Program-made: the position numbers and the translations under genes
In this document: positions 1 to 64,000 of the stretch, one piece after another
How positions within the stretch are numbered: position 1 is the stretch's first letter
How the letters are laid out: the number at the start of each line of letters is the position of its first letter
Virus record (IMG/VR): IMGVR_UViG_3300017917_002401
Location: 25,128-89,127 of that record
Length of the DNA: 64,000 bases
DNA from: a virus
Reading direction: 5' to 3' (one strand)
Notes under the pieces: model-generated
Seen by the model: only the letters and a program-made list of their open reading frames with translations
Told to the model about the DNA's origin: nothing
Database searches by the model: none

Positions 1-2
1 CA

Positions 3-122
3 GAACTCTTAGACGTGAACCTAGAGCTACTAGAATCGCTGGAAAAGGTAAACAAAGGCGTACTCAAGTTAATCGAAGATAAATTGCGAGAAACTGACCC
101 TAAACCGCACCAGGCAGCGTAA
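3..122 (+). CDS. 3' end of a gene truncated by the window edge; probable A2-like DNA-binding paralog
   Basis: Hand translation ELLDVNLELLESLEKVNKGVLKLIEDKLRETDPKPHQAA* resembles the C-terminus of the ORF at 1502-1807 (ELFESLEKANHEVLEVL); followed by a terminator. Confidence 0.55.
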   Translation, partial: ELLDVNLELLESLEKVNKGVLKLIEDKLRETDPKPHQAA

Positions 123-139
123 ATTGCACTTAATTCGAC

Positions 140-175
140 AAAAGCCCACATAATTTCGGTTATGTGGGCTTTTTT
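140..175 (+). terminator. Rho-independent terminator
   Basis: AAAGCCCACATAA-tttcgg-TTATGTGGGCTTT followed by a T run. Confidence 0.85.
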
Positions 176-265
176 GCGTGTGTGTACGTGGTTTGTATAA
201 ATTGCTACAGTTTAGGAACACCGACCGTGTTTTGGCAGTTTAGGGTCAGTGTCTAGAAAAAGCAC

Positions 266-295
266 TTGACAAAACCGGTTTGGCACTGGTAAAAT
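266..295 (+). promoter_or_regulatory. sigma70-type promoter with no downstream ORF
   Basis: TTGACA-18-TAAAAT then GGCGC; close sequence relative of 2090-2118. Confidence 0.6.
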
Positions 296-340
296 GGCGC
301 AGGCCGGGTGTGGAATTTCCCATGTGGGCTTTTTTAAGGC

Positions 341-379
341 AAAACAAAGCCCCCACAGCATGCCTGCTTGGGGGCTTTG
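341..379 (-). terminator. Terminator ending the minus-strand ncRNA transcript
   Basis: Minus strand CAAAGCCCCCA...TGGGGGCTTTG-TTTT. Confidence 0.75.
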
Positions 380-620
380 AACGGATTGTGTTGTTGGGGA
401 TCCCTCCGTTTTTAGTGCTCGCTTCACGACTTACCGAGGGGCACCACCCCTGCTGACTGCATGACCCTAAACCGTGGCACCTTGGACCCCGACTAGGTTA
501 TTGGGGTTGTAGCCACTGGTAGGTGAGACTGTTTGGTTATCTGGGGCACCACCCACTGATGGAGGATTGTTAACGTACAACGCCCTAAACGACTACTTGA
601 GGTTTAACGACCACTGCAGT

Positions 621-719
621 TTAGGGTCGGGCAGGGTATACCGCACTGCCATGCTTTTAACGACTTAGGGTCGGACAGGGTATACCGCACTGCCATGCTT
701 TTAACGACTTAGGGTCGGA
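621..719. repeat. 44-bp tandem direct repeat, 2.25 copies
   Basis: TTAGGGTCGG(G/A)CAGGGTATACCGCACTGCCATGCTTTTAACGAC at 621-664 and 665-708, partial copy at 709-719. Confidence 0.95.
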
Positions 720-872
720 TTGGTAGTGGGTTATCTCCCAGGTTTCTTAAAGTCAACCACTCTAGAGCCAAGACCATTTAACGTCTGGTACCAGGTACGA
801 CGGTTCGGATATAGGCATTGCACGCCTTGGGTTACTCATTTCCAGCGGGCCGTGGCCGCGTGCTGGGTTTTC

Positions 873-981
873 ATCCAGACCCCAAGGTGTTGCTGGCTGA
901 GAAGGTGGGTCTAAGTCTTCTCGAACGCCAGCACTGCGTGCCTTGGAGTTTCGTGCCATTGCAGGCTACTCATCAGTGGAT
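873..981 (-). ncRNA. Hammerhead ribozyme (type I topology, extended stem III)
   Basis: Minus strand: stem I AUCCA (981-977)/UGGAU (877-873); core CUGAUGA (976-970); stem II GU(A)GCC-UGCAAU-GGCAC; GAAA (952-949); stem III ACUCCAAGG/CCUUGGGGU; cleavage triplet GUC (880-878). Confidence 0.85.
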
Positions 982-983
982 TT

Positions 984-1058
984 TGGTATCCGATATGGGT
1001 TACGATCCCATCTAGCCACCTTGAAAGGGTGGTGACCTCACCAGAAGTCGAATCGGAC
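984..1058 (-). tRNA. tRNA-Glu (anticodon UUC), CCA encoded
   Basis: Acceptor GUCCGAU/AUCGGAU + ACCA; anticodon arm CCACC-CUUUCAA-GGUGG; T arm AUGGG-AUCGUAA-CCCAU; 75 nt. Confidence 0.9.
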
Positions 1059-1265
1059 ATTGTAGGTTGGGCGGTGACTAGAGAATTCGGTCACCATTAA
1101 GTTGTTATCTGCCTAATTGCATACTCATAACACCCATTGATTAAAGCTGTCTCTAATCAATGGAGGCTAAGGGCTGTGGCTCGGTATTCCCCACAATTAA
1201 GACGTATCACGTAGCAGTAGTATATCGCTGTGACCGCTGTCACCCTGTCTAACTAATATATAATA

Positions 1266-1294
1266 ATTATACAGTATTTAAAGTAGTAAATCAA
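1266..1294 (-). promoter_or_regulatory. sigma70 promoter for the tRNA/ribozyme transcript
   Basis: TTGATT-17-TATAAT on the minus strand. Confidence 0.75.
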
Positions 1295-1302
1295 GAGAGA
1301 AA

Positions 1303-1436
1303 TTAGACAGGCGTTGCAATCAGACTAGCACTACAGGTGAGACGTCATTCAGTGACTGGTTTGCGTGGTAGGCTGCTGTTGCACAAGGGGCCGGCAACTC
1401 GTTTGCCATTCATTAAGGCCCTTCCCGACTGTCTAA
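1303..1436 (-). ncRNA. Candidate ~135-nt structured RNA
   Basis: Starts just after a promoter; ends pair (UUAGACAG/CUGUCUAA); internal GGGCC...GGCCC and GGCAA/UUGCC stems; no credible ORF. Confidence 0.45.
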
Positions 1437-1442
1437 GATATT

Positions 1443-1471
1443 ATTATACACTGAATGGGGTCGAAGATCAA
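1443..1471 (-). promoter_or_regulatory. sigma70 promoter
   Basis: TTGATC-17-TATAAT on the minus strand. Confidence 0.75.
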
Positions 1472-1501
1472 GTACGAATTTCCTGACCCTCAACCGCAGC
1501 A

Positions 1502-1807
1502 TCAAAGGTTAGCTGCCAAAACCTCCAGCACTTCGTGGTTGGCCTTTTCCAGAGACTCAAACAGCTCTGGGGGGACGCCACAAGCCTGTGCCAGTTTGTC
1601 CACCAGCTCACTCTTACGCACACGGGCAACACCCTTGGCACGAGTTTTGGGGGTGTACACACCCTCACGACTCAGTTTAGCAACCACGCTTCGCACCGAT
1701 TTGCCCAGCTTTTCTGCGAGCATTTCAGGGGTTGCGCCCGCCTTGTACTCGTTAACGAGTTCCAGGGTTTGGGCTTCGGTATAGTTTACAGTACGCTCAG
1801 TCATCAT
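1502..1807 (-). CDS. T5 A2-like HTH DNA-binding protein, paralog 1
   Basis: VNYTEAQT...LGKSVRSVVAKLSREGVY; AAAGGA RBS; own promoter TTGACG-17-TATAAT at 1875-1847. Confidence 0.7.
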   Translation of the reverse strand: MMTERTVNYTEAQTLELVNEYKAGATPEMLAEKLGKSVRSVVAKLSREGVYTPKTRAKGVARVRKSELVDKLAQACGVPPELFESLEKANHEVLEVLAANL

Positions 1808-1855
1808 ATGTCCTTTCAGTTGGTTTCTGCGCCGATTAAAGATTATATTATACAC

Positions 1856-1990
1856 TCACAAAGGAACATCGTCAAATTCAAAAAATTCGCTGTGACTGTT
1901 GGTAGCTTGGCGAATTTCGCGGACCTCGTGGTCTACAAATTCCGCATACCACGCTTCCTGATCAAATTTGAAAAATTCACTGTCTGCCAT
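1856..1990 (-). CDS. Small acidic protein (44 aa)
   Basis: MADSEFFKFDQE...SEFFEFDDVPL; AAGGA RBS; promoter TTGTGT-17-TATAAT at 2046-2018. Confidence 0.6.
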   Translation of the reverse strand: MADSEFFKFDQEAWYAEFVDHEVREIRQATNSHSEFFEFDDVPL

Positions 1991-2089
1991 TTGCCATTCC
2001 TTGTAATCAATATAAATATTATAGCCGAGACAACTCCACAACACAAGACCCGATTTCTGCGCGTGTGTGAACACAAATTGAAAATACAC

Positions 2090-2200
2090 TTGACAAACTA
2101 GGTTTCGCACTGTATAATGGGCGCGGCCACCATCAAGGTTTTGCACTTGAAGGTTTTGCACTGGCGCAGCGCGCTTGGTGGTGTGGTCTTTTGTTTTCAA
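2090..2200 (+). promoter_or_regulatory. sigma70 promoter followed by a hairpin and T-tract (candidate short RNA)
   Basis: TTGACA-17-TATAAT-GGGCGC; ACCATCAAG/CTTGGTGGT stem enclosing AAGGTTTTGCACT twice; TTTTGTTTT. Confidence 0.55.
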
Positions 2201-2292
2201 ATTTCAAAAAATGTGAGAATTGAATACAAAAGTAGTACGTGTTGTTTTTTAACCACAAAAGTGTAACAGTTTGTAAAATTTGCAGAAAACGC

Positions 2293-2424
2293 TTGACACG
2301 CGCGCCAATATTATGATATAATTTTGGCGCAGCCATGTAATACTTTTGTTTTCAATTTTACCTGAAAACAAAAGTATTACACCTGATTTTGGGCAAAAAT
2401 AAACCCCGATTATCTCGGGGTTTT
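2293..2424 (+). repeat. Intergenic element copy 1 (palindromic promoter + 19-bp hairpin + terminator)
   Basis: TTGACA-18-TATAAT-TTTGGCGC; hairpin 2336-2381; AAACCCCGA-TTATC-TCGGGGTTT 2401-2424. Confidence 0.9.
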
Positions 2425-2427
2425 GGT

Positions 2428-2667
2428 TTAATGATATTCTGGAGTTATAACCAGCGCCGAATCGGGAATATCTACAAAACGCTGTACAATATCAACAGGC
2501 CAGTTATAGTGATAAAAACAATCTTCGTCTAGATAATCGCCCATGCCATAAAGGGTTTTATAATATTCAGCGGCACGATCTATAATAATCGCATTAATAG
2601 AATCAATCCGCATACCATTATATTCAGGCATGAAAATGCCCAATTCAACAAAATCAAAACGAATCAT
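2428..2667 (-). CDS. Hypothetical protein
   Basis: ORF with GGAG RBS before MIRFDF. Confidence 0.6.
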   Translation of the reverse strand: MIRFDFVELGIFMPEYNGMRIDSINAIIIDRAAEYYKTLYGMGDYLDEDCFYHYNWPVDIVQRFVDIPDSALVITPEYH

Positions 2668-2715
2668 ATTATCTCCAGTTAATCGGGTTGATAATGGGGC
2701 AATATGCCCCATTAT

Positions 2716-3048
2716 TTACAGTGGCTTTGAATTAGCCAGTGCATCAAAAATCGCTTTCAGTGCCGATTTATTGGCTTTTGTCAGCGATTCAATATCATTT
2801 TCGGGCAATCGCAAAATTGCGCCGATTGCATCGGCATGAGCATCTTTTTTCACAACCGGCTCACCAGTCTTGGAAACATAAGTTTTCTTTTTGTAGACGC
2901 CTTCGCGCGACAGTTTCGCAACAACCGACCGAACAGATTTACCGACAGTTTCAGCGATTTGGTCAACACCAACACCAGCGACATAATCGGACACCATTTT
3001 AGCCGTTTGTTCTGCGGTATAATTGACAGGTTTGCTAGTCTTTTCCAT
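2716..3048 (-). CDS. T5 A2-like HTH DNA-binding protein, paralog 2
   Basis: VNYTAEQT...VGKSVRSVVAKLSREGVY...ESLTKANK; AAAGG RBS; upstream TTGACT/TATAAT promoter. Confidence 0.7.
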   Translation of the reverse strand: MEKTSKPVNYTAEQTAKMVSDYVAGVGVDQIAETVGKSVRSVVAKLSREGVYKKKTYVSKTGEPVVKKDAHADAIGAILRLPENDIESLTKANKSALKAIFDALANSKPL

Positions 3049-3130
3049 GGTATTACCTTTCAGGTTTTCCGCTTGCCCCATTGCTTGCGGTATGTGTCTA
3101 TTATAGCGGGTTTTGGGCAAAAAAGTCAAG

Positions 3131-3283
3131 TGTGCAAAAATACAACATAGGGACAAACACCTATTGACACGAGCCAAAATTATGTGGTATAATTTTGGCG
3201 CAGCCTTGTAATACTTTTGTTTTCAATTTTAATCAGAAACAAAAGTATTACACCGGGGCAAAATAAAAAGGGCCGAAGCCCTT
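3131..3283 (+). repeat. Intergenic element copy 2
   Basis: AAAAATACAACATAGGG..CCTATTGACA(3164)-18-TATAAT-TTTGGCGC; hairpin 3207-3252; terminator AAGGGC-CGAA-GCCCTT. Confidence 0.9.
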
Positions 3284-3494
3284 AAAAAAAGTTAATCAAT
3301 CCGATTACATTGGCAACAAAAAACGTGCCATTAAGTACACCAAGCGCACGATCCTTACGCTTAAAGGCCACAAAAAGCCAGCTTAGTGAACCCAAAGTAA
3401 ACAGCACATAACCAATTTGAAACATTTTGGTTGCAACAGCAAATGAACCCAAAATGCTAGTAAAAGTGCCAAACCAAGAAACAAAAGTAATCAT
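3282..3494 (-). CDS. Small membrane protein (3 hydrophobic segments)
   Basis: 70-aa hydrophobic ORF; ATGA overlap with the upstream gene. Confidence 0.7.
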   Translation of the reverse strand: MITFVSWFGTFTSILGSFAVATKMFQIGYVLFTLGSLSWLFVAFKRKDRALGVLNGTFFVANVIGLINFF

Positions 3495-3871
3495 TTTCGG
3501 GGAATCTCCATTGAATGAAATTTATCAGCGGGTAAACCGTAGTTTACCATAATTTCGCACCATTTGCTACCATGTCCACAACTTTTTTCGCTAGGCCCGA
3601 ACAAATTCCAGTCAGCCTGATGAATAATTTCATGCGGAAGTATTACATCTATCATTGTGTTAAATGTTTTGTTTCCGTGTTTGAAAAATTTGTAACCCAA
3701 TTCGATTACATTATCTTCTTGAAAACATTGCCCTGCACAACGCCAAAAGTAAGGATTCAGTTTTACTTTTGGCACATCGTATGCCATTAAAGTAGGATAA
3801 ATTTCAATAAGTGTATCCCAAATCATTACAGATTCGCGTTCGATCAGGGTTAACAGTTTTTTCTTGTCCAT
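3491..3871 (-). CDS. SprT-like zinc metalloprotease
   Basis: AGQC...ILPHEIIH...GHGSKW, the SprT HExxH + HG..W pattern. Confidence 0.8.
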   Translation of the reverse strand: MDKKKLLTLIERESVMIWDTLIEIYPTLMAYDVPKVKLNPYFWRCAGQCFQEDNVIELGYKFFKHGNKTFNTMIDVILPHEIIHQADWNLFGPSEKSCGHGSKWCEIMVNYGLPADKFHSMEIPRK

Positions 3872-3911
3872 AGCCTACATTATACACGCAAAACCAGACC
3901 ACACACGCCAA

Positions 3912-4070
3912 GTGCAAAAATACAACATAGGGGAAAACACCTATTGACACGGGCACAATTTTAATGATAAAATTGGCGCCCGGAATGTAATACTTTTGTT
4001 TTCAATTTTAATCCAAAACAAAAGTATTACATTGTGGTAAAATAAAACCCCGATTATCTCGGGGTTTTTT
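3912..4070 (+). repeat. Intergenic element copy 3
   Basis: TTGACA(3944)-18-TAAAAT-TGGCGC; hairpin 3984-4033; terminator identical to that of copy 1. Confidence 0.9.
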
Positions 4071-4323
4071 ATTTTCTTTTCGGAGCCAGTTTATAATAAA
4101 TGATAACAGCCAAAAAGATAATATTAGTTGTGTAATTAAGCAACAGCGGCAAATCCATTTTGGGCATAATATAAATAAATGTAAAGATTTCGCCAAACGA
4201 CCATAATAGCAAAAATCCCCAAGTTAATCCTGCCGATGATTTTGTTTTCCAAGATTCTATTGCCTGCGGTAATCCGCATAATGCTAGCATAATAGAGCCA
4301 AGCCAACCAATATTATCCATCAT
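4069..4323 (-). CDS. PQ-loop / SemiSWEET-like membrane protein
   Basis: IGWLGSIMLALCGLPQAIESWKTKSSAGL; three TM segments; 84 aa. Confidence 0.8.
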   Translation of the reverse strand: MMDNIGWLGSIMLALCGLPQAIESWKTKSSAGLTWGFLLLWSFGEIFTFIYIMPKMDLPLLLNYTTNIIFLAVIIYYKLAPKRK

Positions 4324-4436
4324 TTTAAAATCTCCGTTTCAGTTTGAATAATAAAAGGCTTTTTCTCAATTTCAGATTCTAGCCTTTTATCATTATATAA
4401 ATGCAAACAGAGGGCGATTATCCAAAGCGTTTTCAT
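4320..4436 (-). CDS. Small hypothetical protein (38 aa)
   Basis: Hand-translated MKTLWIIALCLHLY...; fills the gap between genes; G-rich RBS; overlaps the next start. Confidence 0.45.
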   Translation of the reverse strand: MKTLWIIALCLHLYNDKRLESEIEKKPFIIQTETEILK

Positions 4437-4452
4437 ATAATCGCCCCCGTTA

Positions 4453-5151
4453 TTATTTAGCGGTAAAATTATTTTTTACCTGAAAATCACGCCAGTTATA
4501 AGGGATGATTTTCTCGCGCCAATCGCGTTTTTTAAGAATATTAACCAAAATCGGCAATTCAAAATCTCGCGCATCTTCAAGAGCCGTATGAGGTTCGTCA
4601 ATAATTTGATTATTGATAAAACCCGCAACAATTTCGGCATTAGTTTGATAGGTCATATTGCCATTATCTGTAGCCTTATTGAATGCGTGATTTTCAAGGG
4701 CAAATTGACGATATTTGCGAGAATGGCAGATATTACCAACAGCCGCTTGCCAAAGGCAAAAACGATTATTAAACCCTGAAAGGTCAATATCAGTATTTGC
4801 ACATTTTGCAGTATCAAAAGCCAGATTATATGCGGTAAGTGTTGGATTATATTTGCCGATTGCTTGATTAAGCCATTTATTAATGGCATTAACAGAGGCA
4901 AGCAAACGTGTGCCATTATTCAACATATCATTATATTTTGCTTTTTTGGATTGTGCATATTCAAAAGACCAAATACCCTTAGCATTTTTATCATAGAATA
5001 AATCCATAGAATCAAAATGATTTTTGACCAGAACAGCGCAACTATTAAAAATCTGGCCTTCACGGTCGCAGATAATAGCGGCAAAATCAGCGACAGTATC
5101 GCCAATTGTGGTTTCAGTGTCAACGATACAGAAATATTGTTTTTTAGCCAT
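4453..5151 (-). CDS. DEDDh 3'-5' exonuclease
   Basis: Motifs DTETT, AYNLAFD, HTALEDA. Confidence 0.85.
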   Translation of the reverse strand: MAKKQYFCIVDTETTIGDTVADFAAIICDREGQIFNSCAVLVKNHFDSMDLFYDKNAKGIWSFEYAQSKKAKYNDMLNNGTRLLASVNAINKWLNQAIGKYNPTLTAYNLAFDTAKCANTDIDLSGFNNRFCLWQAAVGNICHSRKYRQFALENHAFNKATDNGNMTYQTNAEIVAGFINNQIIDEPHTALEDARDFELPILVNILKKRDWREKIIPYNWRDFQVKNNFTAK

Positions 5152-5310
5152 TTTGTTTTCAATTACCGGAAACCGCCGGAATTCGCGGATACCGCATAAC
5201 GTCTGCGGTATGAGTGTATTATAACGGGTTTTTGCCCATTGTGCCAAAATAAAGTGTAACAGTCAGACCAGATTGTTACAAATTTTTTGTTGTATTTTTC
5301 GCAAAACCCC

Positions 5311-5399
5311 TTGACACGGCCCAAAATTATATGTTATAATTTTGGCGCAAGTTTTGCAAACAAAAGTATTCATTTTTGTTTGCAAACCAAAGTGTTACA
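5311..5399 (+). repeat. Intergenic element copy 4 (variant hairpin)
   Basis: TTGACA-18-TATAAT-TTTGGCGC; TTTGCAAACAAAA/TTTTGTTTGCAAA hairpin 5353-5386. Confidence 0.85.
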
Positions 5400-5586
5400 A
5401 GTTATTTTCTTTAATAAAATCGTCAATGGCATTTTCTAGAGTTTTACCAGAATACCAATAACCGCCTATTTTATTAGAAAATATAGAATAATATGGGTCA
5501 AATTCATTTTCCTCCTCATCTTCATCTATATTATGATAATCAATTTTTAATTGATATTCTTTAATAATTGCAAAATAATCTCTCAT
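5395..5586 (-). CDS. Hypothetical acidic protein
   Basis: MRDYFAII... starts 1 nt after the upstream stop. Confidence 0.6.
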   Translation of the reverse strand: MRDYFAIIKEYQLKIDYHNIDEDEEENEFDPYYSIFSNKIGGYWYSGKTLENAIDDFIKENNL

Positions 5587-5587
5587 T

Positions 5588-6064
5588 TTAGTGGCCTTGT
5601 TTTGAGGGAACATAAACCCCACGGATATTAAACCGATCGCAAACAGCTTTCAAATATTGGACATTATCCTCATAAAATGTAAATTCAGCATTTGCAAATG
5701 GTTTCAGATTAAAGAATTTAGTTAATCCTGCGATTTTGAGTTTACCGCCTGAAATAGTATCACCATCAATACGGGAAATAATATAATCAGGTTCACCGAG
5801 AATATTGCGGATAAATGCATTATCAGCATCCCGCAAAACGCGGGCAGTAGCAATAATAACAAAACAATTTTCATCTTTTAAATCCGCTTTATATTGTTCG
5901 GCCAATGGCAGCAGAGAATCATCTTCTGCACGATATTCATTTTCGCGCCAATAGTTCAAGTCGATTCGTTCACCATTATCATCAACAATTGTACGGTAAC
6001 GGTGAAGGCTACAAACGATTGTACCATCCATGTCATAAATTGAAACCCGTTTGATCTTTGCCAT
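5588..6064 (-). CDS. HAD-superfamily phosphatase (PNK-phosphatase/nucleotidase-like)
   Basis: IYDMDGTI (motif I), ATAR (II), K (III), FYEDN (IV); GAGGA RBS. Confidence 0.85.
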   Translation of the reverse strand: MAKIKRVSIYDMDGTIVCSLHRYRTIVDDNGERIDLNYWRENEYRAEDDSLLPLAEQYKADLKDENCFVIIATARVLRDADNAFIRNILGEPDYIISRIDGDTISGGKLKIAGLTKFFNLKPFANAEFTFYEDNVQYLKAVCDRFNIRGVYVPSKQGH

Positions 6065-6132
6065 TTTGCAATCCTCTGTTTGTTGCGGTATGTCTAGATT
6101 ATACCCCAGTTTTCCCCGATTGACACACATTT

Positions 6133-6248
6133 GCGAAAATACAACATAGGGATAAACCCCTATTGACACGCCCCAAAATTATATGCTATAATTTTGGCGC
6201 AAAATTGAATACCTGAGTATTCAATTTGTTTTGCAAACAAAGGTATTA
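6133..6248 (+). repeat. Intergenic element copy 5 (variant hairpin)
   Basis: AAAATACAACATAGGGATAAACCCCTATTGACA(6163)-18-TATAAT-TTTGGCGC; AAATTGAATAC/GTATTCAATTT hairpin. Confidence 0.85.
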
Positions 6249-6578
6249 TTCTTCGTCAACGTCTGGTAAGTAAACCTCACGCAAACCAAAATGCTTTTCC
6301 ATTTTGCGCGCATATTTAATAAATTGTGGGCCGTGGGTTTCGGTTAATTTATTTTCTTCTTGCCATGCATGAATCAACTCATGGGCAACAAGTGTATCAA
6401 AATCACGGGTATTATCTTTATAAAAGATCGTGATATTATGTTCCTTTAGTTTACCCGTTTTATCTGAATATTCAGGTTCATATTCAGCATCAGCCCATTT
6501 ATTTTTACGGGTAACAATCCGCAAATTAACGGGTTTCTTCAAGCCCAAATAATGGATAAATTCATAAAGGTTTTTCAT
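6246..6578 (-). CDS. SprT-like HExxH metalloprotein
   Basis: LVAHELIHAWQ...THGPQF. Confidence 0.75.
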   Translation of the reverse strand: MKNLYEFIHYLGLKKPVNLRIVTRKNKWADAEYEPEYSDKTGKLKEHNITIFYKDNTRDFDTLVAHELIHAWQEENKLTETHGPQFIKYARKMEKHFGLREVYLPDVDEE

Positions 6579-6579
6579 A

Positions 6580-6711
6580 TCATGCCCCAGTCATCATTTG
6601 AAAATAATCATTAAATTCTTCGTCAGTCCAAACCCATGCAGGGCACATATTCATAAGCGCATCATAATATGTGCCCGACATATTCCAAACAATATAATTG
6701 TTTTTGTTCAT
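6580..6711 (-). CDS. Small hypothetical protein (43 aa)
   Basis: Hand-translated MNKNNYIVWN...; ATGA overlap with the upstream ORF. Confidence 0.5.
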   Translation of the reverse strand: MNKNNYIVWNMSGTYYDALMNMCPAWVWTDEEFNDYFQMMTGA

Positions 6712-6869
6712 CGGTCTGCAAGCCTTTTCAAAACGTCGATGTTATCCCAGAGTATAGCATAAAGCATCTCTTGGCACAAGTCGTAAAATTCTTTTTTCTC
6801 GGCATCGGTGGCCACGTCCTCACGCATGAGGCAGAGCAGGAATTGGTAACGGTCTTTGTTTGTCATCAT
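6708..6869 (-). CDS. Small hypothetical protein (53 aa)
   Basis: Hand-translated MMTNKDRYQFLLCL...VLKRLADR; directly after a TATAAT box. Confidence 0.55.
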   Translation of the reverse strand: MMTNKDRYQFLLCLMREDVATDAEKKEFYDLCQEMLYAILWDNIDVLKRLADR

Positions 6870-6909
6870 GCCTCTATTATATCACAAAACACCAGACACG
6901 CGCACGTTT

Positions 6910-7045
6910 GTAAAAATACAACATAGGGATAAACCCCTATTGACACGCGCTCCAATATTATGGTATAATATTGGCGCCTGCGCTGTAATACCTTTGTTTT
7001 CAATTTGTGTTGAAAACAAAGGTATTACAAGGGGCTTTCGCCCCT
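6910..7045 (+). repeat. Intergenic element copy 6
   Basis: TTGACA(6940)-18-TATAAT-ATTGGCGC; 20-bp hairpin 6984-7029; terminator AGGGGC-TTTC-GCCCCT. Confidence 0.9.
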
Positions 7046-7049
7046 GTAA

Positions 7050-7373
7050 TCAGGCTTTCTCAGCCTTGATAAAATCGGCAATCTTTGCCAATGCCGTTTT
7101 GTTAGCTTTGGTCAGTGATTCCGTATCGGCCTCAGTCAGGCCCAGAGCAGAACCGATGTAATCGGCCCATTCGTCTTTTTTCACAACAGCCTCACCAGTT
7201 TTAGTGGTGTAGGTTTTCTTTTTGTAAACACCCTCACGCGACAGTTTAGCAACAACAGAACGAACCGATTTGCCCAGTGTTTCAGCAATAGCCTCTACAG
7301 TCACGCCAGTGGTATAGTCTCCTACCATCTTGGCAGTTTGTTCCGGGGTGTAATTCACAGTTTTAGCAGTCAT
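7050..7373 (-). CDS. T5 A2-like HTH DNA-binding protein, paralog 3
   Basis: VNYTPEQT...LGKSVRSVVAKLSREGVY...ESLTKANK; AGGAG RBS. Confidence 0.7.
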   Translation of the reverse strand: MTAKTVNYTPEQTAKMVGDYTTGVTVEAIAETLGKSVRSVVAKLSREGVYKKKTYTTKTGEAVVKKDEWADYIGSALGLTEADTESLTKANKTALAKIADFIKAEKA

Positions 7374-7406
7374 TTAAAAATCTCCTGAAAAGTCAAGGTT
7401 AAAAAA

Positions 7407-7613
7407 TCAATCAAGTTTGTTAAGACGTTCAGCCTTATCAAGTTCCATATCATACACCATTTTAACAAGATATGCAAGCATCAAGACACAAGCGCCAATG
7501 CCTACATTCACAGGGCCAAACAGTGTAAGTAGCTTAGCGATAACAAAGCCAGATACAATGGCAGTGCCAATGAGCCAAGCAACATTAAACAGTGCAGTTT
7601 GTTTCGGGGTCAT
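7407..7613 (-). CDS. Small 2-TM membrane protein
   Basis: Two hydrophobic segments; AAGGA RBS. Confidence 0.65.
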   Translation of the reverse strand: MTPKQTALFNVAWLIGTAIVSGFVIAKLLTLFGPVNVGIGACVLMLAYLVKMVYDMELDKAERLNKLD

Positions 7614-7625
7614 GGTTTCATCCTT

Positions 7626-7718
7626 TCAAGGTTTCATCACAAAAACAAAGTATAACACAAAGGGCAAGGCAATGCAAGCGGCAAAACCCAGTGCATCAAA
7701 AAATTCTCGCTTATTCAT
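7626..7718 (-). CDS. Small membrane peptide (30 aa)
   Basis: MNKREFFDALGFAACIALPFVLYFVFVMKP with GGAG RBS. Confidence 0.5.
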   Translation of the reverse strand: MNKREFFDALGFAACIALPFVLYFVFVMKP

Positions 7719-7872
7719 ACCAAATATCTCCAACAATTTTTCCATCAACAAACACAAAATAAATTGTACAATAACCAGAACGTGCAGAATAGTTATTGTT
7801 GCCATGATGCACAACATCGTATGCGCCCATGTCACGCTTAAGAATCGCTACCAGTGCATCAACGTGTTGCAT
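7711..7872 (-). CDS. Hypothetical protein (53 aa)
   Basis: AAGGA RBS before MQHVDAL; TATAAT upstream. Confidence 0.6.
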   Translation of the reverse strand: MQHVDALVAILKRDMGAYDVVHHGNNNYSARSGYCTIYFVFVDGKIVGDIWYE

Positions 7873-8160
7873 TTGTGTTTCCTTGTTGTCCATGTGCTCA
7901 ATTATACATGGATTATGCGCTAGTGCAAGCATTTTTCTAGAATTTTTACAAATTGTTACATCTTAGCTAGTTGGTTCACAATTTACTTAGGAAACAAAAG
8001 TACACAGACCAGGGGCGGTTAGTAGACCAAAGTTTACACACATGCCTGGGGACCCACCGGCACGGAAACTATATGGGATTTTTTCAACATTCAATAAGGT
8101 GCCAAATCTGCTCAGGCACAGCCTGACCCTAAACTGCAACAAGCTATCACAAGCCGTCGT

Positions 8161-8203
8161 AACCCACCCAACCACCCCCAACCACCCCAACCACCCCCAC
8201 CCC
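8161..8203. repeat. C-rich short tandem repeat (ACCACCCC(C)A); G-runs on the minus strand
   Basis: AACCCACCCAACCACCCCCAACCACCCCAACCACCCCCACCC. Confidence 0.85.
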
Positions 8204-8225
8204 AAGCAGCCACAAAATTTTTGAC

Positions 8226-8254
8226 TTGATCCACACATCCTAACCTGTTATAAT
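8226..8254 (+). promoter_or_regulatory. Promoter of the terminase operon
   Basis: TTGATC-17-TATAAT. Confidence 0.75.
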
Positions 8255-8276
8255 TGCCCAAGAGGAGACCAATTTT

Positions 8277-8753
8277 ATGAGTACCCATTTACCTGCGGAG
8301 GTTGTCAATATCTCCCCCGAGGCACTGGAAGTGTCTAACTGCTACCTACAACTACAAGACGCCCGACAAGTAGCCGATGAATTAGGCTTACCTATTGAAC
8401 AAGTTACCGATATTCTTGGCCGTCGTGAGGTCAAGCGTTATATTGACCAAGTTTTCTTTGATACCGGCTACAACAATCGTTTTTTAATGCGTCGTGCAAT
8501 GGACGCACTTATTAAAAAGAAATTTAGTGAGCTTGATGAGTCGGATACTGGTTCGTCAAAAGACATTGCCGAATTATTGGCCATGTCGCATAAAATGTCA
8601 ATGGACCTCTTAGACCGTGAGATTCAGCTTGAGAAAATTCGTAGCGGTCCTGGTGGCCCACAGAAGCAAGTTAACGTACAAATCAACGAAGGCCTAGACG
8701 GGTCGAAATACTCGCAACTTGTACAACGCCTGGTCAGTGGAGAAGGAATTTAA
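8277..8753 (+). CDS. terS: Terminase small subunit (T5-like)
   Basis: ISPEALEV..YL N-terminal HTH; directly upstream of terL; GAGGAG RBS. Confidence 0.85.
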   Translation: MSTHLPAEVVNISPEALEVSNCYLQLQDARQVADELGLPIEQVTDILGRREVKRYIDQVFFDTGYNNRFLMRRAMDALIKKKFSELDESDTGSSKDIAELLAMSHKMSMDLLDREIQLEKIRSGPGGPQKQVNVQINEGLDGSKYSQLVQRLVSGEGI

Positions 8754-10054
8754 TGCTGCTAATATCTCGTTCGGACATAGATCGTGATGCTATAACTGAG
8801 TTTGATGCTAGTCGCCGATTTATTAAACTACCTATTGTTAACTACTTAAAGCTGCTAGATATCTGGGACACGGTAAACCGTCCACAAATGGCCCTAATCA
8901 ACGCGGTGAATTCACCCAAGTACCGTTTCATTTGCGCCGCGCTAGCGCGCCGTCTAGGAAAAACTTATATAGCCAACGTAATCGGCCAGTTAGTGACACT
9001 GGTCCCGGGGTCGAATGTACTTATTATTTCACCCAACTATAACCTTTCGTCAATTTCATTCGACTTGCAACGTAAGCTGATCCGTCACTTTGACCTAGAA
9101 GTTGCGCGCGATAACCTAAAAGATAAAATAATTGAGCTGGAAAATGGAAGTACCATTCGCATGGGTAGTTTGTCAACGGTAGATAGTTGTGTTGGTCGCA
9201 GCTACGACTTGATTATTTTTGATGAAGCTGCACTAGGTGAGGGCGGTGAGGCTGCGTTTAACGTTGCGCTACGTCCTACTCTGGACAAGCCCAATGCAAA
9301 AGCCATTTTTATTAGTACACCCCGTGGTAAGCAGAACTGGTTTAGTCAATTTTGGAATCGCGGCTTTGACCCTAACTTTCCGGAGTGGGTTAGCCTGCAA
9401 GCTGATTATACTGAAAACACTCGCATGGCTGAGTCAGACGTGGCAGAAGCTCGTCGTGCTATGTCGCGAGCAGAATTTGAGCAAGAGTACATGGCTTCGT
9501 TTACCACATATGAGGGTCAGATTTTTAATCTAGCCGAATCAGATGTAATCGAAGACTTGCCTGAACACGTTATTAGTGGCAATAGTTGTGAATACATTGC
9601 TGGTTGTGACCCTGGCTATCGCGACTATACTGCGTTTGTGGTATTAGCATATTCGTGGATTGATGACTGCTTTTATGTACTAGACGAATACTTGGATAAT
9701 GAAAAAACCACATCAGGGCATGCTGAAGAGTTTCAGAAGCTGGTAGGCAAGTGGGGTGTTGAGATTGTGTTTATTGATAGTGCTGCTGCACAGTTTGCTG
9801 CTGACCTTGCCTATACCTACAATATTGCAACAACCAAAGCCAAAAAAGATGTGCTACCTGGAATTGCTTATGCTCAAACACTTGTGGGTCAAGGTCGCCT
9901 GAAAATCGCCAAGCACTGTACTCATGTACTAGCAATGATGGATCAGTATCGCTGGGATGACAAAGAAGGGCTACAGCGTGAGCGTCCAAAACACGATGAC
10001 TATTCGCACATGGCAGACGCACTGCGATATGCTCTCTATAGTTATACCATTTAA
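8753..10054 (+). CDS. terL: Terminase large subunit
   Basis: Walker A ARRLGKT, Walker B LIIFDEAA, ISTPRG, nuclease GCDPG and HMADALRY. Confidence 0.95.
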   Translation: MLLISRSDIDRDAITEFDASRRFIKLPIVNYLKLLDIWDTVNRPQMALINAVNSPKYRFICAALARRLGKTYIANVIGQLVTLVPGSNVLIISPNYNLSSISFDLQRKLIRHFDLEVARDNLKDKIIELENGSTIRMGSLSTVDSCVGRSYDLIIFDEAALGEGGEAAFNVALRPTLDKPNAKAIFISTPRGKQNWFSQFWNRGFDPNFPEWVSLQADYTENTRMAESDVAEARRAMSRAEFEQEYMASFTTYEGQIFNLAESDVIEDLPEHVISGNSCEYIAGCDPGYRDYTAFVVLAYSWIDDCFYVLDEYLDNEKTTSGHAEEFQKLVGKWGVEIVFIDSAAAQFAADLAYTYNIATTKAKKDVLPGIAYAQTLVGQGRLKIAKHCTHVLAMMDQYRWDDKEGLQRERPKHDDYSHMADALRYALYSYTI

Positions 10055-10121
10055 TTGTTTATTTTAGCACAGTCGAACTGTGCTGTCAAGTCAACCAGTT
10101 ATGGTATAAAAAATTTTATCA

Positions 10122-10150
10122 TTGACTATTTGCTGCTCTTAGAGTATAAT
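10122..10150 (+). promoter_or_regulatory. sigma70 promoter
   Basis: TTGACT-17-TATAAT. Confidence 0.7.
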
Positions 10151-10173
10151 ACTAGGAATGCACAGGTACATGT

Positions 10174-10605
10174 ATGGCCAAAAACACCAATAAAAGAATC
10201 CCTGTAAAATGGGTTCGAGACAGGGCAAAAAAAGCCTATGAAACTCGTGACTGTTGCGATATCTGTGGAACAGATAAAGATCTGGAGCTCCACCACACAC
10301 ATTCTATCACTATTTTACTTGAATCATGGGCTACTCGTCAAGGTTACGACATTTCCACTGATGAAGGCATTTTAGCTGTTCGTGATGAGTTTATAGCGGA
10401 GCACCATAAAGAACTGTATGAAGACGTGTATACCTTGTGTAATTTCCATCACGTCAAACTACATGGTGTATATGGTAAAGCCCCGCCTCCAGGCTCTGAA
10501 TCCAAGCAAGCACGCTGGGTTGCGTTACAGCGAGAAAAGTTTCTATCGGGTGGGCGTGAAATACCACAACAAAGTCATGGTTCGTCTTTTAGTGAATTCT
10601 ACTAG
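10174..10605 (+). CDS. HNH-type (putative nicking) endonuclease
   Basis: CDIC...LELHH...TLCNFHHVKLH; same position between terminase and portal as the T5 putative nickase. Confidence 0.8.
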   Translation: MAKNTNKRIPVKWVRDRAKKAYETRDCCDICGTDKDLELHHTHSITILLESWATRQGYDISTDEGILAVRDEFIAEHHKELYEDVYTLCNFHHVKLHGVYGKAPPPGSESKQARWVALQREKFLSGGREIPQQSHGSSFSEFY

Positions 10606-10614
10606 GAACGAATA

Positions 10615-11799
10615 ATGAATTGGTTTACCAAAAGTTACGACTGGATGCGCGAAAAGCTTAATCCAGCACAAGATCGTATTGCCTATCAAGAAGGTTTGTA
10701 CATAGGCAGTACACAAAAGATTACTTACCAACAAGCTTTTCAAAAGCTTGAGGTTGTTAACCGCAGCGTATCAATGCTGGTTAACGCATGCGCTAGTCTA
10801 GACTACGATGTAAAAGACAAACAAAATGATGGAGTTGTTGTAGGTGTTCGTCAAAAGACCCTAAACAACTTACTTAATTTCAAACCAAACCCATATCAAT
10901 CAATACAAGAATTTCGTCAAGCAATTTTCCAAGACTTGGTAATTGAGGGTAACGTATTTGTTTATTTTGATGGTACTTTTATGTACCACTTGCCGGCACA
11001 AAACGTACAAATTCTAACAGATACCAAAACGTTTATCCGCGGATATCGTTACATGGGTACTATTGATTTCAAAGAAGAAGACGTATTTCACTTCCGTGAT
11101 TTACACGCACAATCTATCTACCGTGGCAGCAGCCGCTTAGAAAGTGCACAGCGTAGTATTGATATACTATACGCCATGGAAGATTTCCAGGAAAAATTCT
11201 TTGATAATGGTGCGATTTTTGGTTTAGTGCTAACAAGTGATAATACATTATCACAAGTTGCCAAAGAAAAAACAATATCCAACTGGGTACAGCGTTATAA
11301 CGCTAAGAATGGTGGCAAGCGTCCAATCATTCTTGACAGCGGTTTAAAACCTACTCAAGTTGGTCAAGGCACGTTTAAAGATCTGGACTTTGACGAGTCT
11401 ATTAAAACGCATAATGATCGTATTGCGGTAAGTGTAGGCGTTCCACCAATCCTTCTAGACGGTGGTAATAACGCTAACATTAGTCCTAACCTACGATTGT
11501 TTTATCTGGAAACTGTAATGCCAATTGTTAGAAAATATGTTTCTAGCCTTGAGCGTTATTTCGGATATGATATTGAGGCAATTACTGCTAATGTATCAGC
11601 TTTACAGCCTGATATCAAAGAAATTGCACAATATCACGCAACTCTTGTAAATGGCGGCATTATCACTCCAAATGAAGCCAGAAAAGAACTTCGTTATGAG
11701 CCTATACCGGGCAATGACGACTTAAGAGTACCTGCTAATATTGCGGGTAGTGCTGCAGATCCATCGCAAGGTGGAAAACCGCCGCAACCAAAGGAGTAA
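10615..11799 (+). CDS. Portal protein (HK97 family)
   Basis: LLNFKPNPYQ, GNVFVY, VGVPPILL, GIITPNEARKEL. Confidence 0.93.
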   Translation: MNWFTKSYDWMREKLNPAQDRIAYQEGLYIGSTQKITYQQAFQKLEVVNRSVSMLVNACASLDYDVKDKQNDGVVVGVRQKTLNNLLNFKPNPYQSIQEFRQAIFQDLVIEGNVFVYFDGTFMYHLPAQNVQILTDTKTFIRGYRYMGTIDFKEEDVFHFRDLHAQSIYRGSSRLESAQRSIDILYAMEDFQEKFFDNGAIFGLVLTSDNTLSQVAKEKTISNWVQRYNAKNGGKRPIILDSGLKPTQVGQGTFKDLDFDESIKTHNDRIAVSVGVPPILLDGGNNANISPNLRLFYLETVMPIVRKYVSSLERYFGYDIEAITANVSALQPDIKEIAQYHATLVNGGIITPNEARKELRYEPIPGNDDLRVPANIAGSAADPSQGGKPPQPKE

Positions 11800-11800
11800 T

Positions 11801-13747
11801 ATGGTAGATAAAAATAAAATCCTTTACGTGAACTCTGCGTTCAGTGTAAAGGCACTACCAAGCGACTCAGGTGATGGTACCGGATCGGTTACTATCGAAG
11901 GCTACGCAAGTACCAACGATGTTGACCGTCAAGGTGACGTTGTACCAACAGGTGTATGGGAAAAAGGTTTAACGAATTACTTAAATAATCCAGTAATTCT
12001 TGCTTACCACGACCATAGTATGCCTGTGGGTAGAATGATTGAACACAAGATCGATAAAAAAGGTCTATGGATCAAAGCAACTATCTCCGAAGCTGCTGGT
12101 AATGTTTACAATTTAGTTAAAAACGGTATTCTAACCGCGTTTAGTATTGGCTTCCGTGTTATGGATGCCGAATATAAAAGTGATGCAGAAGTATTCTTAA
12201 TCAAAGATCTAGAACTACATGAAATTAGTGTCGTGTCAGTTCCTGCTAATCAAAACACTTTATTTAGTCTTTCTAAGGCATTTGAGACAGCCGAAGATTA
12301 TCAGTCATTTAAAATGCAGTTTGCAACCAGTAGCGACTCAGCTAAAGGGCTAGAAGCCTCCGGTACCGCAAAAAGCGATATTACAAAGGAATGGAACATG
12401 GATCCAAAAGATTTAGAAAAAATGTTAGCTGATGCTGCTGCCAAGGCTGCTCAAGCTGTTGTTGAAAAACAAGCTGCTGAAAAAGCTGCTGCTGACAAAG
12501 CTGCTGCTGAACAAGCTGAATTTGATGCTCGCGTTAAGGCTGCCGTTGCTCAGGTAACAGTTGGTCAAAGCGGTGCAGAAAAGCTACTAGCTGACGTAGA
12601 AAAGAAATTAGCTGATGCTCAAGCTGAACAAGCCAAAGCCCTAGAAGGCCTACAAGCCGAACTAAAGGCCAAGTCTGTTGAACTAGAAGCTATCACAAAG
12701 AGCCGTATGCAATTTGGCGATACAAAGCCAGGCGAAATGGCTTATGCAGAAAAAGAAAAGGCAGTTCTATTAGCTAAGGCTATGGGCCGCCGTGTTGAAG
12801 ATACCAAGTTTGGTGCCGAAATGGTCCAAAAGTATGGTCAACACTTACCAAGCGCTACATGGGAACTAGAAGTTAATCTAAACCTAGAAGCTGAAGTTCG
12901 TCGTCGTTTAGTTGTTGCTCCTCTGCTACGTCAGATCACAATGCAAACTAACGTTATGACAATCCCAGTAAACCCAGAAGCAGGCGTTGCATCTTGGGTT
13001 ACTAACGCTCAGTTTGGTAGCTCTAACAGTTCCGGTGGTTCTAGTTCTACAACTGGTTTCACACCAGGCGTTGGTTCTCCGCATGCATTAAAAGAAATTA
13101 CCCTAAACGCTTACAAAGTAGCTACAAACGAATACCTAGCATACGAAGAAGAAGAAGATTCTCTAATCGCTCTAATGCCAGTTATCCGTGAAGCTATGGT
13201 ACGTCGTTTAGCACGTGCTGTTGACCGCGCATTCCTACGTGGTGCAGGTTCTGGTAGCGACCCAGTTAAAGGTCTAGCAGGTTACGACGCAGTTGCTGAC
13301 GTAACTCCAAGCGCAGCTAGCGGTGTTGTTACCGTTGCTAATATGCGCGCTATGCGTAAGAGCCTAGGCGGTTGGGGTCTAGATCCAGCTGAAATCGTTT
13401 ATGTTGTTTCTCAAGACGTATACTACGATCTATTAGAAGATACAACATTCCAGACAATGAACCAAGTTGGTCCAGCTGCTACTTTACTAACTGGTCAAAT
13501 CGGTTCTATCGGTAACAGCCCAGTTCTAGTATCTGCTGAATTCGACAGCAAGGCTAGCGGTGCTCTAGGTGCTATCGCCTTTGCTCCAGCTAACTTCATC
13601 GTTGGTTCTCAGCGTGGTATCCGTGTTGATACACAAGAGCTAGTAGAAACTCAGCGCCGTGTATTCGTAGCAAGCCTACGTACAGGTATGACACAACTAA
13701 CTACTAACCTAGGTAGTGGTGTTGGCAAGCTAGTTTACGCTGCTTAA
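11801..13747 (+). CDS. Prohead protease fused in frame to scaffold domain and HK97-fold major capsid protein
   Basis: IEGYAST..DRQGD, AFSIGF, LHEISVVSVPAN; Ala/Glu/Lys coiled coil; capsid-like AVDRAFLRGAG; AAGGAG RBS before 11801. Confidence 0.9.
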   Translation: MVDKNKILYVNSAFSVKALPSDSGDGTGSVTIEGYASTNDVDRQGDVVPTGVWEKGLTNYLNNPVILAYHDHSMPVGRMIEHKIDKKGLWIKATISEAAGNVYNLVKNGILTAFSIGFRVMDAEYKSDAEVFLIKDLELHEISVVSVPANQNTLFSLSKAFETAEDYQSFKMQFATSSDSAKGLEASGTAKSDITKEWNMDPKDLEKMLADAAAKAAQAVVEKQAAEKAAADKAAAEQAEFDARVKAAVAQVTVGQSGAEKLLADVEKKLADAQAEQAKALEGLQAELKAKSVELEAITKSRMQFGDTKPGEMAYAEKEKAVLLAKAMGRRVEDTKFGAEMVQKYGQHLPSATWELEVNLNLEAEVRRRLVVAPLLRQITMQTNVMTIPVNPEAGVASWVTNAQFGSSNSSGGSSSTTGFTPGVGSPHALKEITLNAYKVATNEYLAYEEEEDSLIALMPVIREAMVRRLARAVDRAFLRGAGSGSDPVKGLAGYDAVADVTPSAASGVVTVANMRAMRKSLGGWGLDPAEIVYVVSQDVYYDLLEDTTFQTMNQVGPAATLLTGQIGSIGNSPVLVSAEFDSKASGALGAIAFAPANFIVGSQRGIRVDTQELVETQRRVFVASLRTGMTQLTTNLGSGVGKLVYAA

Positions 13748-13766
13748 TTTTAACATAAGTTAAACT

Positions 13767-13794
13767 GACAAGGATCGAAAGATCCTTGTCTTTT
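13767..13794 (+). terminator. Terminator after the capsid gene
   Basis: GACAAGGATC-GAAA-GATCCTTGTC-TTTT. Confidence 0.85.
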
Positions 13795-13838
13795 AATAGG
13801 ATTCTTAGAGTCTTATTAAAAGACAATGAAAGGGTGCT

Positions 13839-14405
13839 ATGGGTGCAAATTTAGTAACACTACAAGAATACAAAACACATACCGGCATCACTAGTACTAA
13901 TCAAGATGCTGAGTTAAATGCAATAATTCCACAAGTTTCGGAATTAGTAAAAACTTATTGCCGTCGTAGTTTTATTGATTACTATGACGAAGCAAAAACT
14001 GAAATTTTTAATGGTGGATTCAAAGAACTACTACTAAAAGAAGTTCCAGTTGTACAAATTATTAGTGTTTCACAAAGCCAAAATTATGGTCAAACCTATG
14101 AAAAGTTAGTAAAATTTACTGACTGGGTACAAAAAGATGATCAAATCATTAGTTTGAGTCCACAAGGTTTTCCGGAAAAAATAAATGGTTACAAGGTAGA
14201 TTATTTTGCAGGATATGAAACAGTGCCTGCTGATTTAAAAATTGCTATCCTTGATTTAATGTACTATTATATGCGTAGCGACAGTGCAGTTCATAGCACA
14301 AAGTCTATTAGTCCAAATACTATGCAAGTAGAATACATTACCAATACAGGCTTTCCAGCGCATATTAAGCGCATCTTAGATATGTATATGGTGGATTATC
14401 TATAA
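13839..14405 (+). CDS. Head completion / head-tail connector protein
   Basis: LVTLQEYK..., YFAGYETVPADLK, FPAHIKRILDMY; synteny with T5 p144. Confidence 0.8.
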   Translation: MGANLVTLQEYKTHTGITSTNQDAELNAIIPQVSELVKTYCRRSFIDYYDEAKTEIFNGGFKELLLKEVPVVQIISVSQSQNYGQTYEKLVKFTDWVQKDDQIISLSPQGFPEKINGYKVDYFAGYETVPADLKIAILDLMYYYMRSDSAVHSTKSISPNTMQVEYITNTGFPAHIKRILDMYMVDYL

Positions 14406-16024
14406 TGGCCCGTAAGCTGCATTTTTCAAGATTATTAGATATTATTAGCGGCAGTGCTTTAGCTGGTGCAAATACTAAAGTGCAGCGCAGTGCGTTATAT
14501 AAAGATTTTGATGTAGCTAAGTTGGAATCAAAAAAGCTTCGAGACTTGATTGATTCGAACTTGCCTACATTCTATATAGTAAATTTAGATACTATAGTAG
14601 AAGAATTAAGTAACGGATTAGGCATTGATACATTCAAAGAGAATGAAATGTATGTCAAAGCCCAAATGCCTACTAAAAAAGAATTAAAAACGTTTCTATT
14701 AAAAACTTTAACTAATACTATTAACAAACTCCCTAAAAAAGAGTTCATGGTTTCCTACCAGCAAGTAGTAAAAGAATATAATAAACTAATAGACGCGCTA
14801 GCAAACAGATCTAGTTATGTTGGCTACAGAAATGCTGCAACTAGATTTGGTGCGGACATAAGAAGATTATTAAAAACCAGTGGAGTATATGTTGCCACTG
14901 ATGGACCAAATATTGTAGCAAATTTACAGCCTAACTCTTTTGTAGTTATCGGCCCTACATTTAATGCTGCTGTAGAAAATGTTAATAAATTAATTAATAC
15001 AGATCTAAGAGCTGCATTTGTAAAAACATACGATATAAACCTTAAAGAATATAATGCTGACCCAAAGAATAGATTTACTATTGGTGATATCATAAACGCA
15101 GGCCATACAGCAGCATACTCTGAAAAAGGTAGCTTAATTGGCGTTAATATGCCCTTCGCCCAAGAGCGACAGTTCTTGCTAGCTGGTACAGAAAAAGCAG
15201 TAGGTATAGATGCGGCAGTGTCCGATTTATACTTAGACGCAGGTTACGCAATAAAGTTTAATCAAAACTATACAGATACTGCAACTAATTTATTAGATAT
15301 GCAATTTAGTTTTGTTATAACTATGCCTGCAAAATATAACACAGCTACTTTACGTACTCAAGAATTACAAAGAATTAAAGAGTATATTGGTTCCACAATA
15401 GTACCTACTATTGCTGAACAAGCCAAGAAAAAATTCACAGGTGGATTGCTAGAAGATATCGCTCTTAATACTTCGGCATCACCAACTTTACCAGAATTTA
15501 TAAAAGACGCTATTATAGCAGGTATTTCTGGTAAACCTATAAAAAAGACTGTAAAATCTTCTACTGCCAAAGCAAAGGGTAATATAAAGACCCATGTAAT
15601 AGTTAAAGACCCTAAACCGTCAAAATTAACAGCAAAATCTGGTGGTACAAATATACAGTCGCAAAAATTAAACTATTCCCAGCAAATAACCTATGATTTT
15701 AGTTTAACTAGTTTGCAGAAATTGATCTCTGAAAAACTATTTGAAACAGTTAAAAGAAACATGGGTACTGGAGATAGGCGTGATGTTCTAAATTACAGAA
15801 CAGGAAGATTTGCAGAATCGGTTAAATTAGAGCGTCTTACTCAAACCAAAAGCGATATGATAACGGCATTTTACAGTTATATGAAAAATCCGTATGCAAC
15901 TTTCAGTGATGGTGGAGCACAACAATTTCCTAGATCAAGAGACCCAAAAGCCCTTATTTCTAAATCTATACGAGAAATAGCTGCTTTAGAAGTCTCTAAT
16001 AAATTAAGGGCTGTATCGGTATGA
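14405..16024 (+). CDS. Tail completion protein (T5 p143-like C-terminus) with long N-terminal extension
   Basis: C-terminal LNYRTGRFAESV...Y.YMKNPY...RDPKALI..SIREIA; position between head completion and tail terminator genes. Confidence 0.6.
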   Translation: MARKLHFSRLLDIISGSALAGANTKVQRSALYKDFDVAKLESKKLRDLIDSNLPTFYIVNLDTIVEELSNGLGIDTFKENEMYVKAQMPTKKELKTFLLKTLTNTINKLPKKEFMVSYQQVVKEYNKLIDALANRSSYVGYRNAATRFGADIRRLLKTSGVYVATDGPNIVANLQPNSFVVIGPTFNAAVENVNKLINTDLRAAFVKTYDINLKEYNADPKNRFTIGDIINAGHTAAYSEKGSLIGVNMPFAQERQFLLAGTEKAVGIDAAVSDLYLDAGYAIKFNQNYTDTATNLLDMQFSFVITMPAKYNTATLRTQELQRIKEYIGSTIVPTIAEQAKKKFTGGLLEDIALNTSASPTLPEFIKDAIIAGISGKPIKKTVKSSTAKAKGNIKTHVIVKDPKPSKLTAKSGGTNIQSQKLNYSQQITYDFSLTSLQKLISEKLFETVKRNMGTGDRRDVLNYRTGRFAESVKLERLTQTKSDMITAFYSYMKNPYATFSDGGAQQFPRSRDPKALISKSIREIAALEVSNKLRAVSV

Positions 16025-16461
16025 GCAGAAGAACAAGTATAGTAAAAGCCCTGGCAGAAAAGTTTAAAGAAATAGACGGAACCAATGGGTATAATGTAAA
16101 TCTATTTGGTAACGTCTATCCAAAATTAAAGTTCTGGGATGAGGTAAACGATTTCCCAGCAGTATATATGGTAGCAGGTAGTGAGCAACGAGAATATCAC
16201 CCAGCTAACTTTACATGGGCATATTTAGGAGTATCGGTCAAGGTCTATGTTCGGGGCGAAGACGACCCACAGACTACACTAGAGTTATTATTAGAAGATT
16301 TAGAAAAATGCGTTAATAATAATAGAGTCCTTACCTATGATAAAGACAATAGTTATGATACTACCGAAATATTGGTTCAGTCTATAACTACCGACGAAGG
16401 CTTATTGCATCCATATGCCGTGGGTGAAATAAACCTACAAGTGCGTTATGCACTAATGTAA
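16021..16461 (+). CDS. Tail terminator protein
   Basis: SRRTSIVKAL..., KFWDEVNDFP, SITTDEGLL; T5 p142-like. Confidence 0.8.
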   Translation: MSRRTSIVKALAEKFKEIDGTNGYNVNLFGNVYPKLKFWDEVNDFPAVYMVAGSEQREYHPANFTWAYLGVSVKVYVRGEDDPQTTLELLLEDLEKCVNNNRVLTYDKDNSYDTTEILVQSITTDEGLLHPYAVGEINLQVRYALM

Positions 16462-16541
16462 CAAAATAGAGTATTAGCGCATTAATACAGATAAATGTCT
16501 AGTAACAGTGCTTATAATACCAAAATCATAAAGGAAAGATT

Positions 16542-17729
16542 ATGGCATTAAATTTAGTACGTAATAGTAAGGTATTCTTTACTACAAACGTTGACACATT
16601 AGGTAAGGTGTTAGCTAGTGGCTTTGATGCCGCTAACACCCATGAGATCCAAGTTCTAGACGGTTTCACATTCTCTCAGAATACAAACAGTGATACAGTT
16701 ACTATTAGTGAAGGCGGTGCTGCTCCAGTTCGTGGACAACGCTCTTTCAACACTAGTTTAGCTCCAGTGGATTTCTCTTTTTCTAGTTATATCCGCCCAG
16801 CTTTTGATGATGCAAACAGTGTAGTTATTGCTGAAGAAGACGTTTTATGGAACGCTATCAGTGGTACTGCTGTAATTGGTCAAACTAATGCAGGTTGGGT
16901 AGCTGGTCAAAGTTATAGTTCTGCTAATTTTGCTCACAGTAATGCTCACCAGCTACTAAAGTTTGGTATGATCTTTATTGTTGACCAAGTTGCTTATGCT
17001 GTTGATAACTGCTCCCTAAACCAAGTTACAATCGACTTTGGACTAGATGCTATCGCTACAGGTGCATGGACTGGCCAAGGTACTACACTACGTCAACTAG
17101 GTAATGGTATTACTGCAGTAGGCGGAACATTTGGTGGTACAGGTGTTGCTGGTGCTTACAAAGTCAAGAATACAACTGCTAATTACATTACCAACAAGCT
17201 ATCTACAGTCGCTTTAAGTTTAGTTAAAGATCTAAAAGATGCCGCAGGTACTACAGTTGCCGCAGCTGGAGCTAGTTACACAGTTGCTATTACTGGTGGT
17301 TCTATTACTATTAATAACAATATCAACTATATCACACCAGCTAACCTAGGAACAGTTAACCTACCTGTTACTTACTACACAGGTCAACGAGCAATTACTG
17401 GTACAGTGAATGCTTACCTAAAAACAGGTGCTAGCGAAACTGGTACTGGTAAACTTCTAGCAGATATGTTAACAGCAGCTACAGTTACTGTTGAGCCAAT
17501 GTTTGCTATGGCTATTTCTGTTGGTGGCGGTGCTAACTCTGTGAAAGTTGTTCTAGACATGCCAAGTGCAGTTCTAACAATTCCTACAGTTGATGTTCAG
17601 CAAGTTATTTCTACTGCTATTAACTTCACAGCTCAGGGCAGTACAGGTACTGGAAACAGCGCTGTTTACGATCTAACACAAACTAACGATCTAACAGTTA
17701 AGTACTACTCTCCAGATCTAACCGTTTAA
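16542..17729 (+). CDS. Major tail tube protein (pb6-like)
   Basis: LVRNSKVF, EIQVLDGFTFSQ, RGQRSFNTSLAPVDFSFSSYIRP. Confidence 0.88.
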   Translation: MALNLVRNSKVFFTTNVDTLGKVLASGFDAANTHEIQVLDGFTFSQNTNSDTVTISEGGAAPVRGQRSFNTSLAPVDFSFSSYIRPAFDDANSVVIAEEDVLWNAISGTAVIGQTNAGWVAGQSYSSANFAHSNAHQLLKFGMIFIVDQVAYAVDNCSLNQVTIDFGLDAIATGAWTGQGTTLRQLGNGITAVGGTFGGTGVAGAYKVKNTTANYITNKLSTVALSLVKDLKDAAGTTVAAAGASYTVAITGGSITINNNINYITPANLGTVNLPVTYYTGQRAITGTVNAYLKTGASETGTGKLLADMLTAATVTVEPMFAMAISVGGGANSVKVVLDMPSAVLTIPTVDVQQVISTAINFTAQGSTGTGNSAVYDLTQTNDLTVKYYSPDLTV

Positions 17730-17742
17730 TCTAAAGTTTCAA

Positions 17743-17771
17743 GGGGTGGCTTGATCACCACCCCGCTTTTT
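17743..17771 (+). terminator. Terminator after the tail tube gene
   Basis: GGGGTGG/CCACCCC stem followed by TTTTT. Confidence 0.7.
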
Positions 17772-17797
17772 AATAATATAACAGGATACTAAATCCA

Positions 17798-18208
17798 ATG
17801 TCAGAAATTTCGTTAAAATCGCTACTGGTACCATCAAAAACAGTTGATGTAGAGTATCCAGGACTACCTGGTTTTACAGTTACCTTATCTTTCTTAACTC
17901 GTGAAACGCTGCTTAATATTCGTAAAAAGTCTACAAAGACTGTTTTCAAAAATCGTCAGCCGCAAGAAGAATTCGACGAGCACTTATTCTTAGACCTATA
18001 TACTAAAGCTGCTGTAAAAAGCTGGAAAGGCTTAAAACTAGCTTATCTAGAACAACTAGCTCCAGTAGATCTAACGGGTCAAGATTTAGATAATACTCTT
18101 GCATACTCAGAAGAAAATGCCGTTTATCTAATGAAAGAAAGCTCAAACTTTGACGCTTTTGTTAGCGAGAAAGTATCTGACTTGGGAAACTTTTCGAGCA
18201 GCAAATAA
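17798..18208 (+). CDS. Tail assembly chaperone (gpG-like)
   Basis: Between tube and tape measure genes; ends LGNF on a slippery G GGA AAC. Confidence 0.85.
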   Translation: MSEISLKSLLVPSKTVDVEYPGLPGFTVTLSFLTRETLLNIRKKSTKTVFKNRQPQEEFDEHLFLDLYTKAAVKSWKGLKLAYLEQLAPVDLTGQDLDNTLAYSEENAVYLMKESSNFDAFVSEKVSDLGNFSSSK

Positions 18209-18576
18209 GTCGAATAGAGCCAATGTTGGTTTCCTTTATTCAAAATAGCGGCGTTAAAATGACAAAGCAGATGTATTTTGAAATGTGTGAAGCTCTTGGC
18301 AATGAGCCTGTTGAAAGCGAAATACCCGTTGATTTAGAAGATTTTCCTGTTGAAATACAAGAAGTCTTAGAACTGTATAAGTTTTTAAAAGATGATTGGG
18401 AACCCATGAGTGGTTCTTATATGGGTAAACACTTTATAGGTATCCTAGACATACTTGACTTATTTGAAATAGATAGCAGAGATAGAAAGATATATTTATC
18501 TCTGTTATACATGATCGACTCGATAAGATCCAAAGAAATTAAAAAGCAGCAAGCTGCAACTAAGCCTCAGTCTTAA
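18190..18576 (+). CDS. Tail assembly chaperone -1 frameshift extension (gpT-like)
   Basis: The -1 frame is open from 18190 into the ORF at 18223-18576. Confidence 0.8.
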   Translation, partial: LFEQQISRIEPMLVSFIQNSGVKMTKQMYFEMCEALGNEPVESEIPVDLEDFPVEIQEVLELYKFLKDDWEPMSGSYMGKHFIGILDILDLFEIDSRDRKIYLSLLYMIDSIRSKEIKKQQAATKPQS

Positions 18577-18643
18577 TAAACTGAGGCTTTTTTATTGTCC
18601 AAAAATTTTTAGTATTGACAGAAATTAGCTAATCTGTTATAAT
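18562..18643 (+). promoter_or_regulatory. Terminator followed by a promoter for the tape measure gene
   Basis: AAGCCTCAG/CTGAGGCTT-TTTT; TTGACA(18615)-17-TATAAT. Confidence 0.75.
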
Positions 18644-18711
18644 GGTACAAATTAGTATTATGTTTCAAATTTTTTGAAACCAGCCACATAAATTCCCAGA
18701 TTGGAGGAAAA

Positions 18712-21700
18712 ATGGCAGACATTGAAGTTTCCTTTAGTTTATCAGACAATGGTACAATTAAAGATAAGGTTAAAAGTGCCCGTGACCTTAATCACGAATT
18801 AGATAAACAAGGTAAAATTTTATCAAAACTAAATTCACCACGTTCTAGCTACAAGCAATCAATGGGCGAAGGCGAAGGTGTTGAATATGGTGTTGCGCGT
18901 GGAGCTGTGGGTACTGGAGCTGCTGGTCGCGATTTCGCTAAACAGGCACAAGGTCTAGGTGGTTTAGTTCACGTTTACGCTACCTTTGCAGCTAACCTTT
19001 TCGCCGTTGGCGCAGCATTTCGTGCATTAAGCGACGCAGCCGATACTACCAATATGATTAAAGGTATGGATCAGCTAGGTGCCGCTACAGGTAAATCGCT
19101 TGGCACAATTGCTAAAAGACTAGTAGAAACTACAGATGGTGCAATTTCTTTTAGAGACGCTATTGAAGCTACTACTAAAGGTGCTGCTGCTGGTTTAAGC
19201 TCCGTCCAAATGAATCAAATGGCCGAGGTAGCCAAAAAAGCATCTCAGTCTCTTGGCATATCTATGCCTGACGCTCTAAGTCGTCTAAGTCGTGGTATCT
19301 CTAAACTAGAGCCCGAATTACTAGATGAATTGGGCTTATATACAAAAATAGATAAAGCCACACAAGATTACGCTAGAACTATTGGTAAAACTGCGACTAC
19401 TCTAACCGATTTTGAAAAGCGTCAAGCCTTTGCTAACGCTGTACTAAAAGAAGGTCTTGACAAATTTGCAGCTATAGATTTAGCTGCTAATCCTTACGAC
19501 AAGCTATTGGCTAGCTTAAAGAATGTAGGCCAACAAGCTCTAGAAATGGTAAACGTAATTTTAGGTCCTTTAGTAACCTTACTAGCAGCAAGCCCTAGTG
19601 GTTTAATGGCGGTGTTAACTGGCATCAGTGTTTTACTATTAAAACAAGCCATCCCAGCCCTAGGCCAGTATCGTGAAAGTTTAGCTAGAACAGCAGAATC
19701 AAGTCGTTTACAATTTACTAAAATCTATAAAGATCAACAAGCTTCTATAGGTGAAATGGCAGGAAGTGCTGCTGTAAGTGCAGAAGCCGCATACAGAAGT
19801 TCTAGCAGAGTATTAAATAAAACAAAAGAATTAGCTAGATCAGCAGCACAGTTTGAAGATACCGCTAAAATGAAGTGGTCAGAGCTAGCTGCAAAAGATC
19901 CTTTTGAGCTAACTCCTCAAGAGTTAAAGTCTTTAGATAATAGAGTAAAAACACTTGCAAGAAGTAACAAAGACCAAGCAGATTTATTAAGAGCACATAT
20001 TAAAGAGATAAAAACATTAAGAGCAGAAGCTACAAAAGCTGGTGATATAGCCCAGGAACGTATAGAACGAAAAGCTTCAGGGCCTTTGTCTACTGTTGGT
20101 GCTAATGAGATTATTTATCGTAGAGAAATGACGAATGCTGTTGCAGCAAGTATTAAAAGTACTGTTGCTGAAACTCAGGCACTTTATGGTGCAAGAGCCG
20201 CTTTTGCTCAATTAAGTGATGAGCTTAATAAAGCTAAAGCAGGTATGCAAAAAGTACAAGTTGGTACTGACGAAGCTGGTAATGCTATAATGGAAACGGC
20301 CCCTAAGATGGGCAAAGTTAAAGCAGGTTTAACAGGTTTATCAGCAGCTTTCGGTATTGTAACTACTAAAATCGGCACAACATTAAATGCTCTTAGTCCT
20401 TGGTTAGTAGGTTTAGGTTTAGCAGCAGAAGCTTTAAGTTTATTTGACTCTTGGATGTCAAAAACAGCCCGTGAACAGGAAGCATTTAGTAAAGCTCTTG
20501 CTGGTATCTCTGATAGCGTAGATAATGCAACTAGAACTATAGATATCTTACGAAAGAAAGGTGCAGTAGAATCTGCAACTATTTCTGGGGTATTTGCACT
20601 ATCCAATGCTATGAGTGAGCTAACTACTTCGGTAGAATTAGCTTTATACGCAAATCAGCAACTTAAATCTGTTATGGAAGGCAGCTGGTGGGATACAGCA
20701 AAGAATAACGTATTAAAATTATTCGGTGCTGATATAGACACTAAATTAGCAGAAAATCTTACAAAAAGCTTAGAGTCTAGTCTACAAATATTTGCTCAAT
20801 CTGGTAAATACGAAAAAGCTAGTGCAGCGTTTAAAAAAGCTTTAGGACTAGAAACTTTAGATACTACTTCTGTAACTAAAGCATTTAAAAATAGTACCGA
20901 AGCTCAAAAAGCATTTGAACAAGCACAAAAAGAATTAAATGGTGAATTAGCTGCATCTAACGGCCGATTACAGTCATTTAAAACAGCTACAGAAAATTCT
21001 ACCAAAGCTTATCAAGAATTTATACAAAGTACAGCAAATAATAATCCTTTATTTAAACTAGGTGCTGCTTTAGAAGATGTAGCAAACTCTATGCAAGGAG
21101 TTTTAAAAGGCGGACTAGAGGATGTTAATGCCGCTTTTGATGATTTAGTTAAACACCCTGAAAAGTTTACTTTATTCGGTCAGAAATTCGTAGAACAGTT
21201 TGTAGAGATCAGAGGTGAATTTGCCAAAACTTATGAAGCTCAGCAGCGTTATATTGCTAATGTAGCAAAATTAGATCAACAAGCTGAGCAAGTGCGTGCC
21301 CGACTAATAGAAGCTCAAGCCAGAAAAGATGCTGGTAAAGCGGGTAGCCGTACTAATGTATTTATTTCTAATGCTCAACAAGAGCTAGAAAACATAAATC
21401 GACAAAAACAAAGTTTAAATGCTCCTGATACTCAAGTAATTGTTCGTACTACAGAGTTATTTAGAGAAGGTGCAATTGAAGCCTTTACTCGTGGTGCAGA
21501 TCTTATTAATAAGGCACTTGGCCAAGCGTCTGAACGTGCAGCTATTACTATTGCTCAAGCAAAATTAGGCGGTTTAACTGGTGAAAGACAGGCTCAAGAA
21601 GCAACAAGATTAAAACAACAAGAATTACAACTTCAATTAAGTGCTATTAATACAAATATAGACTTAATTAGAAGTCAGGAAGAATTAAAAGCTACGATAG

Positions 21701-23412
21701 ATTTAAGTAATGCTATTGCAATGGCTTCTGATAAAGAAGGTAAAACCGGCGAACAAGCTAACATGGCACAGGCCGAGTTAGTAGCTGCTGCTACTTTCAA
21801 GAAAATGTTGTCTGAAGGCGGCAGAGGTAAACTAGAGTTTAAAACTACAGGTAACGAACTTGCTGATGCTCTATTAAAACTAAAACTAGTCGGAACAAAT
21901 AGACAGATTGCTCAACAAGAGGCTTCTGCTATTAAAGTTCGAGGTGAGCAAGCTGCGGAAACGATTGCTGGCAGACGCGCTATTAGAGAAGGTCAGTTAA
22001 AAGACTTAGAAAAGATAGTTAGTATTAACAGTGACATTATACAGCAAGAAGTAGCTAAGTATAATATTATTCAGAGTATAAACGGTGCAGCTACAGTAGA
22101 AACAGCACAACGCGCAATTATTCTAGAAAATGATATTTTAGAAACTAAGCAAATGTTGGAAAGACAGGCTGTTCAAGTAGCAATACGGAATGCAACTGAA
22201 GCAGGAAATGCCAAAGAAATTGCTTTTCAAAAGGATTATTTAGCTAAGGTTATTGAACGACAGGCAGGTGAACGCGATAATAAAGGTATTCAAGATAGAA
22301 ATAAACTAATTGAAATACAGCTTGATACTGAAACTAAACTTAAGCAGTTAAAATTTGAACAAAATGACTTAGTTCTAAAAGGTACTGGTGAAGAAATAGC
22401 AAGAAATCAAGATATTCTTGGTATTAAGAATTCTTTATATTTAATTAGTTCACAAGAATACGAGCAAGAAAGAAATCGTTTAACAGTTCAAGCTGCTTTA
22501 AACAGTTTTGCACGCGAAGAACTAAAGCTACAAAAAGATAAAGCCGCAGCAATCAGCGAAGTACAGTCTAGAATTGATAAAGCTGCTTCTGATCCATCTG
22601 CTTTAAATAGATTAAACCTTGAAAAAGAAGGTATTGAGAAAAGATTTAAGTTAGAAGAAGAAGGATTGGCAAAAGCCAAACAAGGAAAACTAGAAGCTAT
22701 AGCCCTAGATCAGTCTATGTCTGATAAAATGAAGGGATATTCTAATATAGTAGAGAATGCTTTTGTAAGTATGGGTGATGCTATTGCTGAATTCGCAAAA
22801 ACAGGTAAACTAAACTTCAAAGGTTTAGTAGACAGCATGATTGCTGACCTAATAAGATTTGAACTGCAGCAGCAAATGAAATCTTTATACGGTGGCTTAG
22901 GCGGTCTGGGAGGATTAACTGGTCTAATAGGTGGATGGTTAAATCCTACAGGTGCTGCTAATGCTCCTGGAGGTAGTAAATTTGGTATGGATCTTGGTTT
23001 TGATACAGTCAATGCTAAGGGTGCTGTATACAATGCGGGCTTGCAAATGTTTGCAAAAGGTGGTGCATTCACTAATAGCATTGTAAACGACCCTACTGTG
23101 TTTAAGTTTGCACAAGGCACAGGCATAATGGGTGAAGCAGGACCCGAAGCCATCGTGCCCCTAAAGCGCGACAGCAACGGCAACCTAGGTGTTCGCACAA
23201 ATCAGCAACAAGCACCTCAAACTAGCGTAGTTGTTAATAACTATGGTAGCGAGAAGGCAACTACTCGTGAAACTACCGATAGCAACGGAAATCGTAAGAT
23301 TGAAGTTATTATTGGAGATATGGTAGCTCAAGAAGTAGGACGCACAGGAAGTAATACACAACAAGCACTGGGCAGTACTTTTGGAACGAGACCTGCACTA
23401 GCAAGGAGATAA
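18712..23412 (+). CDS. Tape measure protein
   Basis: 1566 aa, Ala-rich and helical; T5 pb2-like GLVHVYATFAANLFA and KLEPELLDELG; C-terminal AKGG..GEAGPEAIVPL. Confidence 0.93.
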   Translation: MADIEVSFSLSDNGTIKDKVKSARDLNHELDKQGKILSKLNSPRSSYKQSMGEGEGVEYGVARGAVGTGAAGRDFAKQAQGLGGLVHVYATFAANLFAVGAAFRALSDAADTTNMIKGMDQLGAATGKSLGTIAKRLVETTDGAISFRDAIEATTKGAAAGLSSVQMNQMAEVAKKASQSLGISMPDALSRLSRGISKLEPELLDELGLYTKIDKATQDYARTIGKTATTLTDFEKRQAFANAVLKEGLDKFAAIDLAANPYDKLLASLKNVGQQALEMVNVILGPLVTLLAASPSGLMAVLTGISVLLLKQAIPALGQYRESLARTAESSRLQFTKIYKDQQASIGEMAGSAAVSAEAAYRSSSRVLNKTKELARSAAQFEDTAKMKWSELAAKDPFELTPQELKSLDNRVKTLARSNKDQADLLRAHIKEIKTLRAEATKAGDIAQERIERKASGPLSTVGANEIIYRREMTNAVAASIKSTVAETQALYGARAAFAQLSDELNKAKAGMQKVQVGTDEAGNAIMETAPKMGKVKAGLTGLSAAFGIVTTKIGTTLNALSPWLVGLGLAAEALSLFDSWMSKTAREQEAFSKALAGISDSVDNATRTIDILRKKGAVESATISGVFALSNAMSELTTSVELALYANQQLKSVMEGSWWDTAKNNVLKLFGADIDTKLAENLTKSLESSLQIFAQSGKYEKASAAFKKALGLETLDTTSVTKAFKNSTEAQKAFEQAQKELNGELAASNGRLQSFKTATENSTKAYQEFIQSTANNNPLFKLGAALEDVANSMQGVLKGGLEDVNAAFDDLVKHPEKFTLFGQKFVEQFVEIRGEFAKTYEAQQRYIANVAKLDQQAEQVRARLIEAQARKDAGKAGSRTNVFISNAQQELENINRQKQSLNAPDTQVIVRTTELFREGAIEAFTRGADLINKALGQASERAAITIAQAKLGGLTGERQAQEATRLKQQELQLQLSAINTNIDLIRSQEELKATIDLSNAIAMASDKEGKTGEQANMAQAELVAAATFKKMLSEGGRGKLEFKTTGNELADALLKLKLVGTNRQIAQQEASAIKVRGEQAAETIAGRRAIREGQLKDLEKIVSINSDIIQQEVAKYNIIQSINGAATVETAQRAIILENDILETKQMLERQAVQVAIRNATEAGNAKEIAFQKDYLAKVIERQAGERDNKGIQDRNKLIEIQLDTETKLKQLKFEQNDLVLKGTGEEIARNQDILGIKNSLYLISSQEYEQERNRLTVQAALNSFAREELKLQKDKAAAISEVQSRIDKAASDPSALNRLNLEKEGIEKRFKLEEEGLAKAKQGKLEAIALDQSMSDKMKGYSNIVENAFVSMGDAIAEFAKTGKLNFKGLVDSMIADLIRFELQQQMKSLYGGLGGLGGLTGLIGGWLNPTGAANAPGGSKFGMDLGFDTVNAKGAVYNAGLQMFAKGGAFTNSIVNDPTVFKFAQGTGIMGEAGPEAIVPLKRDSNGNLGVRTNQQQAPQTSVVVNNYGSEKATTRETTDSNGNRKIEVIIGDMVAQEVGRTGSNTQQALGSTFGTRPALARR

Positions 23413-23415
23413 AAT

Positions 23416-23775
23416 ATGGCTTTACCAGTATGGCCTACAAGCCTACCACAAGCTCCGCAAAAAGGTTTCAATGAATCCCTGGGAATGAATATAATTCGTT
23501 CCCAGACGGATTTAGGGCCTGCTAAGCAGCGCAGACGTGGTGTCAGTCCTAATACTATGGACGTATCATTTATTTTAACAACAGACCAAGCCCAGACCTT
23601 AGAGACCTTTATCCTAGATACTCTAAGTGGAGTTAAGCGATTTATATTTAAACATCCACGAACTACTCAAAACGTAGAAGTACGTGTGGTTAATCAAAGT
23701 GGTAATTTATATAAGTTGCAATACTTAGCTCCTGGGTATTGGACTGCCAATATGGTTTTTGAAATACTGCCATGA
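23416..23775 (+). CDS. Distal tail / minor tail protein (gpM-like)
   Basis: WPTSLP..IRSQTDLGPAKQRRR..F.HP; directly after the tape measure gene. Confidence 0.7.
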   Translation: MALPVWPTSLPQAPQKGFNESLGMNIIRSQTDLGPAKQRRRGVSPNTMDVSFILTTDQAQTLETFILDTLSGVKRFIFKHPRTTQNVEVRVVNQSGNLYKLQYLAPGYWTANMVFEILP

Positions 23776-24341
23776 GTAGATTAAGCACATTATCAGCAGC
23801 CGCTATTAAAGCGATGTTTTCGTCAGAAACTGACGATAGATTAATAATGCTTATTACTATATATGATCCAAATGATCCGAGCCAGCCTATAATTAGACTG
23901 GCTGATGGATTTACTCAACGATTAATTAGTAATAATGCAGGAGATATTTCTGGTCAGCCAATTACAACAGATGATGAAGTAATATATGGCGTAGTATCCA
24001 GAAATCATAATTATGTATTTATTCCTATGCAAATACAAACTCCTGGAGAACAGGAGACTGGCGTTAGTAATTGTTCTTTAACAATTAATTATGTAACTCC
24101 TGAAATGATTGAGTTAATTCGATCATATGTGCATAGTCCCGCAAAAGTAAATATAGAACTAGTATTAGCAGGCAGTACTACTAGTCCAGATACTGTAGAG
24201 GCACAGTTTTCTGGATTTTATGCTACTAATATATCGTATAATGCGGAGTCCATTAATGTGGAGCTAACTATGATAGACTATACAAGGGAACCTTTTCCTT
24301 GTTATAGTTTTATTCCAAGCTATTTTCCGGGATTATTCTAA
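23772..24341 (+). CDS. Minor tail protein (gpL/DUF1833-like)
   Basis: Position in the tail-tip cluster; C-terminal EPFP..F.P..FPGLF. Confidence 0.7.
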   Translation: MSRLSTLSAAAIKAMFSSETDDRLIMLITIYDPNDPSQPIIRLADGFTQRLISNNAGDISGQPITTDDEVIYGVVSRNHNYVFIPMQIQTPGEQETGVSNCSLTINYVTPEMIELIRSYVHSPAKVNIELVLAGSTTSPDTVEAQFSGFYATNISYNAESINVELTMIDYTREPFPCYSFIPSYFPGLF

Positions 24342-27300
24342 TGAATTACGAAAAGTATATAGGTTTACCTTATAAAGAATTAGGCAGAGATGTAACTGGT
24401 ATTGATTGTTGGGGATTAGTACGCCTATTCTATAAACAAGAATTAGGTATAGATTTACCTAGCTATGCTGACCTGTATACAAGCAGTAGAGACCCAGATC
24501 TTCCGGCTACAATAGAATCTCATAAAGATTCGTGGCTTCTATCTGATACTGCTGATATTGGTGATGTATGTTTATTTAATATATATGGCGAACCACTACA
24601 TGTAGGCATATATATTGGCAATAATAAGTTTATTCACGCACGCGATGGCAAAGACTCCGTCGTAGAAAGCTTAGATAGCACTCAATGGTCAAAAAGATTT
24701 CAAGGGTTTTATAAGTACACCCCAAAATTATTAGAATTAGTTGGATCGCCACACCCACTGAAAACCTCTGTAGTACATGAAAAGGCTGTTGTAGGTGATA
24801 CAGTATTAGAACTAACAAAATATATTAAGCAAAAATATACTATAAGTGACAAAATAGAGAGTCGTTTGGTAGTTTTAATTAATGGCAACCATGTTCCTCA
24901 AGACCAATGGGCACAAACAAAACTAAATGCCGGAGATTCAGTAGCGTATAAAATTTTAGCTGAAGGTAACGGTGGCAGGATGTTGCTTATGGCAGCTGTA
25001 ATGATTGCTGCTGTAATGACTGGTCAAATATATGGTGCTGAAATCGCCACTGCTCTTGGTACTTCTCAGGCAGTAGGTACAGCTCTGGTAACAATGACGG
25101 TTAATATGGTTGGTATGGCTTTGGTTAATGCCATTGCTCCAATCCGTACACCTGACCCTAATGCTGCAGGAACTCCACGAGGCTTAAATCTTTTTTCAGG
25201 TTCCAGCAACCAAATCAATCGTTTTGGATCTATTCCAGTTGTCCTAGGTCGTATGCGTGTAACAGGCGTGCATGGTGCTACGCCTTATATTGACACACTA
25301 ACAGATACAACACTAATGAATATGTTAATTGTATGGGGTTTTGGTCCTCTTACAATTGAAGACTTACGCATTGGCGTGAATCCAATACAAAACTATTACG
25401 ATAAAGAATTTGCACAAAATATTCCAGGACCCGTACACTTGTATGGTTATGCTGGTGAAGATGATACTGAATTTAATAAAATCTATGGTGGTGACGTAGA
25501 ACAAGCCAATGTATCTGCCGTAGAACTGGTAAATAATACAGAAGATGGTAATCCTTGGCAAAACGTTGCTTTAGCTAATCCTTGTAGTGAACTAGGAATT
25601 GCCTTTTCTTTTCCCGAAGGCATGCGCCAGTTAGTAACTAGTGGTGAAGGTGCCGGTAATATAAATACTGCTACAGCTTATGTAGAAGTACAAGTACGCA
25701 AGTATGATACAGATCCAGCTACAAATGAGTATGCTTGGGAATCTGCAACACCATATAACTTATTGTCTTATAACAACACTGCTCAAAGTGGTGTGGTCTA
25801 TGGTATTGATAAAATACTGGGTAAATTATCTATTCGTAGAACCGGTTATGTTGTAGATACTCCGCTATATAAAGACTATGCAATCTGTTTAACACCAGGT
25901 GGCGGCTATGCTGTCCTAGAAGGTGCTGGTTACGATACTTACGGCGAAGCAATTGCCGACGATATCCTAGAACTTTACCATAATAATACATACGGTAGCT
26001 TAATTGGTACAGATAATAATTTTAGTAAAACACCAGTAATTCCTGCTAGTTATATTAAAATGTATAGTTTTACTATGTATGAGGGAGCTATATACCAGAT
26101 ACCTCAGTATGGTAATCAAGAAGACCCAAATCTCGTAACCAGTTATGTAACTACATTGGTTAGTTACTTATCTAGTTACGACCACATTGGCTTAGAGTTT
26201 GAATCTACTCAAAAAACTGATGGTGGGACAGTATATGCCACCCAAATAAAAGTAAAAACCGGCAGAATTTATAATACACTACTAGATAATAATGCACAAG
26301 GTACTGTGGAAGCAGTATTTGATAGCAGAGAGTTATTAAGCAGCTCTGTTATTGTGCCTGGATCATATAGTGGCTGGAGTGGTATCCTTAAAACTTTTGG
26401 CGTCTGGGCAGCAGACGTTGCAGGACAAGCACCACTTACTTTTTCAGCTGTTAAAAATAATGTAGTTTTTAAATATAGTGGATATTACCTAATCACAGGC
26501 TCAGCTGATGATGAGGGTGCCGTGTATATTGATAACCGTCCCGCACTGTTAATGAGTAATCCTGCATATGCATCAGAAATGACTAATATGATGTATGTAG
26601 AAGCAGGTACTTATCCTGTGCGCGTTACTGGTAAAAATAGTGGTGGTTTAGCTGCCGTAGCTGCTAAAATTACTTATCAATCTACCGGAGGTCTAAACAA
26701 CTTACCAAAGCCAAGTACTATTTTAGCATTTGGTGAGCCTGGATTCTATAATAAGCGTCGCGATGCTTTTAACTTTGTGTATCGCATCAAAAATCTTCCA
26801 AGAGCAAAGTACGAAATACGTGTTCGCCGAATTAACTCGGATGTTATTGAGCCTACAAACAATGTGCGAAACTTCCACAAAGTTCAGTTATTCTCAGTAA
26901 CTGGTTACGACTATAACTATGTAGAAGCAGATGGTACAATTGTTCCAATTCGACCAATTAAAGATCTACCTGGAAGCGGTACTAACAAAGCTTATTTAGC
27001 TAGAACCGCTATTCGTATCCAAAGTACCAATAAAGCCAATGGCACTGTAGACGGCGTAAACGCTGTTGTACAGACTATGTGTAAAGTTTGGGACAGCAGT
27101 ACACAGACTTGGAAACCAAATACTGCAACAAGTAATCCAGCTGCATTATTCCGATATGTGTTAACCCACCCTGCAAATGCATATCGCATAGAAGAAAGCG
27201 AAGTGGCTAGCAGAATAGATTTAGTTGCTATTCAAGAGTGGTATGAGTTTTGCCGAACACATAATCCGCCGCTGGAGTATAACAGTGTAATGACTAATAC

Positions 27301-28846
27301 TCAGAGTGTAATGGATGTTCTGCGCGATATTTGTGCCGCCGGTCTAGCTAGTCCAAATTATGTAGACGGTAAGTGGACTGTGGTTGTTGATAAGCCTCGC
27401 AGTTATGTAACACAATACTTTACTCCACATAACAGCTGGGGATTTGAAGCTACAAAACTATTGCCACGTATTCCACACGCATTCCGTGTAAGTTTTGCGA
27501 ATAAAAATAAAGCATATCAACCAGATGAGCGTATAGTTTATAATTACGGATATAACTCCTCAACTGCTTCTGTGTTTGAAGAATTACATTTACCTGGTGT
27601 AACAGATCCTGACCAAGCTGTATTTATGGCTCGCTGGCACCTTGCACAGATTAAACTACGTCCTGAACGTTACACTATTAATACCGATTTCGAATACTTA
27701 GTATGTAATCGAGGTGATTTAGTACGAGTTACTCACGATGTTCCACTATGGGGCACTGGCAGTGGTCGTATAAAGTCTATTAGTGGTAATGTGCTAGAGT
27801 TAACTGAACCAGTACAATTAAATCCTGCAAAACAATATCAAATTCGTATTCGTACTAATACTGGCAGTTCTGTGGTACTAGCCATTGCAAGTGTAAATAC
27901 TGCAGGCTTATACGATACTATAACAGCAACTGTTTCTATTCCATTAAGTGTTGAGTCCGATAACTTATTTATGCTTGGTGAAGTTGGGCATGAAACTCAA
28001 CAATTAGTGGTTTTAAGTATTGAAACTTCTTCAAACACTTCTGCCAGAATCACGTTAATGGATTATTCCAGTGAGATTTATACAGCTGATCTAACAGACT
28101 TATTAATATTTGATCCCAATATTAGTGGTGTAAGTAATCCTATAGTTCGTAGTACTATTACCAAAGCTCCTACAATTACAGGCGTTACAACAGATGACGC
28201 ACTAAGTGAAGAAATCTCTAGTGGAACATATCAAAACGTAACTATAGTTAGTTTTGCTAATAGTCCGAACTTGACTGTTGAAGCTACCAGAGTTCAGCTA
28301 CAATGCGTAGTAGGCAATTCCGAGTTAGAAGACAGCAGCCCAGCTTCTACTGTTTATACTAATAAAGAGTCCGGAAGTTTTACAGTCACAGGTCTAAGAT
28401 CTATGACTATGTATAAGTTCCGAGCTAGATACGTTAACTCAACTGGTACTATTGTTGGTCCTTGGTCTGATATTTTTTACGCAACAGTTACAGGTAAAAC
28501 AATAAATAGAGCAATTGTAAATACAGTAGATCTATCTATGGATAGTACTTATTTAATTGCAAAAGTAACCGATATGTCTAATAAGCCAACAAACTTTAAG
28601 ACATACGAATACAGGTTCTATAAAGATACTGGTACTGAAGATTTCTGGGACTTAGATCCTGTAACTAATAATATCTACATAGTACAAAGCTTAGCTGAAG
28701 CTAGACTTAATCTGTTGGATATACCTCAACCTAGAATATCCGCAGCAGGCATAACTTATCGTGTAGCTTGCAGAGCTTTAGATACAAATAATAATTATAG
28801 TAGTGATAGCGCATTAGGTACTATCGTGGTAACTACAATAACTTAA
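24341..28846 (+). CDS. Tail tip protein: NlpC/P60 domain + gpI-like region + gpJ-like host-specificity region
   Basis: GIDCWGLV...HVGIY..FIHA; IPVVLGR; YEIRVRR; SNPAALF; FN3-like YKFRARYVN. Confidence 0.85.
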   Translation: MNYEKYIGLPYKELGRDVTGIDCWGLVRLFYKQELGIDLPSYADLYTSSRDPDLPATIESHKDSWLLSDTADIGDVCLFNIYGEPLHVGIYIGNNKFIHARDGKDSVVESLDSTQWSKRFQGFYKYTPKLLELVGSPHPLKTSVVHEKAVVGDTVLELTKYIKQKYTISDKIESRLVVLINGNHVPQDQWAQTKLNAGDSVAYKILAEGNGGRMLLMAAVMIAAVMTGQIYGAEIATALGTSQAVGTALVTMTVNMVGMALVNAIAPIRTPDPNAAGTPRGLNLFSGSSNQINRFGSIPVVLGRMRVTGVHGATPYIDTLTDTTLMNMLIVWGFGPLTIEDLRIGVNPIQNYYDKEFAQNIPGPVHLYGYAGEDDTEFNKIYGGDVEQANVSAVELVNNTEDGNPWQNVALANPCSELGIAFSFPEGMRQLVTSGEGAGNINTATAYVEVQVRKYDTDPATNEYAWESATPYNLLSYNNTAQSGVVYGIDKILGKLSIRRTGYVVDTPLYKDYAICLTPGGGYAVLEGAGYDTYGEAIADDILELYHNNTYGSLIGTDNNFSKTPVIPASYIKMYSFTMYEGAIYQIPQYGNQEDPNLVTSYVTTLVSYLSSYDHIGLEFESTQKTDGGTVYATQIKVKTGRIYNTLLDNNAQGTVEAVFDSRELLSSSVIVPGSYSGWSGILKTFGVWAADVAGQAPLTFSAVKNNVVFKYSGYYLITGSADDEGAVYIDNRPALLMSNPAYASEMTNMMYVEAGTYPVRVTGKNSGGLAAVAAKITYQSTGGLNNLPKPSTILAFGEPGFYNKRRDAFNFVYRIKNLPRAKYEIRVRRINSDVIEPTNNVRNFHKVQLFSVTGYDYNYVEADGTIVPIRPIKDLPGSGTNKAYLARTAIRIQSTNKANGTVDGVNAVVQTMCKVWDSSTQTWKPNTATSNPAALFRYVLTHPANAYRIEESEVASRIDLVAIQEWYEFCRTHNPPLEYNSVMTNTQSVMDVLRDICAAGLASPNYVDGKWTVVVDKPRSYVTQYFTPHNSWGFEATKLLPRIPHAFRVSFANKNKAYQPDERIVYNYGYNSSTASVFEELHLPGVTDPDQAVFMARWHLAQIKLRPERYTINTDFEYLVCNRGDLVRVTHDVPLWGTGSGRIKSISGNVLELTEPVQLNPAKQYQIRIRTNTGSSVVLAIASVNTAGLYDTITATVSIPLSVESDNLFMLGEVGHETQQLVVLSIETSSNTSARITLMDYSSEIYTADLTDLLIFDPNISGVSNPIVRSTITKAPTITGVTTDDALSEEISSGTYQNVTIVSFANSPNLTVEATRVQLQCVVGNSELEDSSPASTVYTNKESGSFTVTGLRSMTMYKFRARYVNSTGTIVGPWSDIFYATVTGKTINRAIVNTVDLSMDSTYLIAKVTDMSNKPTNFKTYEYRFYKDTGTEDFWDLDPVTNNIYIVQSLAEARLNLLDIPQPRISAAGITYRVACRALDTNNNYSSDSALGTIVVTTIT

Positions 28847-28854
28847 GGAAACTT

Positions 28855-31800
28855 ATGACAACATCAGCAGTTCTATCCCCAGGTGTAAAATCTTTACACT
28901 TAAGCTTAGATACTCCCGTTGATGCTATTACCGGAAAGATCAGAAATGACCTTTCCGGTATTCGTGTTTGGTATTCTACTCAAAGTGGTTTTAATCCAAA
29001 TAATAGCGAAGGCACACTAGTATTTGACGGAATAAGTTCTAATATTACAATTCCTAATTTATCTGATAGTACACAATATTATGTAAGATATGCCTTTATT
29101 AGTGCTATTGATCCTACAGTATATACCATTTCATCACAGCTTGGAGAAATCACATACGATACAAATGTATCAGTATATGGTAATCTAACTAATCCTAGTC
29201 AGATTGTTGCGACTGCTACCGATGGTAGTGGAGGAGATTATACTACTGCTAGTGGTACTTATAGGGTATATAGCTATAGTACTGAAGTAACTGGACAAGG
29301 TGTTACTTATGCTATTCAAACTGGTTCTATTACCGGCGGATTAAGCGTATCTATTAATAGTACCACAGGTGTTTATACAGTTACTGACTTAACTAGTGAT
29401 TTTGGTTCTGTACAGTTTAACGCTACTTACAATGGTATTACAATATCAGCTGTTTTAAGTGTTATTAAAGCCAAAGCTGGTGTAGATGGTACTAATGCTA
29501 TGTTATTAACATTAATAGCAACAGGCACAGTATTTGTATTCAAAGATGCAAATGAAAGTACCAGTGATACTAGTAGCATACAATTAACGGCTAATAGGCA
29601 AAATTTTACAGGCAGTATAACATGGACAGCCAAAGCCTATACAGCAACAAGTACACTACTAGGTGATATTGAATTTACAACTGTAGATAATAAGATTACA
29701 ATTACTAATTCGCAATTCAATCCTACAGGATATAATAATCAAGTAGCGTATGTTATTGTAACAGCCTCACATGATTTAGTAAGTGATACTATAACATTAT
29801 ATCGTATCAATAATGGCACTGATCAAATTATTGTCGAATTTACAAATGAATCTCATACAATTCCAGCATATTATGACGGTACTGTAGTATCCTCTGGTTA
29901 TGTTGGTAGTGGTACTCAAATACGTGTTAAACAAGGCAATCAGTATCTTAGTGTAGATAATTCAGCACCTTATGCCAAAGGTACATGGACTGTAACAAAT
30001 ACAACTGCAGACAATATTACACCAGATACTACTCCTGGAGTATATTCTAACTATATCGATTACGATACCCATAGCAATATGACTGCTAACAGAGCGTATA
30101 TTGACTATACTATTAGTGGTACTAGTTTAAGTGGTGCAGCTTTTTCTATTGTTCGTCGTCAAAGTTTCGCCAAAAGTGTTGCAGGCCAGCCAGGGGCTAC
30201 AGCCAGCTTAGTAAGTTTAACTACTACTCAACTGGTATTTATCAAGTATAAAGATGGTACTTATAGTAGCAATAGTGTTACTATTTATGCAAATGTTCAA
30301 AATATTCCAACTCCTGTTTATACTTGGAGTGATGGTACAAATACTGTTGTAAAAGATAGTACTACTACTGCCAATGCCGATCAATATGTTTTTAACAGAC
30401 CAGCTAATTTAGGCGTATATACTATTAGTGTATCCGTGTCAGATAAAAATCTTACTTCTTTAAATACTGCAGTTGATACCATATCTATTGCATTTATTGA
30501 AGAAGGTAGTGATGCTTATAATTTTATATTTAAAGACCCTAATGCATTCTATAGTGCAAATGCTTCAGGTATACTTGAAGGAAGTATAACTTCGATTACC
30601 AATCATATTATTGGCGCCAAGGGTATTGCCTTACTAACTCCTGGTACAAATATTGTATATACCATAGATAGTACTGAAAACTGTACTGCTACACTGGGTT
30701 CTGTAACAGGCACTTGGAATCAAGAATTTACAATAAGTGGTAGCTTTTTTAATACTGGGTCAATAACAACAGCAAAAGTTGTAGTCAAATGCTCCGTGCC
30801 AAATACTACTACATATTTTTTAATGACCTGTTATTTGACCAAAGTAAGAAAGGGCGATACGGGAACAAGTGGTACAAGTGCAAGAACTGTTGATCTAACC
30901 ATGACAGCCCAAGCATTTGCATATAATGCAGCAGGAACTACTCCTAGCCCATCTACAAGTACGGTAACAGCTACAGCACAAAACACTTCTGGCACAGTTT
31001 ATTACGAGTTTATACTTGCAGGAATAACTGTTCAAAATACTACTACTAATACTTACACCTATACTCCGGCGGCTAACTTTAGCTCAATGCCACAGCAGAT
31101 AAAAGTTAATATTCGAGAGGGAGCTAATACAGGTACAGTTTTAGCTTCAGATGTTATGTCTCTTATCGGTATTAAACCAGGTACTGACGGAGCTAATGCA
31201 GTAAGTGGTTTATTAACGAATGAAGCAGCTGTAGTTTCTGCGGATGCTGCAGGAACTGTTGGAAGCTTTTCTTCTGCTGGTGGTACTTTTAAAGTTTTTG
31301 ATGGAATTACTGATAAAACTACTAGTGGTTCAGTTACTTATAGTGTAGCTACTTCATCAAACGTAACTATTAGTATTAATAGCAGTGGTGTATACACTAT
31401 AACAGCTATGTCTGCAGATACTGCTATAGCTACTTTAAGAGCTGTTTATGGTTCTGTAACTATTGATAAAATATATAGTATTGCTAAAAGTAAAACTGGA
31501 GCTACAGGAGCTACTGGATCAAGTGGTAGTAACGGTACAAATGGTATAAATGCAGTAAAATCTACTTCCGGATATATTTATTATACTAGTTCAACAGGAT
31601 TACAGCCTGCAACTCCAACAGCTACTTATTTTTATTTTAGTACTGGTACTTTTGTTGGACTTAGCTCTGGTTGGTCAACTACCGTTACTATGACAGGCAA
31701 TGGCACATACTGGGCAGCAAGGTATGTAGTTACTGAATCAGCTTATGGAACTGATTATGGTACGCCTACTTTTAGTGCACCATTCAATCATCAGAACTTT

Positions 31801-32946
31801 AGTAGCTTAGTCACTTTTAGCAACCTATCAAACAGCGGACAAACCAGTATTCATGGCGGCAGTATTATAACTGGTACTATAAGTGTAGATTCCATATCTA
31901 GTTCACTTAGCTCTAACTTATACGGAACTCAGTTCGGTTTTGGTAATGGTACAGCCGTTTCTGGAACTATTGCAACGGTAGGCTATTTCCGTAGTACACG
32001 AAATGATACTCTTGGCTTAGGTGTTCTATCCTCAAGCAACATGGCTTTTGCAGCATCCACTGTATGGTCTAGTTGGGCAGGTGGTTTTGGTAATCGCTAT
32101 GGTTATGGTATTGATGACCTTGCTACAGGTAATAACCGTACAAATGCTCTGTTCTGTGCATACAACGTAGCAGGTTATTTAAACCATAGAGACACTGGAT
32201 ACTATACATACTTAGCTACAGATAGTTACGCGATTAATGCCAATGGTCCAGTTAATATAACAAACGGATCACTAACACTTAATGGTTCGTCAGTAATAAC
32301 AACTGGGTCAAGCCCATCTTTTGGCAACATATATTCTTCTACACTAACTACTACAGGTAATATTGGTATAGCAGGTAGTATTTATGTTGGTAGTAATAAT
32401 TCGCTTATTACTGGCACATATTCCGTAACCAATTATCCTTCCAGCTCAATTCCTTATTTCAGTGGTGTAACAATTGCTGCAAATAATGGAAGTATAGGAA
32501 TTAATGGGGCATTTGTAGCTAGAGGTACACCTGGTTTTGTAGGTTATAATGGTAGTATAACTAGTGGTATAAATTACGGTGGAAATGGTTTCTGGACTGA
32601 CGGCTCAACTTATTCTGCTGGCGGATATACCGGTAGTTCTAGAAGACTAAAGGATAGTATAGAGTCAATTGATATTGGACTAGATTTTATCTTATCATTA
32701 GAACCTGTAAAGTTTAACTTAAAGGCGACCAATGCCCCTAAAGTTGGATTCATTGCGGAAGACTTTCCAGATAGTCGCTTTGTTTCTGAAGGTTATATAA
32801 ATCCTGTTGACCCTTCAAAAGGAAAACAAATAGCAGGTTTAGATTATTCTGCTATAACAGCACCTTTAGTAAAAGCAATACACGAACTAAATGCAAAAAT
32901 CATAGAACTTCAACAAGAAGTCCAAACATTAAAACAGGGTTCATAA
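28855..32946 (+). CDS. Tail fibre with C-terminal intramolecular chaperone (peptidase S74-like)
   Basis: Thr/Ser-rich beta repeats (TNE..H/A); SSRRLKDSI...GFIAED...LDYSAI..LVKAIHEL. Confidence 0.85.
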   Translation: MTTSAVLSPGVKSLHLSLDTPVDAITGKIRNDLSGIRVWYSTQSGFNPNNSEGTLVFDGISSNITIPNLSDSTQYYVRYAFISAIDPTVYTISSQLGEITYDTNVSVYGNLTNPSQIVATATDGSGGDYTTASGTYRVYSYSTEVTGQGVTYAIQTGSITGGLSVSINSTTGVYTVTDLTSDFGSVQFNATYNGITISAVLSVIKAKAGVDGTNAMLLTLIATGTVFVFKDANESTSDTSSIQLTANRQNFTGSITWTAKAYTATSTLLGDIEFTTVDNKITITNSQFNPTGYNNQVAYVIVTASHDLVSDTITLYRINNGTDQIIVEFTNESHTIPAYYDGTVVSSGYVGSGTQIRVKQGNQYLSVDNSAPYAKGTWTVTNTTADNITPDTTPGVYSNYIDYDTHSNMTANRAYIDYTISGTSLSGAAFSIVRRQSFAKSVAGQPGATASLVSLTTTQLVFIKYKDGTYSSNSVTIYANVQNIPTPVYTWSDGTNTVVKDSTTTANADQYVFNRPANLGVYTISVSVSDKNLTSLNTAVDTISIAFIEEGSDAYNFIFKDPNAFYSANASGILEGSITSITNHIIGAKGIALLTPGTNIVYTIDSTENCTATLGSVTGTWNQEFTISGSFFNTGSITTAKVVVKCSVPNTTTYFLMTCYLTKVRKGDTGTSGTSARTVDLTMTAQAFAYNAAGTTPSPSTSTVTATAQNTSGTVYYEFILAGITVQNTTTNTYTYTPAANFSSMPQQIKVNIREGANTGTVLASDVMSLIGIKPGTDGANAVSGLLTNEAAVVSADAAGTVGSFSSAGGTFKVFDGITDKTTSGSVTYSVATSSNVTISINSSGVYTITAMSADTAIATLRAVYGSVTIDKIYSIAKSKTGATGATGSSGSNGTNGINAVKSTSGYIYYTSSTGLQPATPTATYFYFSTGTFVGLSSGWSTTVTMTGNGTYWAARYVVTESAYGTDYGTPTFSAPFNHQNFSSLVTFSNLSNSGQTSIHGGSIITGTISVDSISSSLSSNLYGTQFGFGNGTAVSGTIATVGYFRSTRNDTLGLGVLSSSNMAFAASTVWSSWAGGFGNRYGYGIDDLATGNNRTNALFCAYNVAGYLNHRDTGYYTYLATDSYAINANGPVNITNGSLTLNGSSVITTGSSPSFGNIYSSTLTTTGNIGIAGSIYVGSNNSLITGTYSVTNYPSSSIPYFSGVTIAANNGSIGINGAFVARGTPGFVGYNGSITSGINYGGNGFWTDGSTYSAGGYTGSSRRLKDSIESIDIGLDFILSLEPVKFNLKATNAPKVGFIAEDFPDSRFVSEGYINPVDPSKGKQIAGLDYSAITAPLVKAIHELNAKIIELQQEVQTLKQGS

Positions 32947-32955
32947 TCATTACAG

Positions 32956-33023
32956 AAATACCCAGCTTACTCGTAAGCTGGGTATTTTTTTGCATTGACA
33001 AACAGCTGCCCTTGTGGTATAAT
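32956..33023 (+). promoter_or_regulatory. Terminator followed by a promoter
   Basis: AAATACCCAGCTTAC/GTAAGCTGGGTATTT-TTTT; TTGACA(32995)-17-TATAAT. Confidence 0.8.
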
Positions 33024-33093
33024 ATATCAAAATACCCAAAGGTGTAAATATTTTTTCTTGACAAAATAATACTACAACGGAAAGAGAAGTGCG

Positions 33094-33459
33094 ATGGAAC
33101 AGATAGATACTCAAACCTTAGTACAAACACTCTCAGTAGTAGCTTTAGCTGCGATCGCACTAACCGTAGGTGTCCAAAAGTTATTAAAAGACTGGAAATC
33201 AACTACTGCTGAGACTAGCGTAATTACGCTAATGCATCAAGAGCTAGAAAGAATGAGTGGTCAAAACACATTGCTTTCTAAAGAGTTGAATAGACTTCAA
33301 CAAGAGATAATTTTGTTAAATCAACAATTATCAAAGCTTACTATTGAAAATCAAAGACTGCATACAGAAGTTGCGGCACTTACTAACGAGATTAGTAGTG
33401 TGAAAAATATGACTGTAATGCAAAAGAAAGGCAGCGAGGTATATGCAGCAGCCAGCTAA
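33094..33459 (+). CDS. Membrane-anchored coiled-coil protein
   Basis: One N-terminal hydrophobic segment followed by heptad repeats. Confidence 0.7.
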   Translation: MEQIDTQTLVQTLSVVALAAIALTVGVQKLLKDWKSTTAETSVITLMHQELERMSGQNTLLSKELNRLQQEIILLNQQLSKLTIENQRLHTEVAALTNEISSVKNMTVMQKKGSEVYAAAS

Positions 33460-34048
33460 AATTAATTATAAGATATACCAAGGAAGTACTTTCAGTGAAC
33501 TTTTCAGGTGGGAATCAGAAACAAAAGTTTATGTTCCTATCTCAAGTATATCAAAAAGTGCTCCTTGCGTTGTCACAACAGTTGACAACCCTCAACTGCC
33601 AGCCGGATGGAGGTTCAGAGTAACAGGTGTATCCGGCATGAAAGAAATTAATAGTGGTATTGATAGTTATTATACGGCTACAGATGTTAATGCAAACACT
33701 AAAGCCATTACTATTAATGCTGTAAATAGTTTACAATATTCGAACTATACCAGCGGTGGTGTAGTAGAATTCAATCAACCAGTGGATTTAAGTAGCTATA
33801 GTGGCCGCATGCAAATCAGGGAAACTGTTGATAGTACTACTATTTTACATGAAGCTACTACCACAAATAATCAAATAGTATTAAATAATACTTATAAAAC
33901 TATAGAGATAAATCTTCCAGCATCGGTAACACAGGCATTTACATTTACAACAGCCGTGTACTCACTTGAACTATTTACCTCACAAGATAATCTTGTTGTA
34001 CCATTTTTAATAGGTAACTTAACATTAGTACCGGAGGTTACAAGATGA
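33443..34048 (+). CDS. Virion structural protein (baseplate-upper-like)
   Basis: IYQGSTF...VDLSSYSGRMQIR...VYSLEL...LVPEVTR pattern typical of fibre-anchoring proteins. Confidence 0.6.
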   Translation: MQQPAKINYKIYQGSTFSELFRWESETKVYVPISSISKSAPCVVTTVDNPQLPAGWRFRVTGVSGMKEINSGIDSYYTATDVNANTKAITINAVNSLQYSNYTSGGVVEFNQPVDLSSYSGRMQIRETVDSTTILHEATTTNNQIVLNNTYKTIEINLPASVTQAFTFTTAVYSLELFTSQDNLVVPFLIGNLTLVPEVTR

Positions 34049-34308
34049 GTGAGATAGTAGTAGTAAATAAAACAAATGCCGTTGTAGTAGAAGATAAGTC
34101 AAGCACTGTTGTAGTAGATACTAAACAGCCTAAAGTCATTGTAACTGGAATAATGGGTCCAGCAGGTGCACGAAACTTCGCAGAAATGTTAGATACGGAT
34201 ATCAGCACTCTAGGAGATGGTAGCATTCTTGTTTACAGTGAATTAACAAATAAATGGACTAGCACAGTACTACTTAATAAACAAACAGTAGACTGTGGCC
34301 AATTCTAA
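34045..34308 (+). CDS. Short fibre-associated protein
   Basis: GIMGPAG, DGSILVY...W, C-terminal DCGQF. Confidence 0.6.
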   Translation: MSEIVVVNKTNAVVVEDKSSTVVVDTKQPKVIVTGIMGPAGARNFAEMLDTDISTLGDGSILVYSELTNKWTSTVLLNKQTVDCGQF

Positions 34309-34319
34309 AGGAATAAGAG

Positions 34320-35651
34320 ATGTCTTCTACAATTAAGATCAAAAGATCGGAAGTAGCTGGTAATCCTGCGGTACTTGGCGCGGGCGAATTAGCATATAGT
34401 GGTTTATCAGATAACGGTTCCAATGGCGGTGATAGACTGTACATTGGTATGGGTACTGAAACTAATGGTAACGCTGTTAATCACATTATCATTGGTGGTA
34501 AGCGCTACACCGATATGGTGGATGCTGCTACTCACCTAGCGACCGCAAGCACATTAGTAAAACGTGACTCAAACGGAAACATTGAGTTTAATAGTGCCAC
34601 GGGTGCCCTAGTAGGCAACGCGAGTACAGCCACTGCGTGGCTAAATGCGCGTAGTCTTAGCTTAACGGGCGATGCTACAGCTACTTTTAGCAGTGTTGAT
34701 GGTACTCAGAACTTAAGTACAGCCATTACGCTTGCAACAGTTAATAGCAATGTAGGTAGTTTTGGTGGAACTACACAAATTCCAGTACTAACAGTTAATG
34801 CTAAAGGTTTGGTAACTGCTGTAACCACTGTTGATGTAGCCGGCAGTTTAAATATCAGTGGCGGTACAGGTACTGATACAGTTAGTTTACTTACCGATAC
34901 TTTAAACTTTGCTAATGGTACAGGCACAACAACGGCCGTAACTAATAATACTGTTACAATTAACATTGGTCAGCCAGTTGGTACAACAGACAATGTTACT
35001 TTCAACGACGTAACAGTTAATGGCACTTTAAATAGCAACGATATTACAAGTGCTAATATTACAGTTTCTGGTAATGCTACAATTACTGGTAACTTAACTG
35101 TACAAGGTACAACTACCACAGTTAATAGCACAACAGTTGCTATTGGTGATGCAAACATTACCCTAGCCAAAGACGCAGCTAATGCTGCCGAGGCAAATGG
35201 TGCTGGTTTAACTATCTTAGGCCCAACAACTGCAGCTACTTTAACTTATACAAGTACTGACGATCGCTGGAACCTAAACAAAGATTTAAACGTCTCCAAA
35301 GTATATGGCGACTTAATAGGTAATGCCGATACAGCAACAAAATTAAAAACAGCACGAGATCTAGCACTAACTGGTGACGCAACTGCTACTTTTAGCGGTT
35401 TTGATGGCAGCGCAAATATTAGTACAGCTATCACACTTGCAACAGTTAATAGTAACGTAGGAAGTTTTGGAGATGGTACAACAGTTCCAAACTTTACAGT
35501 TAATGCAAAAGGTTTAATAACTGCTGCTGGTTCTACTGCTATTCCTACAGCCTCTACTAGCGTAAAAGGTTTAGCTCAGTTTGATTCAGTAAACTTTAGT
35601 GTTACTTCTGGTACAGTATCCATACTCTTAGTAGACGGTGGTACTTATTAA
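34320..35651 (+). CDS. Tail fibre-like protein
   Basis: IKIKRS...GELAY..LYIG N-terminus; internally duplicated ARxLxLTGDATATF...TVNAKGL module; C-terminal DGGTY. Confidence 0.75.
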   Translation: MSSTIKIKRSEVAGNPAVLGAGELAYSGLSDNGSNGGDRLYIGMGTETNGNAVNHIIIGGKRYTDMVDAATHLATASTLVKRDSNGNIEFNSATGALVGNASTATAWLNARSLSLTGDATATFSSVDGTQNLSTAITLATVNSNVGSFGGTTQIPVLTVNAKGLVTAVTTVDVAGSLNISGGTGTDTVSLLTDTLNFANGTGTTTAVTNNTVTINIGQPVGTTDNVTFNDVTVNGTLNSNDITSANITVSGNATITGNLTVQGTTTTVNSTTVAIGDANITLAKDAANAAEANGAGLTILGPTTAATLTYTSTDDRWNLNKDLNVSKVYGDLIGNADTATKLKTARDLALTGDATATFSGFDGSANISTAITLATVNSNVGSFGDGTTVPNFTVNAKGLITAAGSTAIPTASTSVKGLAQFDSVNFSVTSGTVSILLVDGGTY

Positions 35652-35703
35652 TTTCGTTCAGGTATATACTTGGACTAATAGCTAAATAGTGAAGGACAGC
35701 CAT

Positions 35704-37518
35704 ATGGCAAGTGATATCCGAGTAAAAAGAAGTTCAGTTCCTGGTAAAGTTCCTACTAATGGTAATCTTGAACTAGGTGAACTGGCAATTAATACCTATG
35801 ACGGTAAATTGTTCTTTAAGAAAACTGACGGTGTAACAGAAAATATTGTTACACTACAGGAAGGTGGCGGTAGTAGTGGTACAGGCACAGGAGCCTTACA
35901 AAATCGTTATACTTATACCGCCACTAATGGCCAAACAACCTTTGCCGCTAGCTATACAAGTCCTTATATTGATGTTAGACTAAATGGTGTTTCACTAACA
36001 GATGGTGAAGATTTTACAGCTTCCAATGGTACTTCTGTAGTTTTAACTGTACCAGCTATTACAGGCGATGTTATTACCATTGTTGGATATAATAGCTTCT
36101 TGGCTTTGGGCGGTATGCCAACAGGAGGTACTCCTGGTCAAGTTCTATCTAAAGTTAGTGGTACTGATTATAATACTACCTGGATAGATAATTTTGCCAC
36201 AGATATTCGTGTACTAGTAAAAAACAGTACTGGAGGTACACTAACCAAAGGCATGGCTGTTTATATCAGCGGCGCTAATGGTACTAATATCTTGGTTAGT
36301 AAAGCGCAAGCCAACACTGAATCCACCTCTAGTAAAACTTTTGGTTTGCTACTACAAGATTTAGCTGCCAATGAAATTGGTTATGTAGTTTGCGAAGGTA
36401 TTATAAGTGGAATAGATACTTCTGCCGCTACTGTTGGCGATGCCGTATGGTTATCAGCTAGTACAGCAGGCGGACTAGTGTTTGGTGTAAGTAATATACC
36501 TTCCGCACCAAACCACATGGTATATATTGGTGTAGTTTCACGTGTAAATGCTAACAACGGTAGTATCCAGGTAAAAATACAAAATGGTTACGAGCTGGAT
36601 GAGCTGCACAATGTACTGTTAACAAATAAAGTAGATAAAGATTTATTAGTATACGAGGCCTCTACAGGTATTTGGAAAAACCAATCTGCTTCCTCAATTA
36701 CATTAACAAGCTCACAAGTTACCACTGCACTAGGCTTTACACCTTATAACTCTACAAATCCAAGTGGATATATTACCAGTTCTGCTTTAACTGGTTATTT
36801 AACTTCTAGTACGGCCGCAAGTACTTACCAAGCTATTCTAGTAAGTGGTACTAATATCAAAACTGTAAATGGTAATAGTATTCTTGGTAGCGGCAATATT
36901 CAAATTGATGGTGGTGTTACCAGCTTTAATACTCGTACAGGTGCTATTACTTTAGGTTCCAATGATGTTACCACTGCCTTAGGTTTTACACCTTATAACT
37001 CTACAAATCCAAGTGGATATATTACCAGTTCAGCTTTAACCGGTTATTTAACTTCTAGTACGGCCGCAAGTACATATCAAGCTATTCTAGTAAGTGGTAC
37101 TAATATCAAAACTGTAAATGGTAATAGTATTCTTGGTAGTGGCAATATTGAAATCAGTGGCGGTGGTGGTGGCAGTGGTCCTACTCCTTATACGGCAACT
37201 ACTACAGACGGCACCGCCACAGCATTAGCCACTATTACAACTAGTGACAATACAGCTTATTTCTTAACCGTAAAAATTATTGCTAAACGTACTGATAGTT
37301 CTGGTGATTATGGTGCTTGGGTTCTTCGTGGAGTTGCAGCTACTACTTCTGGTAGTCCTGTTGATATTGGTAATTTATACGAAGAAGTTATTGTAAAAAC
37401 TGATCCCAACCTTTATGTGGAAGTCTTGTCGTCTAGTAGCGGTATTCAAGTAATGGTAACTGGTGTCGCGGCTAAAACTTTTAACTGGAAAGCTACAGTT
37501 GAAACAATTTCAGTATAA
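35704..37518 (+). CDS. Tail fibre-like protein
   Basis: IRVKRS...GELAINTYDGKLF; GGTPGQVLSK; tandem 83-aa repeat. Confidence 0.75.
   Translation: MASDIRVKRSSVPGKVPTNGNLELGELAINTYDGKLFFKKTDGVTENIVTLQEGGGSSGTGTGALQNRYTYTATNGQTTFAASYTSPYIDVRLNGVSLTDGEDFTASNGTSVVLTVPAITGDVITIVGYNSFLALGGMPTGGTPGQVLSKVSGTDYNTTWIDNFATDIRVLVKNSTGGTLTKGMAVYISGANGTNILVSKAQANTESTSSKTFGLLLQDLAANEIGYVVCEGIISGIDTSAATVGDAVWLSASTAGGLVFGVSNIPSAPNHMVYIGVVSRVNANNGSIQVKIQNGYELDELHNVLLTNKVDKDLLVYEASTGIWKNQSASSITLTSSQVTTALGFTPYNSTNPSGYITSSALTGYLTSSTAASTYQAILVSGTNIKTVNGNSILGSGNIQIDGGVTSFNTRTGAITLGSNDVTTALGFTPYNSTNPSGYITSSALTGYLTSSTAASTYQAILVSGTNIKTVNGNSILGSGNIEISGGGGGSGPTPYTATTTDGTATALATITTSDNTAYFLTVKIIAKRTDSSGDYGAWVLRGVAATTSGSPVDIGNLYEEVIVKTDPNLYVEVLSSSSGIQVMVTGVAAKTFNWKATVETISV
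36718..37150. repeat. 249-bp-period tandem repeat within the fibre gene
   Basis: TTALGFTPYNSTNPSGYITSSALTGYLTSSTAASTYQAILVSGTNIKTVNGNSILGSGNI twice, nearly identical DNA. Confidence 0.9.
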
Positions 37519-37528
37519 GGATTAAACT

Positions 37529-37996
37529 ATGGCAAGAACAAGATCAATTTTAATAGATAATACCATAGGCCGAATTTTTTCAGCAGTAGACAAAAGTACC
37601 AATGCTACTGCTAAAAGTTTAATTGCTGGTGCTGTTCAGCAAAATAGGATATTAAGTCAAGGGCCTTCGGCAGTGGTAATTGCTGCAGTTAATCTAGGCA
37701 AAGGAGTATCACTAGGTCCAGCGGGTGCTGTTGTAAATAGCATTGTAACAAAATTGGGATCGGCAGCTAAAGCTGCATCCGTATTAATTACCGTAAAAAC
37801 CGGTACCGCTTATGCAACAGCTACAACAGTAACAACAATAACTATTCCTGCAAATACGCTAACTGTTACATATAGTACTAGTTTTAGTGTAGTTGCAAAT
37901 GGTTATATTTATTTAGACGTTGCCTATTCAGGAGCGCCTACAACTAAAGCTGTAGGTTTATCTACCACCATTAACTATTTCCAGAATGCATCATGA
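37529..37996 (+). CDS. Hypothetical virion protein
   Basis: AAGGA RBS; Ala/Thr-rich; within the fibre cluster. Confidence 0.65.
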   Translation: MARTRSILIDNTIGRIFSAVDKSTNATAKSLIAGAVQQNRILSQGPSAVVIAAVNLGKGVSLGPAGAVVNSIVTKLGSAAKAASVLITVKTGTAYATATTVTTITIPANTLTVTYSTSFSVVANGYIYLDVAYSGAPTTKAVGLSTTINYFQNAS

Positions 37997-38202
37997 CAGA
38001 ACAAGAAATAAAAGATTATTTTGGTTTAGCCATTATCTATAAATGGGACGGAAACTTGGAGTCCTTGCAGCAAGCTCAAGAAGCCGCACATATCAGCTAT
38101 AACGTAATTCGTACTGGTGGTGTAGTATATTTTTCTTGCGTAACAGCACCTGTAGATAGTCGTGCTACTCTATGGTTCGATAATACTCAGGGAGCTGTTT
38201 AA
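37993..38202 (+). CDS. Hypothetical protein
   Basis: Overlapping start/stop with both neighbours. Confidence 0.65.
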   Translation: MTEQEIKDYFGLAIIYKWDGNLESLQQAQEAAHISYNVIRTGGVVYFSCVTAPVDSRATLWFDNTQGAV

Positions 38203-39236
38203 TGTATGCAAGATTAGTAGTACAATCAACAAATACCACAAGTACACTTACTAGCTGTATCCGCGACATATGCCGTCTGGTTACCTCCGCTTCACCGAGC
38301 ACGGCTAATATCGGCTCGTATGGTTACGACGCAGCATCTTCAGTTGTACTAGACGCTACTCCAGCAGGCTGGACCTATGTTGGTGGTACTAGCGCATCTG
38401 ATAGACCCTCAATTGCAGCAGGTACTACACAAACGGCATTTTCATCAAGTACGGTATTTACTATGGCGATTAAAGCTCCCATGGCCGATTATCCTACTCG
38501 TTGGAAATACGCTGCACTTACTCAAACCAGTACAGCTTCTTCTGGAGGCTATAACTATACAGGTGCATTACTTGGGTGTGTTAGTGCCACTAGTGCCGCC
38601 GCACTAACTTCTCCTAGTGTATACGAACAATCAGGTACAGGTTCTACAGATTTGTTAACCTACTCTTGCCCAGCATTTACAGCCGGAGCAGTTCACCATC
38701 TTATTGCTACTCCTCGCGGTATAGTAATCGTACAAGAAGGTGCAGGTTTCTGCGGTGTTGTGGAAATGACTACTAGCGATGTTAATAATTTCTACGGAAC
38801 AGCTGCTTTTGCGGCATTCTGGAATCCTGCAGGCGGAACTAGTTCTACTACGCTAACTGGGCCTAATGCACTTGGTAATGTATTTGGTGTACAAACTTTT
38901 GACGTAACTGACCCAAATAATGCTACTTACTACGGCGTTTATGATAGCACTGTAGGCGGCACAACTAACGGCTCAAATGCTTATCAAAACACTGCTGTAC
39001 GTGCAATGACACAGGATGCTAGTGGCATGCCTCAGTACATGGTTTCGCCAGTGTATATCCACAATCATTTAATCGGTCACCCAGTTCAATATGTAACAGG
39101 CGTATTTCCTATGTATTGGTGTAAATCTTCCCTGGGATCTACTGGGGATACAGTATTAATAGGTACTGATGAATATACATACTTCCACTGTGGAGCAAAC
39201 ACAGCTGGATATGGTCTGTTAATGAAAACAAACTAA
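38202..39236 (+). CDS. Hypothetical virion protein, paralog A
   Basis: MYARL...CIRDI.RL...DATPAGWTYVG...YWCK..LG.TGDTV. Confidence 0.75.
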   Translation: MYARLVVQSTNTTSTLTSCIRDICRLVTSASPSTANIGSYGYDAASSVVLDATPAGWTYVGGTSASDRPSIAAGTTQTAFSSSTVFTMAIKAPMADYPTRWKYAALTQTSTASSGGYNYTGALLGCVSATSAAALTSPSVYEQSGTGSTDLLTYSCPAFTAGAVHHLIATPRGIVIVQEGAGFCGVVEMTTSDVNNFYGTAAFAAFWNPAGGTSSTTLTGPNALGNVFGVQTFDVTDPNNATYYGVYDSTVGGTTNGSNAYQNTAVRAMTQDASGMPQYMVSPVYIHNHLIGHPVQYVTGVFPMYWCKSSLGSTGDTVLIGTDEYTYFHCGANTAGYGLLMKTN

Positions 39237-39247
39237 GGAGGCTAATA

Positions 39248-40315
39248 ATGTACGCAAGACTTACTTTATCTGCCGCCGCAAATCCCTTACAGTGTATACG
39301 CGACATTGGTCGACTAATCACGTCAGCAAATCCAAGTATTAGTGATCTTTCAGGTCAGGGATATAGTACATCACTATCACTAATAGTAGATGCTACTCCA
39401 GCAGGCTGGACCTATGTGGGCAGTAATAAAACCAGTGATCAACCTACTATTGGTGATGGTAGTGCTGATGCTACTTGGACTGCTGGACAAACAACATTCT
39501 ATAATTGGGCGTTTAGTGCGCCTTGTGCAGATTCTACAAAACCACTAAAGTACGCACTATTTACACACAATATGACGACTTCAACAGCGTCAACAATGAA
39601 CTATTTTAGTTTAAGTGGTGCTCAAAGCGTAACTTCACTGGGTGTTACAACAAACGAAGGTTACAGAAGCTATACTTCTACAGCTACAACAGCTAACTTT
39701 CAGAATCCAAATATATCGTCTGCAGCTGCAACTACCATACACGTACTTGCTACTCCCAGGTATATTACTATTATTCAAGAAGCTCGTGGCATGGTAGGTA
39801 TCTGGGAAACCACTTCTACACCAATTCATGATCGCTTGAATATTGCACCATTTGTGCAGTATCAAAACATGCAGGCGTCTAACAAGACAACAGCAGCACC
39901 TTCAACCGTAATATTAAGTGTGGCTATACCTAGTACTACGAGTACCGTAGCCAATGTTACCGGAACAGTATTTAACATTACTGACGTTAATACCAGTACT
40001 TATTATGGTACTGCTGATGTTAGCGGCGGAGGTACGCTAAACTGGATGAATTTATTCCAGTATAAAACCAATGCTCGCGCAAATACTATTGATAGTGCAG
40101 GAAATCCACGATACCAAGTATCTCCAGTATTTTTTCAAATGTCAAAATTAGGTTATCCAGTACAGTTTGTAACAGGAATTGTTCCTATCTACTGGTGTAA
40201 AGCTGGATTAGGTAATACGGGTGATACTGTTAATATAGGTGGAGAAACATATTACTATTTCCACACTGGAGCCTACGGTACTGCTACCTATGGCGTTCTA
40301 ATGAAAATAAGTTAA
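39248..40315 (+). CDS. Hypothetical virion protein, paralog B
   Basis: Colinear paralog of 38202-39236; AAGGAGG RBS. Confidence 0.75.
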   Translation: MYARLTLSAAANPLQCIRDIGRLITSANPSISDLSGQGYSTSLSLIVDATPAGWTYVGSNKTSDQPTIGDGSADATWTAGQTTFYNWAFSAPCADSTKPLKYALFTHNMTTSTASTMNYFSLSGAQSVTSLGVTTNEGYRSYTSTATTANFQNPNISSAAATTIHVLATPRYITIIQEARGMVGIWETTSTPIHDRLNIAPFVQYQNMQASNKTTAAPSTVILSVAIPSTTSTVANVTGTVFNITDVNTSTYYGTADVSGGGTLNWMNLFQYKTNARANTIDSAGNPRYQVSPVFFQMSKLGYPVQFVTGIVPIYWCKAGLGNTGDTVNIGGETYYYFHTGAYGTATYGVLMKIS

Positions 40316-40322
40316 GGATATT

Positions 40323-40493
40323 ATGGCAGCTTTAACATATACTGTTGTAGCTATTGATGTTACACGTTGGGGCACGTTAACAGCTATTAAGGCTAATTTA
40401 GAAGTTAATGCTTTTAAACAAATAGCTACAGCAATTGATCCATTACTTGATAATAGCCTTATCAATCCTGCTAACGCTTATACAGTTACCTAA
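40323..40493 (+). CDS. Small hypothetical protein (56 aa)
   Basis: Hand-translated MAALTYTVVAIDVTRWG...; AAGGA RBS; fills the gap. Confidence 0.6.
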   Translation: MAALTYTVVAIDVTRWGTLTAIKANLEVNAFKQIATAIDPLLDNSLINPANAYTVT

Positions 40494-40508
40494 TATGAAA
40501 GGTTAATA

Positions 40509-40841
40509 ATGGCCGCAACTTTTACTATAAAAATTAATAAAATCAGTACTGCTACAATAGGTCAACTAACTGGCGTTATTCGCGCTGTTGATTTCACTGT
40601 GATTGGTACAGACTCTGGTCAGACATTTGAGTTACCACAAAATATTGTCTTAAAAGAACCAGAACAAGAAACTTTCATTCAATTAGCTAATTTAACAGAA
40701 GCAGATGTAGTTTCCTTTGTTGAAGCAAGTTATGATAATATGGATGGTTTAAAAACACATATTCAAATTGTGTTAAATCGTGAAATTGAAAAGGCTGGTT
40801 TAACGGATACTCCGTTACCTTGGAATCCTGTAGTGGAGTAA
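40509..40841 (+). CDS. Fibre-associated small protein
   Basis: FIQLANLTEADVVSF...LPW pattern; adjacent to a fibre gene. Confidence 0.65.
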   Translation: MAATFTIKINKISTATIGQLTGVIRAVDFTVIGTDSGQTFELPQNIVLKEPEQETFIQLANLTEADVVSFVEASYDNMDGLKTHIQIVLNREIEKAGLTDTPLPWNPVVE

Positions 40842-40844
40842 TTT

Positions 40845-42677
40845 ATGTCAAAGGCAAACACATTAGCACAATTAGTAAGTACCGGCAATGTGCTAGCCGA
40901 TGGGGCGGTAGCCACTTCTGAAGTAACTGGATTAGCAACTTTATTAGCCGATTACTTAACTTCTAGTACGGCCGCAAGTACTTACCAAACTACTCTAGTA
41001 AGTGGTACTAATATCAAAACTGTAAATGGTAATAGTATTCTTGGTAGTGGTAATATTCAAATTGATGGTGGTGTTACCAGCTTTAATACTCGTACAGGTG
41101 CTATTACTTTAGATTCCAATGATGTTACCACTGCCCTAGGTTTTACACCTTATAACTCTACAAATCCAAGTGGATATATTACCAGTTCAGATCTAAGTGG
41201 TTACTTAACTTCTAGTACTGCTGCTAGTACATATCTGCCATTAGCTGGTGGTACACTAACCGGTACAATCTACAATCAAGCTGCATATAGCGCACCAAGT
41301 AGTACTGCAAGTTACGGCTCAAAGGTATTAATCCAAGGCTCTACTGGTGTTGGTCAAGCCAACGCAACAGGCGGTAATGGCCATATTGAAGTTCTTGGTG
41401 GCGGTGCAACTTCTATTTGGACGTCTTTTGTTGGCGGTGTGAACGTTCGCAAGCGCGGAGGTATTCTTCTACTAAGTGGACTTGCACAAGGAGATAGTGG
41501 AGGCACATGGTCCTTTGGTTCTACGATCGAAATTCGTGCTAATAGTGGTACTAATAATGGTACTAATGTTGGTAATGGAGGGCTTGTTTCAATAGGGGCA
41601 GGTAACACAACAACCACTGACTCCTTGATCCAATATGGTTCAGGAATGATATTGTCCGGGGCATCAGCTGGTACTTCGGGTGGTCTTAGTATTAGTGCTG
41701 GGGCTTTCCAAACTTCTCAAGGTATTAATACTGGAGCCAATATAAGTATTGGTGGCTCAACCTCAACCATGGGTGGAAATATTAATCTTACCCCTGGAGG
41801 CGGAGGAATAGCAGGTGCTACAGCAGGCAAAGTATTTATTGCTCGCAGTGCTTTGTTATATGAGGCATTAGATACTGGAAACTACAGTAGTTATGCACCA
41901 ACCCTAACAGGTACAGGAGCTAGTGGCACGTGGGGTATTAGCGTTAGTGGAAATGCAGCTACAGTAACGAATGGTTTAACAACATCGAACTACACTAGCT
42001 ACGCTCCCTCATTAACAGGTAGCGGAGCATCTGGTACTTGGGGTATAAGTATTACCGGAACAGCTAGTTATTCCAATTATCAGGCAGCAACAGGTACAAG
42101 CAATGATTGGGTAACTTCTTTCCAAAATACCCCAGCACATAATACATCTTTCCGTGAAATGTCCGCAAATGGACCTAGCGGAACTTGGTGGTTTATGCAA
42201 AACCTAAGACACAGTAATGGCACTAATTACTGGGGTACACAACTTGCTTGGGGATGGGAAGATAATGCTAACAGATTATTAACTAGAAACATTACTGGTA
42301 ACTCTTGGGGTAGCTGGGTTGAGTATGTTAATAACACAAATTTTAACCGTGTTATTAATCGAGGTACCTGGAGTCGCGAAACAAGCGGCGGCACTATGGT
42401 TTCTGGTAATACGTATTCTGTATATACTGGCGGCGGTGCTTTAACAATGTACTTACCTTCTCGTGCAAATTGCGCAAACGGCGATAAAATTTATATTCAG
42501 AACTTACACTTAACATGGGCAGCAGCTAACTTCACAATTGCTAGATCCGATAGTAATACTTATATTAACTATATAGCTGAAAACTTAGTGTGTAACGTAA
42601 ACGTAGCGAGCATAGTTCTTACTTGTCATTGGAATGATGGTACTAATGCTTTCTGGGGTGTGGCTCCTGGTGGCTAA
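40845..42677 (+). CDS. Tail fibre / receptor-binding-like protein
   Basis: YLPLAGGTLTG; Gly-rich beta repeats; APxLTGxGASGTWGIS twice; R..TGNSWGSWVE. Confidence 0.8.
   Translation: MSKANTLAQLVSTGNVLADGAVATSEVTGLATLLADYLTSSTAASTYQTTLVSGTNIKTVNGNSILGSGNIQIDGGVTSFNTRTGAITLDSNDVTTALGFTPYNSTNPSGYITSSDLSGYLTSSTAASTYLPLAGGTLTGTIYNQAAYSAPSSTASYGSKVLIQGSTGVGQANATGGNGHIEVLGGGATSIWTSFVGGVNVRKRGGILLLSGLAQGDSGGTWSFGSTIEIRANSGTNNGTNVGNGGLVSIGAGNTTTTDSLIQYGSGMILSGASAGTSGGLSISAGAFQTSQGINTGANISIGGSTSTMGGNINLTPGGGGIAGATAGKVFIARSALLYEALDTGNYSSYAPTLTGTGASGTWGISVSGNAATVTNGLTTSNYTSYAPSLTGSGASGTWGISITGTASYSNYQAATGTSNDWVTSFQNTPAHNTSFREMSANGPSGTWWFMQNLRHSNGTNYWGTQLAWGWEDNANRLLTRNITGNSWGSWVEYVNNTNFNRVINRGTWSRETSGGTMVSGNTYSVYTGGGALTMYLPSRANCANGDKIYIQNLHLTWAAANFTIARSDSNTYINYIAENLVCNVNVASIVLTCHWNDGTNAFWGVAPGG
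40953..41233. repeat. Third copy of the fibre repeat from 36.8-37.08 kb
   Basis: Near-identical DNA: TTAACTTCTAGTACGGCCGCAAGTACTTACCAA...GGATATATTACCAGTTCAG. Confidence 0.9.
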
Positions 42678-42696
42678 TTAAATTAAAGGTTTTTAG

Positions 42697-43389
42697 ATGA
42701 GTACTCTTTCTCAATTCGTTCCATTCGTCTCAGGCGGCGGAGGTATAAAGACGTATACACAGTCTGGTGTATATACAAGCACTCAAAGCATATCTATACC
42801 CTCTGGAACCACTCTGCTTGGTGCTTTACTTATTGGCGGAGGCGGTGCAGGCGGTTATGGTCGCGACGGCGGTACTGGTGCTACCGGCGGATTCGGTGGT
42901 GCACAAATATTTCTGATTCCTGTACTTGGTGAAACCACGATGACCCTAACTATAGGGGCAGGCGGAACAGTTACAGCAGGAACAGGAAATGCTGGAGGTA
43001 CCACTATACTGACCCTAGGTTCCGGACTTGTAGCCGCTAAAGTTGGTGGTGGTGGCGGTGGCGGTGATGGTAATAACTGGGACCAACCCCCTACAACTGG
43101 TGGTACTGGCTTTTATGGCGGAGCAGGCGGTGGCGGTGGCAGATCATATCAAGGTTATGCTGGTAGTGGTTCATCGGGTGCGCCTTGGGGTAATGGCACA
43201 CTATTTTGGTCATTAAATGGTCAAAGCTATTCGCCACCCAATAGTGTATTCGGCCAAGGTAGTGGGGCGGGATCGGGTACATATTGGGGTATTAATTTAG
43301 CCTCATACGGTTATGGTGGTGGTGGTGGCTCTTATGGTTATGGAGCCGGTGGTGGGGCTGGTGCAGCTTCGTTTAGATACTATTCTTAA
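42697..43389 (+). CDS. Glycine-rich fibre-associated protein
   Basis: LIGGGGAGG...GGFGG...TIGAGG. Confidence 0.75.
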   Translation: MSTLSQFVPFVSGGGGIKTYTQSGVYTSTQSISIPSGTTLLGALLIGGGGAGGYGRDGGTGATGGFGGAQIFLIPVLGETTMTLTIGAGGTVTAGTGNAGGTTILTLGSGLVAAKVGGGGGGGDGNNWDQPPTTGGTGFYGGAGGGGGRSYQGYAGSGSSGAPWGNGTLFWSLNGQSYSPPNSVFGQGSGAGSGTYWGINLASYGYGGGGGSYGYGAGGGAGAASFRYYS

Positions 43390-43406
43390 TCAGTAAGGAA
43401 ATTATA

Positions 43407-43919
43407 ATGCAATTTGCACTAATTAACAATAGTGTTGTTGAAAATGTTATCGAAGTTGACGACGAGAAAGTAGTTGAAAACTTCAAAGACGCGTGGCAGT
43501 ATGTAATAGATATTACCTCGACAATCCCTTCTCCCGGCATCGGGTGGAGGTATGAGGATTCTACTTTTATACAGCCCGAAGATCCAGATAAATGGATACT
43601 ATCTGTAAATAATCTACACAAAAGATTTCCAATTACATCTAATGGTATAAGTACAAAATATGATTTAGCAACATTATTTTTAACTGATATTGATTATGCT
43701 AACTCATTAGTAGTTAACGGAGCAGATTTATATAGTATTAAATTACTACTTCTTTCTGCAGCTAAACTTATTTCTGGATATGAAAATATTAACCTGAAAT
43801 CTAATATTCTTTCTGATTATCTGAACATATTTAGTAATGCGTCTTTACCAGAGGCTTTTAGATTAACACAATTAGAAGTAGATTATATTAAAAATACTCC
43901 GGCAAAACAAACAGGATAA
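43407..43919 (+). CDS. Fibre assembly-like hypothetical protein
   Basis: FALINNSVVENVI...PGIGWRY..TF. Confidence 0.65.
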   Translation: MQFALINNSVVENVIEVDDEKVVENFKDAWQYVIDITSTIPSPGIGWRYEDSTFIQPEDPDKWILSVNNLHKRFPITSNGISTKYDLATLFLTDIDYANSLVVNGADLYSIKLLLLSAAKLISGYENINLKSNILSDYLNIFSNASLPEAFRLTQLEVDYIKNTPAKQTG

Positions 43920-43922
43920 TCA

Positions 43923-44345
43923 ATGTTCTGGCTAATAAACCATTTACCTAGTATGCTATTTTATGGCATATTTTTCCTTGGTTTCTCCTTAACTTGTATA
44001 GCACTACTACTACCCAAAATCGCATACACTCGCCAGCTAAAGCTGGCAGGCGTATGCATACTGTTTGTAGGTGTATACCTAAGCGGCTACGCTTTCTGCA
44101 ATGATACGTGGAAAGCAAAAGCTGCTGCACTAGAGGCACGAGCAGCAGCGGTAGAGTCGGAAGCAAAAACTGCTAACACAGTTATACAAGAAAAGCTGGT
44201 AACCAAAATACAAGTTGTTCGTGAACGCGGTCGTGATGTTGTAGAGTATGTAGATCGCGAAGTAGTAAAGTACAACGACCGTTGCGATATACCGCGTGAA
44301 GTAGTTAGCGCACACAATCAAGCAGCTGGAGGTACTAAAAAGTGA
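43923..44345 (+). CDS. Inner-membrane spanin (Rz-like)
   Basis: N-terminal TMs, coiled coil, C-terminal C.IP...HN.AA; overlaps a lipoprotein gene. Confidence 0.75.
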   Translation: MFWLINHLPSMLFYGIFFLGFSLTCIALLLPKIAYTRQLKLAGVCILFVGVYLSGYAFCNDTWKAKAAALEARAAAVESEAKTANTVIQEKLVTKIQVVRERGRDVVEYVDREVVKYNDRCDIPREVVSAHNQAAGGTKK

Positions 44346-44611
44346 AAGCACTATTAGCGATAATGGCCCTAGGGTTATTATCTGCATGTTCCACAACCGT
44401 ACCTGTTACTGTACGATTTCCAGAAGTTCCACCAGAACTATCTGAACCATGCCCCAGTGACTTAAAACCAGTTCCAGAAGGCGTAAGCCTATCGGACTTA
44501 ACCAAAACTGTGGCAGAAAATTATACCACTTACCACGAGTGTGCTGAAAAAGCCGCTGGTTGGATAGAGTGGTACGAAACCCAACGTTCTATTTACGGTA
44601 AGTTCAAATAA
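44342..44611 (+). CDS. Outer-membrane spanin (Rz1-like lipoprotein)
   Basis: Lipobox LSAC; Pro-rich; NY..YHEC. Confidence 0.8.
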   Translation: MKALLAIMALGLLSACSTTVPVTVRFPEVPPELSEPCPSDLKPVPEGVSLSDLTKTVAENYTTYHECAEKAAGWIEWYETQRSIYGKFK

Positions 44612-44612
44612 A

Positions 44613-45350
44613 ATGAAAAACTTATTGATAGTATTAGCCGCAACTTTATCTTTAGCTGGTTGCGCAACTAATCAAGAATACCTAGCCTATAGCGAAGTAC
44701 AAAAAGCTTTTGCAGCTGCTGAAACAGCCCGATTTAAAGCTCTTAGTGAAATTGCTAAACAAGGCGATACAACAGCTAAAGTTGCAGCTACTATGGCCCT
44801 ACAACAAGCCGGCGGTGGTGTACAACAACATCAAGTTGCGGCACCAAAATCAACCGCAGAAGTAGCATTGCAATGGACAAGTTTACTGCTACCTAACCTA
44901 ACACAATTCTATTCGATCAATAGAAACACAGCGGTTGCAATGCGTCAAAGCGACAATGCAACTCAATTAGGTATGCGTCAAAGCGACAACGCTTATTTAC
45001 AAGCTGCTTCAACAAACACAGCTTTTACAACAATGTCACGAGCAGGGTATGCAGCTGCTAGCGACATAGCTAACAGTGGGTTTACAGCAGCAAATCTTAT
45101 TGCTGGTAAAATTCAAGCACCACAACCAAATGTTACCATTACCACTGGTAGTGGAAGTGCTGTTAATGCCGCCAACACTGGTTGGAGCAGCAGTTCTAAC
45201 ACTTACCAACCACTTAATGGAACTGGTGTAATAGGCACTGGCTCTTATACTTTTACAGATAGTAGGAATTTAAGTACAACATCAACAAGTACTACTACAC
45301 TTACTCAGCCACCTATTATACTAGGTAACTGCTCAATCGAACCTTGTTAA
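44613..45350 (+). CDS. Lipoprotein of unknown function
   Basis: Lipobox LAGC; internal MRQSDNA duplication. Confidence 0.7.
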   Translation: MKNLLIVLAATLSLAGCATNQEYLAYSEVQKAFAAAETARFKALSEIAKQGDTTAKVAATMALQQAGGGVQQHQVAAPKSTAEVALQWTSLLLPNLTQFYSINRNTAVAMRQSDNATQLGMRQSDNAYLQAASTNTAFTTMSRAGYAAASDIANSGFTAANLIAGKIQAPQPNVTITTGSGSAVNAANTGWSSSSNTYQPLNGTGVIGTGSYTFTDSRNLSTTSTSTTTLTQPPIILGNCSIEPC

Positions 45351-45360
45351 GGAATAGTCT

Positions 45361-45984
45361 ATGGAATTAACTTTACAGCAATTACGCGAATTGATACCTA
45401 AAAACCCTTATGTAACCTATTGGCATAATGCCCTGCAACAGTTACTTCCAGACTATGGGATTGATACGCCGCAACGAATTGCGGCGTTTATTGCACAATG
45501 TTCTCACGAGTCAGCGGGATTTACTGCACTAAAAGAAAATTTAAATTATCGTGCAGCTACACTTCGTAAAATTTTTCCTAAATACTTTCCCACTGATGAA
45601 ATAGCGCAACAATATGCCTCCAAGTTGAATAAACAAGAAGCTATTGCCAACCGAGTATATGCTAATCGCATGGGCAATGGAGACGAGGCTAGTGGTGATG
45701 GTTATCGATACTGTGGTCGCGGATTAATTCAACTAACTGGTAAAGATAATTATAGTTGGTTTGCCGCTAGTTTAGAAATTGGTGTAGAAGATGCAAGCGA
45801 ATACTTAGAGACTTTTGAAGGTGCTGCTCAAAGCGCCTGTTGGTTTTGGGAAACAAATGGGTTAAATCGTTGGGCTGATGCTGGCGATATTTTAAATTTA
45901 ACTAAACGAATTAATGGCGGTACAATTGGATTAGCCGATAGAGAAAAGCATTATCAACATGCTCTACACGTTTTAGGAGTGTGA
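45361..45984 (+). CDS. Endolysin, glycoside hydrolase family 19
   Basis: AAFIAQCSHES, ENLNY, GRGLIQLTGKDNY, TKRINGG. Confidence 0.92.
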   Translation: MELTLQQLRELIPKNPYVTYWHNALQQLLPDYGIDTPQRIAAFIAQCSHESAGFTALKENLNYRAATLRKIFPKYFPTDEIAQQYASKLNKQEAIANRVYANRMGNGDEASGDGYRYCGRGLIQLTGKDNYSWFAASLEIGVEDASEYLETFEGAAQSACWFWETNGLNRWADAGDILNLTKRINGGTIGLADREKHYQHALHVLGV

Positions 45985-45985
45985 T

Positions 45986-47119
45986 ATGAAAAAACTTGTA
46001 TTAGTAGTTGCATTAGTATTTGGCAATGCTGTTGCCCAAACTACTTATGATTCAACAACCTTAGTAGATACAAATAATACCAGTAATTCAACAAGTACTG
46101 TAACCAGTACTAATACTACAAATAGTAACAGTACCAGCACAAGTACTAGTAACGTTACTACAACAAATAATAATACCAGTACCACTTCCAATACTAACTA
46201 CAATGTTAATAGCGGAACCCAAACAGTAAATAACAATAATGTTAATAGTGGTACAATGACGTATAATAACAATAACGTCAATAGTGGTACTATGACCTAC
46301 AACAATAATAATGCCAGTACGTCTTCAAGCGTATCCACTAATAATAATATTAATAGTGGTACAATGACGTATAACAATAACACCACTTCTACTAATACAA
46401 ACTATAACGTCAATACAGGTACTATGACGTATAATAACAATAACGTTAATACAAGTACCTCAACCAGTACTAATACAAATAATAATATTAATACTGGTAC
46501 AATGACGTATAATAATAACAATGCTAGTACAAGTACAAGCACTGCTGTTAATACCAATACTAACACTAACATAAATCAAAGTGCAAGTACCAGTACCAAT
46601 ACTAATATTAATCAGAACCAATCTGTTAATACCAATGTAAATCAAAACATTCAAAGTGGTGAAGTAACAAACAAAAACTTGAATGAAAGTGTTATTACTC
46701 AACGTGTAATTCAACCACCTCCAACCGCGGTAGCGCCTGCTATGTTATCCGGTGGTAATGCTGACTTGTGTTCTACTGGCAGTAGTGGCAGTGTACAAAC
46801 CCAAGTATTTGGTGTTAGCAGTGGCGGTACAATTCGTGATATGAATTGTGAACGACTAAAACTAAGCAAAACACTATACGACATGGGTATGAAAGTTGCG
46901 GCAGTTGCTACAATGTGTCAGGATCGCCGTGTGTTTGATGCTATGATGCAAGCGGGAACACCCTGTCCTTATGAAGGCATGATTGGCGAACAAGCTAAAG
47001 CTGCCTGGGACTCAAATCCTGAGAAGGTTCCTCAGTTAGAGAAGGAAAAGTTAGATGACACGTATAAAAAAGTGGGTATTGGCGCACTGCTTGGCATTAT
47101 TGCTCATAAACTTTTCTAA
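45986..47119 (+). CDS. Secreted Asn/Thr-repeat protein with Cys-containing C-terminal domain
   Basis: Signal peptide; N[VI]N[ST]GT[MQ]T repeats; PPPTAVAP...CERLKLSK...CQD...GTPCP. Confidence 0.75.
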   Translation: MKKLVLVVALVFGNAVAQTTYDSTTLVDTNNTSNSTSTVTSTNTTNSNSTSTSTSNVTTTNNNTSTTSNTNYNVNSGTQTVNNNNVNSGTMTYNNNNVNSGTMTYNNNNASTSSSVSTNNNINSGTMTYNNNTTSTNTNYNVNTGTMTYNNNNVNTSTSTSTNTNNNINTGTMTYNNNNASTSTSTAVNTNTNTNINQSASTSTNTNINQNQSVNTNVNQNIQSGEVTNKNLNESVITQRVIQPPPTAVAPAMLSGGNADLCSTGSSGSVQTQVFGVSSGGTIRDMNCERLKLSKTLYDMGMKVAAVATMCQDRRVFDAMMQAGTPCPYEGMIGEQAKAAWDSNPEKVPQLEKEKLDDTYKKVGIGALLGIIAHKLF

Positions 47120-48746
47120 TGCCCAAGAATCTGTAACAGGAAATCTTGTTAACTTTACAGGAACTCCTACTGCTACAACCAGTAATTGGTATAATGCTGG
47201 GCAAGTAGGAGGTTCACTGTCTTGCTGGTCACCTCAAGATGGTTGGTACGGCGCTTATTGCGGCCCTAGACCTTATGTAAATGCCAATGGCTATGGTATG
47301 ATAAACTTTAGCTATGGTTATACAGACTTACATCAAGTTGTAAACATAGCTAATGCATTACCAAATAGCGGAACCGGCCTACAAGTAACCGGCTTTAACT
47401 TTGCTTTTAGAGCTAAAAATGGTAATGGCTGGGACGGAGCCCGACAAGATTACTTAGATGCTTATGTTTTATTTACAGACCCAAGTGGTAAAGTACTAGA
47501 ACATTATGATTACGGTGCTTGGACCAATCGCCGATATGATTGGACAAATTTTTACTTTAGTGAAACTTTTAGTGCGGCAAGACCAACCAAAGACTTGGGC
47601 ACAGCACAGTATGGTTTTATAGGGTATGATACAAATGGTTGGGCAGGCCCTTATGGTCCTGAAGTAACCAATGTTCAATTTAGCTTAAAGTACTCAGTTG
47701 ATATGTGTGCTATGGATGTGCTAAGCTCTCCGACTTGTCCTGGGTATTTAGAAGCTATTTCTAAATTTACGGTACCCACAGCTGCAGCACCAGAGCCTGT
47801 AGTGCAAGCCGCAACTCAACCAACAGAAACTGTTAGCACAAGCTCACCAACTGCTGTAGTTACAACACAACCAGTTGCAAATACAACTGCCCCAACCTCA
47901 GTAACTCCAGCAACAACTACAGCAGCGACCACTAGTTCACAATCAAAACCAGGAGCTAGTTTACAGCAAATACTTGGAATTGTTAGAGCAGAACAAGATA
48001 GAGTAAGCTCTGTGGAAAAACAAACTGTAAGTCAAGCAGTTAGTGCAGCGCTCACCACTTCTAGCAAAGCCAAAGAAGAAGCTGAAACGGTTGCGCTGCA
48101 AGCAGTACAACAGTTAACATCGCAAACAACTTTTCAAGGTGGTAATAGTGTACAAACTAACAGCAAATCAGTCGTTAATGTTTTAGCAAATTCAGGCCCA
48201 CAAGCGGGATCTGCCATTACTAACAGTTTTAAACCAACTGAAATTGCTGCTAGTATTCAACAGCCACAGCCCATACAGATTTTACAAAATATAGCTCCAG
48301 CAGCAAGCATAATTCAGCAAGAACAACCAAGACTGCCCGAACAAATATTTTTTAGCAATACACCTGCAAGTATTGCACCAGTGCCTAAAATTGAGGTACC
48401 GGAACCTACAAAATTAGTAGCAGCCATAAGACCTGGTGAGTTTACGCCGTTCTCATTAACAGATACCACCGAAATAAAACAACCAGAAGTAAACCAAAAT
48501 ACTGGACCTTCTGTTAATAAATCTGTTAGTAATAACGAACTTGCTACTGGAAAAGGCATAGAGCAGTTAGCTACTATACCTAAATCATTCAACCTTTATA
48601 CTCAGGCATTATTACAGGATGCCCAATTTTACAGTGATAAACCCGTTTACAGAAACCAGCGTGTAGTAGATAATCAAAAAGTCTTAAGACAATTATCTTC
48701 TGATAGATTACATCAGCAGCTGGTAGAATTACAATACCAGAAGTGA
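47055..48746 (+). CDS. Secreted protein with aromatic-rich N-terminal domain and Pro/Thr/Gln linker
   Basis: Signal peptide (..FSNA); SPTCPGY; low-complexity C-terminal half. Confidence 0.7.
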   Translation: MTRIKKWVLAHCLALLLINFSNAQESVTGNLVNFTGTPTATTSNWYNAGQVGGSLSCWSPQDGWYGAYCGPRPYVNANGYGMINFSYGYTDLHQVVNIANALPNSGTGLQVTGFNFAFRAKNGNGWDGARQDYLDAYVLFTDPSGKVLEHYDYGAWTNRRYDWTNFYFSETFSAARPTKDLGTAQYGFIGYDTNGWAGPYGPEVTNVQFSLKYSVDMCAMDVLSSPTCPGYLEAISKFTVPTAAAPEPVVQAATQPTETVSTSSPTAVVTTQPVANTTAPTSVTPATTTAATTSSQSKPGASLQQILGIVRAEQDRVSSVEKQTVSQAVSAALTTSSKAKEEAETVALQAVQQLTSQTTFQGGNSVQTNSKSVVNVLANSGPQAGSAITNSFKPTEIAASIQQPQPIQILQNIAPAASIIQQEQPRLPEQIFFSNTPASIAPVPKIEVPEPTKLVAAIRPGEFTPFSLTDTTEIKQPEVNQNTGPSVNKSVSNNELATGKGIEQLATIPKSFNLYTQALLQDAQFYSDKPVYRNQRVVDNQKVLRQLSSDRLHQQLVELQYQK

Positions 48747-48753
48747 GGTACCT

Positions 48754-49317
48754 ATGGCAGATAACAAAGACGTTAATGCTAAGATAGATGCGGCCGAAGC
48801 AGCCGTACATAAATATGCAAGTAAAGATACTGTTATCAGTATTGGCGGATATGAATTTACTCCAGCTAAACTGATGGTAGCCTTTACACTAGTATCTTCA
48901 ATGCTTGGTGGTTTATATGGCACTTTTGAGGTGTATAAAGATTATCAAGGTATGAAGAAGAAAATAGCAGAATATATCTCACCTGATCTCAGCGAGTTTG
49001 ATAAACGATTGGCTGTTATTGAGCAAAACAGTGCGAAAACTTCTGATTATACTCGTGATATAAAGAATGATCTTAAAAATGATTTACGTCGTAATGAAAC
49101 AGTAACTGAACAAATTGAGCGTAGTGTTAAACAAGCTCAACGTGAAACAGATGCTGACTTAAAAACTGTGCAAAAAGATCTTCGCGCAAACTTAGACCGT
49201 AATCGTGATGATATGGATAAACTAAAACGCGACATAGATTCTAAACTGGAAAAGATTAATAGAGACGTAGATACAAAGATTCAAAAAGCTATAGATAATC
49301 CTTTAGCTAATAAGTAA
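48754..49317 (+). CDS. Single-TM coiled-coil protein
   Basis: TM LMVAFTLVSSMLGGLYG; C-terminal IQKAIDNPLA. Confidence 0.7.
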   Translation: MADNKDVNAKIDAAEAAVHKYASKDTVISIGGYEFTPAKLMVAFTLVSSMLGGLYGTFEVYKDYQGMKKKIAEYISPDLSEFDKRLAVIEQNSAKTSDYTRDIKNDLKNDLRRNETVTEQIERSVKQAQRETDADLKTVQKDLRANLDRNRDDMDKLKRDIDSKLEKINRDVDTKIQKAIDNPLANK

Positions 49318-49319
49318 TC

Positions 49320-49823
49320 ATGATAGATCCTATTAGCATAGGAGCTGCTTTCGTTGCCGCACAAAGTGTTGTTAGTAATATAAAAAGTGCAATGAATACA
49401 TCAAAGGATGTAGTCAGTATTGTTAATGACATTGGTAAGTTCTTTACACTAGAATCAGATATTCAAAAAGCTAATATTCAGTTAAAGCTGAATCTGCTGA
49501 AGAAATCTGATTCGGAATTACAAGCTCAGGCATTGCAAACAGCTTTTATGGCTAATCAAATGATCGAGTATAAAAAGGAATTAAAAAATCTATTATACTG
49601 GTCAGGCAATGCTGAAATCTGGGATAACATGCAAAAAGAGCATATCCGTCTTGTAAAAGAAAAACATCGCTTAGAGCGAGAACAGAAAGAAGCAGAGAGA
49701 AAAAGAAAAGAGCGATTAGCTGAAGTTATATTCAACGGAGTTATTGTCTTTAGTATATTTGTAGTGCTAGGCATATTAGCTTCTGTGCTTTGGATAATCT
49801 TTACCAAAAATTTATCTGTGTAA
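49320..49823 (+). CDS. Membrane protein
   Basis: MIDPISI N-terminus; C-terminal TM. Confidence 0.7.
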   Translation: MIDPISIGAAFVAAQSVVSNIKSAMNTSKDVVSIVNDIGKFFTLESDIQKANIQLKLNLLKKSDSELQAQALQTAFMANQMIEYKKELKNLLYWSGNAEIWDNMQKEHIRLVKEKHRLEREQKEAERKRKERLAEVIFNGVIVFSIFVVLGILASVLWIIFTKNLSV

Positions 49824-49835
49824 TTAGGAGAAACA

Positions 49836-50384
49836 ATGGCTGAGGAAAAGAAACCTCTTAGTAGATCAGAGCGAGAAGCTCAAATTAAAGATAAAGCTGG
49901 ATGGGTTATTACTGTTCTTGCTGCTCTTCTGGCCATTAATACTTATATTAGTAGTGGCAATAGTAGTAAGGTTCTTAACAACACAATAAAAGCCAACGAT
50001 ACCTGGAGCTTTTATCAAGCTAAATCTATTAAGCAAACACTAGCTGAAATGGCAAAAGACGATGCTGAATATCGTGGTGAAAAGGCAAAAGTAGAAAAGT
50101 TACAGGCTAAAATAGATCGTTATGAAAGCGATCCAGCTACAGGCGAAGGCAAAAAAGAACTAATGGCAAAAGCCAAGGCTCTAGAAGCTGAGCGTGATCA
50201 GATCAAAAAATCTAATCCATGGTTAACTTTTGCTGGTAGCTTTTTTCAAATCGCAATTGTTTTATTATCCGCTTCTATCTTAGCAGTGAGTATGCCACTA
50301 TTCTGGGCTTCTACAGTTGTAGGAAGTATAGCAACATTATTTATGTCACAAGGTCTATGGCTGTGGCTACCACTAACCCTATGA
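49836..50384 (+). CDS. DUF4337-like membrane protein
   Basis: ANDTWSFYQAKSIKQ...FQIAIVL.SASIL. Confidence 0.7.
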   Translation: MAEEKKPLSRSEREAQIKDKAGWVITVLAALLAINTYISSGNSSKVLNNTIKANDTWSFYQAKSIKQTLAEMAKDDAEYRGEKAKVEKLQAKIDRYESDPATGEGKKELMAKAKALEAERDQIKKSNPWLTFAGSFFQIAIVLLSASILAVSMPLFWASTVVGSIATLFMSQGLWLWLPLTL

Positions 50385-50392
50385 GGTATTAG

Positions 50393-50827
50393 ATGGAAGA
50401 AAAGAAATCCCAAGAAGATTGGATGACCCGAAAGTGGCGTCCAATGATGGCAATTATGTATATGCTAGTATGTTTATGTGATTTTGCCATATTCCCTATT
50501 TTATGGACTCTGGTTCAATTTTATGAAACCGAAGCCGCTAATGATGCATTCCGTCAGTGGGCTCCTATTACCTTACAAGGTGGAGGATTATTCCACGTTG
50601 CAATGGGTGCTGTACTTGGCGTTAGTGCTTGGAGTCGTGGTCAAGAAAAGATTGCAGGGGCTACATCACCTAGCTTGCCAGATCCCGTACCGGCTGCACC
50701 ATCAGTAACAAACTCACTTGCTCAAGGTAGCCCAGGCACAAGTGCACAAGACTTTGCACCCCCAGCACCAAAAGCAGGATTTGGTGGAAAATTAGCTCCT
50801 CCAGCTGCTCCTCAACCTCTAATTTAA
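50393..50827 (+). CDS. Putative holin
   Basis: KWRPMM..Y...W.P.TLQGGGLFH.AMGAVLG..AW.R.QEK; Pro-rich tail. Confidence 0.6.
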   Translation: MEEKKSQEDWMTRKWRPMMAIMYMLVCLCDFAIFPILWTLVQFYETEAANDAFRQWAPITLQGGGLFHVAMGAVLGVSAWSRGQEKIAGATSPSLPDPVPAAPSVTNSLAQGSPGTSAQDFAPPAPKAGFGGKLAPPAAPQPLI

Positions 50828-50835
50828 GGATTACT

Positions 50836-51012
50836 ATGCGCTATTTAATTTTAACTGTTGCACTAATGTTTGGTACTGCTTATGCAGCAGAACCTCAAAC
50901 TAAAAAGGTTTGCCAAGAAACAAAAGATGCTAAAACTGGCAAAACCAAAGAAGTGTGTAAAACAGTAAAAATACACAAAAAGCTAGAAGGTACCAAAGTT
51001 CCTGCTAAATAA
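50836..51012 (+). CDS. Small secreted basic protein (58 aa)
   Basis: Hand-translated MRYLILTVALMFGTAYA-AEPQTKKVC...EVCKTVKIHKKLEGTKVPAK; AAGGA RBS. Confidence 0.7.
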   Translation: MRYLILTVALMFGTAYAAEPQTKKVCQETKDAKTGKTKEVCKTVKIHKKLEGTKVPAK

Positions 51013-51020
51013 AATTTGTA

Positions 51021-51049
51021 TTGACCTAACAAGCAGGGCCTGGTATAAT
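51021..51049 (+). promoter_or_regulatory. sigma70 promoter
   Basis: TTGACC-17-TATAAT. Confidence 0.7.
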
Positions 51050-51089
51050 ATATACTCAGGCCCGATTTATTAACCACACAAGGAAGTTT

Positions 51090-51776
51090 ATGGCAAGTGG
51101 TAAAAAAGCTAGACGTGGTAAAGTTGTTTCTGCCAATAGTAATCCGGTAGAATATGGTTTTCGTGATGTAAAACCGTTAAACTTTATTCAAGGCGAATAT
51201 TTAAGAGCTATACAAGAAAATGATATAATTTTCGGAATTGGCTCTGCTGGTACAGGTAAAACTTATGTTGCTGCTACTTATGCAGCGGGTGAGTTGTTTC
51301 ATAGACGCGTAGAGAAAATAATTCTCACAAGACCTAATGTAGAAACAGGTCGCGGCTTAGGATTTTTACCAGGTACTTTGGAAGAAAAATATGCCCCTTA
51401 TCTAGACCCATTTGATCAGGTTTTTACAAAAAGCCTAGGAAAAGGTTTTTATGAGTACGCGCTAAAAAACAGCAATATTGATCCTAAACCGCTGGGATTC
51501 ATGCGAGGGGCAACCTTTGATAATTGCATTGTATTAGTAGACGAAGCTCAAAACGCCACTCGTGAAGAAATGAAAATGCTCTTAAGCCGTATTGGTAAGA
51601 ATTGCAAAATGATTATCAGCGGAGATGTTGACCAGTCGGATATCCCAGATAGCGGGTTAAGTGATGCGGTAAAACGTTTAGAGCATATTGAAGGCATTGA
51701 AGTTGTACGATTTATGGATGATGATATTGTTCGTAGTCGTATGTGTAAACAAATTATTTTAGCATACAAGAATTAA
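51090..51776 (+). CDS. phoH: PhoH-family ATPase
   Basis: GSAGTGKT, LGFLPG, FMRGATF, VDEAQN, SGDVDQSD. Confidence 0.95.
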   Translation: MASGKKARRGKVVSANSNPVEYGFRDVKPLNFIQGEYLRAIQENDIIFGIGSAGTGKTYVAATYAAGELFHRRVEKIILTRPNVETGRGLGFLPGTLEEKYAPYLDPFDQVFTKSLGKGFYEYALKNSNIDPKPLGFMRGATFDNCIVLVDEAQNATREEMKMLLSRIGKNCKMIISGDVDQSDIPDSGLSDAVKRLEHIEGIEVVRFMDDDIVRSRMCKQIILAYKN

Positions 51777-51777
51777 A

Positions 51778-52620
51778 ATGGCTGATTTAAACCTAAAACC
51801 AACGGAAGGCATGGCCTCCGCAGCTCGTAGAGCACTAAAATGGAAAGAAGAAGGTAAGCCAGGAGGTACTGCCGTTGGATTAGCCAGAGCACATCAGCTA
51901 GTTAAACAGGAGACCTTAAGTGAGCGTACAGTTCTTCGTATGTACTCATTTTTCAGCAGACATGAGCCCGACAAACAAGCCACAGGATTTAATAGTGGCG
52001 AAGAAGGTTATCCTAGCAAAGGTAGAGTAGCCTGGGATTTGTGGGGCGGTGATGCAGGGTACAGTTGGAGTAAAACAAAGCGTGATCAAATTATGCGCGC
52101 CAGAGAAGGTAAAGTACTTGTTATTACAAACGCTTTAGCACTAGGAAATACTATGGAAGACTTAATTAATTATTTGAAATCAGCGTTTGCTAGTGAGTAT
52201 GCTTTTGCACTAAAAGCACAAAATTTTCACTGGAACGTAGAGGGCGATGATTTCCCTCAATTGCATGCACTATTTGAGCGTATCTATGACGAAGTATATG
52301 GCAGTATTGATGATTTTGCAGAAAACATTCGCAAGATACAAGCATATACTCCAGCAAGTTTATCAGCACTAAATAAAATCAGTGCTGTAGGTGGAATAGA
52401 TCAAATGCCTATGTATTGTCACGATATGTTACAAAATTTGCTAACAGATAGTGAAAATATGGAACAAATGTTTGCTATTGCCTATGAAAAAGCAGATGCT
52501 AATAAAAAGTACGGTTTAGCTAACTTCTTGGCAGATCGTCAAGATGCTCATGCAAAACACAGCTGGATGCTACGCGCCACATTAGTGGTTGACGAAGATG
52601 AAATGACTGGTAATGACTAA
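51778..52620 (+). CDS. dps: Fusion: uncharacterised phage domain + Dps/ferritin-like domain
   Basis: C-terminal half NFHWNVEG..F..LH.LFE..Y......DDFAENIR...WML; N-terminal half GGTAVGLARA..RMYSFFSRHE..WDLWGG. Confidence 0.8.
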   Translation: MADLNLKPTEGMASAARRALKWKEEGKPGGTAVGLARAHQLVKQETLSERTVLRMYSFFSRHEPDKQATGFNSGEEGYPSKGRVAWDLWGGDAGYSWSKTKRDQIMRAREGKVLVITNALALGNTMEDLINYLKSAFASEYAFALKAQNFHWNVEGDDFPQLHALFERIYDEVYGSIDDFAENIRKIQAYTPASLSALNKISAVGGIDQMPMYCHDMLQNLLTDSENMEQMFAIAYEKADANKKYGLANFLADRQDAHAKHSWMLRATLVVDEDEMTGND

Positions 52621-52621
52621 T

Positions 52622-52658
52622 AAAAAAGCCCCTATAACTTGCGTTATAGGGGCTTTTT
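52622..52658. terminator. Bidirectional terminator between the converging arms
   Basis: AAAAAAGCCCCTATAAC-TTGC-GTTATAGGGGCTTTTT. Confidence 0.9.
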
Positions 52659-52660
52659 GT

Positions 52661-52861
52661 TTATTCAGCTTTTATTTGTTCTTCAGCAGGTGGCTGAGGT
52701 GGCTGAGGTAGCTGAGGCTGAGCCTGATTTCTGATCTTTTCGCTTAGTGGATTACAGATCTTGCCTGGCAGCTCTTGTAAAGCTACTAGAATAGCATTGA
52801 CTTCATCAAGGCTCAGGTCTGTTAAATTAATGCGAATGATTTCGTTTGTTTGTTGTTCCAT
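52661..52861 (-). CDS. Hypothetical protein
   Basis: LSLDEVNAILVALQELP...KIRNQAQPQL. Confidence 0.7.
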   Translation of the reverse strand: MEQQTNEIIRINLTDLSLDEVNAILVALQELPGKICNPLSEKIRNQAQPQLPQPPQPPAEEQIKAE

Positions 52862-52870
52862 GATTTTACT

Positions 52871-54835
52871 TTAACGAATAGGACAAGCACCAGTTGCACA
52901 ATCTTCGCCCATAATTTCATCAAAACTATTGGCATCATCAAGCGATACTGGTTTTAAGTTATAAACATACTCTTTGAAAGTTTGTTCATCAACTACTTCT
53001 TGTGGAAGATATAAATAGCCAAGATCTTTGGCAGTTTTTGTAGGATCAGTACGATAAATAAAACTCACGCCTACATAAGTATCCCAATTATCCAGCAACC
53101 AGTCAATAATTGCTGGGACTTCACTAGGATCGTAACTAATAGTTACTGATGTATTTTGCTGAGTCCAGCTATTCTGAATCAGTTTATACTTTTCTAGTTG
53201 ATCAACAGCACTGTCTAAGTTAACTTCTTTTCCTTCTACAATATTAAAAGGAACATCTTCCCATTCTACCGGGAAAGTAACAAGAACGCCGCTATCATCA
53301 GTAGGGTGATTGATAACATTGTAATTTGCTTGACGCAGAACTTCTACAACTGGGTCATATTTACTGAACTGTACGTTGTTGAATATGTACTTGCCCAGGG
53401 GTTTGTGAATACCTTCGGTTGTGTCCATGATTTTAGACAGTGTCCCAGAGGGTTTGACACAAGTAACGTTTTTAGGTCTTGGTAATCCCAGCTCGTCTGC
53501 CATGCCGATGGCAGCACTTGTTGCTGTACGCTTGAGATATTCATAGTCGTATCCTGTCATATCAGGACGTTTAGCGATTCCGGTGAGTCCGACGCCACAT
53601 AAACGTAGGAAATAATTATTGAGGTGCCAACTTTCTTGTAGGATACCATCCAATAAGTTGACGCAAGTCTGGCGATAGTTCGCTCTAGCTGCAAGTCTGA
53701 TAGCTTCGTGGAGTCCAGCTGTATCACCTTTAAACTTGGCGATATCCGTTTCCGTAAGATTGCAGAAGGACTTGTTTCCCAATAAGATTTCCACGCAGGG
53801 ATTGGCTCCCTTAAACCATGGAGCGCGTCTACGTGCTTCAACGGCGTTAATAAATCCAGGCTCACTTCCACCTGCTTTCTGCATCATATCAAAAATCTTT
53901 TCTAGATCTTTGCGTAGAGGCTTTTCATTAAATACCAGACTATTATTACTTTGCTGACGGTGAGCGTTATTGTGTAACCACCAATCTTTCTTTGCTACAG
54001 CAAACTCTTCCCATTCCGGCTGTCCGTAGTCGAAAAGGGCGATCTCAGCACTTCTACGGCTAGATAGAATAGTGCCCAGATGATTAACAATGTCCAGAAT
54101 ATCCATCCTAGTAAGTAAACTATCAGCGCGACCATTAAGTATGTTGGCAATAGCAACATAAGCAGTACTGATAGCACTATCACCCGAACTAATCCAGCCA
54201 TATCCTTTTAACCTTTCACCTGCAGGTCGCAGTTGGCTAAAGTCAAGCACTAACGTATCAGCGGGATACTTTCCAGCAAGTAGCTTTCCAATGGATTTAG
54301 CCCATGCTTCTGCTGAGTCTCCGACACTAATTGTCCAAGTACGGGATTCACTGTCCCAGGTTTCGACATTATGCTCGCGCCCACCTTTTGATGTGCGTGT
54401 GCTTCTAACCACTCGAATGTTCTTGATTGGGTGTGAAAATCCATTTAGGGTACCAACAATTGGTTTAAATCCTACTCCGCAACCCTGTAGTAACAACCAT
54501 AGTACATCTACTACGTCATATACAGTTTCTACATGGGTAAAGCTACAATTAAACTGTGATGCTTCGCGGCTCTTGGCTACGCTAGTGCCGCCCAACCACA
54601 ATGTGCGGCCACTCATTAATACTTTACGATCTAGCATTAGTTGTTCAAGATCGTAGAGTTCTTCATATTCGCGGTCGTTTAGGTCACGACCAACTGCACG
54701 TTCCCACAACCACCCTTGATGGTCGATAACGCGTGCAACCGTTTCTTGCCATGTTTCAAATTGTTTTCCGTCGTCTGAAGTTGGGCGATTGTATGTACGA
54801 CGTGTAATTACTTGCGCTCGTGTTGAAACAGCCAT
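52871..54835 (-). CDS. nrdJ: Class II (B12-dependent, monomeric RTPR-type) ribonucleotide reductase
   Basis: GRTLW, FNCS, GCGVGF, EPGF, NPCVEI, TCVKPSGT, C-terminal CATGACPIR. Confidence 0.9.
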   Translation of the reverse strand: MAVSTRAQVITRRTYNRPTSDDGKQFETWQETVARVIDHQGWLWERAVGRDLNDREYEELYDLEQLMLDRKVLMSGRTLWLGGTSVAKSREASQFNCSFTHVETVYDVVDVLWLLLQGCGVGFKPIVGTLNGFSHPIKNIRVVRSTRTSKGGREHNVETWDSESRTWTISVGDSAEAWAKSIGKLLAGKYPADTLVLDFSQLRPAGERLKGYGWISSGDSAISTAYVAIANILNGRADSLLTRMDILDIVNHLGTILSSRRSAEIALFDYGQPEWEEFAVAKKDWWLHNNAHRQQSNNSLVFNEKPLRKDLEKIFDMMQKAGGSEPGFINAVEARRRAPWFKGANPCVEILLGNKSFCNLTETDIAKFKGDTAGLHEAIRLAARANYRQTCVNLLDGILQESWHLNNYFLRLCGVGLTGIAKRPDMTGYDYEYLKRTATSAAIGMADELGLPRPKNVTCVKPSGTLSKIMDTTEGIHKPLGKYIFNNVQFSKYDPVVEVLRQANYNVINHPTDDSGVLVTFPVEWEDVPFNIVEGKEVNLDSAVDQLEKYKLIQNSWTQQNTSVTISYDPSEVPAIIDWLLDNWDTYVGVSFIYRTDPTKTAKDLGYLYLPQEVVDEQTFKEYVYNLKPVSLDDANSFDEIMGEDCATGACPIR

Positions 54836-54844
54836 AATATCCTT

Positions 54845-55312
54845 TTATTTTCCAGTAGAACCAAAACCACCGGTTCCACGCTGTGTATCGTTCCAAATAT
54901 CTATAAAATTCAATAATTCTACTCGCTGAATCACTAACTGGGCAATACGATCACCACGCGTAATTTTATAAGGGTCTTCGCCAAGATTTTTCAAAATCAC
55001 TTTGATATTGCCACGGTAATCCGCATCAATAACGCCTACGCTGTGAGGGATACTAATTCCCTTTTTTCCTTGACTCGATCTGTTAAATACAAACCCGGCG
55101 TAGCCTTGCGGAATTTTGACCGCTACTCCTGTATCAACAAGTTTTTGTTCTCCGGGATAAATTTCCAAAGTTTCGGTGCTCATTAAATCTGCACCAGCAT
55201 CAGTGGGATTAGCTCGACGTGGTAGGAATTCTTTGTCTTCCACTAAACATTGAATTGTTGATCTCACGGTATCAATAGTGCTATTGCTACATATATATTG
55301 ATTAAGATTCAT
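54845..55312 (-). CDS. dut: Trimeric dUTPase
   Basis: AGADL, RSS, GVIDADYRG, RIAQL, RGTGGFGSTG. Confidence 0.95.
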   Translation of the reverse strand: MNLNQYICSNSTIDTVRSTIQCLVEDKEFLPRRANPTDAGADLMSTETLEIYPGEQKLVDTGVAVKIPQGYAGFVFNRSSQGKKGISIPHSVGVIDADYRGNIKVILKNLGEDPYKITRGDRIAQLVIQRVELLNFIDIWNDTQRGTGGFGSTGK

Positions 55313-56154
55313 TTTAGGTAATCTTCTAGAATTTGGTCGATTTGTTTACAATTGGTATCACCTAAGGCTTCGCTACAATGAGTAACTAAGTCCATTAGTT
55401 GATAGTTAAGAATTAATTGGTCTTTACACTGATTCAGGGCTTCGATATACTTGTATCTACCACTAATAGGAATGCTAGCAATAATGTCATAGGTACTACC
55501 ATATTCACTAACAAGTGATACGGCTCGTTTAGGTCCAATCCCAGGCACGCCAGCGACATTATCACCAGAGTCACCTGTAAGACACTTAATACTAATATAG
55601 TCCTCTGGAGAAAACTCATAGTGAGTATTCCAGTTTTCGACAGTAATTTCTTTGCGAGTAACATAACTAAATCTTGATACGTGTTCCTGCACCAATAAGT
55701 CCCAGTCACGATCACTTGAGATTAACCAAATGTCATTAATGGGAAGTTTTGATTTTTTATTTACAATATAAGCTGCGATATCATCGGCCTCAACACCAGG
55801 AAATCTGATAACAGGGTAATCTGTTTCGTTTTCGATGTGAATCAGAGTTTTAGTAAAATCTTCAAAGAATAATTCAAACGCAGCTTTTTCAGCGTCTGTT
55901 TGATTTTCAAACTTGTCTTTGCGATTTTGTTTGTATTCTGGATAAATGGCTTTACGATAACTCGATGATCCTTGGTCGCCAGCGATAATCACATATTGTG
56001 CTTTATAGCTTTTCTTGAGACTGTTAACTGTTCGCAGATAATCCTCGGCGAAATCAGTTGCTCCACTGTGCTTATAGCGAAACGCTAAGTTCAGGGAGTC
56101 AACAATCATCAATGTATTTTCTGTTGTTGTAACTTGTTGAAAGGTTTTGCTCAT
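55309..56154 (-). CDS. D15: 5'-3' exonuclease / flap endonuclease (T5 D15-like)
   Basis: IVDSLNLAFR, YKQNR, EADD, SSDRDW, GDSGDNVAGVPGIGPKRA. Confidence 0.92.
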   Translation of the reverse strand: MSKTFQQVTTTENTLMIVDSLNLAFRYKHSGATDFAEDYLRTVNSLKKSYKAQYVIIAGDQGSSSYRKAIYPEYKQNRKDKFENQTDAEKAAFELFFEDFTKTLIHIENETDYPVIRFPGVEADDIAAYIVNKKSKLPINDIWLISSDRDWDLLVQEHVSRFSYVTRKEITVENWNTHYEFSPEDYISIKCLTGDSGDNVAGVPGIGPKRAVSLVSEYGSTYDIIASIPISGRYKYIEALNQCKDQLILNYQLMDLVTHCSEALGDTNCKQIDQILEDYLK

Positions 56155-56181
56155 TTTAATTTATTTTGCAACTAATTCATT

Positions 56182-56210
56182 ATTATACAATAATTAACAA
56201 ACTATTTCAA
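56182..56210 (-). promoter_or_regulatory. sigma70 promoter
   Basis: TTGAAA-17-TATAAT. Confidence 0.65.
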
Positions 56211-56662
56211 GTTACAAATTGTGGTTGGTCAAATTTGATCCAGTCTTCTAACAATGCTATATAGAAATCGTAACCTTCAATGCTAACCAGAATACATCGA
56301 TATGACATAGTTGCTGGTAAATCTTCAAATGCTACAAATATTTTAGACCTGTCAAATTTAAATATTAATAGTGGTTTTTTGCTTACTTGCTCGCCTTGAC
56401 GAACAGCTTGTTTCCAGAATTCTAATAATTGTGGATTCTTACCAGTTAATAAAGTACTATTTATATGATCTTCTGCGTAGCCTTTAACCTCAACAGCATA
56501 AAGGTTTGTTCGGCCTGGTACATATAAATCACCTTTTAATTGATGCTTGGGATCAAGAGCACCAGATCCTGGTACTCTTTCCCACGTTAATCCTGTAAGC
56601 TTTCTTAAAAGATCACGTACCGTGGTTTCAGTACGCGCTCCTTTAGCTCTTGGGTCAACCAT
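56207..56662 (-). CDS. D14: PD-(D/E)xK Holliday junction resolvase-like (T5 D14-like)
   Basis: KGARTE...RVPGSGA...GDL...EVK. Confidence 0.85.
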   Translation of the reverse strand: MVDPRAKGARTETTVRDLLRKLTGLTWERVPGSGALDPKHQLKGDLYVPGRTNLYAVEVKGYAEDHINSTLLTGKNPQLLEFWKQAVRQGEQVSKKPLLIFKFDRSKIFVAFEDLPATMSYRCILVSIEGYDFYIALLEDWIKFDQPQFVT

Positions 56663-56961
56663 TATTTAGCTTTTGTTGTTTTTGCTGCTGGTTGAACGAT
56701 TACAGGTTTTACTTCCTCGGCAGACGCCTCTGTAACTGGAAGTTCTGGCTCTGGGGCAGCCTGTGGAACAGCGGGTGCTGCGTTGCCACTTTTAGTGACA
56801 ACTTCAGTTTCATTAATGCTGTAAACAACATCGCCTCCAGTTACTTCTAAAGAATCTGCTTCTTGATAAGTAATTAGCTGTTTTACAAACACTTCTTGAC
56901 GTACGCCATTACGTAGAATAGTTGCAGCAGCTCCAGGACTGATAATTTCGATTTTTACCAT
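56662..56961 (-). CDS. Hypothetical protein
   Basis: ORF coupled to its neighbours; Ala/Pro-rich tail. Confidence 0.65.
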   Translation of the reverse strand: MVKIEIISPGAAATILRNGVRQEVFVKQLITYQEADSLEVTGGDVVYSINETEVVTKSGNAAPAVPQAAPEPELPVTEASAEEVKPVIVQPAAKTTKAK

Positions 56962-56962
56962 A

Positions 56963-58798
56963 TTATACCTCTATCTTGGATATATTATTATGTTTTACCA
57001 CATTTACTTTTTCAAGTAATGGATGTGTAAATCCATGGGATACTAAGAATGTATTCAAGTGTTCTTCTTTTAAGAGCACTTCTACTAGTTTCTCTTTTCC
57101 ATCAACATCCAGAGCCTCAACTGTTTCATCCAAGATAAGCAAGTTAATTCTAGAACTGGAAAGAGTTTGCATTAGCTTTCTGATAGCTAACAAGGTGGCC
57201 ACATTAACTCTGGCTTTTTCGCCACCACTTAATGCTAACATTTCAATATCTTTACCATTATCAGTAATTATAACATTGAGCTTGTCACTAGCATTAATCT
57301 TAAAGCTGATTTGAAATCTACCATCAGATAAATCTACCAAGTAGCTGTTGGTAATATCTTCCAAATCTTTTACTAAACATTCAATCTTATAGGCCACAAG
57401 ACCAGTAGTAGAAAATGTTTTAGTTAACACATTGATAATACTCATTCGCTCACTGAGTTCATGTAGTTTACCACTGTACATTTCCAATTCATCGTTCATT
57501 TCTACCAACTGCTTGCTAAGCAATTCTACTTTGGTGTTATGAGCGATAGCATTAGAGTTATGTTTTTCTGCTGCAGTTATTAGTTTACGAGTATTTGAAA
57601 TACTACGCTTTAGTTCATCTAATTTATCCTGCAATTCTTGTTCTACTAATAATTCTTCAGGCATAAAGGTATCGATCAATTGATGATACTTTTCCCACTC
57701 TTCCTGAGCCTTAGCAGCTTTTTGCCACTCAGCAAAGCTAGTAGAATAAGCCTTTTCTTCAGCACTGATATCTTCTAGTATTTTTGTTAATTCTGCTAGT
57801 CTTGTTTGTGCTGTTTCTTGAATTGTTGTTTGCTCACTTACTAATTCACCAATTTTGTGCGTATCAATAGGTTGCAAACAAGTAGGACAAATACCTTCTA
57901 GTTTAGCAATTTTCTGAACAAATGCTTTGCTGTCTTTTACGGTTTTTTGTAATTCAACAGCTTCAGTATTAACCACCTTGGTTCTGCTAGCAAGTGTATC
58001 GTCTGCTACAGGCTTTGGTGGAATTGGCAATATTTTTAAGTCAGCTTGTAAACGTTTATAGGTATTATTTTGAGAAATTTTTCTGTTAGTAGCTTCAATA
58101 CCACTAATAGTCAATTCTAGTTTGGAAGCTTCGGTAATTATATCAGGATTTACTGTTTCAACCTCTACCAAACTAATAGGACTTAGATCAGTTTTCTCAT
58201 ATTTGTCAAGCCAAGACTTTACAGTATTTACCTGAGATTGGGTACTTGCAATATCTTTGGTAAGCTCTGCGGTAACTTCTTTGAAAACTTCTTGAGCACG
58301 AGTATACTTGCCTAAATTAAGAATTTCAATAAGAAACTTTTTGCGAGCCGTATCAGCCGCAGTTAAAAACTCTAGACTGCTAGCATTACTTTGATATACG
58401 ATCTGTGCAAAAGCTTTGTGATCTATACCAATGATTTCTTCAATCATCTTGTATGTGGCAGTTGCAGTATGAGAACTTACATCTATACCGTCTTTAAACA
58501 ATTTTACTGTTTGTGTACTACCACGATTTGATTTAATCAAATATTCTGTACCGTCACGTTCAAATTCTAGTTCAATAGAATAAGATTTGTCTTTAACATA
58601 ACGATTTAGAATATCTGCTTTTTTAATACCTTTGCTATTTTTATTGAATAGGATTTCTTCAAGAATTAATGCAATAGAGCTTTTACCGTGACCATTGCGA
58701 CCCACAAGTTGAGTAAGCGGAGCACTATAAAAGTCTATTTCATTGTCTTTGCCATAGCTAAAGGCATTAGACCAACGTAATTTTTTAATCGTTATCAT
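56963..58798 (-). CDS. D13: SbcC/Rad50-like ATPase (T5 D13-like)
   Basis: GRNGHGKS, zinc hook CPTC, LSGGE, LILDE, VSH. Confidence 0.92.
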   Translation of the reverse strand: MITIKKLRWSNAFSYGKDNEIDFYSAPLTQLVGRNGHGKSSIALILEEILFNKNSKGIKKADILNRYVKDKSYSIELEFERDGTEYLIKSNRGSTQTVKLFKDGIDVSSHTATATYKMIEEIIGIDHKAFAQIVYQSNASSLEFLTAADTARKKFLIEILNLGKYTRAQEVFKEVTAELTKDIASTQSQVNTVKSWLDKYEKTDLSPISLVEVETVNPDIITEASKLELTISGIEATNRKISQNNTYKRLQADLKILPIPPKPVADDTLASRTKVVNTEAVELQKTVKDSKAFVQKIAKLEGICPTCLQPIDTHKIGELVSEQTTIQETAQTRLAELTKILEDISAEEKAYSTSFAEWQKAAKAQEEWEKYHQLIDTFMPEELLVEQELQDKLDELKRSISNTRKLITAAEKHNSNAIAHNTKVELLSKQLVEMNDELEMYSGKLHELSERMSIINVLTKTFSTTGLVAYKIECLVKDLEDITNSYLVDLSDGRFQISFKINASDKLNVIITDNGKDIEMLALSGGEKARVNVATLLAIRKLMQTLSSSRINLLILDETVEALDVDGKEKLVEVLLKEEHLNTFLVSHGFTHPLLEKVNVVKHNNISKIEV

Positions 58799-59042
58799 TT
58801 GCTAAAACTTGTTTCAACTCTAGCAAACCGCCTATGTGTTTACCATCAAGAAAAATTTGTGGAACACTGCGAGCCTGCGGAACTTTATCAATTAGATCTT
58901 TTTTGGTATAACCATTGATTCCTATCATGCACTCACTATAGCCAATACCATAACGTTCCAGTAACTTTTTTGCTTCGGTGCAGGCTGGACAGTTAGTTTG
59001 AGACCATACTACGGCTTTACTCTGTGAAAATTTTGTTCGCAT
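58785..59042 (-). CDS. Glutaredoxin
   Basis: CPAC, SVPQIF, IGG. Confidence 0.9.
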   Translation of the reverse strand: MRTKFSQSKAVVWSQTNCPACTEAKKLLERYGIGYSECMIGINGYTKKDLIDKVPQARSVPQIFLDGKHIGGLLELKQVLANDND

Positions 59043-59988
59043 GATTTTGGAACTCCTTTAGTACCGCCTCAATAGTAGGTTCGGGCAAGTCTAAAATATA
59101 GGTTAAATATTCCCTGACTTCTTCTTCAAAAGTCATTTCAGGGGCTAAAATTAGTGCACTATCTGTATCACGTTTTAAGACCTTGCTGGCAATTAGTTCT
59201 GAATCTTCTAAAGCTCCCAGCTCTTGCATATCGCCTTCGACTTCGTAAATTGTATGGTCGAAATCTGTGGGCGGTTTAGGATCTGATGCGGTTACAGTTT
59301 TGCGTATAAGCTGAGGCAGTTGAAACTTTAGCCAAACATGCTCTAAAGTATCACTATCTAGTAGGATGGCCCCAGTATCAACATGATGGCGATGAAAACT
59401 AGTAGTGTACGGACTACCTGGATAAAGAATATTTCTTTGACAGTTTTCATAACTGTGCAAATCTCCTGCTAGTACTACTTGCCAACGGTCCAGCAACTCT
59501 AGCGGTATTTCGGGTTTGACGTGTGGTGGTATTTCACCTCGTATGTGAGTACACAGGATTCTACCATGAAAGTCTAGTGTACTGTAATTGTCCACAAAGT
59601 CTTTTAGTTTAGTGTATGGAATAATATCAATATCACCACCAAGTAGATCATTGCGATAATCATCACACACAGTGACCAATGGATTTAACCTAAAAGTTGC
59701 TTTTTTAAGATAACTCAGAAAGCTTGTGTCCTTCTTAAGCATCTCATGGTTACCTGGATAGATAACTGTGGGTTTAGTGAAACTGGCTACAAAGTCAAAA
59801 TATAGCTCAACTTCGTCCATTGTTGGCAATCGGTCAAACACATCGCCACCAATGATTATTAGATCAGCTTGTTTCTGCATTTCTGCAAACTGTTCAATAA
59901 ACAGCTGGAATCGTTTACGAGCCCATTCGATGGGAACGTTTTTCTGACCTAGTTTAATATGAACGTCTGCTGTGAATAAAATCTTCAT
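59017..59988 (-). CDS. D12: SbcD/Mre11-like nuclease (T5 D12-like)
   Basis: ADVH, GDVFD, GNHE, GDLH, YPGSP. Confidence 0.92.
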   Translation of the reverse strand: MKILFTADVHIKLGQKNVPIEWARKRFQLFIEQFAEMQKQADLIIIGGDVFDRLPTMDEVELYFDFVASFTKPTVIYPGNHEMLKKDTSFLSYLKKATFRLNPLVTVCDDYRNDLLGGDIDIIPYTKLKDFVDNYSTLDFHGRILCTHIRGEIPPHVKPEIPLELLDRWQVVLAGDLHSYENCQRNILYPGSPYTTSFHRHHVDTGAILLDSDTLEHVWLKFQLPQLIRKTVTASDPKPPTDFDHTIYEVEGDMQELGALEDSELIASKVLKRDTDSALILAPEMTFEEEVREYLTYILDLPEPTIEAVLKEFQNHANKIFTE

Positions 59989-60000
59989 TGTTTTACAGAC

Positions 60001-60033
60001 AAAAAAGCCCGCAAAGGTTTTAATTTTGCGGGC
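60001..60033 (-). terminator. Terminator after D11
   Basis: GCCCGCAAA/TTTGCGGGC stem, T-run on the minus strand. Confidence 0.75.
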
Positions 60034-60040
60034 CGTGTTA

Positions 60041-60691
60041 TTAACCTAGTTCCTTAACGGCTTCGCGCTCGGCATCAGTGCCTTCGCCTTCACCTTCTTC
60101 AGGGTCTTGGTTGCTAGTAATCTTTTCCAACAGAGCACGAACATCGGCTTCTGTAGGACGAGGAAACTTCTCGTCAATAGATTTGGCAGCTTCAGCCATT
60201 GCACGCTCTTCGTCTGTTAGTGGGCGTGGCTTGCAACGCAGAACCTGTAGAGTGTATTCAACATTAAAGGCCAGCGGGCCAGTTTTAACACGTTTAAATA
60301 CTACATCCCAACCAGTATCAGGATCTGTAGGATCGCCCAAGTCTTCAGCGGCAGTTACAATCTGCTCAAACAGCTTCTTTTTAAGATTAAGGGCTACAAC
60401 TTTATTCTGTTTAGGGTCAATACAGTTTACGCTGTAGCTCCAGCTGCACTTTGCGTCTGGAAAGTACTCAGGGACAATATCTTTTTCAACGTTGTCGAAT
60501 TTCTCTTTTTCACGACTAAAAGCCAAACATTCAACAGGAATATCCTTGTTGTTAGTACCTTTGAGCCAGTAAATGTATCGTGGAAGAACTCCACCGATCA
60601 AGCGAACAGTGTTCTCACCGTCTTTGTACTCAAAAGATTCTACTTTGTTAGATTGTGCTTTGCCTTTAGTATTTTTGAAGCTAAGTGCCAT
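60041..60691 (-). CDS. D11: ssDNA-binding protein (T5 D11-like)
   Basis: VLPRYIYW, ECLAF.REKE.F, DPTDPDTGWD..F...KTGP..FNVEY; acidic tail. Confidence 0.85.
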   Translation of the reverse strand: MALSFKNTKGKAQSNKVESFEYKDGENTVRLIGGVLPRYIYWLKGTNNKDIPVECLAFSREKEKFDNVEKDIVPEYFPDAKCSWSYSVNCIDPKQNKVVALNLKKKLFEQIVTAAEDLGDPTDPDTGWDVVFKRVKTGPLAFNVEYTLQVLRCKPRPLTDEERAMAEAAKSIDEKFPRPTEADVRALLEKITSNQDPEEGEGEGTDAEREAVKELG

Positions 60692-60693
60692 TT

Positions 60694-61074
60694 TTAGTTT
60701 TCCTCGAATTTGAAGTAAATTTTGTTTTCTTTAATTGTTAATAGCGGATTGTGTTTAATTGCGTCTAGGTCAATATCTTGAAAAAATGATAGGTCTAGAT
60801 ATTTGGTACCGTAGTATTTGTAATTTGCGTAGTCTCTACGCCCCGCCAATCGAATATACTGTGCTTTATATATTACATCAGTACTTTTATCTTTAAATAG
60901 TGAAGCTGGATTAAGTAAGAAGCTAGTTCCCAACAAGTTTTTAATAGGTTTTCGGGATCTATGGTTTTTAGGGATAGTCTTTTTACTATAATGCAGCTTC
61001 AACAACTCAACTAATTTTTTAGAATCACACAGTGTTTCAGTCTCTAAAATATTCAGGTTGAATAAAAGAGTCAT
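60694..61074 (-). CDS. Conserved T5-like hypothetical protein
   Basis: G.SFLLNP, YI.LA.RR.Y, NPLL; lies between D10 and D11. Confidence 0.75.
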   Translation of the reverse strand: MTLLFNLNILETETLCDSKKLVELLKLHYSKKTIPKNHRSRKPIKNLLGTSFLLNPASLFKDKSTDVIYKAQYIRLAGRRDYANYKYYGTKYLDLSFFQDIDLDAIKHNPLLTIKENKIYFKFEEN

Positions 61075-61093
61075 AATGTTTAACTCAGACTAT

Positions 61094-61122
61094 ATTATAC
61101 CACTTTGGGACTACTCTGACAA
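61094..61122 (-). promoter_or_regulatory. sigma70 promoter
   Basis: TTGTCA-17-TATAAT. Confidence 0.7.
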
Positions 61123-61131
61123 GTTAAATTT

Positions 61132-62427
61132 TTACATTGCCAGTACTTCCCATCCCTGTTTTAAGTAAAAAGCCATACGATCATTGTTTTGCTTGCGATC
61201 ATTCCGACCAGCAAACTGCATATCTATGACTATAGGGTCTAGTTTATCTTCAAACAAACGTTGAATGCGACCAATAAGCTGTTCAAGTAAACTGTCGTTG
61301 CTCATGGGCTCTGCAAGTATTAAGCAGCTAAGCCTGTTAATAGATATGCCTTCTGAGAAGATCTGCCTTGAACCTGCAATTGCATGTTTTTGTTTGTTGA
61401 GGATCTGTTCTTTTGCAAGTTTTCGTTCCTCAAATTCTGTGTCGCCAGTAACCAGCAAACAGTCATCACCAATATATTCCTTTATTTTCGCCAAAAATTC
61501 TACACGACTAGCTACCAATAATACTGCATGACCCTTAGCCATTTCACGTAGGGCGATTGCAGCAATAGCTTTACGATAGCTTTCATTTTGCATTAAATCA
61601 TTGATTTTTTCTACCCAAGTTGCATCAGGTTTTAGTATAATACCCGTTTTAACAGTGTAGATAGTAGGCATTAAAGTATTAGCTTGTTCTGGTTTTAGAA
61701 TATGGTCGCCAAAATAATCACGAAATAATACGTGTTTTTTGTCTTTGCGAATCATAGTACCACTAAGTGCAATACGATAACGTGCTGGAAAAGCATCTAC
61801 TGTTTCTGCAAATGTAGTGGCAGGACAGTGGTGGGCTTCGTCCATAATAACAGTTCCAAACTCACGTGTGAGTTCTGGCAGCTTTTTTGCAAGTGTTTGA
61901 ATATTTCCGATTACAATAAAGTGATCTTCTATATCAAAACTGCCACTACCTACAATACCTACCGGTGTTCCAAAAAGCAGTTCGGCTTCTTCAATCCACT
62001 GATCTCGCAGTGCCGTGGTGTGCGTGATAACAAGTGTTTTTTGTCCAAATTTCCTTGCAAGGTGTAAAGCAGTGAAAGTTTTACCCCAACCCACTTTAGC
62101 GTTGATAAAGCACGTGTCGTTAACTTTGTCATAAATTTCCTGCTGATCTGCTCTTAGCTCAAATTTAGGGTCTGGAAAAGGTACTGGATTGTAATGCCGC
62201 TTATCTACTATCTCGTAGCCATTAGGTATTAAATCCACCCGACCTTGTGGCATAGAGATAATACCTTTAGCTAATACTTTGTAGTTTTTGATAGTTTCGA
62301 TTGCTTGGAATTGTTTACTGCCAGTATCTTTTTTGATTTTATAAGTTAGTTCTTGCATAACTAACTTGGTGTGCTCTACACCTGGATTATCAATGTAGAT
62401 GCGATTACTTATAATTGCTTTAGACAT
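61132..62427 (-). CDS. D10: SF2 helicase (T5 D10-like)
   Basis: GWGKT, DEAH, LSGT, SEGIS, QLIGRIQR. Confidence 0.92.
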   Translation of the reverse strand: MSKAIISNRIYIDNPGVEHTKLVMQELTYKIKKDTGSKQFQAIETIKNYKVLAKGIISMPQGRVDLIPNGYEIVDKRHYNPVPFPDPKFELRADQQEIYDKVNDTCFINAKVGWGKTFTALHLARKFGQKTLVITHTTALRDQWIEEAELLFGTPVGIVGSGSFDIEDHFIVIGNIQTLAKKLPELTREFGTVIMDEAHHCPATTFAETVDAFPARYRIALSGTMIRKDKKHVLFRDYFGDHILKPEQANTLMPTIYTVKTGIILKPDATWVEKINDLMQNESYRKAIAAIALREMAKGHAVLLVASRVEFLAKIKEYIGDDCLLVTGDTEFEERKLAKEQILNKQKHAIAGSRQIFSEGISINRLSCLILAEPMSNDSLLEQLIGRIQRLFEDKLDPIVIDMQFAGRNDRKQNNDRMAFYLKQGWEVLAM

Positions 62428-62978
62428 TATACTAGTCTCCAAGTATCTTTTATAGGATGCTCATAGTATCCATACAACATATGACCACCATCCACATATA
62501 AGATACCTGCATACTGTTCCCACGATTCAGGAGTACGCATACTCTTAAACCTAAAAACTAGACTATCTACTTCTAACACACACCCTATGCCACCAACAGG
62601 TAAAATTTGGGTAATCTTGTGTGTTTTTAGTTTGGCGCGTTTGATTTTTTTATGTTGAAAAACTCTACCGTGGCTGTCAATAAACCATGTAGTTGCTTTT
62701 GCCAATTTAATAAGGTCAACTAAAAAATAAACGGCAGAGCCTATTGGATATACGCTCTGCTTTTTATCAATAGCTAATCTTCGTAGCCCTAGAGTAGGCT
62801 TATCAATATTTTTATCATCTACGATTCTGATATTGCGTCGAGTTTGGGCAGTATCTATGTCAGCATATTCTGCCTGATAGAATACTACACCATCTTCAAC
62901 TGTTGGCTTCTTCTCACCTAGCCTGTACACGGGCCAAATCAGATCCTTCAAATGTATAGAATTCGTCCCATTTTCCAA
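62427..62978 (-). CDS. Conserved T5-like hypothetical protein (start uncertain)
   Basis: WPVYRL...VDDKN...TLGLRRL...FIDSHG; between polymerase and D10. Confidence 0.7.
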   Translation of the reverse strand: MENGTNSIHLKDLIWPVYRLGEKKPTVEDGVVFYQAEYADIDTAQTRRNIRIVDDKNIDKPTLGLRRLAIDKKQSVYPIGSAVYFLVDLIKLAKATTWFIDSHGRVFQHKKIKRAKLKTHKITQILPVGGIGCVLEVDSLVFRFKSMRTPESWEQYAGILYVDGGHMLYGYYEHPIKDTWRLV

Positions 62979-63999
62979 AGCTATAATCGTCCCCTACTTC
63001 TTGGTCAACTCCAATAGGAAATCCAGAAATACTACAACCCCAATCGTGTTGAGTATTGCGTTTTAAGATACCACAGTACTGATCTACTTGATCTTCACGA
63101 ACCAGTGCCACAATCGAGTCGTGTACTAGCATAAAGATTTTAGCGTCTAGGCCTACGGATTTGATTTCGTTTGCAGTTCTAATAGCACCAAGCAAGTTAA
63201 TGTCTGATGCAAGTGACTGAACTTCGGCATTGATGCCGGAACGTACCTCATGAGCTGCAATACCCTTGTCTGAGCTAAATACGTTTGGTAAACGACGCTT
63301 TCTGCCAAAGAAACTATAGGTGTATCCGTTAACTTCAATAAACGATTTTCTATCATCTAGCCATTTCTTTAGTTTACTAAACTTTCCAAAGTATTGTTTA
63401 ATATCCTCGCGTGCTTGTTCTACTGGATAGTATTCGCCAGTTGCTTTCGTAACTGTTTGTGAAACTTTATTAGCACCGCTACCATACAAAATACCAAAGC
63501 TAATTGCTTTGGCGGATTGACGCATACTCTTGTACACGTTTTTAACTTCATCAACGTGACAAGGCAGGTTAAAAACCATTTTAGCAATTGTTGAGTGGAA
63601 GTCGCCACCACTAGAGAAAACTTGTTGTAGATTCTTATCGCCACTTAGTACAGCAGCATAATACATTTCTGCTGTTGTCAAGTCTTGCGATACAATCTTA
63701 TAGCCCGCTGGAGCTTTAATACAACCCTTGATAATAGGGTCGTCACGAGGAATTTGCTGAGCGTTAAACTTGCCACTACTAGACAGGCGACCACTAGTGG
63801 TAAAAGTAAGATTAAAATTGGTACGAATTCTACCATCTCTATCAAGCTCCGGTAGAATCTTTTGGATATAAGTATTTTGAATTTTGCCAAGCTGACGTAC
63901 TTTCAAAATTGCTGCTGGAAGTGGATGTTCTTCCGATAACTGTTCTAGCACTTCAGCATCAGTTGAAATTGCTCCAGTTGCAGTTTTCTTGCCAGTTGG
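62914..63999 (-). CDS. Family A DNA polymerase, C-terminal part (truncated by the window edge)
   Basis: TSGRLSS, DLTTAE (motif A), RQSAKAISFGILYG (B), VHDS (C). Confidence 0.95.
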   Translation of the reverse strand, partial: PTGKKTATGAISTDAEVLEQLSEEHPLPAAILKVRQLGKIQNTYIQKILPELDRDGRIRTNFNLTFTTSGRLSSSGKFNAQQIPRDDPIIKGCIKAPAGYKIVSQDLTTAEMYYAAVLSGDKNLQQVFSSGGDFHSTIAKMVFNLPCHVDEVKNVYKSMRQSAKAISFGILYGSGANKVSQTVTKATGEYYPVEQAREDIKQYFGKFSKLKKWLDDRKSFIEVNGYTYSFFGRKRRLPNVFSSDKGIAAHEVRSGINAEVQSLASDINLLGAIRTANEIKSVGLDAKIFMLVHDSIVALVREDQVDQYCGILKRNTQHDWGCSISGFPIGVDQEVGDDYSFGKWDEFYTFEGSDLARVQAR

Positions 64000-64000
64000 A

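What the first reader, a model, noticed from the sequence alone, without database searches (positions are those of the whole stretch)
341..1471. A ~1.1-kb ORF-free, promoter- and terminator-bounded ncRNA operon
Seen: two consensus sigma70 promoters on the minus strand (1471-1443, 1294-1266) whose transcripts both carry UUAGACAG near their starts. A terminator lies at 379-341 and there is no credible ORF in between. The region is GC-richer than its neighbours and packed with hairpins, one tRNA, a hammerhead and several repeated motifs. Inference: a multi-module RNA locus in the probable first-injected region, possibly supplying decoy/anti-defence RNAs or a tRNA replacement early in infection.
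Basis: partly seen in the sequence, partly recalled or inferred. Interest (0 to 1): 0.8.

Follow-up and report, generated by a model that had tools for sequence, protein, structure and literature searches.

The report
Hammerhead-cut phage non-coding RNA operon
This gene-free 1.1-kb stretch of an uncultured pond phage is a real operon of folded non-coding RNAs, with a self-cutting hammerhead ribozyme, an odd tRNA and an uncatalogued knotted RNA motif, whose job is still unknown.

Summary
Window 341-1471 (minus strand) is an ORF-free, promoter-to-terminator RNA locus.

It is conserved in related roughly 100-kb uncultured phages: 76 IMG/VR loci were fetched through the flanking gene.

Parts supported by compensatory base changes:
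- RNA1, about 135 nt.
- A roughly 75-nt three-way-junction plus pseudoknot motif, present as two paralogs B and C.
- A type I hammerhead with a long stem III that cuts after window 878.
- Hairpins in the roughly 535-nt downstream RNA.

Both promoters are present in 37 of 37 distinct homologs.

The tRNA-Glu(UUC) is an optional insert, found in 11 of 54 loci. The window copy has an unusual T-loop.

Rfam 15 reports none of these parts in the window at gathering score. The hammerhead scores 17.8 bits against a threshold of 48.5.

The "first-injected region" and decoy or anti-defence ideas remain untested.

The same RNA family was already noted by this scan in three other genomes.

Verdict: a real multi-module ncRNA operon. 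The hammerhead is a known kind; the other modules are uncatalogued; the function is unknown.

The parts
1459..1495 (-). Hairpin just after the stop codon of the upstream gene. Its loop and 3' arm hold the -35 box of P1, and its 5' arm is a copy of the dispersed GUUKAGGGUCAG motif.
   Evidence: MFE -20.6 kcal/mol, z -3.2. The arms change together in homologs, for example GTTTAGGGTCAG/CTGACCCAAAC, GGGGACACA/TGTGTCCCC and TTAGGGTCAC/GTGACCCA (read from the alignment).
1443..1471 (-). Promoter P1 (TTGATC-17-TATAAT)
   Evidence: Present in 37 of 37 distinct homologs.
1304..1436 (-). RNA1, a roughly 135-nt Y-shaped RNA. It has a closing stem UUAGACAGUCG/CGNCUGUCUAA, a hairpin with a 5' bulge CUUAAUGAAU, and a long irregular hairpin. 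A U-rich tract follows.
   Evidence: Alignment A3 (33 distinct sequences): 78.8% of cells paired against 32-40% when the partners are slid; 21 of 39 pairs have compensatory changes. Single-sequence MFEs agree on the architecture.
1266..1294 (-). Promoter P2 (TTGATT-17-TATAAT)
   Evidence: 37 of 37. Module B starts 9-22 nt after the -10 box in 33 of 35 sequences.
1171..1245 (-). Module B, a three-way junction with a pseudoknot: GGGU-GAC-AG-CGG-[variable hairpin]-..G.UC-UUAAU-UGUGG-..-CCG-AG-CCACA-GCCC
   Evidence: Alignment A1 (35 distinct sequences): 97% paired, 9 of 19 pairs compensatory, 0 of 500 shuffles reach it, slid controls 32-47%. The pseudoknot CGG:CCG has two independent compensatory changes. 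Model R1 scores the window copy 77.9 bits.
1069..1135 (-). Module C, a paralog of B: GGGU-GUUAU-GAG-[hairpin]-AUAAC-AA-CUUAAU-GGUGAC-..CUC.AG-UCACC-GCCC
   Evidence: R1 scores it 26.2 bits, E 6e-4. It has the same architecture, with the pseudoknot read as GAG:CUC (read). It is conserved in 7 of the 10 other loci aligned and in L132.
984..1058 (-). tRNA-Glu (anticodon UUC) with an encoded CCA end. It has a 4-nt variable loop and the T-loop AUCGUAA (A at position 54, U at 58).
   Evidence: ARAGORN. Its MFE is a cloverleaf, -27.7 kcal/mol. Rfam's tRNA model does not report it. Present in 11 of 54 homologous loci. It is 60 of 75 identical to the genome's other tRNA-Glu.
873..983 (-). Type I hammerhead ribozyme. 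Stem I 5' strand AAAUCCA; core CUGAUGA; stem II 969-953; GAAA; stem III base ACUCCAAGG/CCUUGGGGU enclosing a roughly 60-nt extension; GUC; cut after C878; stem I 3' strand UGGAU (877-873).
   Evidence: Alignment A2 (49 distinct sequences): the core is invariant, 86.5% of cells are paired against 24-46% slid, and 12 of 19 pairs are compensatory, in all three stems. The cleavage triplet is GUC in 44 and GUA in 5.
345..877 (-). The roughly 535-nt RNA 3' of the cut. It holds a conserved domain at 848-752, a 44-nt tandem repeat at 708-621 plus a third diverged unit, and a conserved 3' domain at 530-400.
   Evidence: Conserved blocks are shared with L051, L014, L028, L002, L005, L132 and others. Two covarying hairpins lie in 848-752. 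Three helices in 530-400 are 76% paired against 33-50% slid.
336..379 (-). Intrinsic terminator: a 15-bp hairpin followed by UUUGUUUUG.
   Evidence: Homologs keep a hairpin plus CUUUUGUUUUG, with paired changes in the stem.

Best explanation
This is a conserved operon of non-coding RNAs of an uncultured, distantly T5-like siphophage.

Shown:
- Two sigma70-type promoters and an intrinsic terminator bound a minus-strand unit with no credible ORF.
- The unit holds RNA1, two paralogous pseudoknotted three-way-junction modules (B and C), an optional tRNA-Glu(UUC), a complete type I hammerhead, and a structured RNA of about 535 nt.
- Each of these, except the tRNA's function, is backed by compensatory base changes in homologs.

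Inferred:
- Host RNA polymerase transcribes the unit.
- P1 gives RNA1. RNA1 may end at the U-tract after its closing stem.
- P2 gives a transcript that starts with module B.
- The hammerhead cuts itself after C878. The 5' part (B, C, tRNA, ribozyme) then ends in a 2',3'-cyclic phosphate, and the 3' RNA starts with a 5'-hydroxyl.
- Host tRNA-processing enzymes free the tRNA.

Guessed: what the RNAs do. The most likely role is that abundant, nuclease-resistant folded RNAs bind or sequester a host or phage protein. Every module carries the recurring 'helix followed by (C/G)UUAA(U/A)' element.
For: - The locus is conserved without an ORF. blastn finds blocks at 65-85% identity in most of the 76 loci fetched through the flanking gene.
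- The promoters are kept in 37 of 37 distinct sequences.
- Module B: 97% paired, 9 compensatory pairs including the pseudoknot, 0 of 500 shuffles reach it.
- Model R1 gives a hit of 40 bits or more in 44 of 66 sources, and 13 weaker second copies including window 1139-1065.
- The hammerhead core is invariant and all three stems covary in 49 distinct sequences.
- A regex for the hammerhead is met in 49 of 62 loci that have at least 1200 nt downstream.
- RNA1: 21 of 39 pairs are compensatory.
- The 3' RNA has covarying hairpins.
- G-U pairs occur in many helices, for example UG in 31 of 35 at pair 8-102 of module B. This fixes the minus strand as the RNA strand.
- The terminator is supported.
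- Weak: contigs of an aquatic metatranscriptome library (X21) cover 946-1049 (across the tRNA/hammerhead joint, with 2-5 differences), 1020-1137, and 1166-1281 plus 1421-1492.
Against: - There is no direct RNA evidence for this phage. The X21 records are contigs, mostly from relatives, and the tool warns that DNA can be present in such a library.
- Rfam reports no family at gathering score. The hammerhead reaches only 17.8 of 48.5 bits, through the wrong (type III) topology.
- Modules B and C are not unusually stable as single sequences (z 0.01 and -0.92).
- The structures for RNA1 and the 3' domain were derived from member sequences, which favours them in the slid control.
- Only 12-14 distinct sequences back the 3' RNA helices.
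- Loci are not independent samples, and several are near-identical.
- A consensus plus-strand promoter at 266-295 points into the locus, so antisense transcription cannot be excluded.
- Nothing shows a function.
Confidence: 0.8

Rival explanations
1. Anti-defence decoy locus. The RNAs would mimic targets or antidotes of host defences. The atypical tRNA-Glu would replace or shield host tRNA-Glu from an anticodon or T-loop nuclease. The 44-nt tandem repeats would act as a pseudo-antitoxin of a type III toxin-antitoxin system. Modules B and C would be tRNA-shaped decoys. This is compatible with the best explanation and would give it a function.
For: - The tRNA-Glu(UUC) duplicates an anticodon already in the main cluster, differs from it at 15 of 75 positions, and has A54/U58 in the T-loop.
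- It is an optional insert, as accessory counter-defence genes often are: 11 of 54 loci.
- The 44-nt unit is tandem in the window, and its copy number varies among homologs (read).
- RNA mimicry of ToxI by a phage is in print (PMC3475682; I saw only the search listing and the start of the abstract).
Against: - No similarity to any Rfam antitoxin or other family at E up to 10.
- No host is known.
- The core modules (RNA1, B, hammerhead) are far more conserved than accessory counter-defence genes usually are.
- Nothing here tests defence.
Confidence: 0.2
2. Modules B and C are themselves processing elements: a new self-cleaving ribozyme class, or tRNA-like RNase P substrates. The locus would then be a 'ribozyme island' that dices the transcript.
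For: - The modules are small (about 75 nt) and pseudoknotted, with invariant junction nucleotides (GGGU, UUAAU, AG, GCCC).
- They lie next to a hammerhead, directly before the tRNA or the hammerhead.
- P1 stacked on P3, with the loop of P3 pairing into P2, resembles the acceptor/T-arm and elbow of a tRNA. This is my reading of the structure.
- From recall, not read here: new ribozyme classes were found by searching near hammerheads (Weinberg et al. 2015).
Against: No cleavage data. No match to any ribozyme family in Rfam. P1 plus P3 is only 9 bp, against about 12 bp in a tRNA acceptor/T stack. There is no CCA.
Confidence: 0.12
3. The roughly 535-nt 3' RNA is a large ornate RNA that works as a multimeric scaffold or cage, like ROOL and GOLLD. 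The hammerhead would give it a defined 5' end.
For: - It is phage-encoded, long, many-hairpinned and next to a tRNA. ROOL and GOLLD are phage or prophage RNAs 'often near tRNA islands', and GOLLD linkers sometimes hold tRNAs (bioRxiv 10.1101/2024.12.08.627333, passages read).
- A conserved hairpin loop at 803-785 holds the palindrome GGUACC. GUAC is kept in 13 of 14 sequences, so it could form a kissing dimer.
Against: - No Rfam hit to ROOL or GOLLD.
- The 3' RNA is the least conserved part. In the short loci (L053-L059, L062 and L063) the terminator follows the hammerhead at once, so it is dispensable for the family.
Confidence: 0.1
4. The conservation is at the DNA level: a replication origin or an array of binding sites for the flanking helix-turn-helix paralogs. 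The RNA structures would be incidental.
For: - The 11-mer GTTTAGGGTCA is strongly over-represented, lies on both strands, and sits at unit borders: 95-105, 238-248, 462-472, 1484-1494 and 8124-8134.
- The locus lies between paralogous DNA-binding-like genes (phrog_1725, E 1e-5 to 1e-7).
- There are tandem repeats.
Against: Compensatory changes that keep pairing, including strand-specific G-U pairs, occur in five separate modules. There is an intact hammerhead core and a tRNA. DNA-level function may explain the dispersed motif but not the modules.
Confidence: 0.05

Closest known systems
Type I hammerhead ribozymes in phage and prophage transcripts (Perreault et al. 2011, PMC3088659; Rfam clan CL00010)
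   Same: CUGANGA and GAAA cores. Three covarying stems. GUC or GUA cleavage triplet. Stem I open. Located in a phage intergenic region. The paper lists hammerheads in the intergenic regions of phages PaP3 and Bcep176, and multi-ribozyme prophage transcripts (passages read).
   Different: Stem III carries a conserved extension of about 60 nt, so no Rfam model reaches threshold. The ribozyme is one module of an ORF-free RNA operon rather than flanking protein genes.
ROOL and GOLLD large ornate phage RNAs (Kretsch et al., bioRxiv 10.1101/2024.12.08.627333)
   Same: Phage-encoded, long, highly structured, of unknown function, near tRNAs, and sometimes with a tRNA inside (passages read).
   Different: No sequence or structure match. 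This locus is a chain of separable small modules with its own internal promoter and a ribozyme. Multimerisation is untested.
Pseudo-ToxI repeats of phage PhiTE (Blower et al. 2012, PMC3475682)
   Same: A phage carries short tandem RNA repeats in a non-coding region.
   Different: Only two and a bit repeats of 44 nt. No similarity to known antitoxin RNAs. No toxin partner is known. I saw the paper only as a listing and abstract start.
The same uncatalogued family, as noted earlier by this scan in three other uncultured T5-like freshwater phage genomes (e1-6068948, e1-5946999, e1-6060701)
   Same: ORF-free modular RNA with a hammerhead that Rfam misses, between paralogous small DNA-binding genes.
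   Different: Those are AI notes on other DNA. This window adds the pseudoknotted B and C motif with pair counts, the tRNA-Glu insert and the 44-nt repeat.

Membership tests
Hammerhead ribozyme, type I | Conserved core CUGANGA ... GAAA | tested here: met
   Invariant in 49 of 49 distinct sequences apart from the N position. The window has CUGAUGA at 976-970 and GAAA.
Hammerhead ribozyme, type I | Three helices around the core, kept by compensatory changes | tested here: met
   Stem I has 3 of 5 pairs, stem II 4 of 5, and stem III 5 of 9 with changes on both sides. 86.5% of cells are paired against 24-46% slid.
Hammerhead ribozyme, type I | Cleavage triplet NUH, with U16.1 paired to A15.1 | tested here: met
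   GUC in 44 and GUA in 5 of 49 sequences. The A-U pair at columns 35-109 is invariant.
Hammerhead ribozyme, type I | Reaches the gathering score of an Rfam hammerhead model | tested here: not met
   The best hit is RF00008 at 17.8 bits against 48.5, and only over the core. No hits in 13 homologous loci. The long stem III explains the miss.
Hammerhead ribozyme, type I | Self-cleavage activity | not testable with these tools
   Needs in vitro transcription.
tRNA-Glu | Cloverleaf with a 7-bp acceptor stem, anticodon UUC and a CCA end | tested here: met
   ARAGORN. The MFE is a cloverleaf. Acceptor stems covary among 11 homologs.
tRNA-Glu | Canonical T-loop (U54, U55, C56, A58) and a score above Rfam RF00005 gathering | tested here: not met
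   The window T-loop is AUCGUAA (A54, U58). There is no RF00005 hit. Five homologs with UUCGAnU or AUCGAAA loops score 48-62 bits.
ROOL / GOLLD / other Rfam large RNAs | Match to the family covariance model | tested here: not met
   No hit at E up to 10 in window 1-2500.
Type III antitoxin-like repeat array | Tandem direct repeats of about 35-55 nt | tested here: met
   Two 44-nt copies at 98% identity, at 621-708.
Type III antitoxin-like repeat array | Similarity to a known antitoxin RNA, or a cognate toxin | tested here: not met
   No Rfam hit. No toxin gene was sought in a host, because the host is unknown.
Sigma70-dependent transcription unit | -35 and -10 hexamers with a 16-18 bp spacer, and an intrinsic terminator | tested here: met
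   The -35 boxes match 4 of 6.

The most novel reading that the evidence does not exclude
The B and C motif (GGGU ... UUAAU ... AG ... GCCC; a three-way junction locked by a loop-to-internal-loop pseudoknot) would be a new functional RNA class: a self-cleaving ribozyme, or a high-affinity aptamer for a host factor. The hammerhead-released 3' RNA would be a new large ornate RNA that self-assembles through its palindromic GGUACC loop. The locus would then be an RNA-only 'machine' that a whole lineage of freshwater phages makes early in infection.
Probability: 0.15. Interest if true: 0.85.

Novelty: new variant of a known kind. Interest (0 to 1): 0.66.

Why it matters
Phage non-coding RNAs other than tRNAs are poorly charted. 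The few large ones known (ROOL, GOLLD) turned out to form unprecedented RNA cages.

This locus offers several things in one short, promoter-bounded piece that could be cloned as it is:
- a hammerhead in a defined natural context, which bears on the open question of what bacterial and phage hammerheads are for;
- at least three uncatalogued structured RNA families with clean covariation;
- a natural tRNA variant with a swapped 54-58 T-loop pair.

The family is common in freshwater viral contigs. In IMG/VR, 250 stretches encode the flanking gene's relatives, and 53 hold the exact module B core.

Tried and rejected
- **Rfam.** At gathering score there were 0 hits on the whole window. At E up to 10 on 1-2500 and on 860-1260 there were only chance-level hits.
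- **Cultured phages.** blastn of window 200-1600 against 50,697 phage records found one match, and only over the tRNA: Rhodobacter phage RcXuper tRNA-Glu, 86% over 59 nt. tblastn of the flanking 117-aa protein found none. So no cultured relative carries the locus, and I could not confirm the 'A2-like' label of earlier notes. PHROGs gives only phrog_1725 'DNA binding protein'.
- **Exact 25-mer of the window tRNA in IMG/VR.** 0 matches.
- **Type III hammerhead topology** (Rfam's partial alignment, which would cut inside the tRNA acceptor stem). Rejected: there is no stem III partner, and the stem I hairpin GGAU/AUCC is not conserved.
- **'One hammerhead, many substrates'.** The dispersed GUUUAGGGUC sites looked like extra substrates of the ribozyme. 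Rejected for this phage, because its own ribozyme arms read CCUUGGGGUC/UGGAU and would mismatch the other sites (read).
- **Other hammerhead cores.** A strict regex found none elsewhere in the genome. The regex also misses the window's own ribozyme, which has a bulged stem II.
- **Scan of 185,579 prokaryote genomes with a hammerhead pattern.** Two matches. One is a chance match inside a Roseibium coding region. The other is a 1-kb contig of this phage family binned into an uncultured MAG. This gave no host clue.
- **RNAalifold on the MAFFT alignment of RNA1.** It found only 4 pairs. I then mapped the MFE of one member onto the alignment, which biases the slid control in its favour.
- **Sequencing runs.** Only one run (X1, pond metagenome, probably the source sample) holds the stretch (0.97 of words). 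All others hold 0.07 or less. The runs laid were contigs, so no RNA ends, strand or level could be read. Parts without cover mean nothing.
- **ORFs.** Six frames of 49-71 aa gave no Pfam hit. The three of them sent to PHROGs gave no hit.
- **Literature.** Searches for hammerhead + bacteriophage + tRNA + metagenom*, for hammerhead / T5-like / Demerecviridae / noncoding RNA, and for GOLLD + ROOL + tRNA + phage listed no paper describing this locus. Supplements were closed, so lists of hammerhead hits in Perreault et al. 2011 could include relatives that I could not see.
- **Not used.** Protein homology, structure, complex and atlas tools, and the metagenome-contig scan.
Full report
**Context**

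The window is bases 25128-89127 of an 89,127-bp linear virus record. GC is 40.5%, CheckV completeness is 84%, and no end repeats were found.

PHROGs names a large terminase, a fused protease/major head protein, a 1566-aa tape measure and tail fibre proteins. The head protein is about 35% identical to those of Aeromonas and Vibrio phages of 112-126 kb. From recall, those are T5-like.

The genome has 23 tRNA genes by ARAGORN. Twenty-two lie in bases 214-11731, including a tRNA-Glu(UUC). One more tRNA-Glu(UUC) lies at window 1058-984.

The stretch sits between convergent genes. A plus-strand gene ends at window 122. A minus-strand gene of 101-117 aa ends at 1502. Both belong to one small family with a weak match to phrog_1725, 'DNA binding protein'.

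**The observation**

The terminator is a 15-bp hairpin followed by a U-tract.

The longest open frames inside are 49-71 aa. None has a Pfam hit, and none of the three sent to PHROGs has a hit. GC is raised only over 301-1050. The tRNA is called by ARAGORN.

**Relatives**

Searching IMG/VR with the flanking protein gave 250 confirmed stretches, of which 76 loci were kept. blastn of the window's minus strand against them shows several conserved blocks:
- Window 1500-1166 is conserved at about 64-75% identity in most loci.
- Further blocks lie at 1137-1064, 1109-862, 846-750, 530-408, 306-235 and 183-140.

The non-coding gap is 0.6-1.5 kb in relatives, and its modules come and go.

**Promoters**

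In 37 distinct sequences both TTGAnn-N16-18-TATAAT sites are present, 37 of 37. UUAGACAG follows P1 in 30 of 37 but follows P2 in only 2 of 37, so the shared start is not a family feature.

P1 sits inside a hairpin whose arms change together in relatives.

**RNA1 (1436-1304)**

Single-sequence folds of five members agree on a closing stem, a hairpin with a CUUAAUGAAU bulge and a long irregular hairpin.

On the 33-sequence alignment, 78.8% of cells pair against 32-40% with slid partners, and 21 of 39 pairs show changes on both sides. A U-rich tract follows the closing stem, so RNA1 may be a separate product. That is an inference.

**Modules B and C**

Module B (1245-1171) has an almost invariant core. 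I read four elements:
- P1: GGGU/GCCC.
- P2: GAC/G.UC, carrying a variable hairpin.
- P3: UGUGG/CCACA.
- A pseudoknot, CGG in the P2 internal loop pairing with CCG in the P3 loop.

On 35 distinct sequences 97% of cells pair, 9 of 19 pairs have compensatory changes, and no shuffle of 500 reaches any measure. Slid controls give 32-47%. The pseudoknot has two independent double changes (G-C to A-U at two positions), and P2 has two covarying pairs.

A covariance model without the pseudoknot gives hits of 40 bits or more in 44 of 66 sources. It also gives 13 weaker second copies, among them window 1139-1065 at 26.2 bits, E 6e-4.

That copy, module C, has the same plan with different helices, and its pseudoknot reads GAG:CUC. 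A third subtype (GGGUAAACC...) exists in relatives.

Shared by all subtypes are GGGU, (C/U)UUAAU, AG before the 3' strand of P3, and GCC(C).

The exact module B core occurs in 53 IMG/VR stretches. Those I recognised are contigs already fetched, and I did not inspect the others. In the window's own genome R1 finds only copy B at its threshold.

**tRNA-Glu**

It folds as a cloverleaf, encodes CCA, and has a 4-nt variable loop and a U13-G22 pair. Its T-loop is AUCGUAA. It is 60 of 75 identical to the main-cluster tRNA-Glu.

It is present at the same place in 11 of 54 loci scanned, lying exactly between module C and the hammerhead (compare).

Rfam's tRNA model passes in 5 of 13 loci searched (48-62 bits), but not in the window copy or in L014. 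Both of those have the A54 type of loop.

Acceptor stems differ among homologs by paired changes, so the insert evolves as a tRNA.

**Hammerhead**

Directly after the tRNA comes AAAUCCA-CUGAUGA-[stem II]-GAAA-C. About 90 nt further on comes CCUUGGGGUC-UGGAU.

In 49 distinct sequences the core is invariant and the cleavage triplet is GUC (44) or GUA (5). The stems covary as follows:
- Stem I: CCU/AGG against CCA/UGG.
- Stem II: 4 of 5 pairs.
- Base of stem III: 5 of 9 pairs.
- Overall 86.5% paired, against 24-46% slid.

The order (stem I 5' strand, core, stem II, GAAA, stem III hairpin, NUH, stem I 3' strand) is type I. The cut falls after window 878.

Rfam sees only the core, at 17.8 bits, through its type III model, because stem III holds a conserved extension of about 60 nt. 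A regex for the whole ribozyme is met in 49 of 62 loci with at least 1200 nt downstream. Four more loci have it further away.

**The 3' RNA (877-345)**

Relatives share these blocks:
- AGGAYGAAAACCCA.
- A roughly 100-nt domain (848-752).
- One to three units beginning CCGACCCYAAGUCGUUAAAAG. The window has two exact 44-nt copies plus a diverged third.
- A 3' domain (530-400).
- The terminator.

Two hairpins in 848-752 covary in 14 sequences. Three helices in 530-400 pair in 76% of cells against 33-50% slid, in 12 sequences.

In short relatives (L053-L059, L062 and L063) the terminator follows the hammerhead at once. So this part is variable.

**A recurring element**

A helix followed by (C/G)UUAA(U/A) appears in RNA1, B, C, the 848-752 domain and each repeat unit (read). 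It is the only feature common to all modules and is a candidate recognition site.

**Strand**

Many helices hold G-U pairs that would be A-C on the other strand. The RNA is therefore the minus strand.

**Expression**

One pond metagenome holds the stretch (0.97 of words) and is probably its source.

Contigs of an aquatic metatranscriptome library cover the tRNA/hammerhead joint, module C, and module B with both promoters of a relative. These are contigs, may include DNA, and show no ends. This is a weak hint only.

**What it is**

It is an RNA-only operon. The hammerhead is a member of a known class in a new setting. RNA1, modules B and C, and the 3' RNA are not in Rfam 15. Three literature searches listed no description of them.

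Hammerheads in phage intergenic regions and multi-ribozyme prophage transcripts are in print (PMC3088659, passages read). So are large phage RNAs near tRNAs (bioRxiv 10.1101/2024.12.08.627333, passages read).

This scan had already met the family in three other genomes. I checked its central claim, a real hammerhead that Rfam misses, independently on this window.

**Function**

Function is not shown.
- The hammerhead most likely separates a 5' part (B, C, tRNA) from the 3' RNA. The end chemistries it leaves resist common exonucleases; that point is established knowledge of hammerhead products.
- The tandem second promoter would raise the dose of everything after RNA1.
- A protein-binding or sequestering role is my preferred guess.
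- Decoy, ribozyme and scaffold readings are kept as rivals.
- The 'first-injected' placement cannot be judged on a partial linear contig.

Noticed in passing
window 2293-2383, 3164-3254, 3943-4033 (+): Three copies of a plus-strand consensus promoter (TTGACA-18-TATAAT/TAAAAT), each followed by a 19-bp AT-rich perfect hairpin. They lie antisense to the minus-strand gene cassettes. Earlier notes list six to eight such units.
   Followed up: no
window 266-295 (+): A plus-strand promoter (TTGACA-18-TAAAAT, 11 of 12) points into the locus's terminator from the far side. The block 306-235 is conserved in many relatives, and L054 has the same layout. It would give a very short RNA, or antisense read-through.
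   Followed up: partly
window 95-105(-), 238-248(+), 462-472(-), 1484-1494(-, 1 mismatch), 8124-8134(-), 60409-60419(+); genome 24047(+): The 11-mer GTTTAGGGTCA, or its complement TGACCCTAAAC, occurs exactly 5 times in 64 kb, mostly at borders of transcription units. It is the same sequence as the 3' strand of hammerhead stem III in most relatives.
   Followed up: partly
window 84-108 and 235-259: A 25-nt inverted repeat (84% complementary) brackets the terminator (140-173) of the converging plus-strand gene. L054 has the same arrangement.
   Followed up: no
genome 7024-7123 (outside the window): ARAGORN calls a 100-nt tRNA of undetermined identity with a four-base anticodon (tacc) inside the main tRNA cluster.
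   Followed up: no
window 803-785 (-): The conserved hairpin loop holds the palindrome GGUACC. GUAC is kept in 13 of 14 homologs. It is a possible kissing-loop dimerisation site.
   Followed up: no
L105 and L120 (IMG/VR contig 3300043436_004120, 100,412 bp): The exact module B core was found in two separate stretches fetched from this one contig. L010, from the same contig, ends at the contig's last base. Where L120 lies in the contig is not known, so I could not tell whether the contig ends overlap or carry a terminal repeat that includes this locus.
   Followed up: no
L132 (CALLKD010000025.1, 1036 bp): A 1-kb contig binned into an uncultured bacterial MAG is entirely this phage locus: module C, hammerhead, 3' RNA and terminator. 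It is probably a binning artefact.
   Followed up: partly

What the first reader, a model, noticed from the sequence alone, without database searches (positions are those of the whole stretch)
873..1058. Hammerhead ribozyme directly attached to the 3' end of a phage tRNA-Glu
Seen: on the minus strand the tRNA ends in ACCA (984). Two nt later a hammerhead begins with every core element intact: stem I AUCCA/UGGAU, CUGAUGA, stem II, GAAA, a 9-bp stem III and a GUC site predicting cleavage between 878 and 877. Stem III carries a ~50-nt structured insert (UGCUGGC/GCCAGCA, GAGAAG/CUUCUC). Known: tRNA-adjacent self-cleaving RNAs in phages are described mainly as HDV-like theta ribozymes, which cut at the tRNA 3' end. 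Inference: here the cut falls ~105 nt downstream. It would not mature the tRNA; it would release a downstream ~535-nt RNA with a 5'-OH and leave tRNA+ribozyme with a 2',3'-cyclic phosphate. This suggests a processing device for a polycistronic ncRNA.
Basis: partly seen in the sequence, partly recalled or inferred. Interest (0 to 1): 0.9.

Follow-up and report, generated by a model that had tools for sequence, protein, structure and literature searches.

The report
Hammerhead ribozyme in phage RNA operon
A genuine self-cutting hammerhead RNA sits directly behind an extra glutamate tRNA inside a gene-free, roughly 1-kb RNA operon shared by uncultured T5-like phages, where it most likely cuts the transcript into separate RNAs.

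Summary
On the minus strand, tRNA-Glu(UUC) (1058-984) is followed by 2 nt and then a complete type I hammerhead (981-873). The predicted cut lies between C878 and U877. It is the only such motif in the window, and 0 of 500 shuffles gave one as good. A model built from 16 relatives, without this window, finds exactly this site (56.3 bits, E about 4e-18).

I collected 29 distinct relatives. Most were found through an anchor that lies outside the ribozyme. All 29 keep the hammerhead, with compensatory changes in every stem (89% of cells paired against 21-44% in slid controls).

The hammerhead is the constant part and the tRNA is not:
- 10 of 29 carry a tRNA 0-6 nt upstream of the ribozyme.
- 4 carry one 81-151 nt upstream.
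- 15 carry none.
- Every tRNA present is tRNA-Glu(UUC), from two sequence lineages.

The unit reads promoter, structured leader, optional tRNA-Glu, hammerhead, a 300-840-nt ORF-free RNA, then a terminator-like hairpin (found in 18 of 20 relatives). Cleavage itself is untested.

Hammerheads in phages are known. This arrangement is a new variant. The scan had already met this RNA family on other genomes (e1-6060701, e1-5946999).

The parts
1443..1471 (-). Promoter-like site P1 (TTGATC, 17 nt, TATAAT)
   Evidence: Consensus scan, 10 of 12 matches. This is a pattern match only.
1266..1294 (-). Promoter-like site P2 (TTGATT, 17 nt, TATAAT with TG before it)
   Evidence: Consensus scan. A similar promoter-like sequence stands at the same place in L007 and in L012.
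1067..1136 (-). Conserved structured leader element: GUUAUGAG, a variable hairpin, AUAACAACUUAAU, a second hairpin, then GCCCA
   Evidence: Read. It served as the hammerhead-independent anchor that retrieved the relatives.
984..1058 (-). tRNA-Glu(UUC), a second and deviant copy (A54/U58 T-loop, U14, G1-U72, A73, encoded CCA)
   Evidence: ARAGORN. Rfam tRNA 40.2 bits. It is 67% identical to the canonical tRNA-Glu in the phage's tRNA array.
982..983 (-). AA spacer between the CCA end and hammerhead stem I
   Evidence: The same 2-nt AA spacer occurs in L007 and L253. L230 has a 2-nt GA spacer.
873..981 (-). Type I hammerhead ribozyme, whole motif
   Evidence: Descriptor scan. Model R1 gives 56.3 bits, E about 4e-18, as the only hit in the window. 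Covariation.
970..976 (-). Core C3-A9 (CUGAUGA)
   Evidence: Columns invariant in 20 of 20 aligned sequences except position N7.
953..969 (-). Stem II hairpin (G10.1-C11.1, bulged A, loop UGCAAU)
   Evidence: Stem II is 17 nt long in 18 of the 20 aligned relatives. Four of its 5 pairs show changes on both sides.
949..952 (-). G12 A13 A14 and A15.1 (GAAA)
   Evidence: Invariant in 20 of 20 aligned sequences.
879..949 (-). Stem III (9 bp) with a 53-nt extension at 940-888 forming two further helices and a loop containing ACCCA
   Evidence: All 19 relatives folded alone give the same long three-segment arm. Both extension helices covary (helices 4 and 5).
877..878 (-). Predicted cleavage site: after C17 (878), before U1.1 (877)
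   Evidence: Position follows from the hammerhead consensus. Position 17 is C in 18 and A in 2 of 20 aligned relatives. Cleavage was not measured.
341..877 (-). Downstream ORF-free structured RNA of 537 nt, which would start with a 5'-OH at 877
   Evidence: It has 7, 8 and 9 stops in the three frames, and no ORF is conserved among 17 relatives. Conserved blocks seen.
341..375 (-). Terminator-like GC hairpin (375-349) followed by UUUGUUUU (348-341)
   Evidence: Read. A terminator-like hairpin of this kind was found in 18 of 20 relatives, with different stem sequences. The tool's own terminator scan did not list it on this strand.

Best explanation
Window 981-873 (minus strand) encodes a genuine, evolutionarily maintained type I hammerhead self-cleaving ribozyme.

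It is a fixed module of an RNA-only transcription unit found in a group of uncultured phages. These phages are distantly T5-like, judged by tail-protein similarity only. The unit runs: sigma-70-like promoter(s), a structured leader, an optional tRNA-Glu(UUC), the hammerhead, a 300-840-nt ORF-free structured RNA, and a terminator-like hairpin.

Once stems I-III are transcribed, the RNA should cut itself after C878. The upstream piece would be leader plus tRNA-Glu plus ribozyme, ending in a 2',3'-cyclic phosphate. From promoter P2 it would be roughly 390 nt. If RNase P also cuts, it would be 181 nt. The downstream piece would be a 537-nt RNA that starts with a 5'-OH at U877. It would have the same 5' end whichever of the two promoters fired.

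Because a type I hammerhead stays on the 5' product, it cannot create the tRNA's CCA end. That end would still need a host endonuclease cut in the 14 nt between the CCA and stem II, which lose their stem I partner strand once the 3' product leaves.

Shown: the motif, its conservation and covariation, the optional nature of the tRNA, and the boundaries of the unit. Inferred: cleavage itself, the end chemistry, the host-nuclease steps, and the purpose.
For: - All core positions are present: C3-A9, G10.1-C11.1, G12-A14, A15.1-U16.1 and C17.
- It is the only descriptor hit in 64 kb on both strands. Of 500 shuffles, 4 gave any hit and 0 gave one as good.
- Relatives were retrieved through the leader, not through the ribozyme. 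Together with L012 there are 29 distinct members, and all 29 have the hammerhead.
- Alignment A1 (20 sequences): 89.0% of 435 cells paired, against 21.0-43.6% with partners slid. Sixteen of 22 pairs changed on both sides. None of 500 shuffles reached any measure.
- Alignment A2 (16 sequences, without the window): 86.8% paired and 24 of 30 pairs changed on both sides.
- RNAalifold predicts the same junction by itself, and 22 of its 27 pairs are compensatory.
- Many G-U pairs (for example U-G in 12 of 20 at one stem III pair) fit an RNA read from this strand only.
- Leave-one-out test: model R1 gives one hit in the window, at 873-981 (-), 56.3 bits. The same hit came back in the genome tool.
- tRNA plus hammerhead fold side by side without competing.
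- A terminator-like hairpin was found in 18 of 20 relatives. No ORF is conserved in 17 downstream RNAs.
- Fifteen of 29 members lack any tRNA yet keep the ribozyme.
Against: - No cleavage, expression or end-mapping data exist. The one full holder among public runs is a DNA pond metagenome.
- Rfam's hammerhead models stay far below threshold: 17.8 bits against 48.5 for a partial type III alignment, and nothing for type I.
- Stem I is only 3 firm base pairs in most relatives. The two outer pairs are unpaired in 10 and 12 of 20.
- I found no stem I / loop II tertiary contact or pseudoknot. PMC3088659 (passages) describes such contacts as needed for fast cleavage at physiological Mg2+.
- The tRNA is always tRNA-Glu(UUC) (14 of 14). 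It comes from two sequence lineages and abuts stem I within 0-6 nt in 10 cases. That recurrence hints at a tRNA-linked role that 'optional insert' does not explain.
Confidence: 0.8

Rival explanations
1. The ribozyme serves the tRNA. tRNA-Glu and hammerhead form one functional unit. Self-cleavage gives the tRNA a fixed, structured 3' cap of about 105 nt ending in a cyclic phosphate. This cap delays or gates 3' maturation and aminoacylation, or protects the tRNA. It would let an extra tRNA-Glu be deployed early in infection, for example as a replacement or decoy for a host tRNA-Glu under attack.
For: - Ten of 29 members have the CCA end 0-6 nt from stem I.
- All 14 tRNAs in the slot are tRNA-Glu(UUC) (same calls).
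- Two sequence lineages occupy the same slot.
- The more distant L012 keeps the tRNA-Glu-hammerhead pair although its leader differs.
- The genome already has a canonical tRNA-Glu(UUC) in its 22-tRNA array, so this copy is surplus for ordinary decoding.
Against: - Fifteen of 29 members have the hammerhead and no tRNA. Four have the tRNA 81-151 nt away.
- The cut lies 106 nt past the CCA end, so it does not make a tRNA end.
- Nothing here shows any defence system or nuclease aimed at tRNA-Glu.
Confidence: 0.1
2. The hammerhead is a conditional or regulated ribozyme. The long conserved stem III arm (two extra helices, a 3-nt bulge, a loop with CCCA) binds a protein, another part of the transcript or a ligand. 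It thereby sets when the hammerhead cuts, so that cleavage is a switch and not constitutive processing.
For: - The arm is present and covaries in the relatives. Helices 4 and 5 are 80.9% and 85.3% paired, with 5 of 6 and 5 of 5 pairs changed on both sides.
- All 19 arms fold alike when folded alone.
- The loop keeps CCCA or a close variant in most relatives, and an ACCCA follows stem I.
- No ordinary stem I / loop II contact was found.
- PMC3088659 (passages) raises regulated cleavage for phage hammerheads.
Against: - No partner sequence covaries with the loop in my by-eye comparison.
- No ligand-binding motif matched Rfam.
- L033, L068 and L252 put their large insert in stem II instead. Size alone therefore seems tolerated.
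Confidence: 0.07
3. The motif is a conserved three-way-junction RNA that has lost catalysis, or a DNA-level element of a T5-type untranslated repeat region (an analogue of the injection stop signal). On this reading the hammerhead likeness has no functional meaning.
For: - There are no activity data.
- Stem I is weak in most relatives.
- T5 has conserved untranslated repeat regions, read as DNA sites, in its first-transferred DNA (10.1101/866236, passages).
- The dispersed GACCCTAA motif also occurs on both strands around this locus.
Against: - Every catalytic core position is invariant in 20 of 20 aligned sequences while the stems vary and compensate. That is the pattern expected of an active ribozyme.
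- The G-U pairs are strand-specific.
- Model R1 found nothing in T5 or in two other cultured Demerecviridae (0 of 3), so this is not the T5 repeat region itself.
Confidence: 0.03

Closest known systems
Type I hammerhead ribozymes of phages and prophages (Perreault et al. 2011, PMC3088659; passages read)
   Same: - Same catalytic core and three-stem junction.
- Same open stem I.
- Same phage setting.
- Same proposed job of cutting long phage transcripts into units.
- Model R1, built from this family, also scores ordinary gene-flanking phage hammerheads in L002, L003, L005, L006 and L022 at 26-45 bits.
   Different: - Here the ribozyme lies inside an RNA-only unit, not between protein genes.
- Its stem III carries a conserved two-helix extension of 40-55 nt.
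- Stem I is very short.
- In a third of members a tRNA's CCA end abuts it.
- In the passages I read, that paper says nothing about hammerheads next to tRNAs. The word tRNA occurs once, in its reference list. I could not open its supplementary alignments.
HDV-like theta ribozymes next to phage tRNAs (Kienbeck et al. 2024, PMC10879173; abstract and a term search)
   Same: A small self-cleaving ribozyme placed immediately 3' of a phage-encoded tRNA.
   Different: - A different ribozyme class. No HDV-type Rfam match here.
- From my recollection, not from a call: an HDV-type ribozyme cuts at its own 5' edge and so releases the tRNA 3' end. This hammerhead cuts at its own 3' edge, 106 nt further on, and stays attached.
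- That paper's main text contains the word hammerhead 0 times.
Untranslated repeat regions and injection stop signal in the first-step-transfer DNA of T5 (Davison 2020 preprint, 10.1101/866236; passages)
   Same: A conserved ORF-free stretch of 1 kb or more, rich in repeats and palindromes. It lies among small early-type genes of a T5-like genome.
   Different: - The T5 regions are interpreted as DNA sites (DnaA boxes).
- Here promoter-like sites, a terminator-like hairpin, a tRNA and RNA-level covariation point to a transcript.
- R1 finds no hammerhead in T5.
- Only the tail protein (about 32% identity) ties this phage to Demerecviridae.
Engineered ribozyme insulators and tRNA-ribozyme fusions used to fix RNA ends (recalled from general knowledge; no call)
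   Same: A self-cleaving ribozyme gives the downstream RNA a 5' end that does not depend on the promoter or leader used.
   Different: Those are man-made. Here the arrangement is natural and conserved.

Membership tests
Hammerhead ribozyme (type I) | Conserved core: C3 U4 G5 A6 N7 G8 A9, G12 A13 A14, and H17 (not G) at the cleavage site | tested here: met
   Window 976-970, 952-950 and C878. These columns are invariant in 20 of 20 aligned relatives except N7. Position 17 is C in 18 and A in 2.
Hammerhead ribozyme (type I) | Three helices around the core, with A15.1-U16.1 and G10.1-C11.1 as the closing pairs | tested here: met
   A-U in 20 of 20 and G-C in 18 of 20. The other two, L033 and L068, have an extra U after the core. 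The helices covary.
Hammerhead ribozyme (type I) | Type I topology: stems II and III closed, stem I open, cleavage at the 3' side of the motif | tested here: met
   A type III reading suggested by the partial Rfam alignment fails: no stem III can form with the tRNA 3' strand (read).
Hammerhead ribozyme (type I) | Score at or above the curated Rfam threshold for a hammerhead model | tested here: not met
   Best score is 17.8 bits against 48.5 (RF00008, partial). There is no RF00163 hit. This test is weak. The same library at gathering thresholds reported no type I hit in 12 loci. Five of those loci hold hammerheads that R1 scores at 43-64 bits (L011, L013, L016, L020, L022). The whole-window searches also missed this tRNA.
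Hammerhead ribozyme (type I) | Tertiary contact or pseudoknot between stem I and loop II, which gives fast cleavage at physiological Mg2+ | tested here: inconclusive
   Loop II is conserved (UGCAAU or UGCAAGU), but I found no covarying partner. The feature is described in PMC3088659.
Hammerhead ribozyme (type I) | Mg2+-dependent self-cleavage giving 2',3'-cyclic phosphate and 5'-OH ends | not testable with these tools
   The public runs that hold the sequence are contigs, which cannot show RNA ends.
HDV-like theta ribozyme | HDV-type nested double-pseudoknot fold that cuts at its own 5' end, which is the tRNA 3' end | tested here: not met
   No HDV-clan match at E up to 10 in 850-1075 or in 1-2500. 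The motif after the CCA end is a hammerhead.
tRNA (the attached gene) | Cloverleaf scoring above Rfam RF00005 threshold, with anticodon and encoded CCA | tested here: met
   40.2 bits against 29. ARAGORN calls Glu(UUC). The gene deviates at U14 and A54/U58 (read).
Hammerhead-cut ncRNA operon of T5-like freshwater phages (earlier scan findings e1-6060701 and e1-5946999; not a published family) | ORF-free unit bounded by promoter and terminator, with a structured leader, a hammerhead in the middle and a conserved downstream RNA, flanked by paralogous DNA-binding genes | tested here: met
   The flanking genes at window -237..122 (+) and 1502-1855 (-) are paralogues: 41% identity over 97 aa, E 1e-17. 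Their identity with T5 A2 is not supported: tblastn of the paralogue at 2716-3177 against cultured phages found nothing.

The most novel reading that the evidence does not exclude
The whole unit is an RNA-only early operon of T5-like phages. Its hammerhead-released products would act on the host rather than in ordinary decoding. The products are a tRNA-like leader, a surplus and deviant tRNA-Glu that carries a ribozyme cap with a cyclic-phosphate end, and a 300-840-nt structured RNA with a 5'-OH. One possible role is countering a tRNA-Glu-directed or RNA-end-sensing defence. On this reading the repeated capture of tRNA-Glu, from two lineages, right at stem I is selected: the ribozyme and the tRNA work as one molecule.
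Probability: 0.15. Interest if true: 0.85.

Novelty: new variant of a known kind. Interest (0 to 1): 0.6.

Why it matters
What bacterial and phage hammerheads are for is still an open question. The 2019 review PMC6765202 says that more work is needed to define their purpose (passage).

This case has clear parts. The ribozyme is the one invariant module of a small RNA-only operon, its two products are well defined, and neither is an mRNA. The idea that it cuts a polycistronic RNA into parts can therefore be tested directly with one transcript and one core mutant.

The finding also adds a second kind of ribozyme-tRNA fusion in phages, beside the HDV-like theta ribozymes. Its geometry is the opposite: the ribozyme stays on the tRNA.

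The family is in no Rfam model. I found no paper describing it.

Tried and rejected
- **Rfam on the whole window and on 1-2500.** No usable hit. These searches missed even the tRNA, which scored 40.2 bits once only 226 nt were given. Silence from the large searches therefore says little.
- **A type III reading of the partial RF00008 alignment.** It would cut inside the tRNA acceptor stem. Rejected, because no stem III can form.
- **First pattern scan.** It returned 5 loci. Four hold ordinary phage type I hammerheads and one (L004) looks like a chance match in coding sequence. None is related to this locus.
- **First leader anchor.** I kept only loci that also had the neighbouring motifs.
- **Second leader anchor.** It gave 60 loci, with 61 matches counting the window and 50 distinct downstream sequences. 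I dropped 30 of the 50 by eye because they lacked the conserved hairpin after the anchor and looked like coding DNA.
- **The same anchor in metagenome and genome contigs.** Of 239 loci held, 15 passed my filter. Three of those were chance (L189, L366, L395) and four duplicated earlier or other members. That left 8 new members. The tallies are therefore a sample, not a census.
- **Cultured phages.** blastn of 300-1500 found only a tRNA-Glu match in one Rhodobacter phage. Model R1 found nothing in T5, Vibrio phage VspSw_1 or Pectobacterium phage DU_PP_V (0 of 3). The positive control on the window's own genome worked.
- **A2 identity of the flanking genes.** tblastn of 2716-3177 found no match in cultured phages.
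- **Polynucleotide-kinase lead at 5588-6169.** PHROG 415 at E 7e-10, but no Pfam hit and no solved-structure hit. I make no claim from it.
- **Pseudoknot or tertiary partner for loop II or for the stem III loop.** Compared by eye across relatives. Nothing covaried.
- **Public reads.** Only run X1, a DNA pond metagenome and probably the source sample, holds the stretch (share 0.97). Twenty other runs hold 5-7% of the words. I laid X21, X20, X1 and X2. All are contigs, which cannot show RNA ends or strand. In the RNA-library run X21, contigs of relatives cover the tRNA-hammerhead junction (956-1049 with 2 differences; 946-1040). This does not show transcription or cleavage. No contig piece listed in the table spans 878/877 in that run. 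I draw no conclusion from it.
- **Second hammerhead in the genome.** A very loose descriptor also flagged the window plus strand near 26505 (stems of 3, 4 and 3 bp). R1 did not report it at E up to 10. I treat it as chance.
- **Supplementary files** of PMC3088659 and PMC10879173 were closed. Their alignments might list hammerheads beside tRNAs.
Full report
**1. What is there**

Reading the minus strand gives, in order:
- tRNA-Glu(UUC) at 1058-984, ending ACCA
- two A residues (983-982)
- AUCCA (981-977)
- CUGAUGA (976-970)
- a 17-nt hairpin (969-953) closed by G-C, with one bulged A and the loop UGCAAU
- GAA (952-950)
- a 9-bp helix (949-941 with 887-879) that begins with the A15.1-U16.1 pair and holds a 53-nt insert (940-888)
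- C878
- UGGAU (877-873)

This is a complete type I hammerhead, and the cut is predicted between C878 and U877. ARAGORN calls the tRNA. The cut lies 106 nt after the tRNA, and 537 nt lie between the cut and the end of the terminator T-tract at 341.

**2. Is it more than chance?**

I wrote a hammerhead descriptor: core, G/C-closed stem II with one bulge allowed, A-U-closed stem III, H17 and stem I. On both strands of the 64-kb window it finds this site only. Of 500 dinucleotide-preserving shuffles, 4 gave any loose match and none gave stems as long as those observed. The centroid fold of 985-865 is the three-way junction. The MFE z-score is -2.6, and 6 of 200 shuffles folded as well.

Rfam was of little help:
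- The whole window gave 0 hits at gathering thresholds.
- The only hammerhead signal was a partial type III alignment of 17.8 bits against a threshold of 48.5.
- The same large searches also missed the tRNA. It scored 40.2 bits (threshold 29) once only 226 nt were submitted.
- At gathering thresholds Rfam reported no type I hammerhead in 12 loci, although five of them (L011, L013, L016, L020, L022) hold hammerheads that my model R1 later scored at 43-64 bits.

Rfam's silence is therefore not evidence against the motif.

**3. Relatives**

An exact search for the tRNA-ribozyme junction found three near-identical viral contigs (L007-L009). They carry a different tRNA-Glu, the same AA spacer, and a hammerhead whose stems differ from ours by compensatory changes.

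To avoid circularity I then searched with a conserved leader element that lies upstream of the tRNA and outside the ribozyme. After chance matches were removed (the rows dropped are listed under Tried and rejected), this gave 28 distinct members including the window. One more distant relative, L012, came from a hammerhead pattern scan. The total is 29.

All 29 have the hammerhead:
- The descriptor finds it in 17 of the 20 viral-anchor members. L178 and L183 have a bulge in stem III, and L181 is cut off by the contig end.
- Covariance model R1 matches all 12 family members that were not used to build it.

**4. Covariation**

| Alignment | Sequences | Cells paired | Slid controls | Pairs changed on both sides | Shuffles reaching observed |
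|---|---|---|---|---|---|
| A1 | 20 | 89.0% of 435 | 21.0-43.6% | 16 of 22 | 0 of 500 |
| A2 (no window, L007, L033, L068) | 16 | 86.8% of 471 | 26.4-43.5% | 24 of 30 | 0 of 500 |

- A2 also covers the two helices of the stem III extension.
- RNAalifold, with no structure given, predicts the same junction and extension. Twenty-two of its 27 pairs show compensatory change.
- The core columns are invariant in all 20 sequences of A1.
- G-U pairs are frequent, for example U-G in 12 of 20 at one stem III pair. On the other strand these would be C-A mismatches. The constraint is therefore on an RNA read from the minus strand, not on the DNA.
- As a leave-one-out test, model R1 was built from the 16 relatives. 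It gives a single hit in the window at E up to 10: 873-981 (-), 56.3 bits, E about 4e-18 with rough calibration. The genome tool reproduced it.

**5. The tRNA is an accessory, but a peculiar one**

| tRNA position among the 29 | Count | Members |
|---|---|---|
| 0-6 nt before stem I | 10 | window 2 nt, L007 2, L230 2, L253 2, L012 6; L043, L169, L129, L181 and L281 all 0 |
| 81-151 nt before stem I | 4 | L165, L175, L178, L252 |
| none (leader runs straight into the ribozyme) | 15 | |

The hammerhead therefore belongs to the operon and not to the tRNA.

All 14 tRNAs are tRNA-Glu(UUC). Among the ten that I aligned, they fall into two sequence types:
- One type has an unusual D-arm and an A54/U58 T-loop (window, L012, L043).
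- The other type is canonical. L129 and L181 are intermediate.

The window's genome record also carries 22 other tRNAs in an array about 14-26 kb away. That array includes a canonical tRNA-Glu(UUC) only 67% identical to the ribozyme-linked copy. The linked copy is thus surplus for decoding. Why the slot always holds tRNA-Glu is unexplained. It is the main observation behind the tRNA-centred rival and the novel reading.

**6. The transcription unit**

- Two promoter-like sites stand upstream on the minus strand (1471-1443 and 1294-1266). Similar promoter-like sequences occur in L007 and L012.
- A GC hairpin with a U-tract (375-341) ends the unit. A terminator-like hairpin of this kind was found 295-839 nt after the cut in 18 of 20 relatives. 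The exceptions are L021, where only 522 nt were held, and L178. The stem sequences differ while the pairing is kept.
- The downstream RNA has 7-9 stops per frame here, and no ORF is conserved among the 17 relatives compared.
- The locus is flanked on both sides by paralogues of one small DNA-binding protein family. Their equation with T5 A2 is not supported by tblastn.
- The phage is tied to T5-like phages (Demerecviridae) only by a major tail protein at about 32% identity. Related contigs of 100-114 kb are consistent with that.
- No cultured phage has this locus: blastn, and R1 on T5 and two others.

**7. How it most likely works**

Shown: the motif, its conservation, and the boundaries of the unit.

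Inferred from established hammerhead chemistry (as summarised in PMC6765202): once transcribed, the junction folds and the 2'-OH of C878 attacks the next phosphate.
- The 5' product (leader, tRNA-Glu and ribozyme) keeps a 2',3'-cyclic phosphate.
- The 3' product starts with a 5'-OH at U877.
- Stem I is only 3-5 bp, so the products should part at once.

The downstream RNA thereby gets one defined 5' end regardless of which promoter fired and of whether a tRNA lies upstream. This fits the processing role proposed for phage hammerheads in PMC3088659.

Further inference: the tRNA would still need RNase P at its 5' end. It would also need an endonuclease cut in the single-stranded 14 nt between the CCA and stem II, followed by trimming. 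The structured, cyclic-phosphate-ended ribozyme would block 3' exonucleases.

tRNA and hammerhead are predicted to fold side by side without competing.

**8. Open points against a simple picture**

- Most relatives have only three firm pairs in stem I, then a C-A mismatch.
- I found no partner for the conserved loop II, nor for the conserved CCCA-containing loop of the stem III arm. About 40% of natural hammerheads use a stem I / stem II pseudoknot, and others use loop-loop contacts (PMC3088659). A contact may therefore exist that I did not see. Alternatively the long arm may regulate cleavage.
- Three relatives (L033, L068, L252) instead carry a large insert in stem II. In L033 and L068 that insert contains the GACCCUAAACUGCAG module, which in this window lies in the downstream RNA. 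The family therefore looks modular.

**9. Comparison with what is known, and novelty**

Hammerheads in phages and prophages, often several per operon, were described in 2011 (PMC3088659). My own loci L002, L006 and L022 show 3-4 each. Ribozymes beside phage tRNAs are known for the HDV-like theta class (PMC10879173). That paper does not mention hammerheads (0 occurrences), and its geometry is the reverse.

Five full-text searches returned no paper on a hammerhead attached to a tRNA 3' end or on a hammerhead in T5-like phages. Subscription journals and supplementary files were not searchable.

Within this scan, the same RNA family was already reported on two other genomes (e1-6060701, e1-5946999). 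Hammerheads fused to the 5' side of phage tRNAs were also noted (e1-5321658, e1-5356570). I did not test those.

I class this as a new variant of a known kind. It is a type I hammerhead with a conserved extended stem III, serving as the fixed cutter of an uncatalogued RNA-only operon, and often fused to a surplus tRNA-Glu.

Noticed in passing
window 1067-1136 (-), and the same element in L007, L010, L015, L018 and others: The leader looks like a closed multi-arm fold. UGGGUG at its start can pair with CGCCCA at its end and enclose two arms. In L010, L032 and L168 the closing strand is followed by CCA and then directly by hammerhead stem I. The tRNA-less members therefore resemble a tRNA-like end fused to the ribozyme.
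   Followed up: partly
genome record G000 214-11731 (upstream of the window) and window 984-1058: The phage carries 22 further tRNAs in one array, including a canonical tRNA-Glu(UUC) and one odd call with a 4-base anticodon. The ribozyme-linked tRNA-Glu is a separate, deviant second copy (67% identity).
   Followed up: partly
L033 6413-6529, L068 8464-8602, L252 540-636; window 600-629 (-): In these three relatives the hammerhead's stem II holds a large insert and an extra U follows the core. In L033 and L068 the insert contains the GACCCUAAACUGCAG module. In this window that module lies in the downstream RNA, and as GACCCTAA it is scattered on both strands. It looks like a movable RNA module.
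   Followed up: partly
window 583-800 (-): There are two full copies and one partial copy of a 44-nt tandem repeat inside the RNA released by the cut. Another first-reader note likens it to type III antitoxin repeats. I did not test that.
   Followed up: no
window 5588-6169 (-): A 193-aa ORF matches PHROG 415, named polynucleotide kinase, at E 7e-10. It has no Pfam hit and no solved-structure hit. Such an enzyme would act on exactly the 5'-OH and cyclic-phosphate ends a hammerhead makes. The annotation is too weak to build on.
   Followed up: partly
window 3491-3871 (-) and 6246-6578 (-): Two small ORFs match the SprT-like metalloprotease family: 33.4 and 25.7 bits against a threshold of 25.6.
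   Followed up: no
window -237..122 (+), 1502-1855 (-), 2716-3177 (-), 7050-7373 (-): Four paralogues of one small DNA-binding protein, 41-74% identical to one another. Two of them bracket the RNA operon. tblastn of the 2716-3177 paralogue found no match in cultured phages.
   Followed up: partly
L002, L006, L022 (viral contigs): Each holds 3-4 ordinary type I hammerheads between genes. This is the arrangement described by Perreault et al. 2011. L019 has a twister-P5 ribozyme (44.1 bits) about 700 nt from a hammerhead-like core.
   Followed up: no
L165 11004-11098, L175 432-526: In these two relatives a conserved 95-nt segment of unknown nature separates the tRNA-Glu from the hammerhead.
   Followed up: no
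window 266-295 (+) and 2090-2118 (+): Near-consensus promoter-like sites point the opposite way at both edges of the locus.
   Followed up: no

Follow-up and report, generated by a model that had tools for sequence, protein, structure and literature searches.

Six copies of a composite element, in which a near-consensus σ70 promoter pattern ends at GGCGC and is followed by a hairpin, lie between the cassettes of an uncultured T5-like phage with an 89-kb genome. The word GGCGC is avoided elsewhere on the strand carrying these elements, and not on the other. Our leading, still tentative reading (probability roughly 0.4) is that each element is a real, probably repressible σ70 promoter whose start carries a T5-type strand-interruption site and whose conserved core serves as a joint for cassette shuffling.

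Anatomy of the elements

The window, 64,000 nucleotides of this genome (positions 25,128 to 89,127 of IMG/VR record IMGVR_UViG_3300017917_002401), holds six plus-strand copies of TTGACA-18 bp-TGnTA(T/A)AAT-(1-3 nt)-GGCGC, each followed by a perfect hairpin and placed antisense between minus-strand cassettes (Table 1). The initial annotation had located all six correctly, with an 18-bp spacer that is indeed present in each; a promoter scan also finds TG before every -10 box. Searching for TTGACACG-N16-TAWAAT-N3-GGCGC with at most two mismatches finds 6 sites; in 100 dinucleotide-preserving shuffles the mean is 0.01, and none of them reaches 6. In the promoter scan of positions 1..9000 the six copies rank highest, five at 12/12 and copy 3 at 11/12. 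Copy 3 has a gap of 1 nt between -10 and GGCGC.

The sequence bears out the palindrome described earlier over the -10 box (CCAAAATTATA..TATAATTTTGG, with variants), as well as the paired changes of copy 6 (TACCTTTG/CAAAGGTA and CCAATATTA/TAATATTGG) and the deviating hairpins of copies 4 and 5. Hairpin folding z-scores range from -3.7 to -9.2 in five of the six copies and are weak in copy 5 (-1.25). The hairpin of copy 4 runs directly up to the oncoming gene's stop at 5395.

Table 1. Elements and neighbouring features, in window coordinates.
Feature	Position	Strand	Details
Copy 1	2293..2381	+	-35 2293-2298; TGn and -10 end at 2322; GGCGC 2326-2330
Copy 1 hairpin	2336-2381	+	perfect, 19 bp
Copy 2	3164..3252	+	promoter 3164-3193; GGCGC 3197-3201; hairpin 3207-3252
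Copy 3	3944..4031	+	promoter 3944-3973 (TAAAAT); GGCGC 3975-3979; hairpin 3986-4031
Copy 4	5311..5393	+	promoter 5311-5340; GGCGC 5344-5348; distinct hairpin TTTGCAAACAAAA..TTTTGTTTGCAAA
Copy 5	6163..6248	+	promoter 6163-6192; GGCGC 6196-6200; hairpin AATTGAATAC..GTATTCAATT, then motif GCAAACAAAGGTATTA
Copy 6	6940..7029	+	promoter 6940-6969; GGCGC 6973-6977; hairpin 6984-7029, perfect, 20 bp, with compensated changes
Variant promoter	266..300	+	-35, TGn, -10 and GGCGCAGG as in the six copies; GGTTTGGCACTGG spacer replaces the palindrome
Variant promoter region	2090..2167	+	GGTTTCGCACTG spacer, GGGCGC, then GGTTTTGCAC repeats
Promoter of A2-like cassette	3100..3129	-	TTGACT-18-TATAAT; back-to-back with copy 2
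Promoter of PQ-p38-p232 cassette	5218..5247	-	TTGGCA-18-TATAAT
Promoter of PNK-like cassette	6098..6126	-	GTGTCA-17-TATAAT
Terminator-like stem	6146..6163	-	ATAGGGGTTTATCCCTAT then GTTGTATTTT; between two divergent promoters
Second stem of the same kind	6923-6940	-	
Oncoming-gene terminator after copy 1	2401..2423	-	
Further oncoming-gene terminator	3268-3283	-	
Further oncoming-gene terminator	4044-4068		scored on +
Further oncoming-gene terminator	7024-7050	-	
Cassette array	1502..7932	-	minus-strand genes and small ORFs
Three DNA-binding paralogs	1502-1807, 2716-3048, 7050-7373	-	

All flanking ORFs with family matches are on the minus strand, in line with the initial annotation. Besides the paralogs, the array holds DUF6552, two SprT-like proteins, a PQ-loop protein, a 232-aa protein and a PNK-like phosphatase. 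The label 'A2-like', kept here as a cassette name, is not well supported: the match to T5 A2 is weak (E 0.034 in a single comparison). The terminator-like stems of oncoming genes, claimed for four copies, were found after copies 1, 2, 3 and 6; stems with a T-rich tail on the plus strand also follow copies 1 and 3.

Three features had escaped the initial annotation. Every copy stands back-to-back with a minus-strand promoter. Directly upstream of the -35 box of copies 5 and 6 there is a minus-strand terminator-like stem (ATAGGGG..CCCTAT) with a T-rich tail, which is orientation-specific in relatives (AACATAGG, 76 vs 1). Finally, variant promoters with GGCGC and another spacer occur at 266, in a non-coding repeat region, and at 2090; past the repeats of the latter lies a second GGCGC without a promoter (2163-2167, GCACTG/GCGCAG, the slash here and below marking the G/GCGC junction).

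Conservation in relatives

We collected 378 distinct copies from IMG/VR loci, nearly always antisense and always on the terminase strand. They carry TTGACA in 354 cases, TATAAT in 332, an 18-bp spacer in 350 and TGn in 288, counts in which part of the pattern is fixed by the search expression itself. In loci found by TerS alone, 60/60 full-length nhmmer matches lie on the TerS strand; among 48 distinct ones TTGACA is present in 46, TA.AAT in 47 and GGCGC in 47, even where the spacer is not palindromic. The invariant parts are -35, TGn, -10 and GGCGC, with spacer palindrome and hairpin sequences varying. Judged by this conservation and by the fixed antisense orientation, the elements are probably promoters, as first proposed.

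GGCGC behaves as a module separate from the promoter: its distance from the -10 box varies from 0 to 4 nt across the 378 copies, and GGCGC with a hairpin also occurs without a promoter (17/55 in arrays vs 1/56 in late genes). Between GGCGC and the start of the hairpin the median distance is 3 nt. A following C, which makes the 6-bp palindrome GGCGCC, is found in 181 of the 378 copies.

Avoidance of GGCGC on one strand

Genome-wide, the promoter strand shows a 3- to 5-fold depletion of GGCGC that holds for genes in either direction; the other strand shows none. We compared four complete genomes, which are relatives and not independent samples, with synonymous-codon shuffles: the promoter strand has 38 sites against 118.8 ± 9.6 in plus-strand genes and 8 against 39.8 ± 5.9 in minus-strand genes, the other strand 70 against 66.9 and 57 against 68.3. 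No other 5-mer is strongly strand-specific, and six one-base variants of GGCGC showed no depletion. The Markov expectation is 163, with 89 observed, the lowest z-score among 1024 5-mers. Depletion is partial: 18-28 sites are left per genome, concentrated and conserved in the elements. VGGCGC is avoided more strongly (15/67 and 0/27) than TGGCGC (23/52 and 8/14) although the elements carry TGGCGC, a fact outside what an interruption model explains. Combined with the link to T5 interruption sites and the contig ends at G/GCGC (both below), the strand-specific avoidance moves the reading towards a DNA-level signal. The initial annotation had noted none of these three.

Hairpins and a purely transcriptional role

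It is somewhat unlikely that the elements act through transcription only. They would then be strong immediate-early promoters, silenced when a phage repressor binds the palindrome, whose short non-coding RNAs, with a 5' hairpin cap and convergent with the neighbouring cassette, would insulate by collision with read-through polymerases or act as antisense RNA on the cassette 3' end; GGCGC would be merely a start or discriminator sequence, its avoidance and the contig ends having unrelated causes. Much of the anatomy fits: -35, TGn and -10 are kept over hundreds of copies with antisense placement as the rule, the palindrome has its centre at the extended -10, the hairpin would lie near the 5' end of any transcript, and the flanking minus-strand stem with the cassette's own promoter makes a strongly insulating layout, to which the T-rich-tailed stems past copies 1 and 3 may be added.

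The hairpins themselves bear out the earlier proposal of selection for symmetry: in an alignment of type-1 hairpins 88% of cells are paired and five pairs are changed on both sides, with a covariation score of 0.083 vs 0.053 in shuffles (reached by 0/500). The discrete family of 60-100-nt hairpin RNAs proposed alongside finds no such support. A plus-strand T-tract terminator is not general (17/101 GC-rich stems), no hairpin sequence is conserved, and the stems show neither G.U tolerance nor strand bias (GT 3, AC 5, other 22; in a second tally GT 11 vs AC 9), all of which also speaks against a purely transcriptional role. In convergent antisense small-RNA units of phages, a promoter directed at a neighbouring gene's 3' end gives a short structured RNA, which ends at a defined terminator and contains a conserved sequence complementary to its target; the promoter direction is alike here, but most copies lack a terminator and the hairpin sequence varies freely. 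Moreover, a transcription-linked signal would be expected to track gene orientation, yet the avoidance tracks the absolute strand and peaks where the promoter strand is the template (8 vs 39.8). Nor would such a role account for the lack of a fixed distance between GGCGC and -10, the promoter-less GGCGC-hairpins or the contig ends.

Contigs starting at G/GCGC

Nine independent contigs from different assemblies (L239, L245, L267, L282, L010, L035, L178, L378 and L450) start exactly at an element's GCGC. One contig starts at offset -1, one at -2, and each other offset has 1-2 contigs; repeat-driven breaks in a k=31 assembly fall at other places, with overlaps of ~24-30 nt. The ends at G/GCGC are indirect evidence for a nick and could instead mark double-strand ends or assembler behaviour. 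If the elements were cut in packaging or terminal-repeat formation, contigs would start where virion molecules do. In favour of this, the array's place corresponds to the junction of terminal repeat and terminase region in T5, and GGCGCC, present in about half of the elements, could be cut on both strands. We nevertheless find double-strand cutting improbable: the starts fall at differing elements, whose distance upstream of TerS ranges from 1.4 to 5.1 kb across relatives, six of the nine are not at GGCGCC, each genome offers 6 to 8 equivalent sites, and avoidance in one orientation only is not expected from a symmetric cutter.

Cassette exchange at the elements

Cassette order varies among relatives and switches at the elements, where modules have been exchanged, lost or gained; the exchanged ones include DUF6552-SprT and PQ-p38-p232. 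Joints in related metagenome contigs (3943>5310, 3979>5358, 6193>5356) coincide with the promoter/GGCGC/hairpin boundary, and element copies are 80-94% identical vs 66-79% for genes. Of the initial interpretation, the recombination joint is supported along with the promoter and the symmetry; the hairpin-RNA family and the 'A2-like' label are not. It is nonetheless improbable that the elements are mainly joints of the PeSL kind, persisting through cassette exchange in an antisense orientation without further role: any repeat suffices for recombination, yet the RNA-polymerase contacts and GGCGC are invariant while the spacer is free, the elements keep one direction with respect to the genome as a whole, and the avoidance of GGCGC elsewhere is left unexplained.

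Escape from a Type III-like host restriction system, which requires asymmetric sites in inverse orientation, would confine depletion to one orientation of GGCGC alone and be unrelated to the elements, but it is very improbable given the partial depletion, the conserved sites retained in the elements and the contig ends at G/GCGC.

Comparison with known systems

In the T5 record AY543070, major interruptions are annotated at Pu/GCGC on the minus strand. The sequence at site 1 is TTTGCACAAAA/GCGCAGGGCAATTGCCCTGC, with hairpins after it. T5 TerL is on the nicked (minus) strand; in the window, TerL and the elements are both on the plus strand. The single-chain interruptions described for T5 and BF23 (AY543070; PMC3517423, PMC10644984) share with the elements Pu/GCGC on one strand, in the terminase sense. 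One T5 site lies in a repeat-rich non-coding region adjoining early cassettes, with a TTTGCAC-type repeat before it and palindromes after it, similar to the situation here, and window 2090..2167, with GGTTTTGCACTG/GCGCAG at 2150-2170, resembles the architecture of a T5 major interruption site. The avoidance of GGCGC outside the elements and the contigs that begin at it hint that the elements are T5-type strand-nick sites.

There are differences. The T5 nicks are established, whereas here a nick is suggested by sequence and contig ends. None of the annotated T5 interruption sites was seen in a promoter, unlike the elements; in T5, RGCGC is not avoided on the strand that is nicked (47 vs 50 in minus-strand genes); and the element sites are clustered, 0.8-1.4 kb apart. 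The T5 nick consensus is given as R/GCGCRGG, with the function of the nicks described as unknown (PMC3517423); the extended form GCGCRGG is matched by the copy at 266 only and by 0/6 of the main copies. In Pseudomonas phage tf, a single strand carries all occurrences of the nick motif and of its one-substitution variants, and nickase and sites are suggested to have co-evolved (PMC3517423), which parallels the strand-specific reservation of GGCGC; the motif and the phage group are other, and the passages on tf report no promoter link.

PeSL cassettes of T4-type phages, as described in PMC4122927, likewise join a short conserved σ70-type early promoter to a stem-loop, recur among the small accessory genes of a hyperplastic region, and are sites of gene gain, loss and reordering between relatives. 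In the T5-like siphoviruses considered here, unlike in the T4-like phages with PeSL, the conserved promoter opposes the genes, each cassette having its own less conserved sense promoter; it includes an operator-like palindrome as well as GGCGC, the reserved word; and the hairpin comes after the promoter, whereas the PeSL hairpin precedes it as a terminator.

Proposed role of the elements

We favour a promoter with a strand-interruption site at its start. An interruption model needs neither a perfect consensus promoter nor a hairpin and so leaves part of the anatomy unexplained. Each copy would be a modular boundary element of the early cassette array, whose position is that of the T5 terminal-repeat genes beside the injection stop signal. 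Transcription would start at the elements, from a near-consensus promoter that has an extended -10, lies on the terminase-sense strand and faces against the cassette genes. A palindrome, usually of 11+11 bp and centred on TGn, could allow a phage protein binding as a dimer to cover the -10 box; the invariant GGCGC would mark the start site, and a perfect palindrome begins ~3 nt beyond it. GGCGC may be a strand-specific DNA-level signal and not promoter sequence alone, most likely a T5-type single-strand interruption site (G/GCGC, 5' end pGCGC) in the strand also nicked in T5, where a putative responsible protein would nick rather than cut.

That strand is the non-template for the element promoter and the template for transcription of the cassettes. 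When virion DNA enters the cell, a break in it may make the antisense promoter usable or pre-opened and hinder read-through from cassette to cassette; its repair, or a repressor at the palindrome, would switch the state of promoter and read-through. The conserved core of ~38 bp, present as direct repeats, would supply homology for cassette loss, gain and reordering. New here are the strand-specific avoidance of GGCGC and the contigs that start at G/GCGC.

A probable antisense promoter of consensus sequence at six cassette borders

All six copies of the promoter–hairpin element that the initial annotation had described between minus-strand gene cassettes are found where it placed them: the joint pattern has 6 matches against 0.01 expected, and up to 9 kb into the window the six outrank every other promoter-like site. 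The spacer is 18 bp in 6/6 copies, TTGACA and TGn are present, and the −10 is TATAAT, but TAAAAT in copy 3. Scored as sigma70 extended −10 promoters, five copies reach 12/12 and one 11/12, each with its TG. GGCGC follows 1 or 3 nt past the −10, and the hairpin comes next. The −10 indeed forms the right arm of a palindrome; in most copies this inverted repeat, of 11+11 bp centred on TGn, overlaps the core promoter. Judged on the conservation of its sequence, the element promoter is probably real.

The genes flanking the copies lie on the minus strand, as described, with family matches there (DNA-binding paralogs, DUF6552, SprT-like, PQ-loop and PNK-like phosphatase). Every cassette is also provided with a minus-strand promoter of its own, placed back-to-back with the element. 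Immediately upstream of the −35 of copies 5 and 6 stands a terminator-like minus-strand stem with a T-rich tail; the sequence of this stem is also kept in copies 2 and 3. Two minus-strand cassette genes have a TATAAT 6–7 nt before their ATG, with no Shine-Dalgarno sequence (window 3869–3884 and 6867–6881), and their mRNAs look leaderless.

Features of the cassette array and its borders (window coordinates)
Feature	Position	Strand	Remarks
Element copy 1	2293	+	
Element copy 2	3164	+	
Element copy 3	3944	+	
Element copy 4	5311	+	
Element copy 5	6163	+	
Element copy 6	6940	+	
Variant promoter	266	+	−35, TGn, −10 and GGCGC kept; GGTTTnGCACTG spacer replaces palindrome
Variant promoter	2090	+	−35, −10 and GGCGC kept; GGTTTnGCACTG spacer replaces palindrome
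DNA-binding paralog, ~105 aa (PHROG 1725/323)	15–122	+	ends at 122
DNA-binding paralog, ~105 aa (PHROG 1725/323)	1502–1807	−	in array
DNA-binding paralog, ~105 aa (PHROG 1725/323)	2716–3048	−	in array
DNA-binding paralog, ~105 aa (PHROG 1725/323)	7050–7373	−	in array
SprT-like gene	start 3871	−	TATAAT near ATG
53-aa ORF	start 6869	−	TATAAT near ATG
TerS promoter-like site	8226–8254		

The array's DNA-binding paralogs are, by their position, candidates for a dimeric repressor that would bind the palindrome. All four paralogs are kept in relatives. For the A2-like label given to them earlier there is a weak homology to T5 A2. Pfam yields only a sub-threshold GcrA match, and a tblastn search of GenBank phages returned no match to the DNA-binding paralog. 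There are about as many paralogs as spacer types among the promoters.

Between the convergent plus-strand block and the array, window 122–1500 and 2100–2290 are GC-richer and non-coding, with no convincing ORFs. This stretch contains a 44-bp tandem repeat at 621–708 and, on both strands, GACCCTAAAC, a sequence that recurs at 8125 and at other places in the genome. The stretch occupies the place of T5's repeat-rich injection-stop region. ARAGORN places a tRNA-Glu (TTC) at 984–1058 on the minus strand, while the Rfam scan lists no tRNA at E up to 1. At the far side, where array and late genes diverge, CCACCCC-type repeats (aacccacccaaccaccccc...) occupy 8161–8215, a short way upstream of the promoter-like site of TerS. 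Antitermination toward the late genes was set aside: TerS has that promoter-like site of its own, and minus-strand genes intervene.

Promoter core and GGCGC are constant across an uncultured T5-like clade

The window comprises bases 25128–89127 of a single virus record of 89,127 bp. Its large terminase is 50% identical to that of Vibrio T5-like phages and 46% to that of T5. T5-like genes elsewhere in the window encode portal, protease and capsid, tape measure, SbcCD-like nuclease, RusA-like resolvase, exonuclease, SSB, helicase, DNA polymerase, RNR and PhoH. At the DNA level, GenBank phages gave no match to window 1–9000 or 2200–7100. Through TerS, 349 related stretches were found in IMG/VR, and the phage therefore stands for a large uncultured clade. 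Among public runs, a pond metagenome is the sole near-complete match and may be where the sequence comes from.

A promoter-pattern scan of IMG/VR returned at least 175 loci; with these pooled with TerS and other loci, a looser pattern counts at least 378 distinct elements. Antisense placement is the rule: among 66 elements whose flanks are long enough, the opposite strand carries the longer of the open frames in 44 versus 4 cases downstream and in 48 versus 3 upstream. In loci found by TerS only, 60/60 full-length profile matches fall on the TerS strand, and their 48 distinct sequences keep TTGACA (46), TA.AAT (47), TGn (40) and GGCGC (47). Some relatives have a very different spacer, for example AGCCAGCCAGCC, with the cores kept; the polymerase contact positions and GGCGC thus make up the constant core. 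The palindrome, in these comparisons, is a common module of the element but one that can be exchanged, and no palindrome was found that lacked the promoter.

The hairpin is selected for symmetry

Across 142 elements, the median distance from GGCGC to the best inverted repeat is 3 nt and the median stem length is 12 bp, with at least ten unrelated families of hairpin sequence. One family of 42 sequences has 88% of cells paired, both-sided changes in five pairs, and a covariation score above 500/500 shuffles, which bears out the selection for pairing that had been read from the window alone. Pairing in the stems is almost entirely Watson-Crick, and wobble-type mismatches are no more frequent than other mismatches. 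Wobble counts show no strand bias (GT 3 versus AC 5, and GT 11 versus AC 9 in a second test), nor does folding by minimum free energy favour the plus strand (58 versus 82). With no strand bias in energies or wobbles, RNA cannot be told from DNA, and the data fit a structure needed on both strands or in DNA.

The family of short hairpin RNAs suggested earlier gains little from this, as the pairing data give no support for an RNA-only constraint. Nor does a terminator-bounded small RNA emerge: a plus-strand T-tract follows 17/101 GC-rich stems, the hairpin sequence is not conserved, and no Rfam family reaches its gathering score in window 1–9000, the best being Phe_leader with 38.5 bits against 55. 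The T-tract count also led us to reject a general plus-strand terminator.

Downstream of GGCGC an oriented word, AAAC-N4-GTATTCA, recurs; AGTATTCA occurs in 113 elements versus 7 for its complement. Many elements of relatives (loci L001–L284) carry, after the first hairpin, a second palindrome GTTTCACGTGAAAC or AAAC-N4-GTATTCA.

Elements bound the exchange of cassettes

The same cassettes occur in 13 relatives with long flanks, and where these relatives differ, elements mark the limits of the difference. Two modules, DUF6552-SprT and PQ-p38-p232, stand in one order in the window and in related loci L218, L255, L265, L268 and L251, and in the opposite order in L221, L269, L228 and L246; a second SprT-like gene and a 79-aa gene are present only in some relatives. 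Between relatives, element copies are 80–94% identical and genes 66–79%. Joints in relatives' contigs from other metagenomes lead from window 3943 to 5310, from 3979 to 5358 and from 6193 back to 5356, at the promoter start or exactly at GGCGC; their sides are short, so they count as hints. The recombination-joint proposal is supported by these differences in module order and presence and by the contig joints, and so is the comparison with PeSL cassettes. At the level of comparative anatomy, a shuffling role of the elements is demonstrated.

The promoter/stem-loop (PeSL) cassettes of T4-type phages had been named as the known analogue. As described in PMC4122927, PeSL likewise combine a conserved early promoter with a stem-loop and are repeated in a variable region, and PeSL-type breakpoints of indels and rearrangements do fall at our elements. 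In PeSL, however, the promoter drives the downstream gene and the stem-loop terminates the upstream one; here the hairpin follows the promoter, and the orientation is as a rule antisense, as the annotation had remarked and the frames flanking the relatives' elements confirm.

GGCGC is reserved on one strand of the genome

On the plus strand of the 89-kb genome GGCGC occurs 18 times versus ~37 expected; these include the eight promoter sites and one more that lies after the 2090 promoter. The complement of GGCGC is at its expectation, with 35 occurrences versus ~35. Three more complete genomes of the clade have the same one-strand pattern: summed over the four, 89 are observed versus 163 expected, the lowest z among 1024 5-mers. 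We removed coding effects by shuffling synonymous codons within each gene of the four genomes. On the promoter strand (the TerL/TerS-sense strand), GGCGC then occurs 38 times versus 118.8 ± 9.6 where the genes lie on this strand and 8 times versus 39.8 ± 5.9 where they lie on the other; on the opposite strand, the counts are 70 versus 66.9 and 57 versus 68.3. Depletion in both gene sets, on the promoter strand only, therefore tracks the absolute strand and not the direction of transcription. GGCGC is alone among all 5-mers in being so strongly one-sided in this test; other words depleted in both gene sets come mostly from palindromic sites, in both orientations (AATT- and TCGA-containing). Six one-base variants of GGCGC show no depletion. 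VGGCGC is more avoided than TGGCGC, a preference that our model leaves unexplained.

It is here that a purely transcriptional insulator or antisense element, to which promoter core and antisense placement would belong, meets a pattern that follows the strand rather than transcription; we consider this reading somewhat less likely than the composite model set out below, of which it is the nearest competitor.

Outside the array, promoter-strand TTGGCGC is found at genome positions 13953 and 87761 (−11174 and 62634 in window coordinates), with counterparts among the complete genomes G001, G002 and G004; one site is present in 3/4 genomes and the other in 4/4, at only ~70% identity between these genomes. 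Both may be further functional sites of the GGCGC signal. The AATT- and TCGA-containing 5-mers are depleted both ways against synonymous shuffles in all four genomes (G000, G001, G002, G004), as expected from avoidance of palindromic restriction sites; T5 likewise has GAATT and AATTC depleted.

Contigs from several assemblies begin at G|GCGC

Among 73 TerS-anchored contigs whose upstream end lies inside the examined loci, four (L239, L245, L267 and L282) start exactly with the GCGC of an element, that is, after the first G (G|GCGC, the bar marking the proposed break). The same start is found in L010, L035 and L178 from the pattern scans, in L378 from an independent scan with a hairpin word, and in the metagenome contig L450. 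These nine contigs come from different assemblies and different elements. Other starts are scattered: one contig at −1, one at −2, and 1–2 at each of the remaining offsets in the element. When 32 loci were gathered with a different hairpin word, none gave a new junction start, the one start being at −11 in a contig already counted. Contigs ending just before GCGC fall outside the locus sets by design, and the single tail of this kind carries no weight. In a k=31 assembly of the pond metagenome run, the probable source, the breaks at the elements fall at positions other than this junction, with overlaps of ~24–30 nt, as repeats would cause.

Such starts could also come from packaging-type double-strand ends, an improbable reading. 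Contigs aligned to the window show no pile-ups.

Likeness to the strand interruptions of T5

PMC3517423 gives R/GCGCRGG as the T5 nick consensus and reports no known role for the nicks. In the T5 record AY543070, the major single-chain interruptions were assigned by match to the consensus Pu pGCGC and are placed on the minus strand. G|GCGC, in agreement with Pu|GCGC, is found in 8/8 window promoters. The extended R/GCGCRGG (PMC3517423) is absent from the six copies, which read GCGCAGC (two copies), GCGCCCG, GCGCAAG, GCGCAAA and GCGCCTG; GCGCAGG occurs only at 266.

The arrangement is also shared. All elements lie on the TerL-sense strand. T5 likewise has TerL on its nicked strand, the minus strand, and there TerL is 3.6 kb away from the right terminal repeat. 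The window carries TerL and elements on one strand, and its array is placed between the terminase genes and the repeat-rich non-coding stretch, a mirror image of the T5 layout. Site 1 of T5 belongs to the injection-stop region and has the sequence TTTGCACAAAA|GCGCAGGGCAATTGCCCTGC, with GTCGGATTTGCAC repeats before it and, after it, a series of palindromes of the AATGAGAAT and AATGCGAAT types. Window 2150–2170 reads GGTTTTGCACTG|GCGCAG, and hairpins after GGCGC in relatives include AAATGCGAA..TTCGCATTT and AAATGAGAA..TTCTCATTT.

Against the link stand three differences: the nick word is not avoided in T5, taken as a positive control; T5 nick sites do not lie in promoters; and the longer consensus is absent from the six copies.

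In the same T5 record, 78936–78965 (minus strand) holds two iss-type repeat copies (GGATTTGCAC) inside gene D13, ~360 bp from the consensus-annotated site 78573. This stretch is near 64.8% of the genome length, the map position of a T5 major nick.

A promoter that may carry a nick

A role of GGCGC at the DNA level is the best single explanation in view of its avoidance on one absolute strand, the contig starts and the likeness to T5; most likely, this role would be a strand interruption at G|GCGC. To the composite model, in which each element is at once a promoter, a site of strand interruption at G|GCGC and a shuffling joint, we give a probability of about 40%. Joints with no further function, or an escape from restriction, share what the other readings leave.

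Within the composite model, the interrupted strand is the non-template strand for the element promoter and the template strand for the cassettes; on incoming DNA a nick could therefore favour the promoter and obstruct read-through of the cassettes. From this we infer its effect at the promoter start. In a more speculative version, whose odds we put clearly below even, virion DNA would be nicked at G|GCGC inside the starts of consensus host promoters, on the cassette-template strand, and the nick would serve as a physical on/off mark. Present on incoming DNA, the nick would leave the antisense promoter already opened and stop polymerases from reading on from one cassette into another during the first minutes of infection, and would be gone after ligation or replication.

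Even without nicks, two features appear to be undescribed so far: our literature search found neither an antisense, operator-bearing PeSL counterpart in T5-like phages nor, for any phage genome as a whole, a word that is reserved on a single strand. The 5-base word in question, which fits the T5 consensus, is conserved at hundreds of promoter starts, avoided elsewhere on the strand, and the break point of several assemblies. If the proposed mechanism is true, it would provide a function for T5-type strand interruptions; if the breaks are real, this clade ties nicks to the transcription control of its first-expressed genes.
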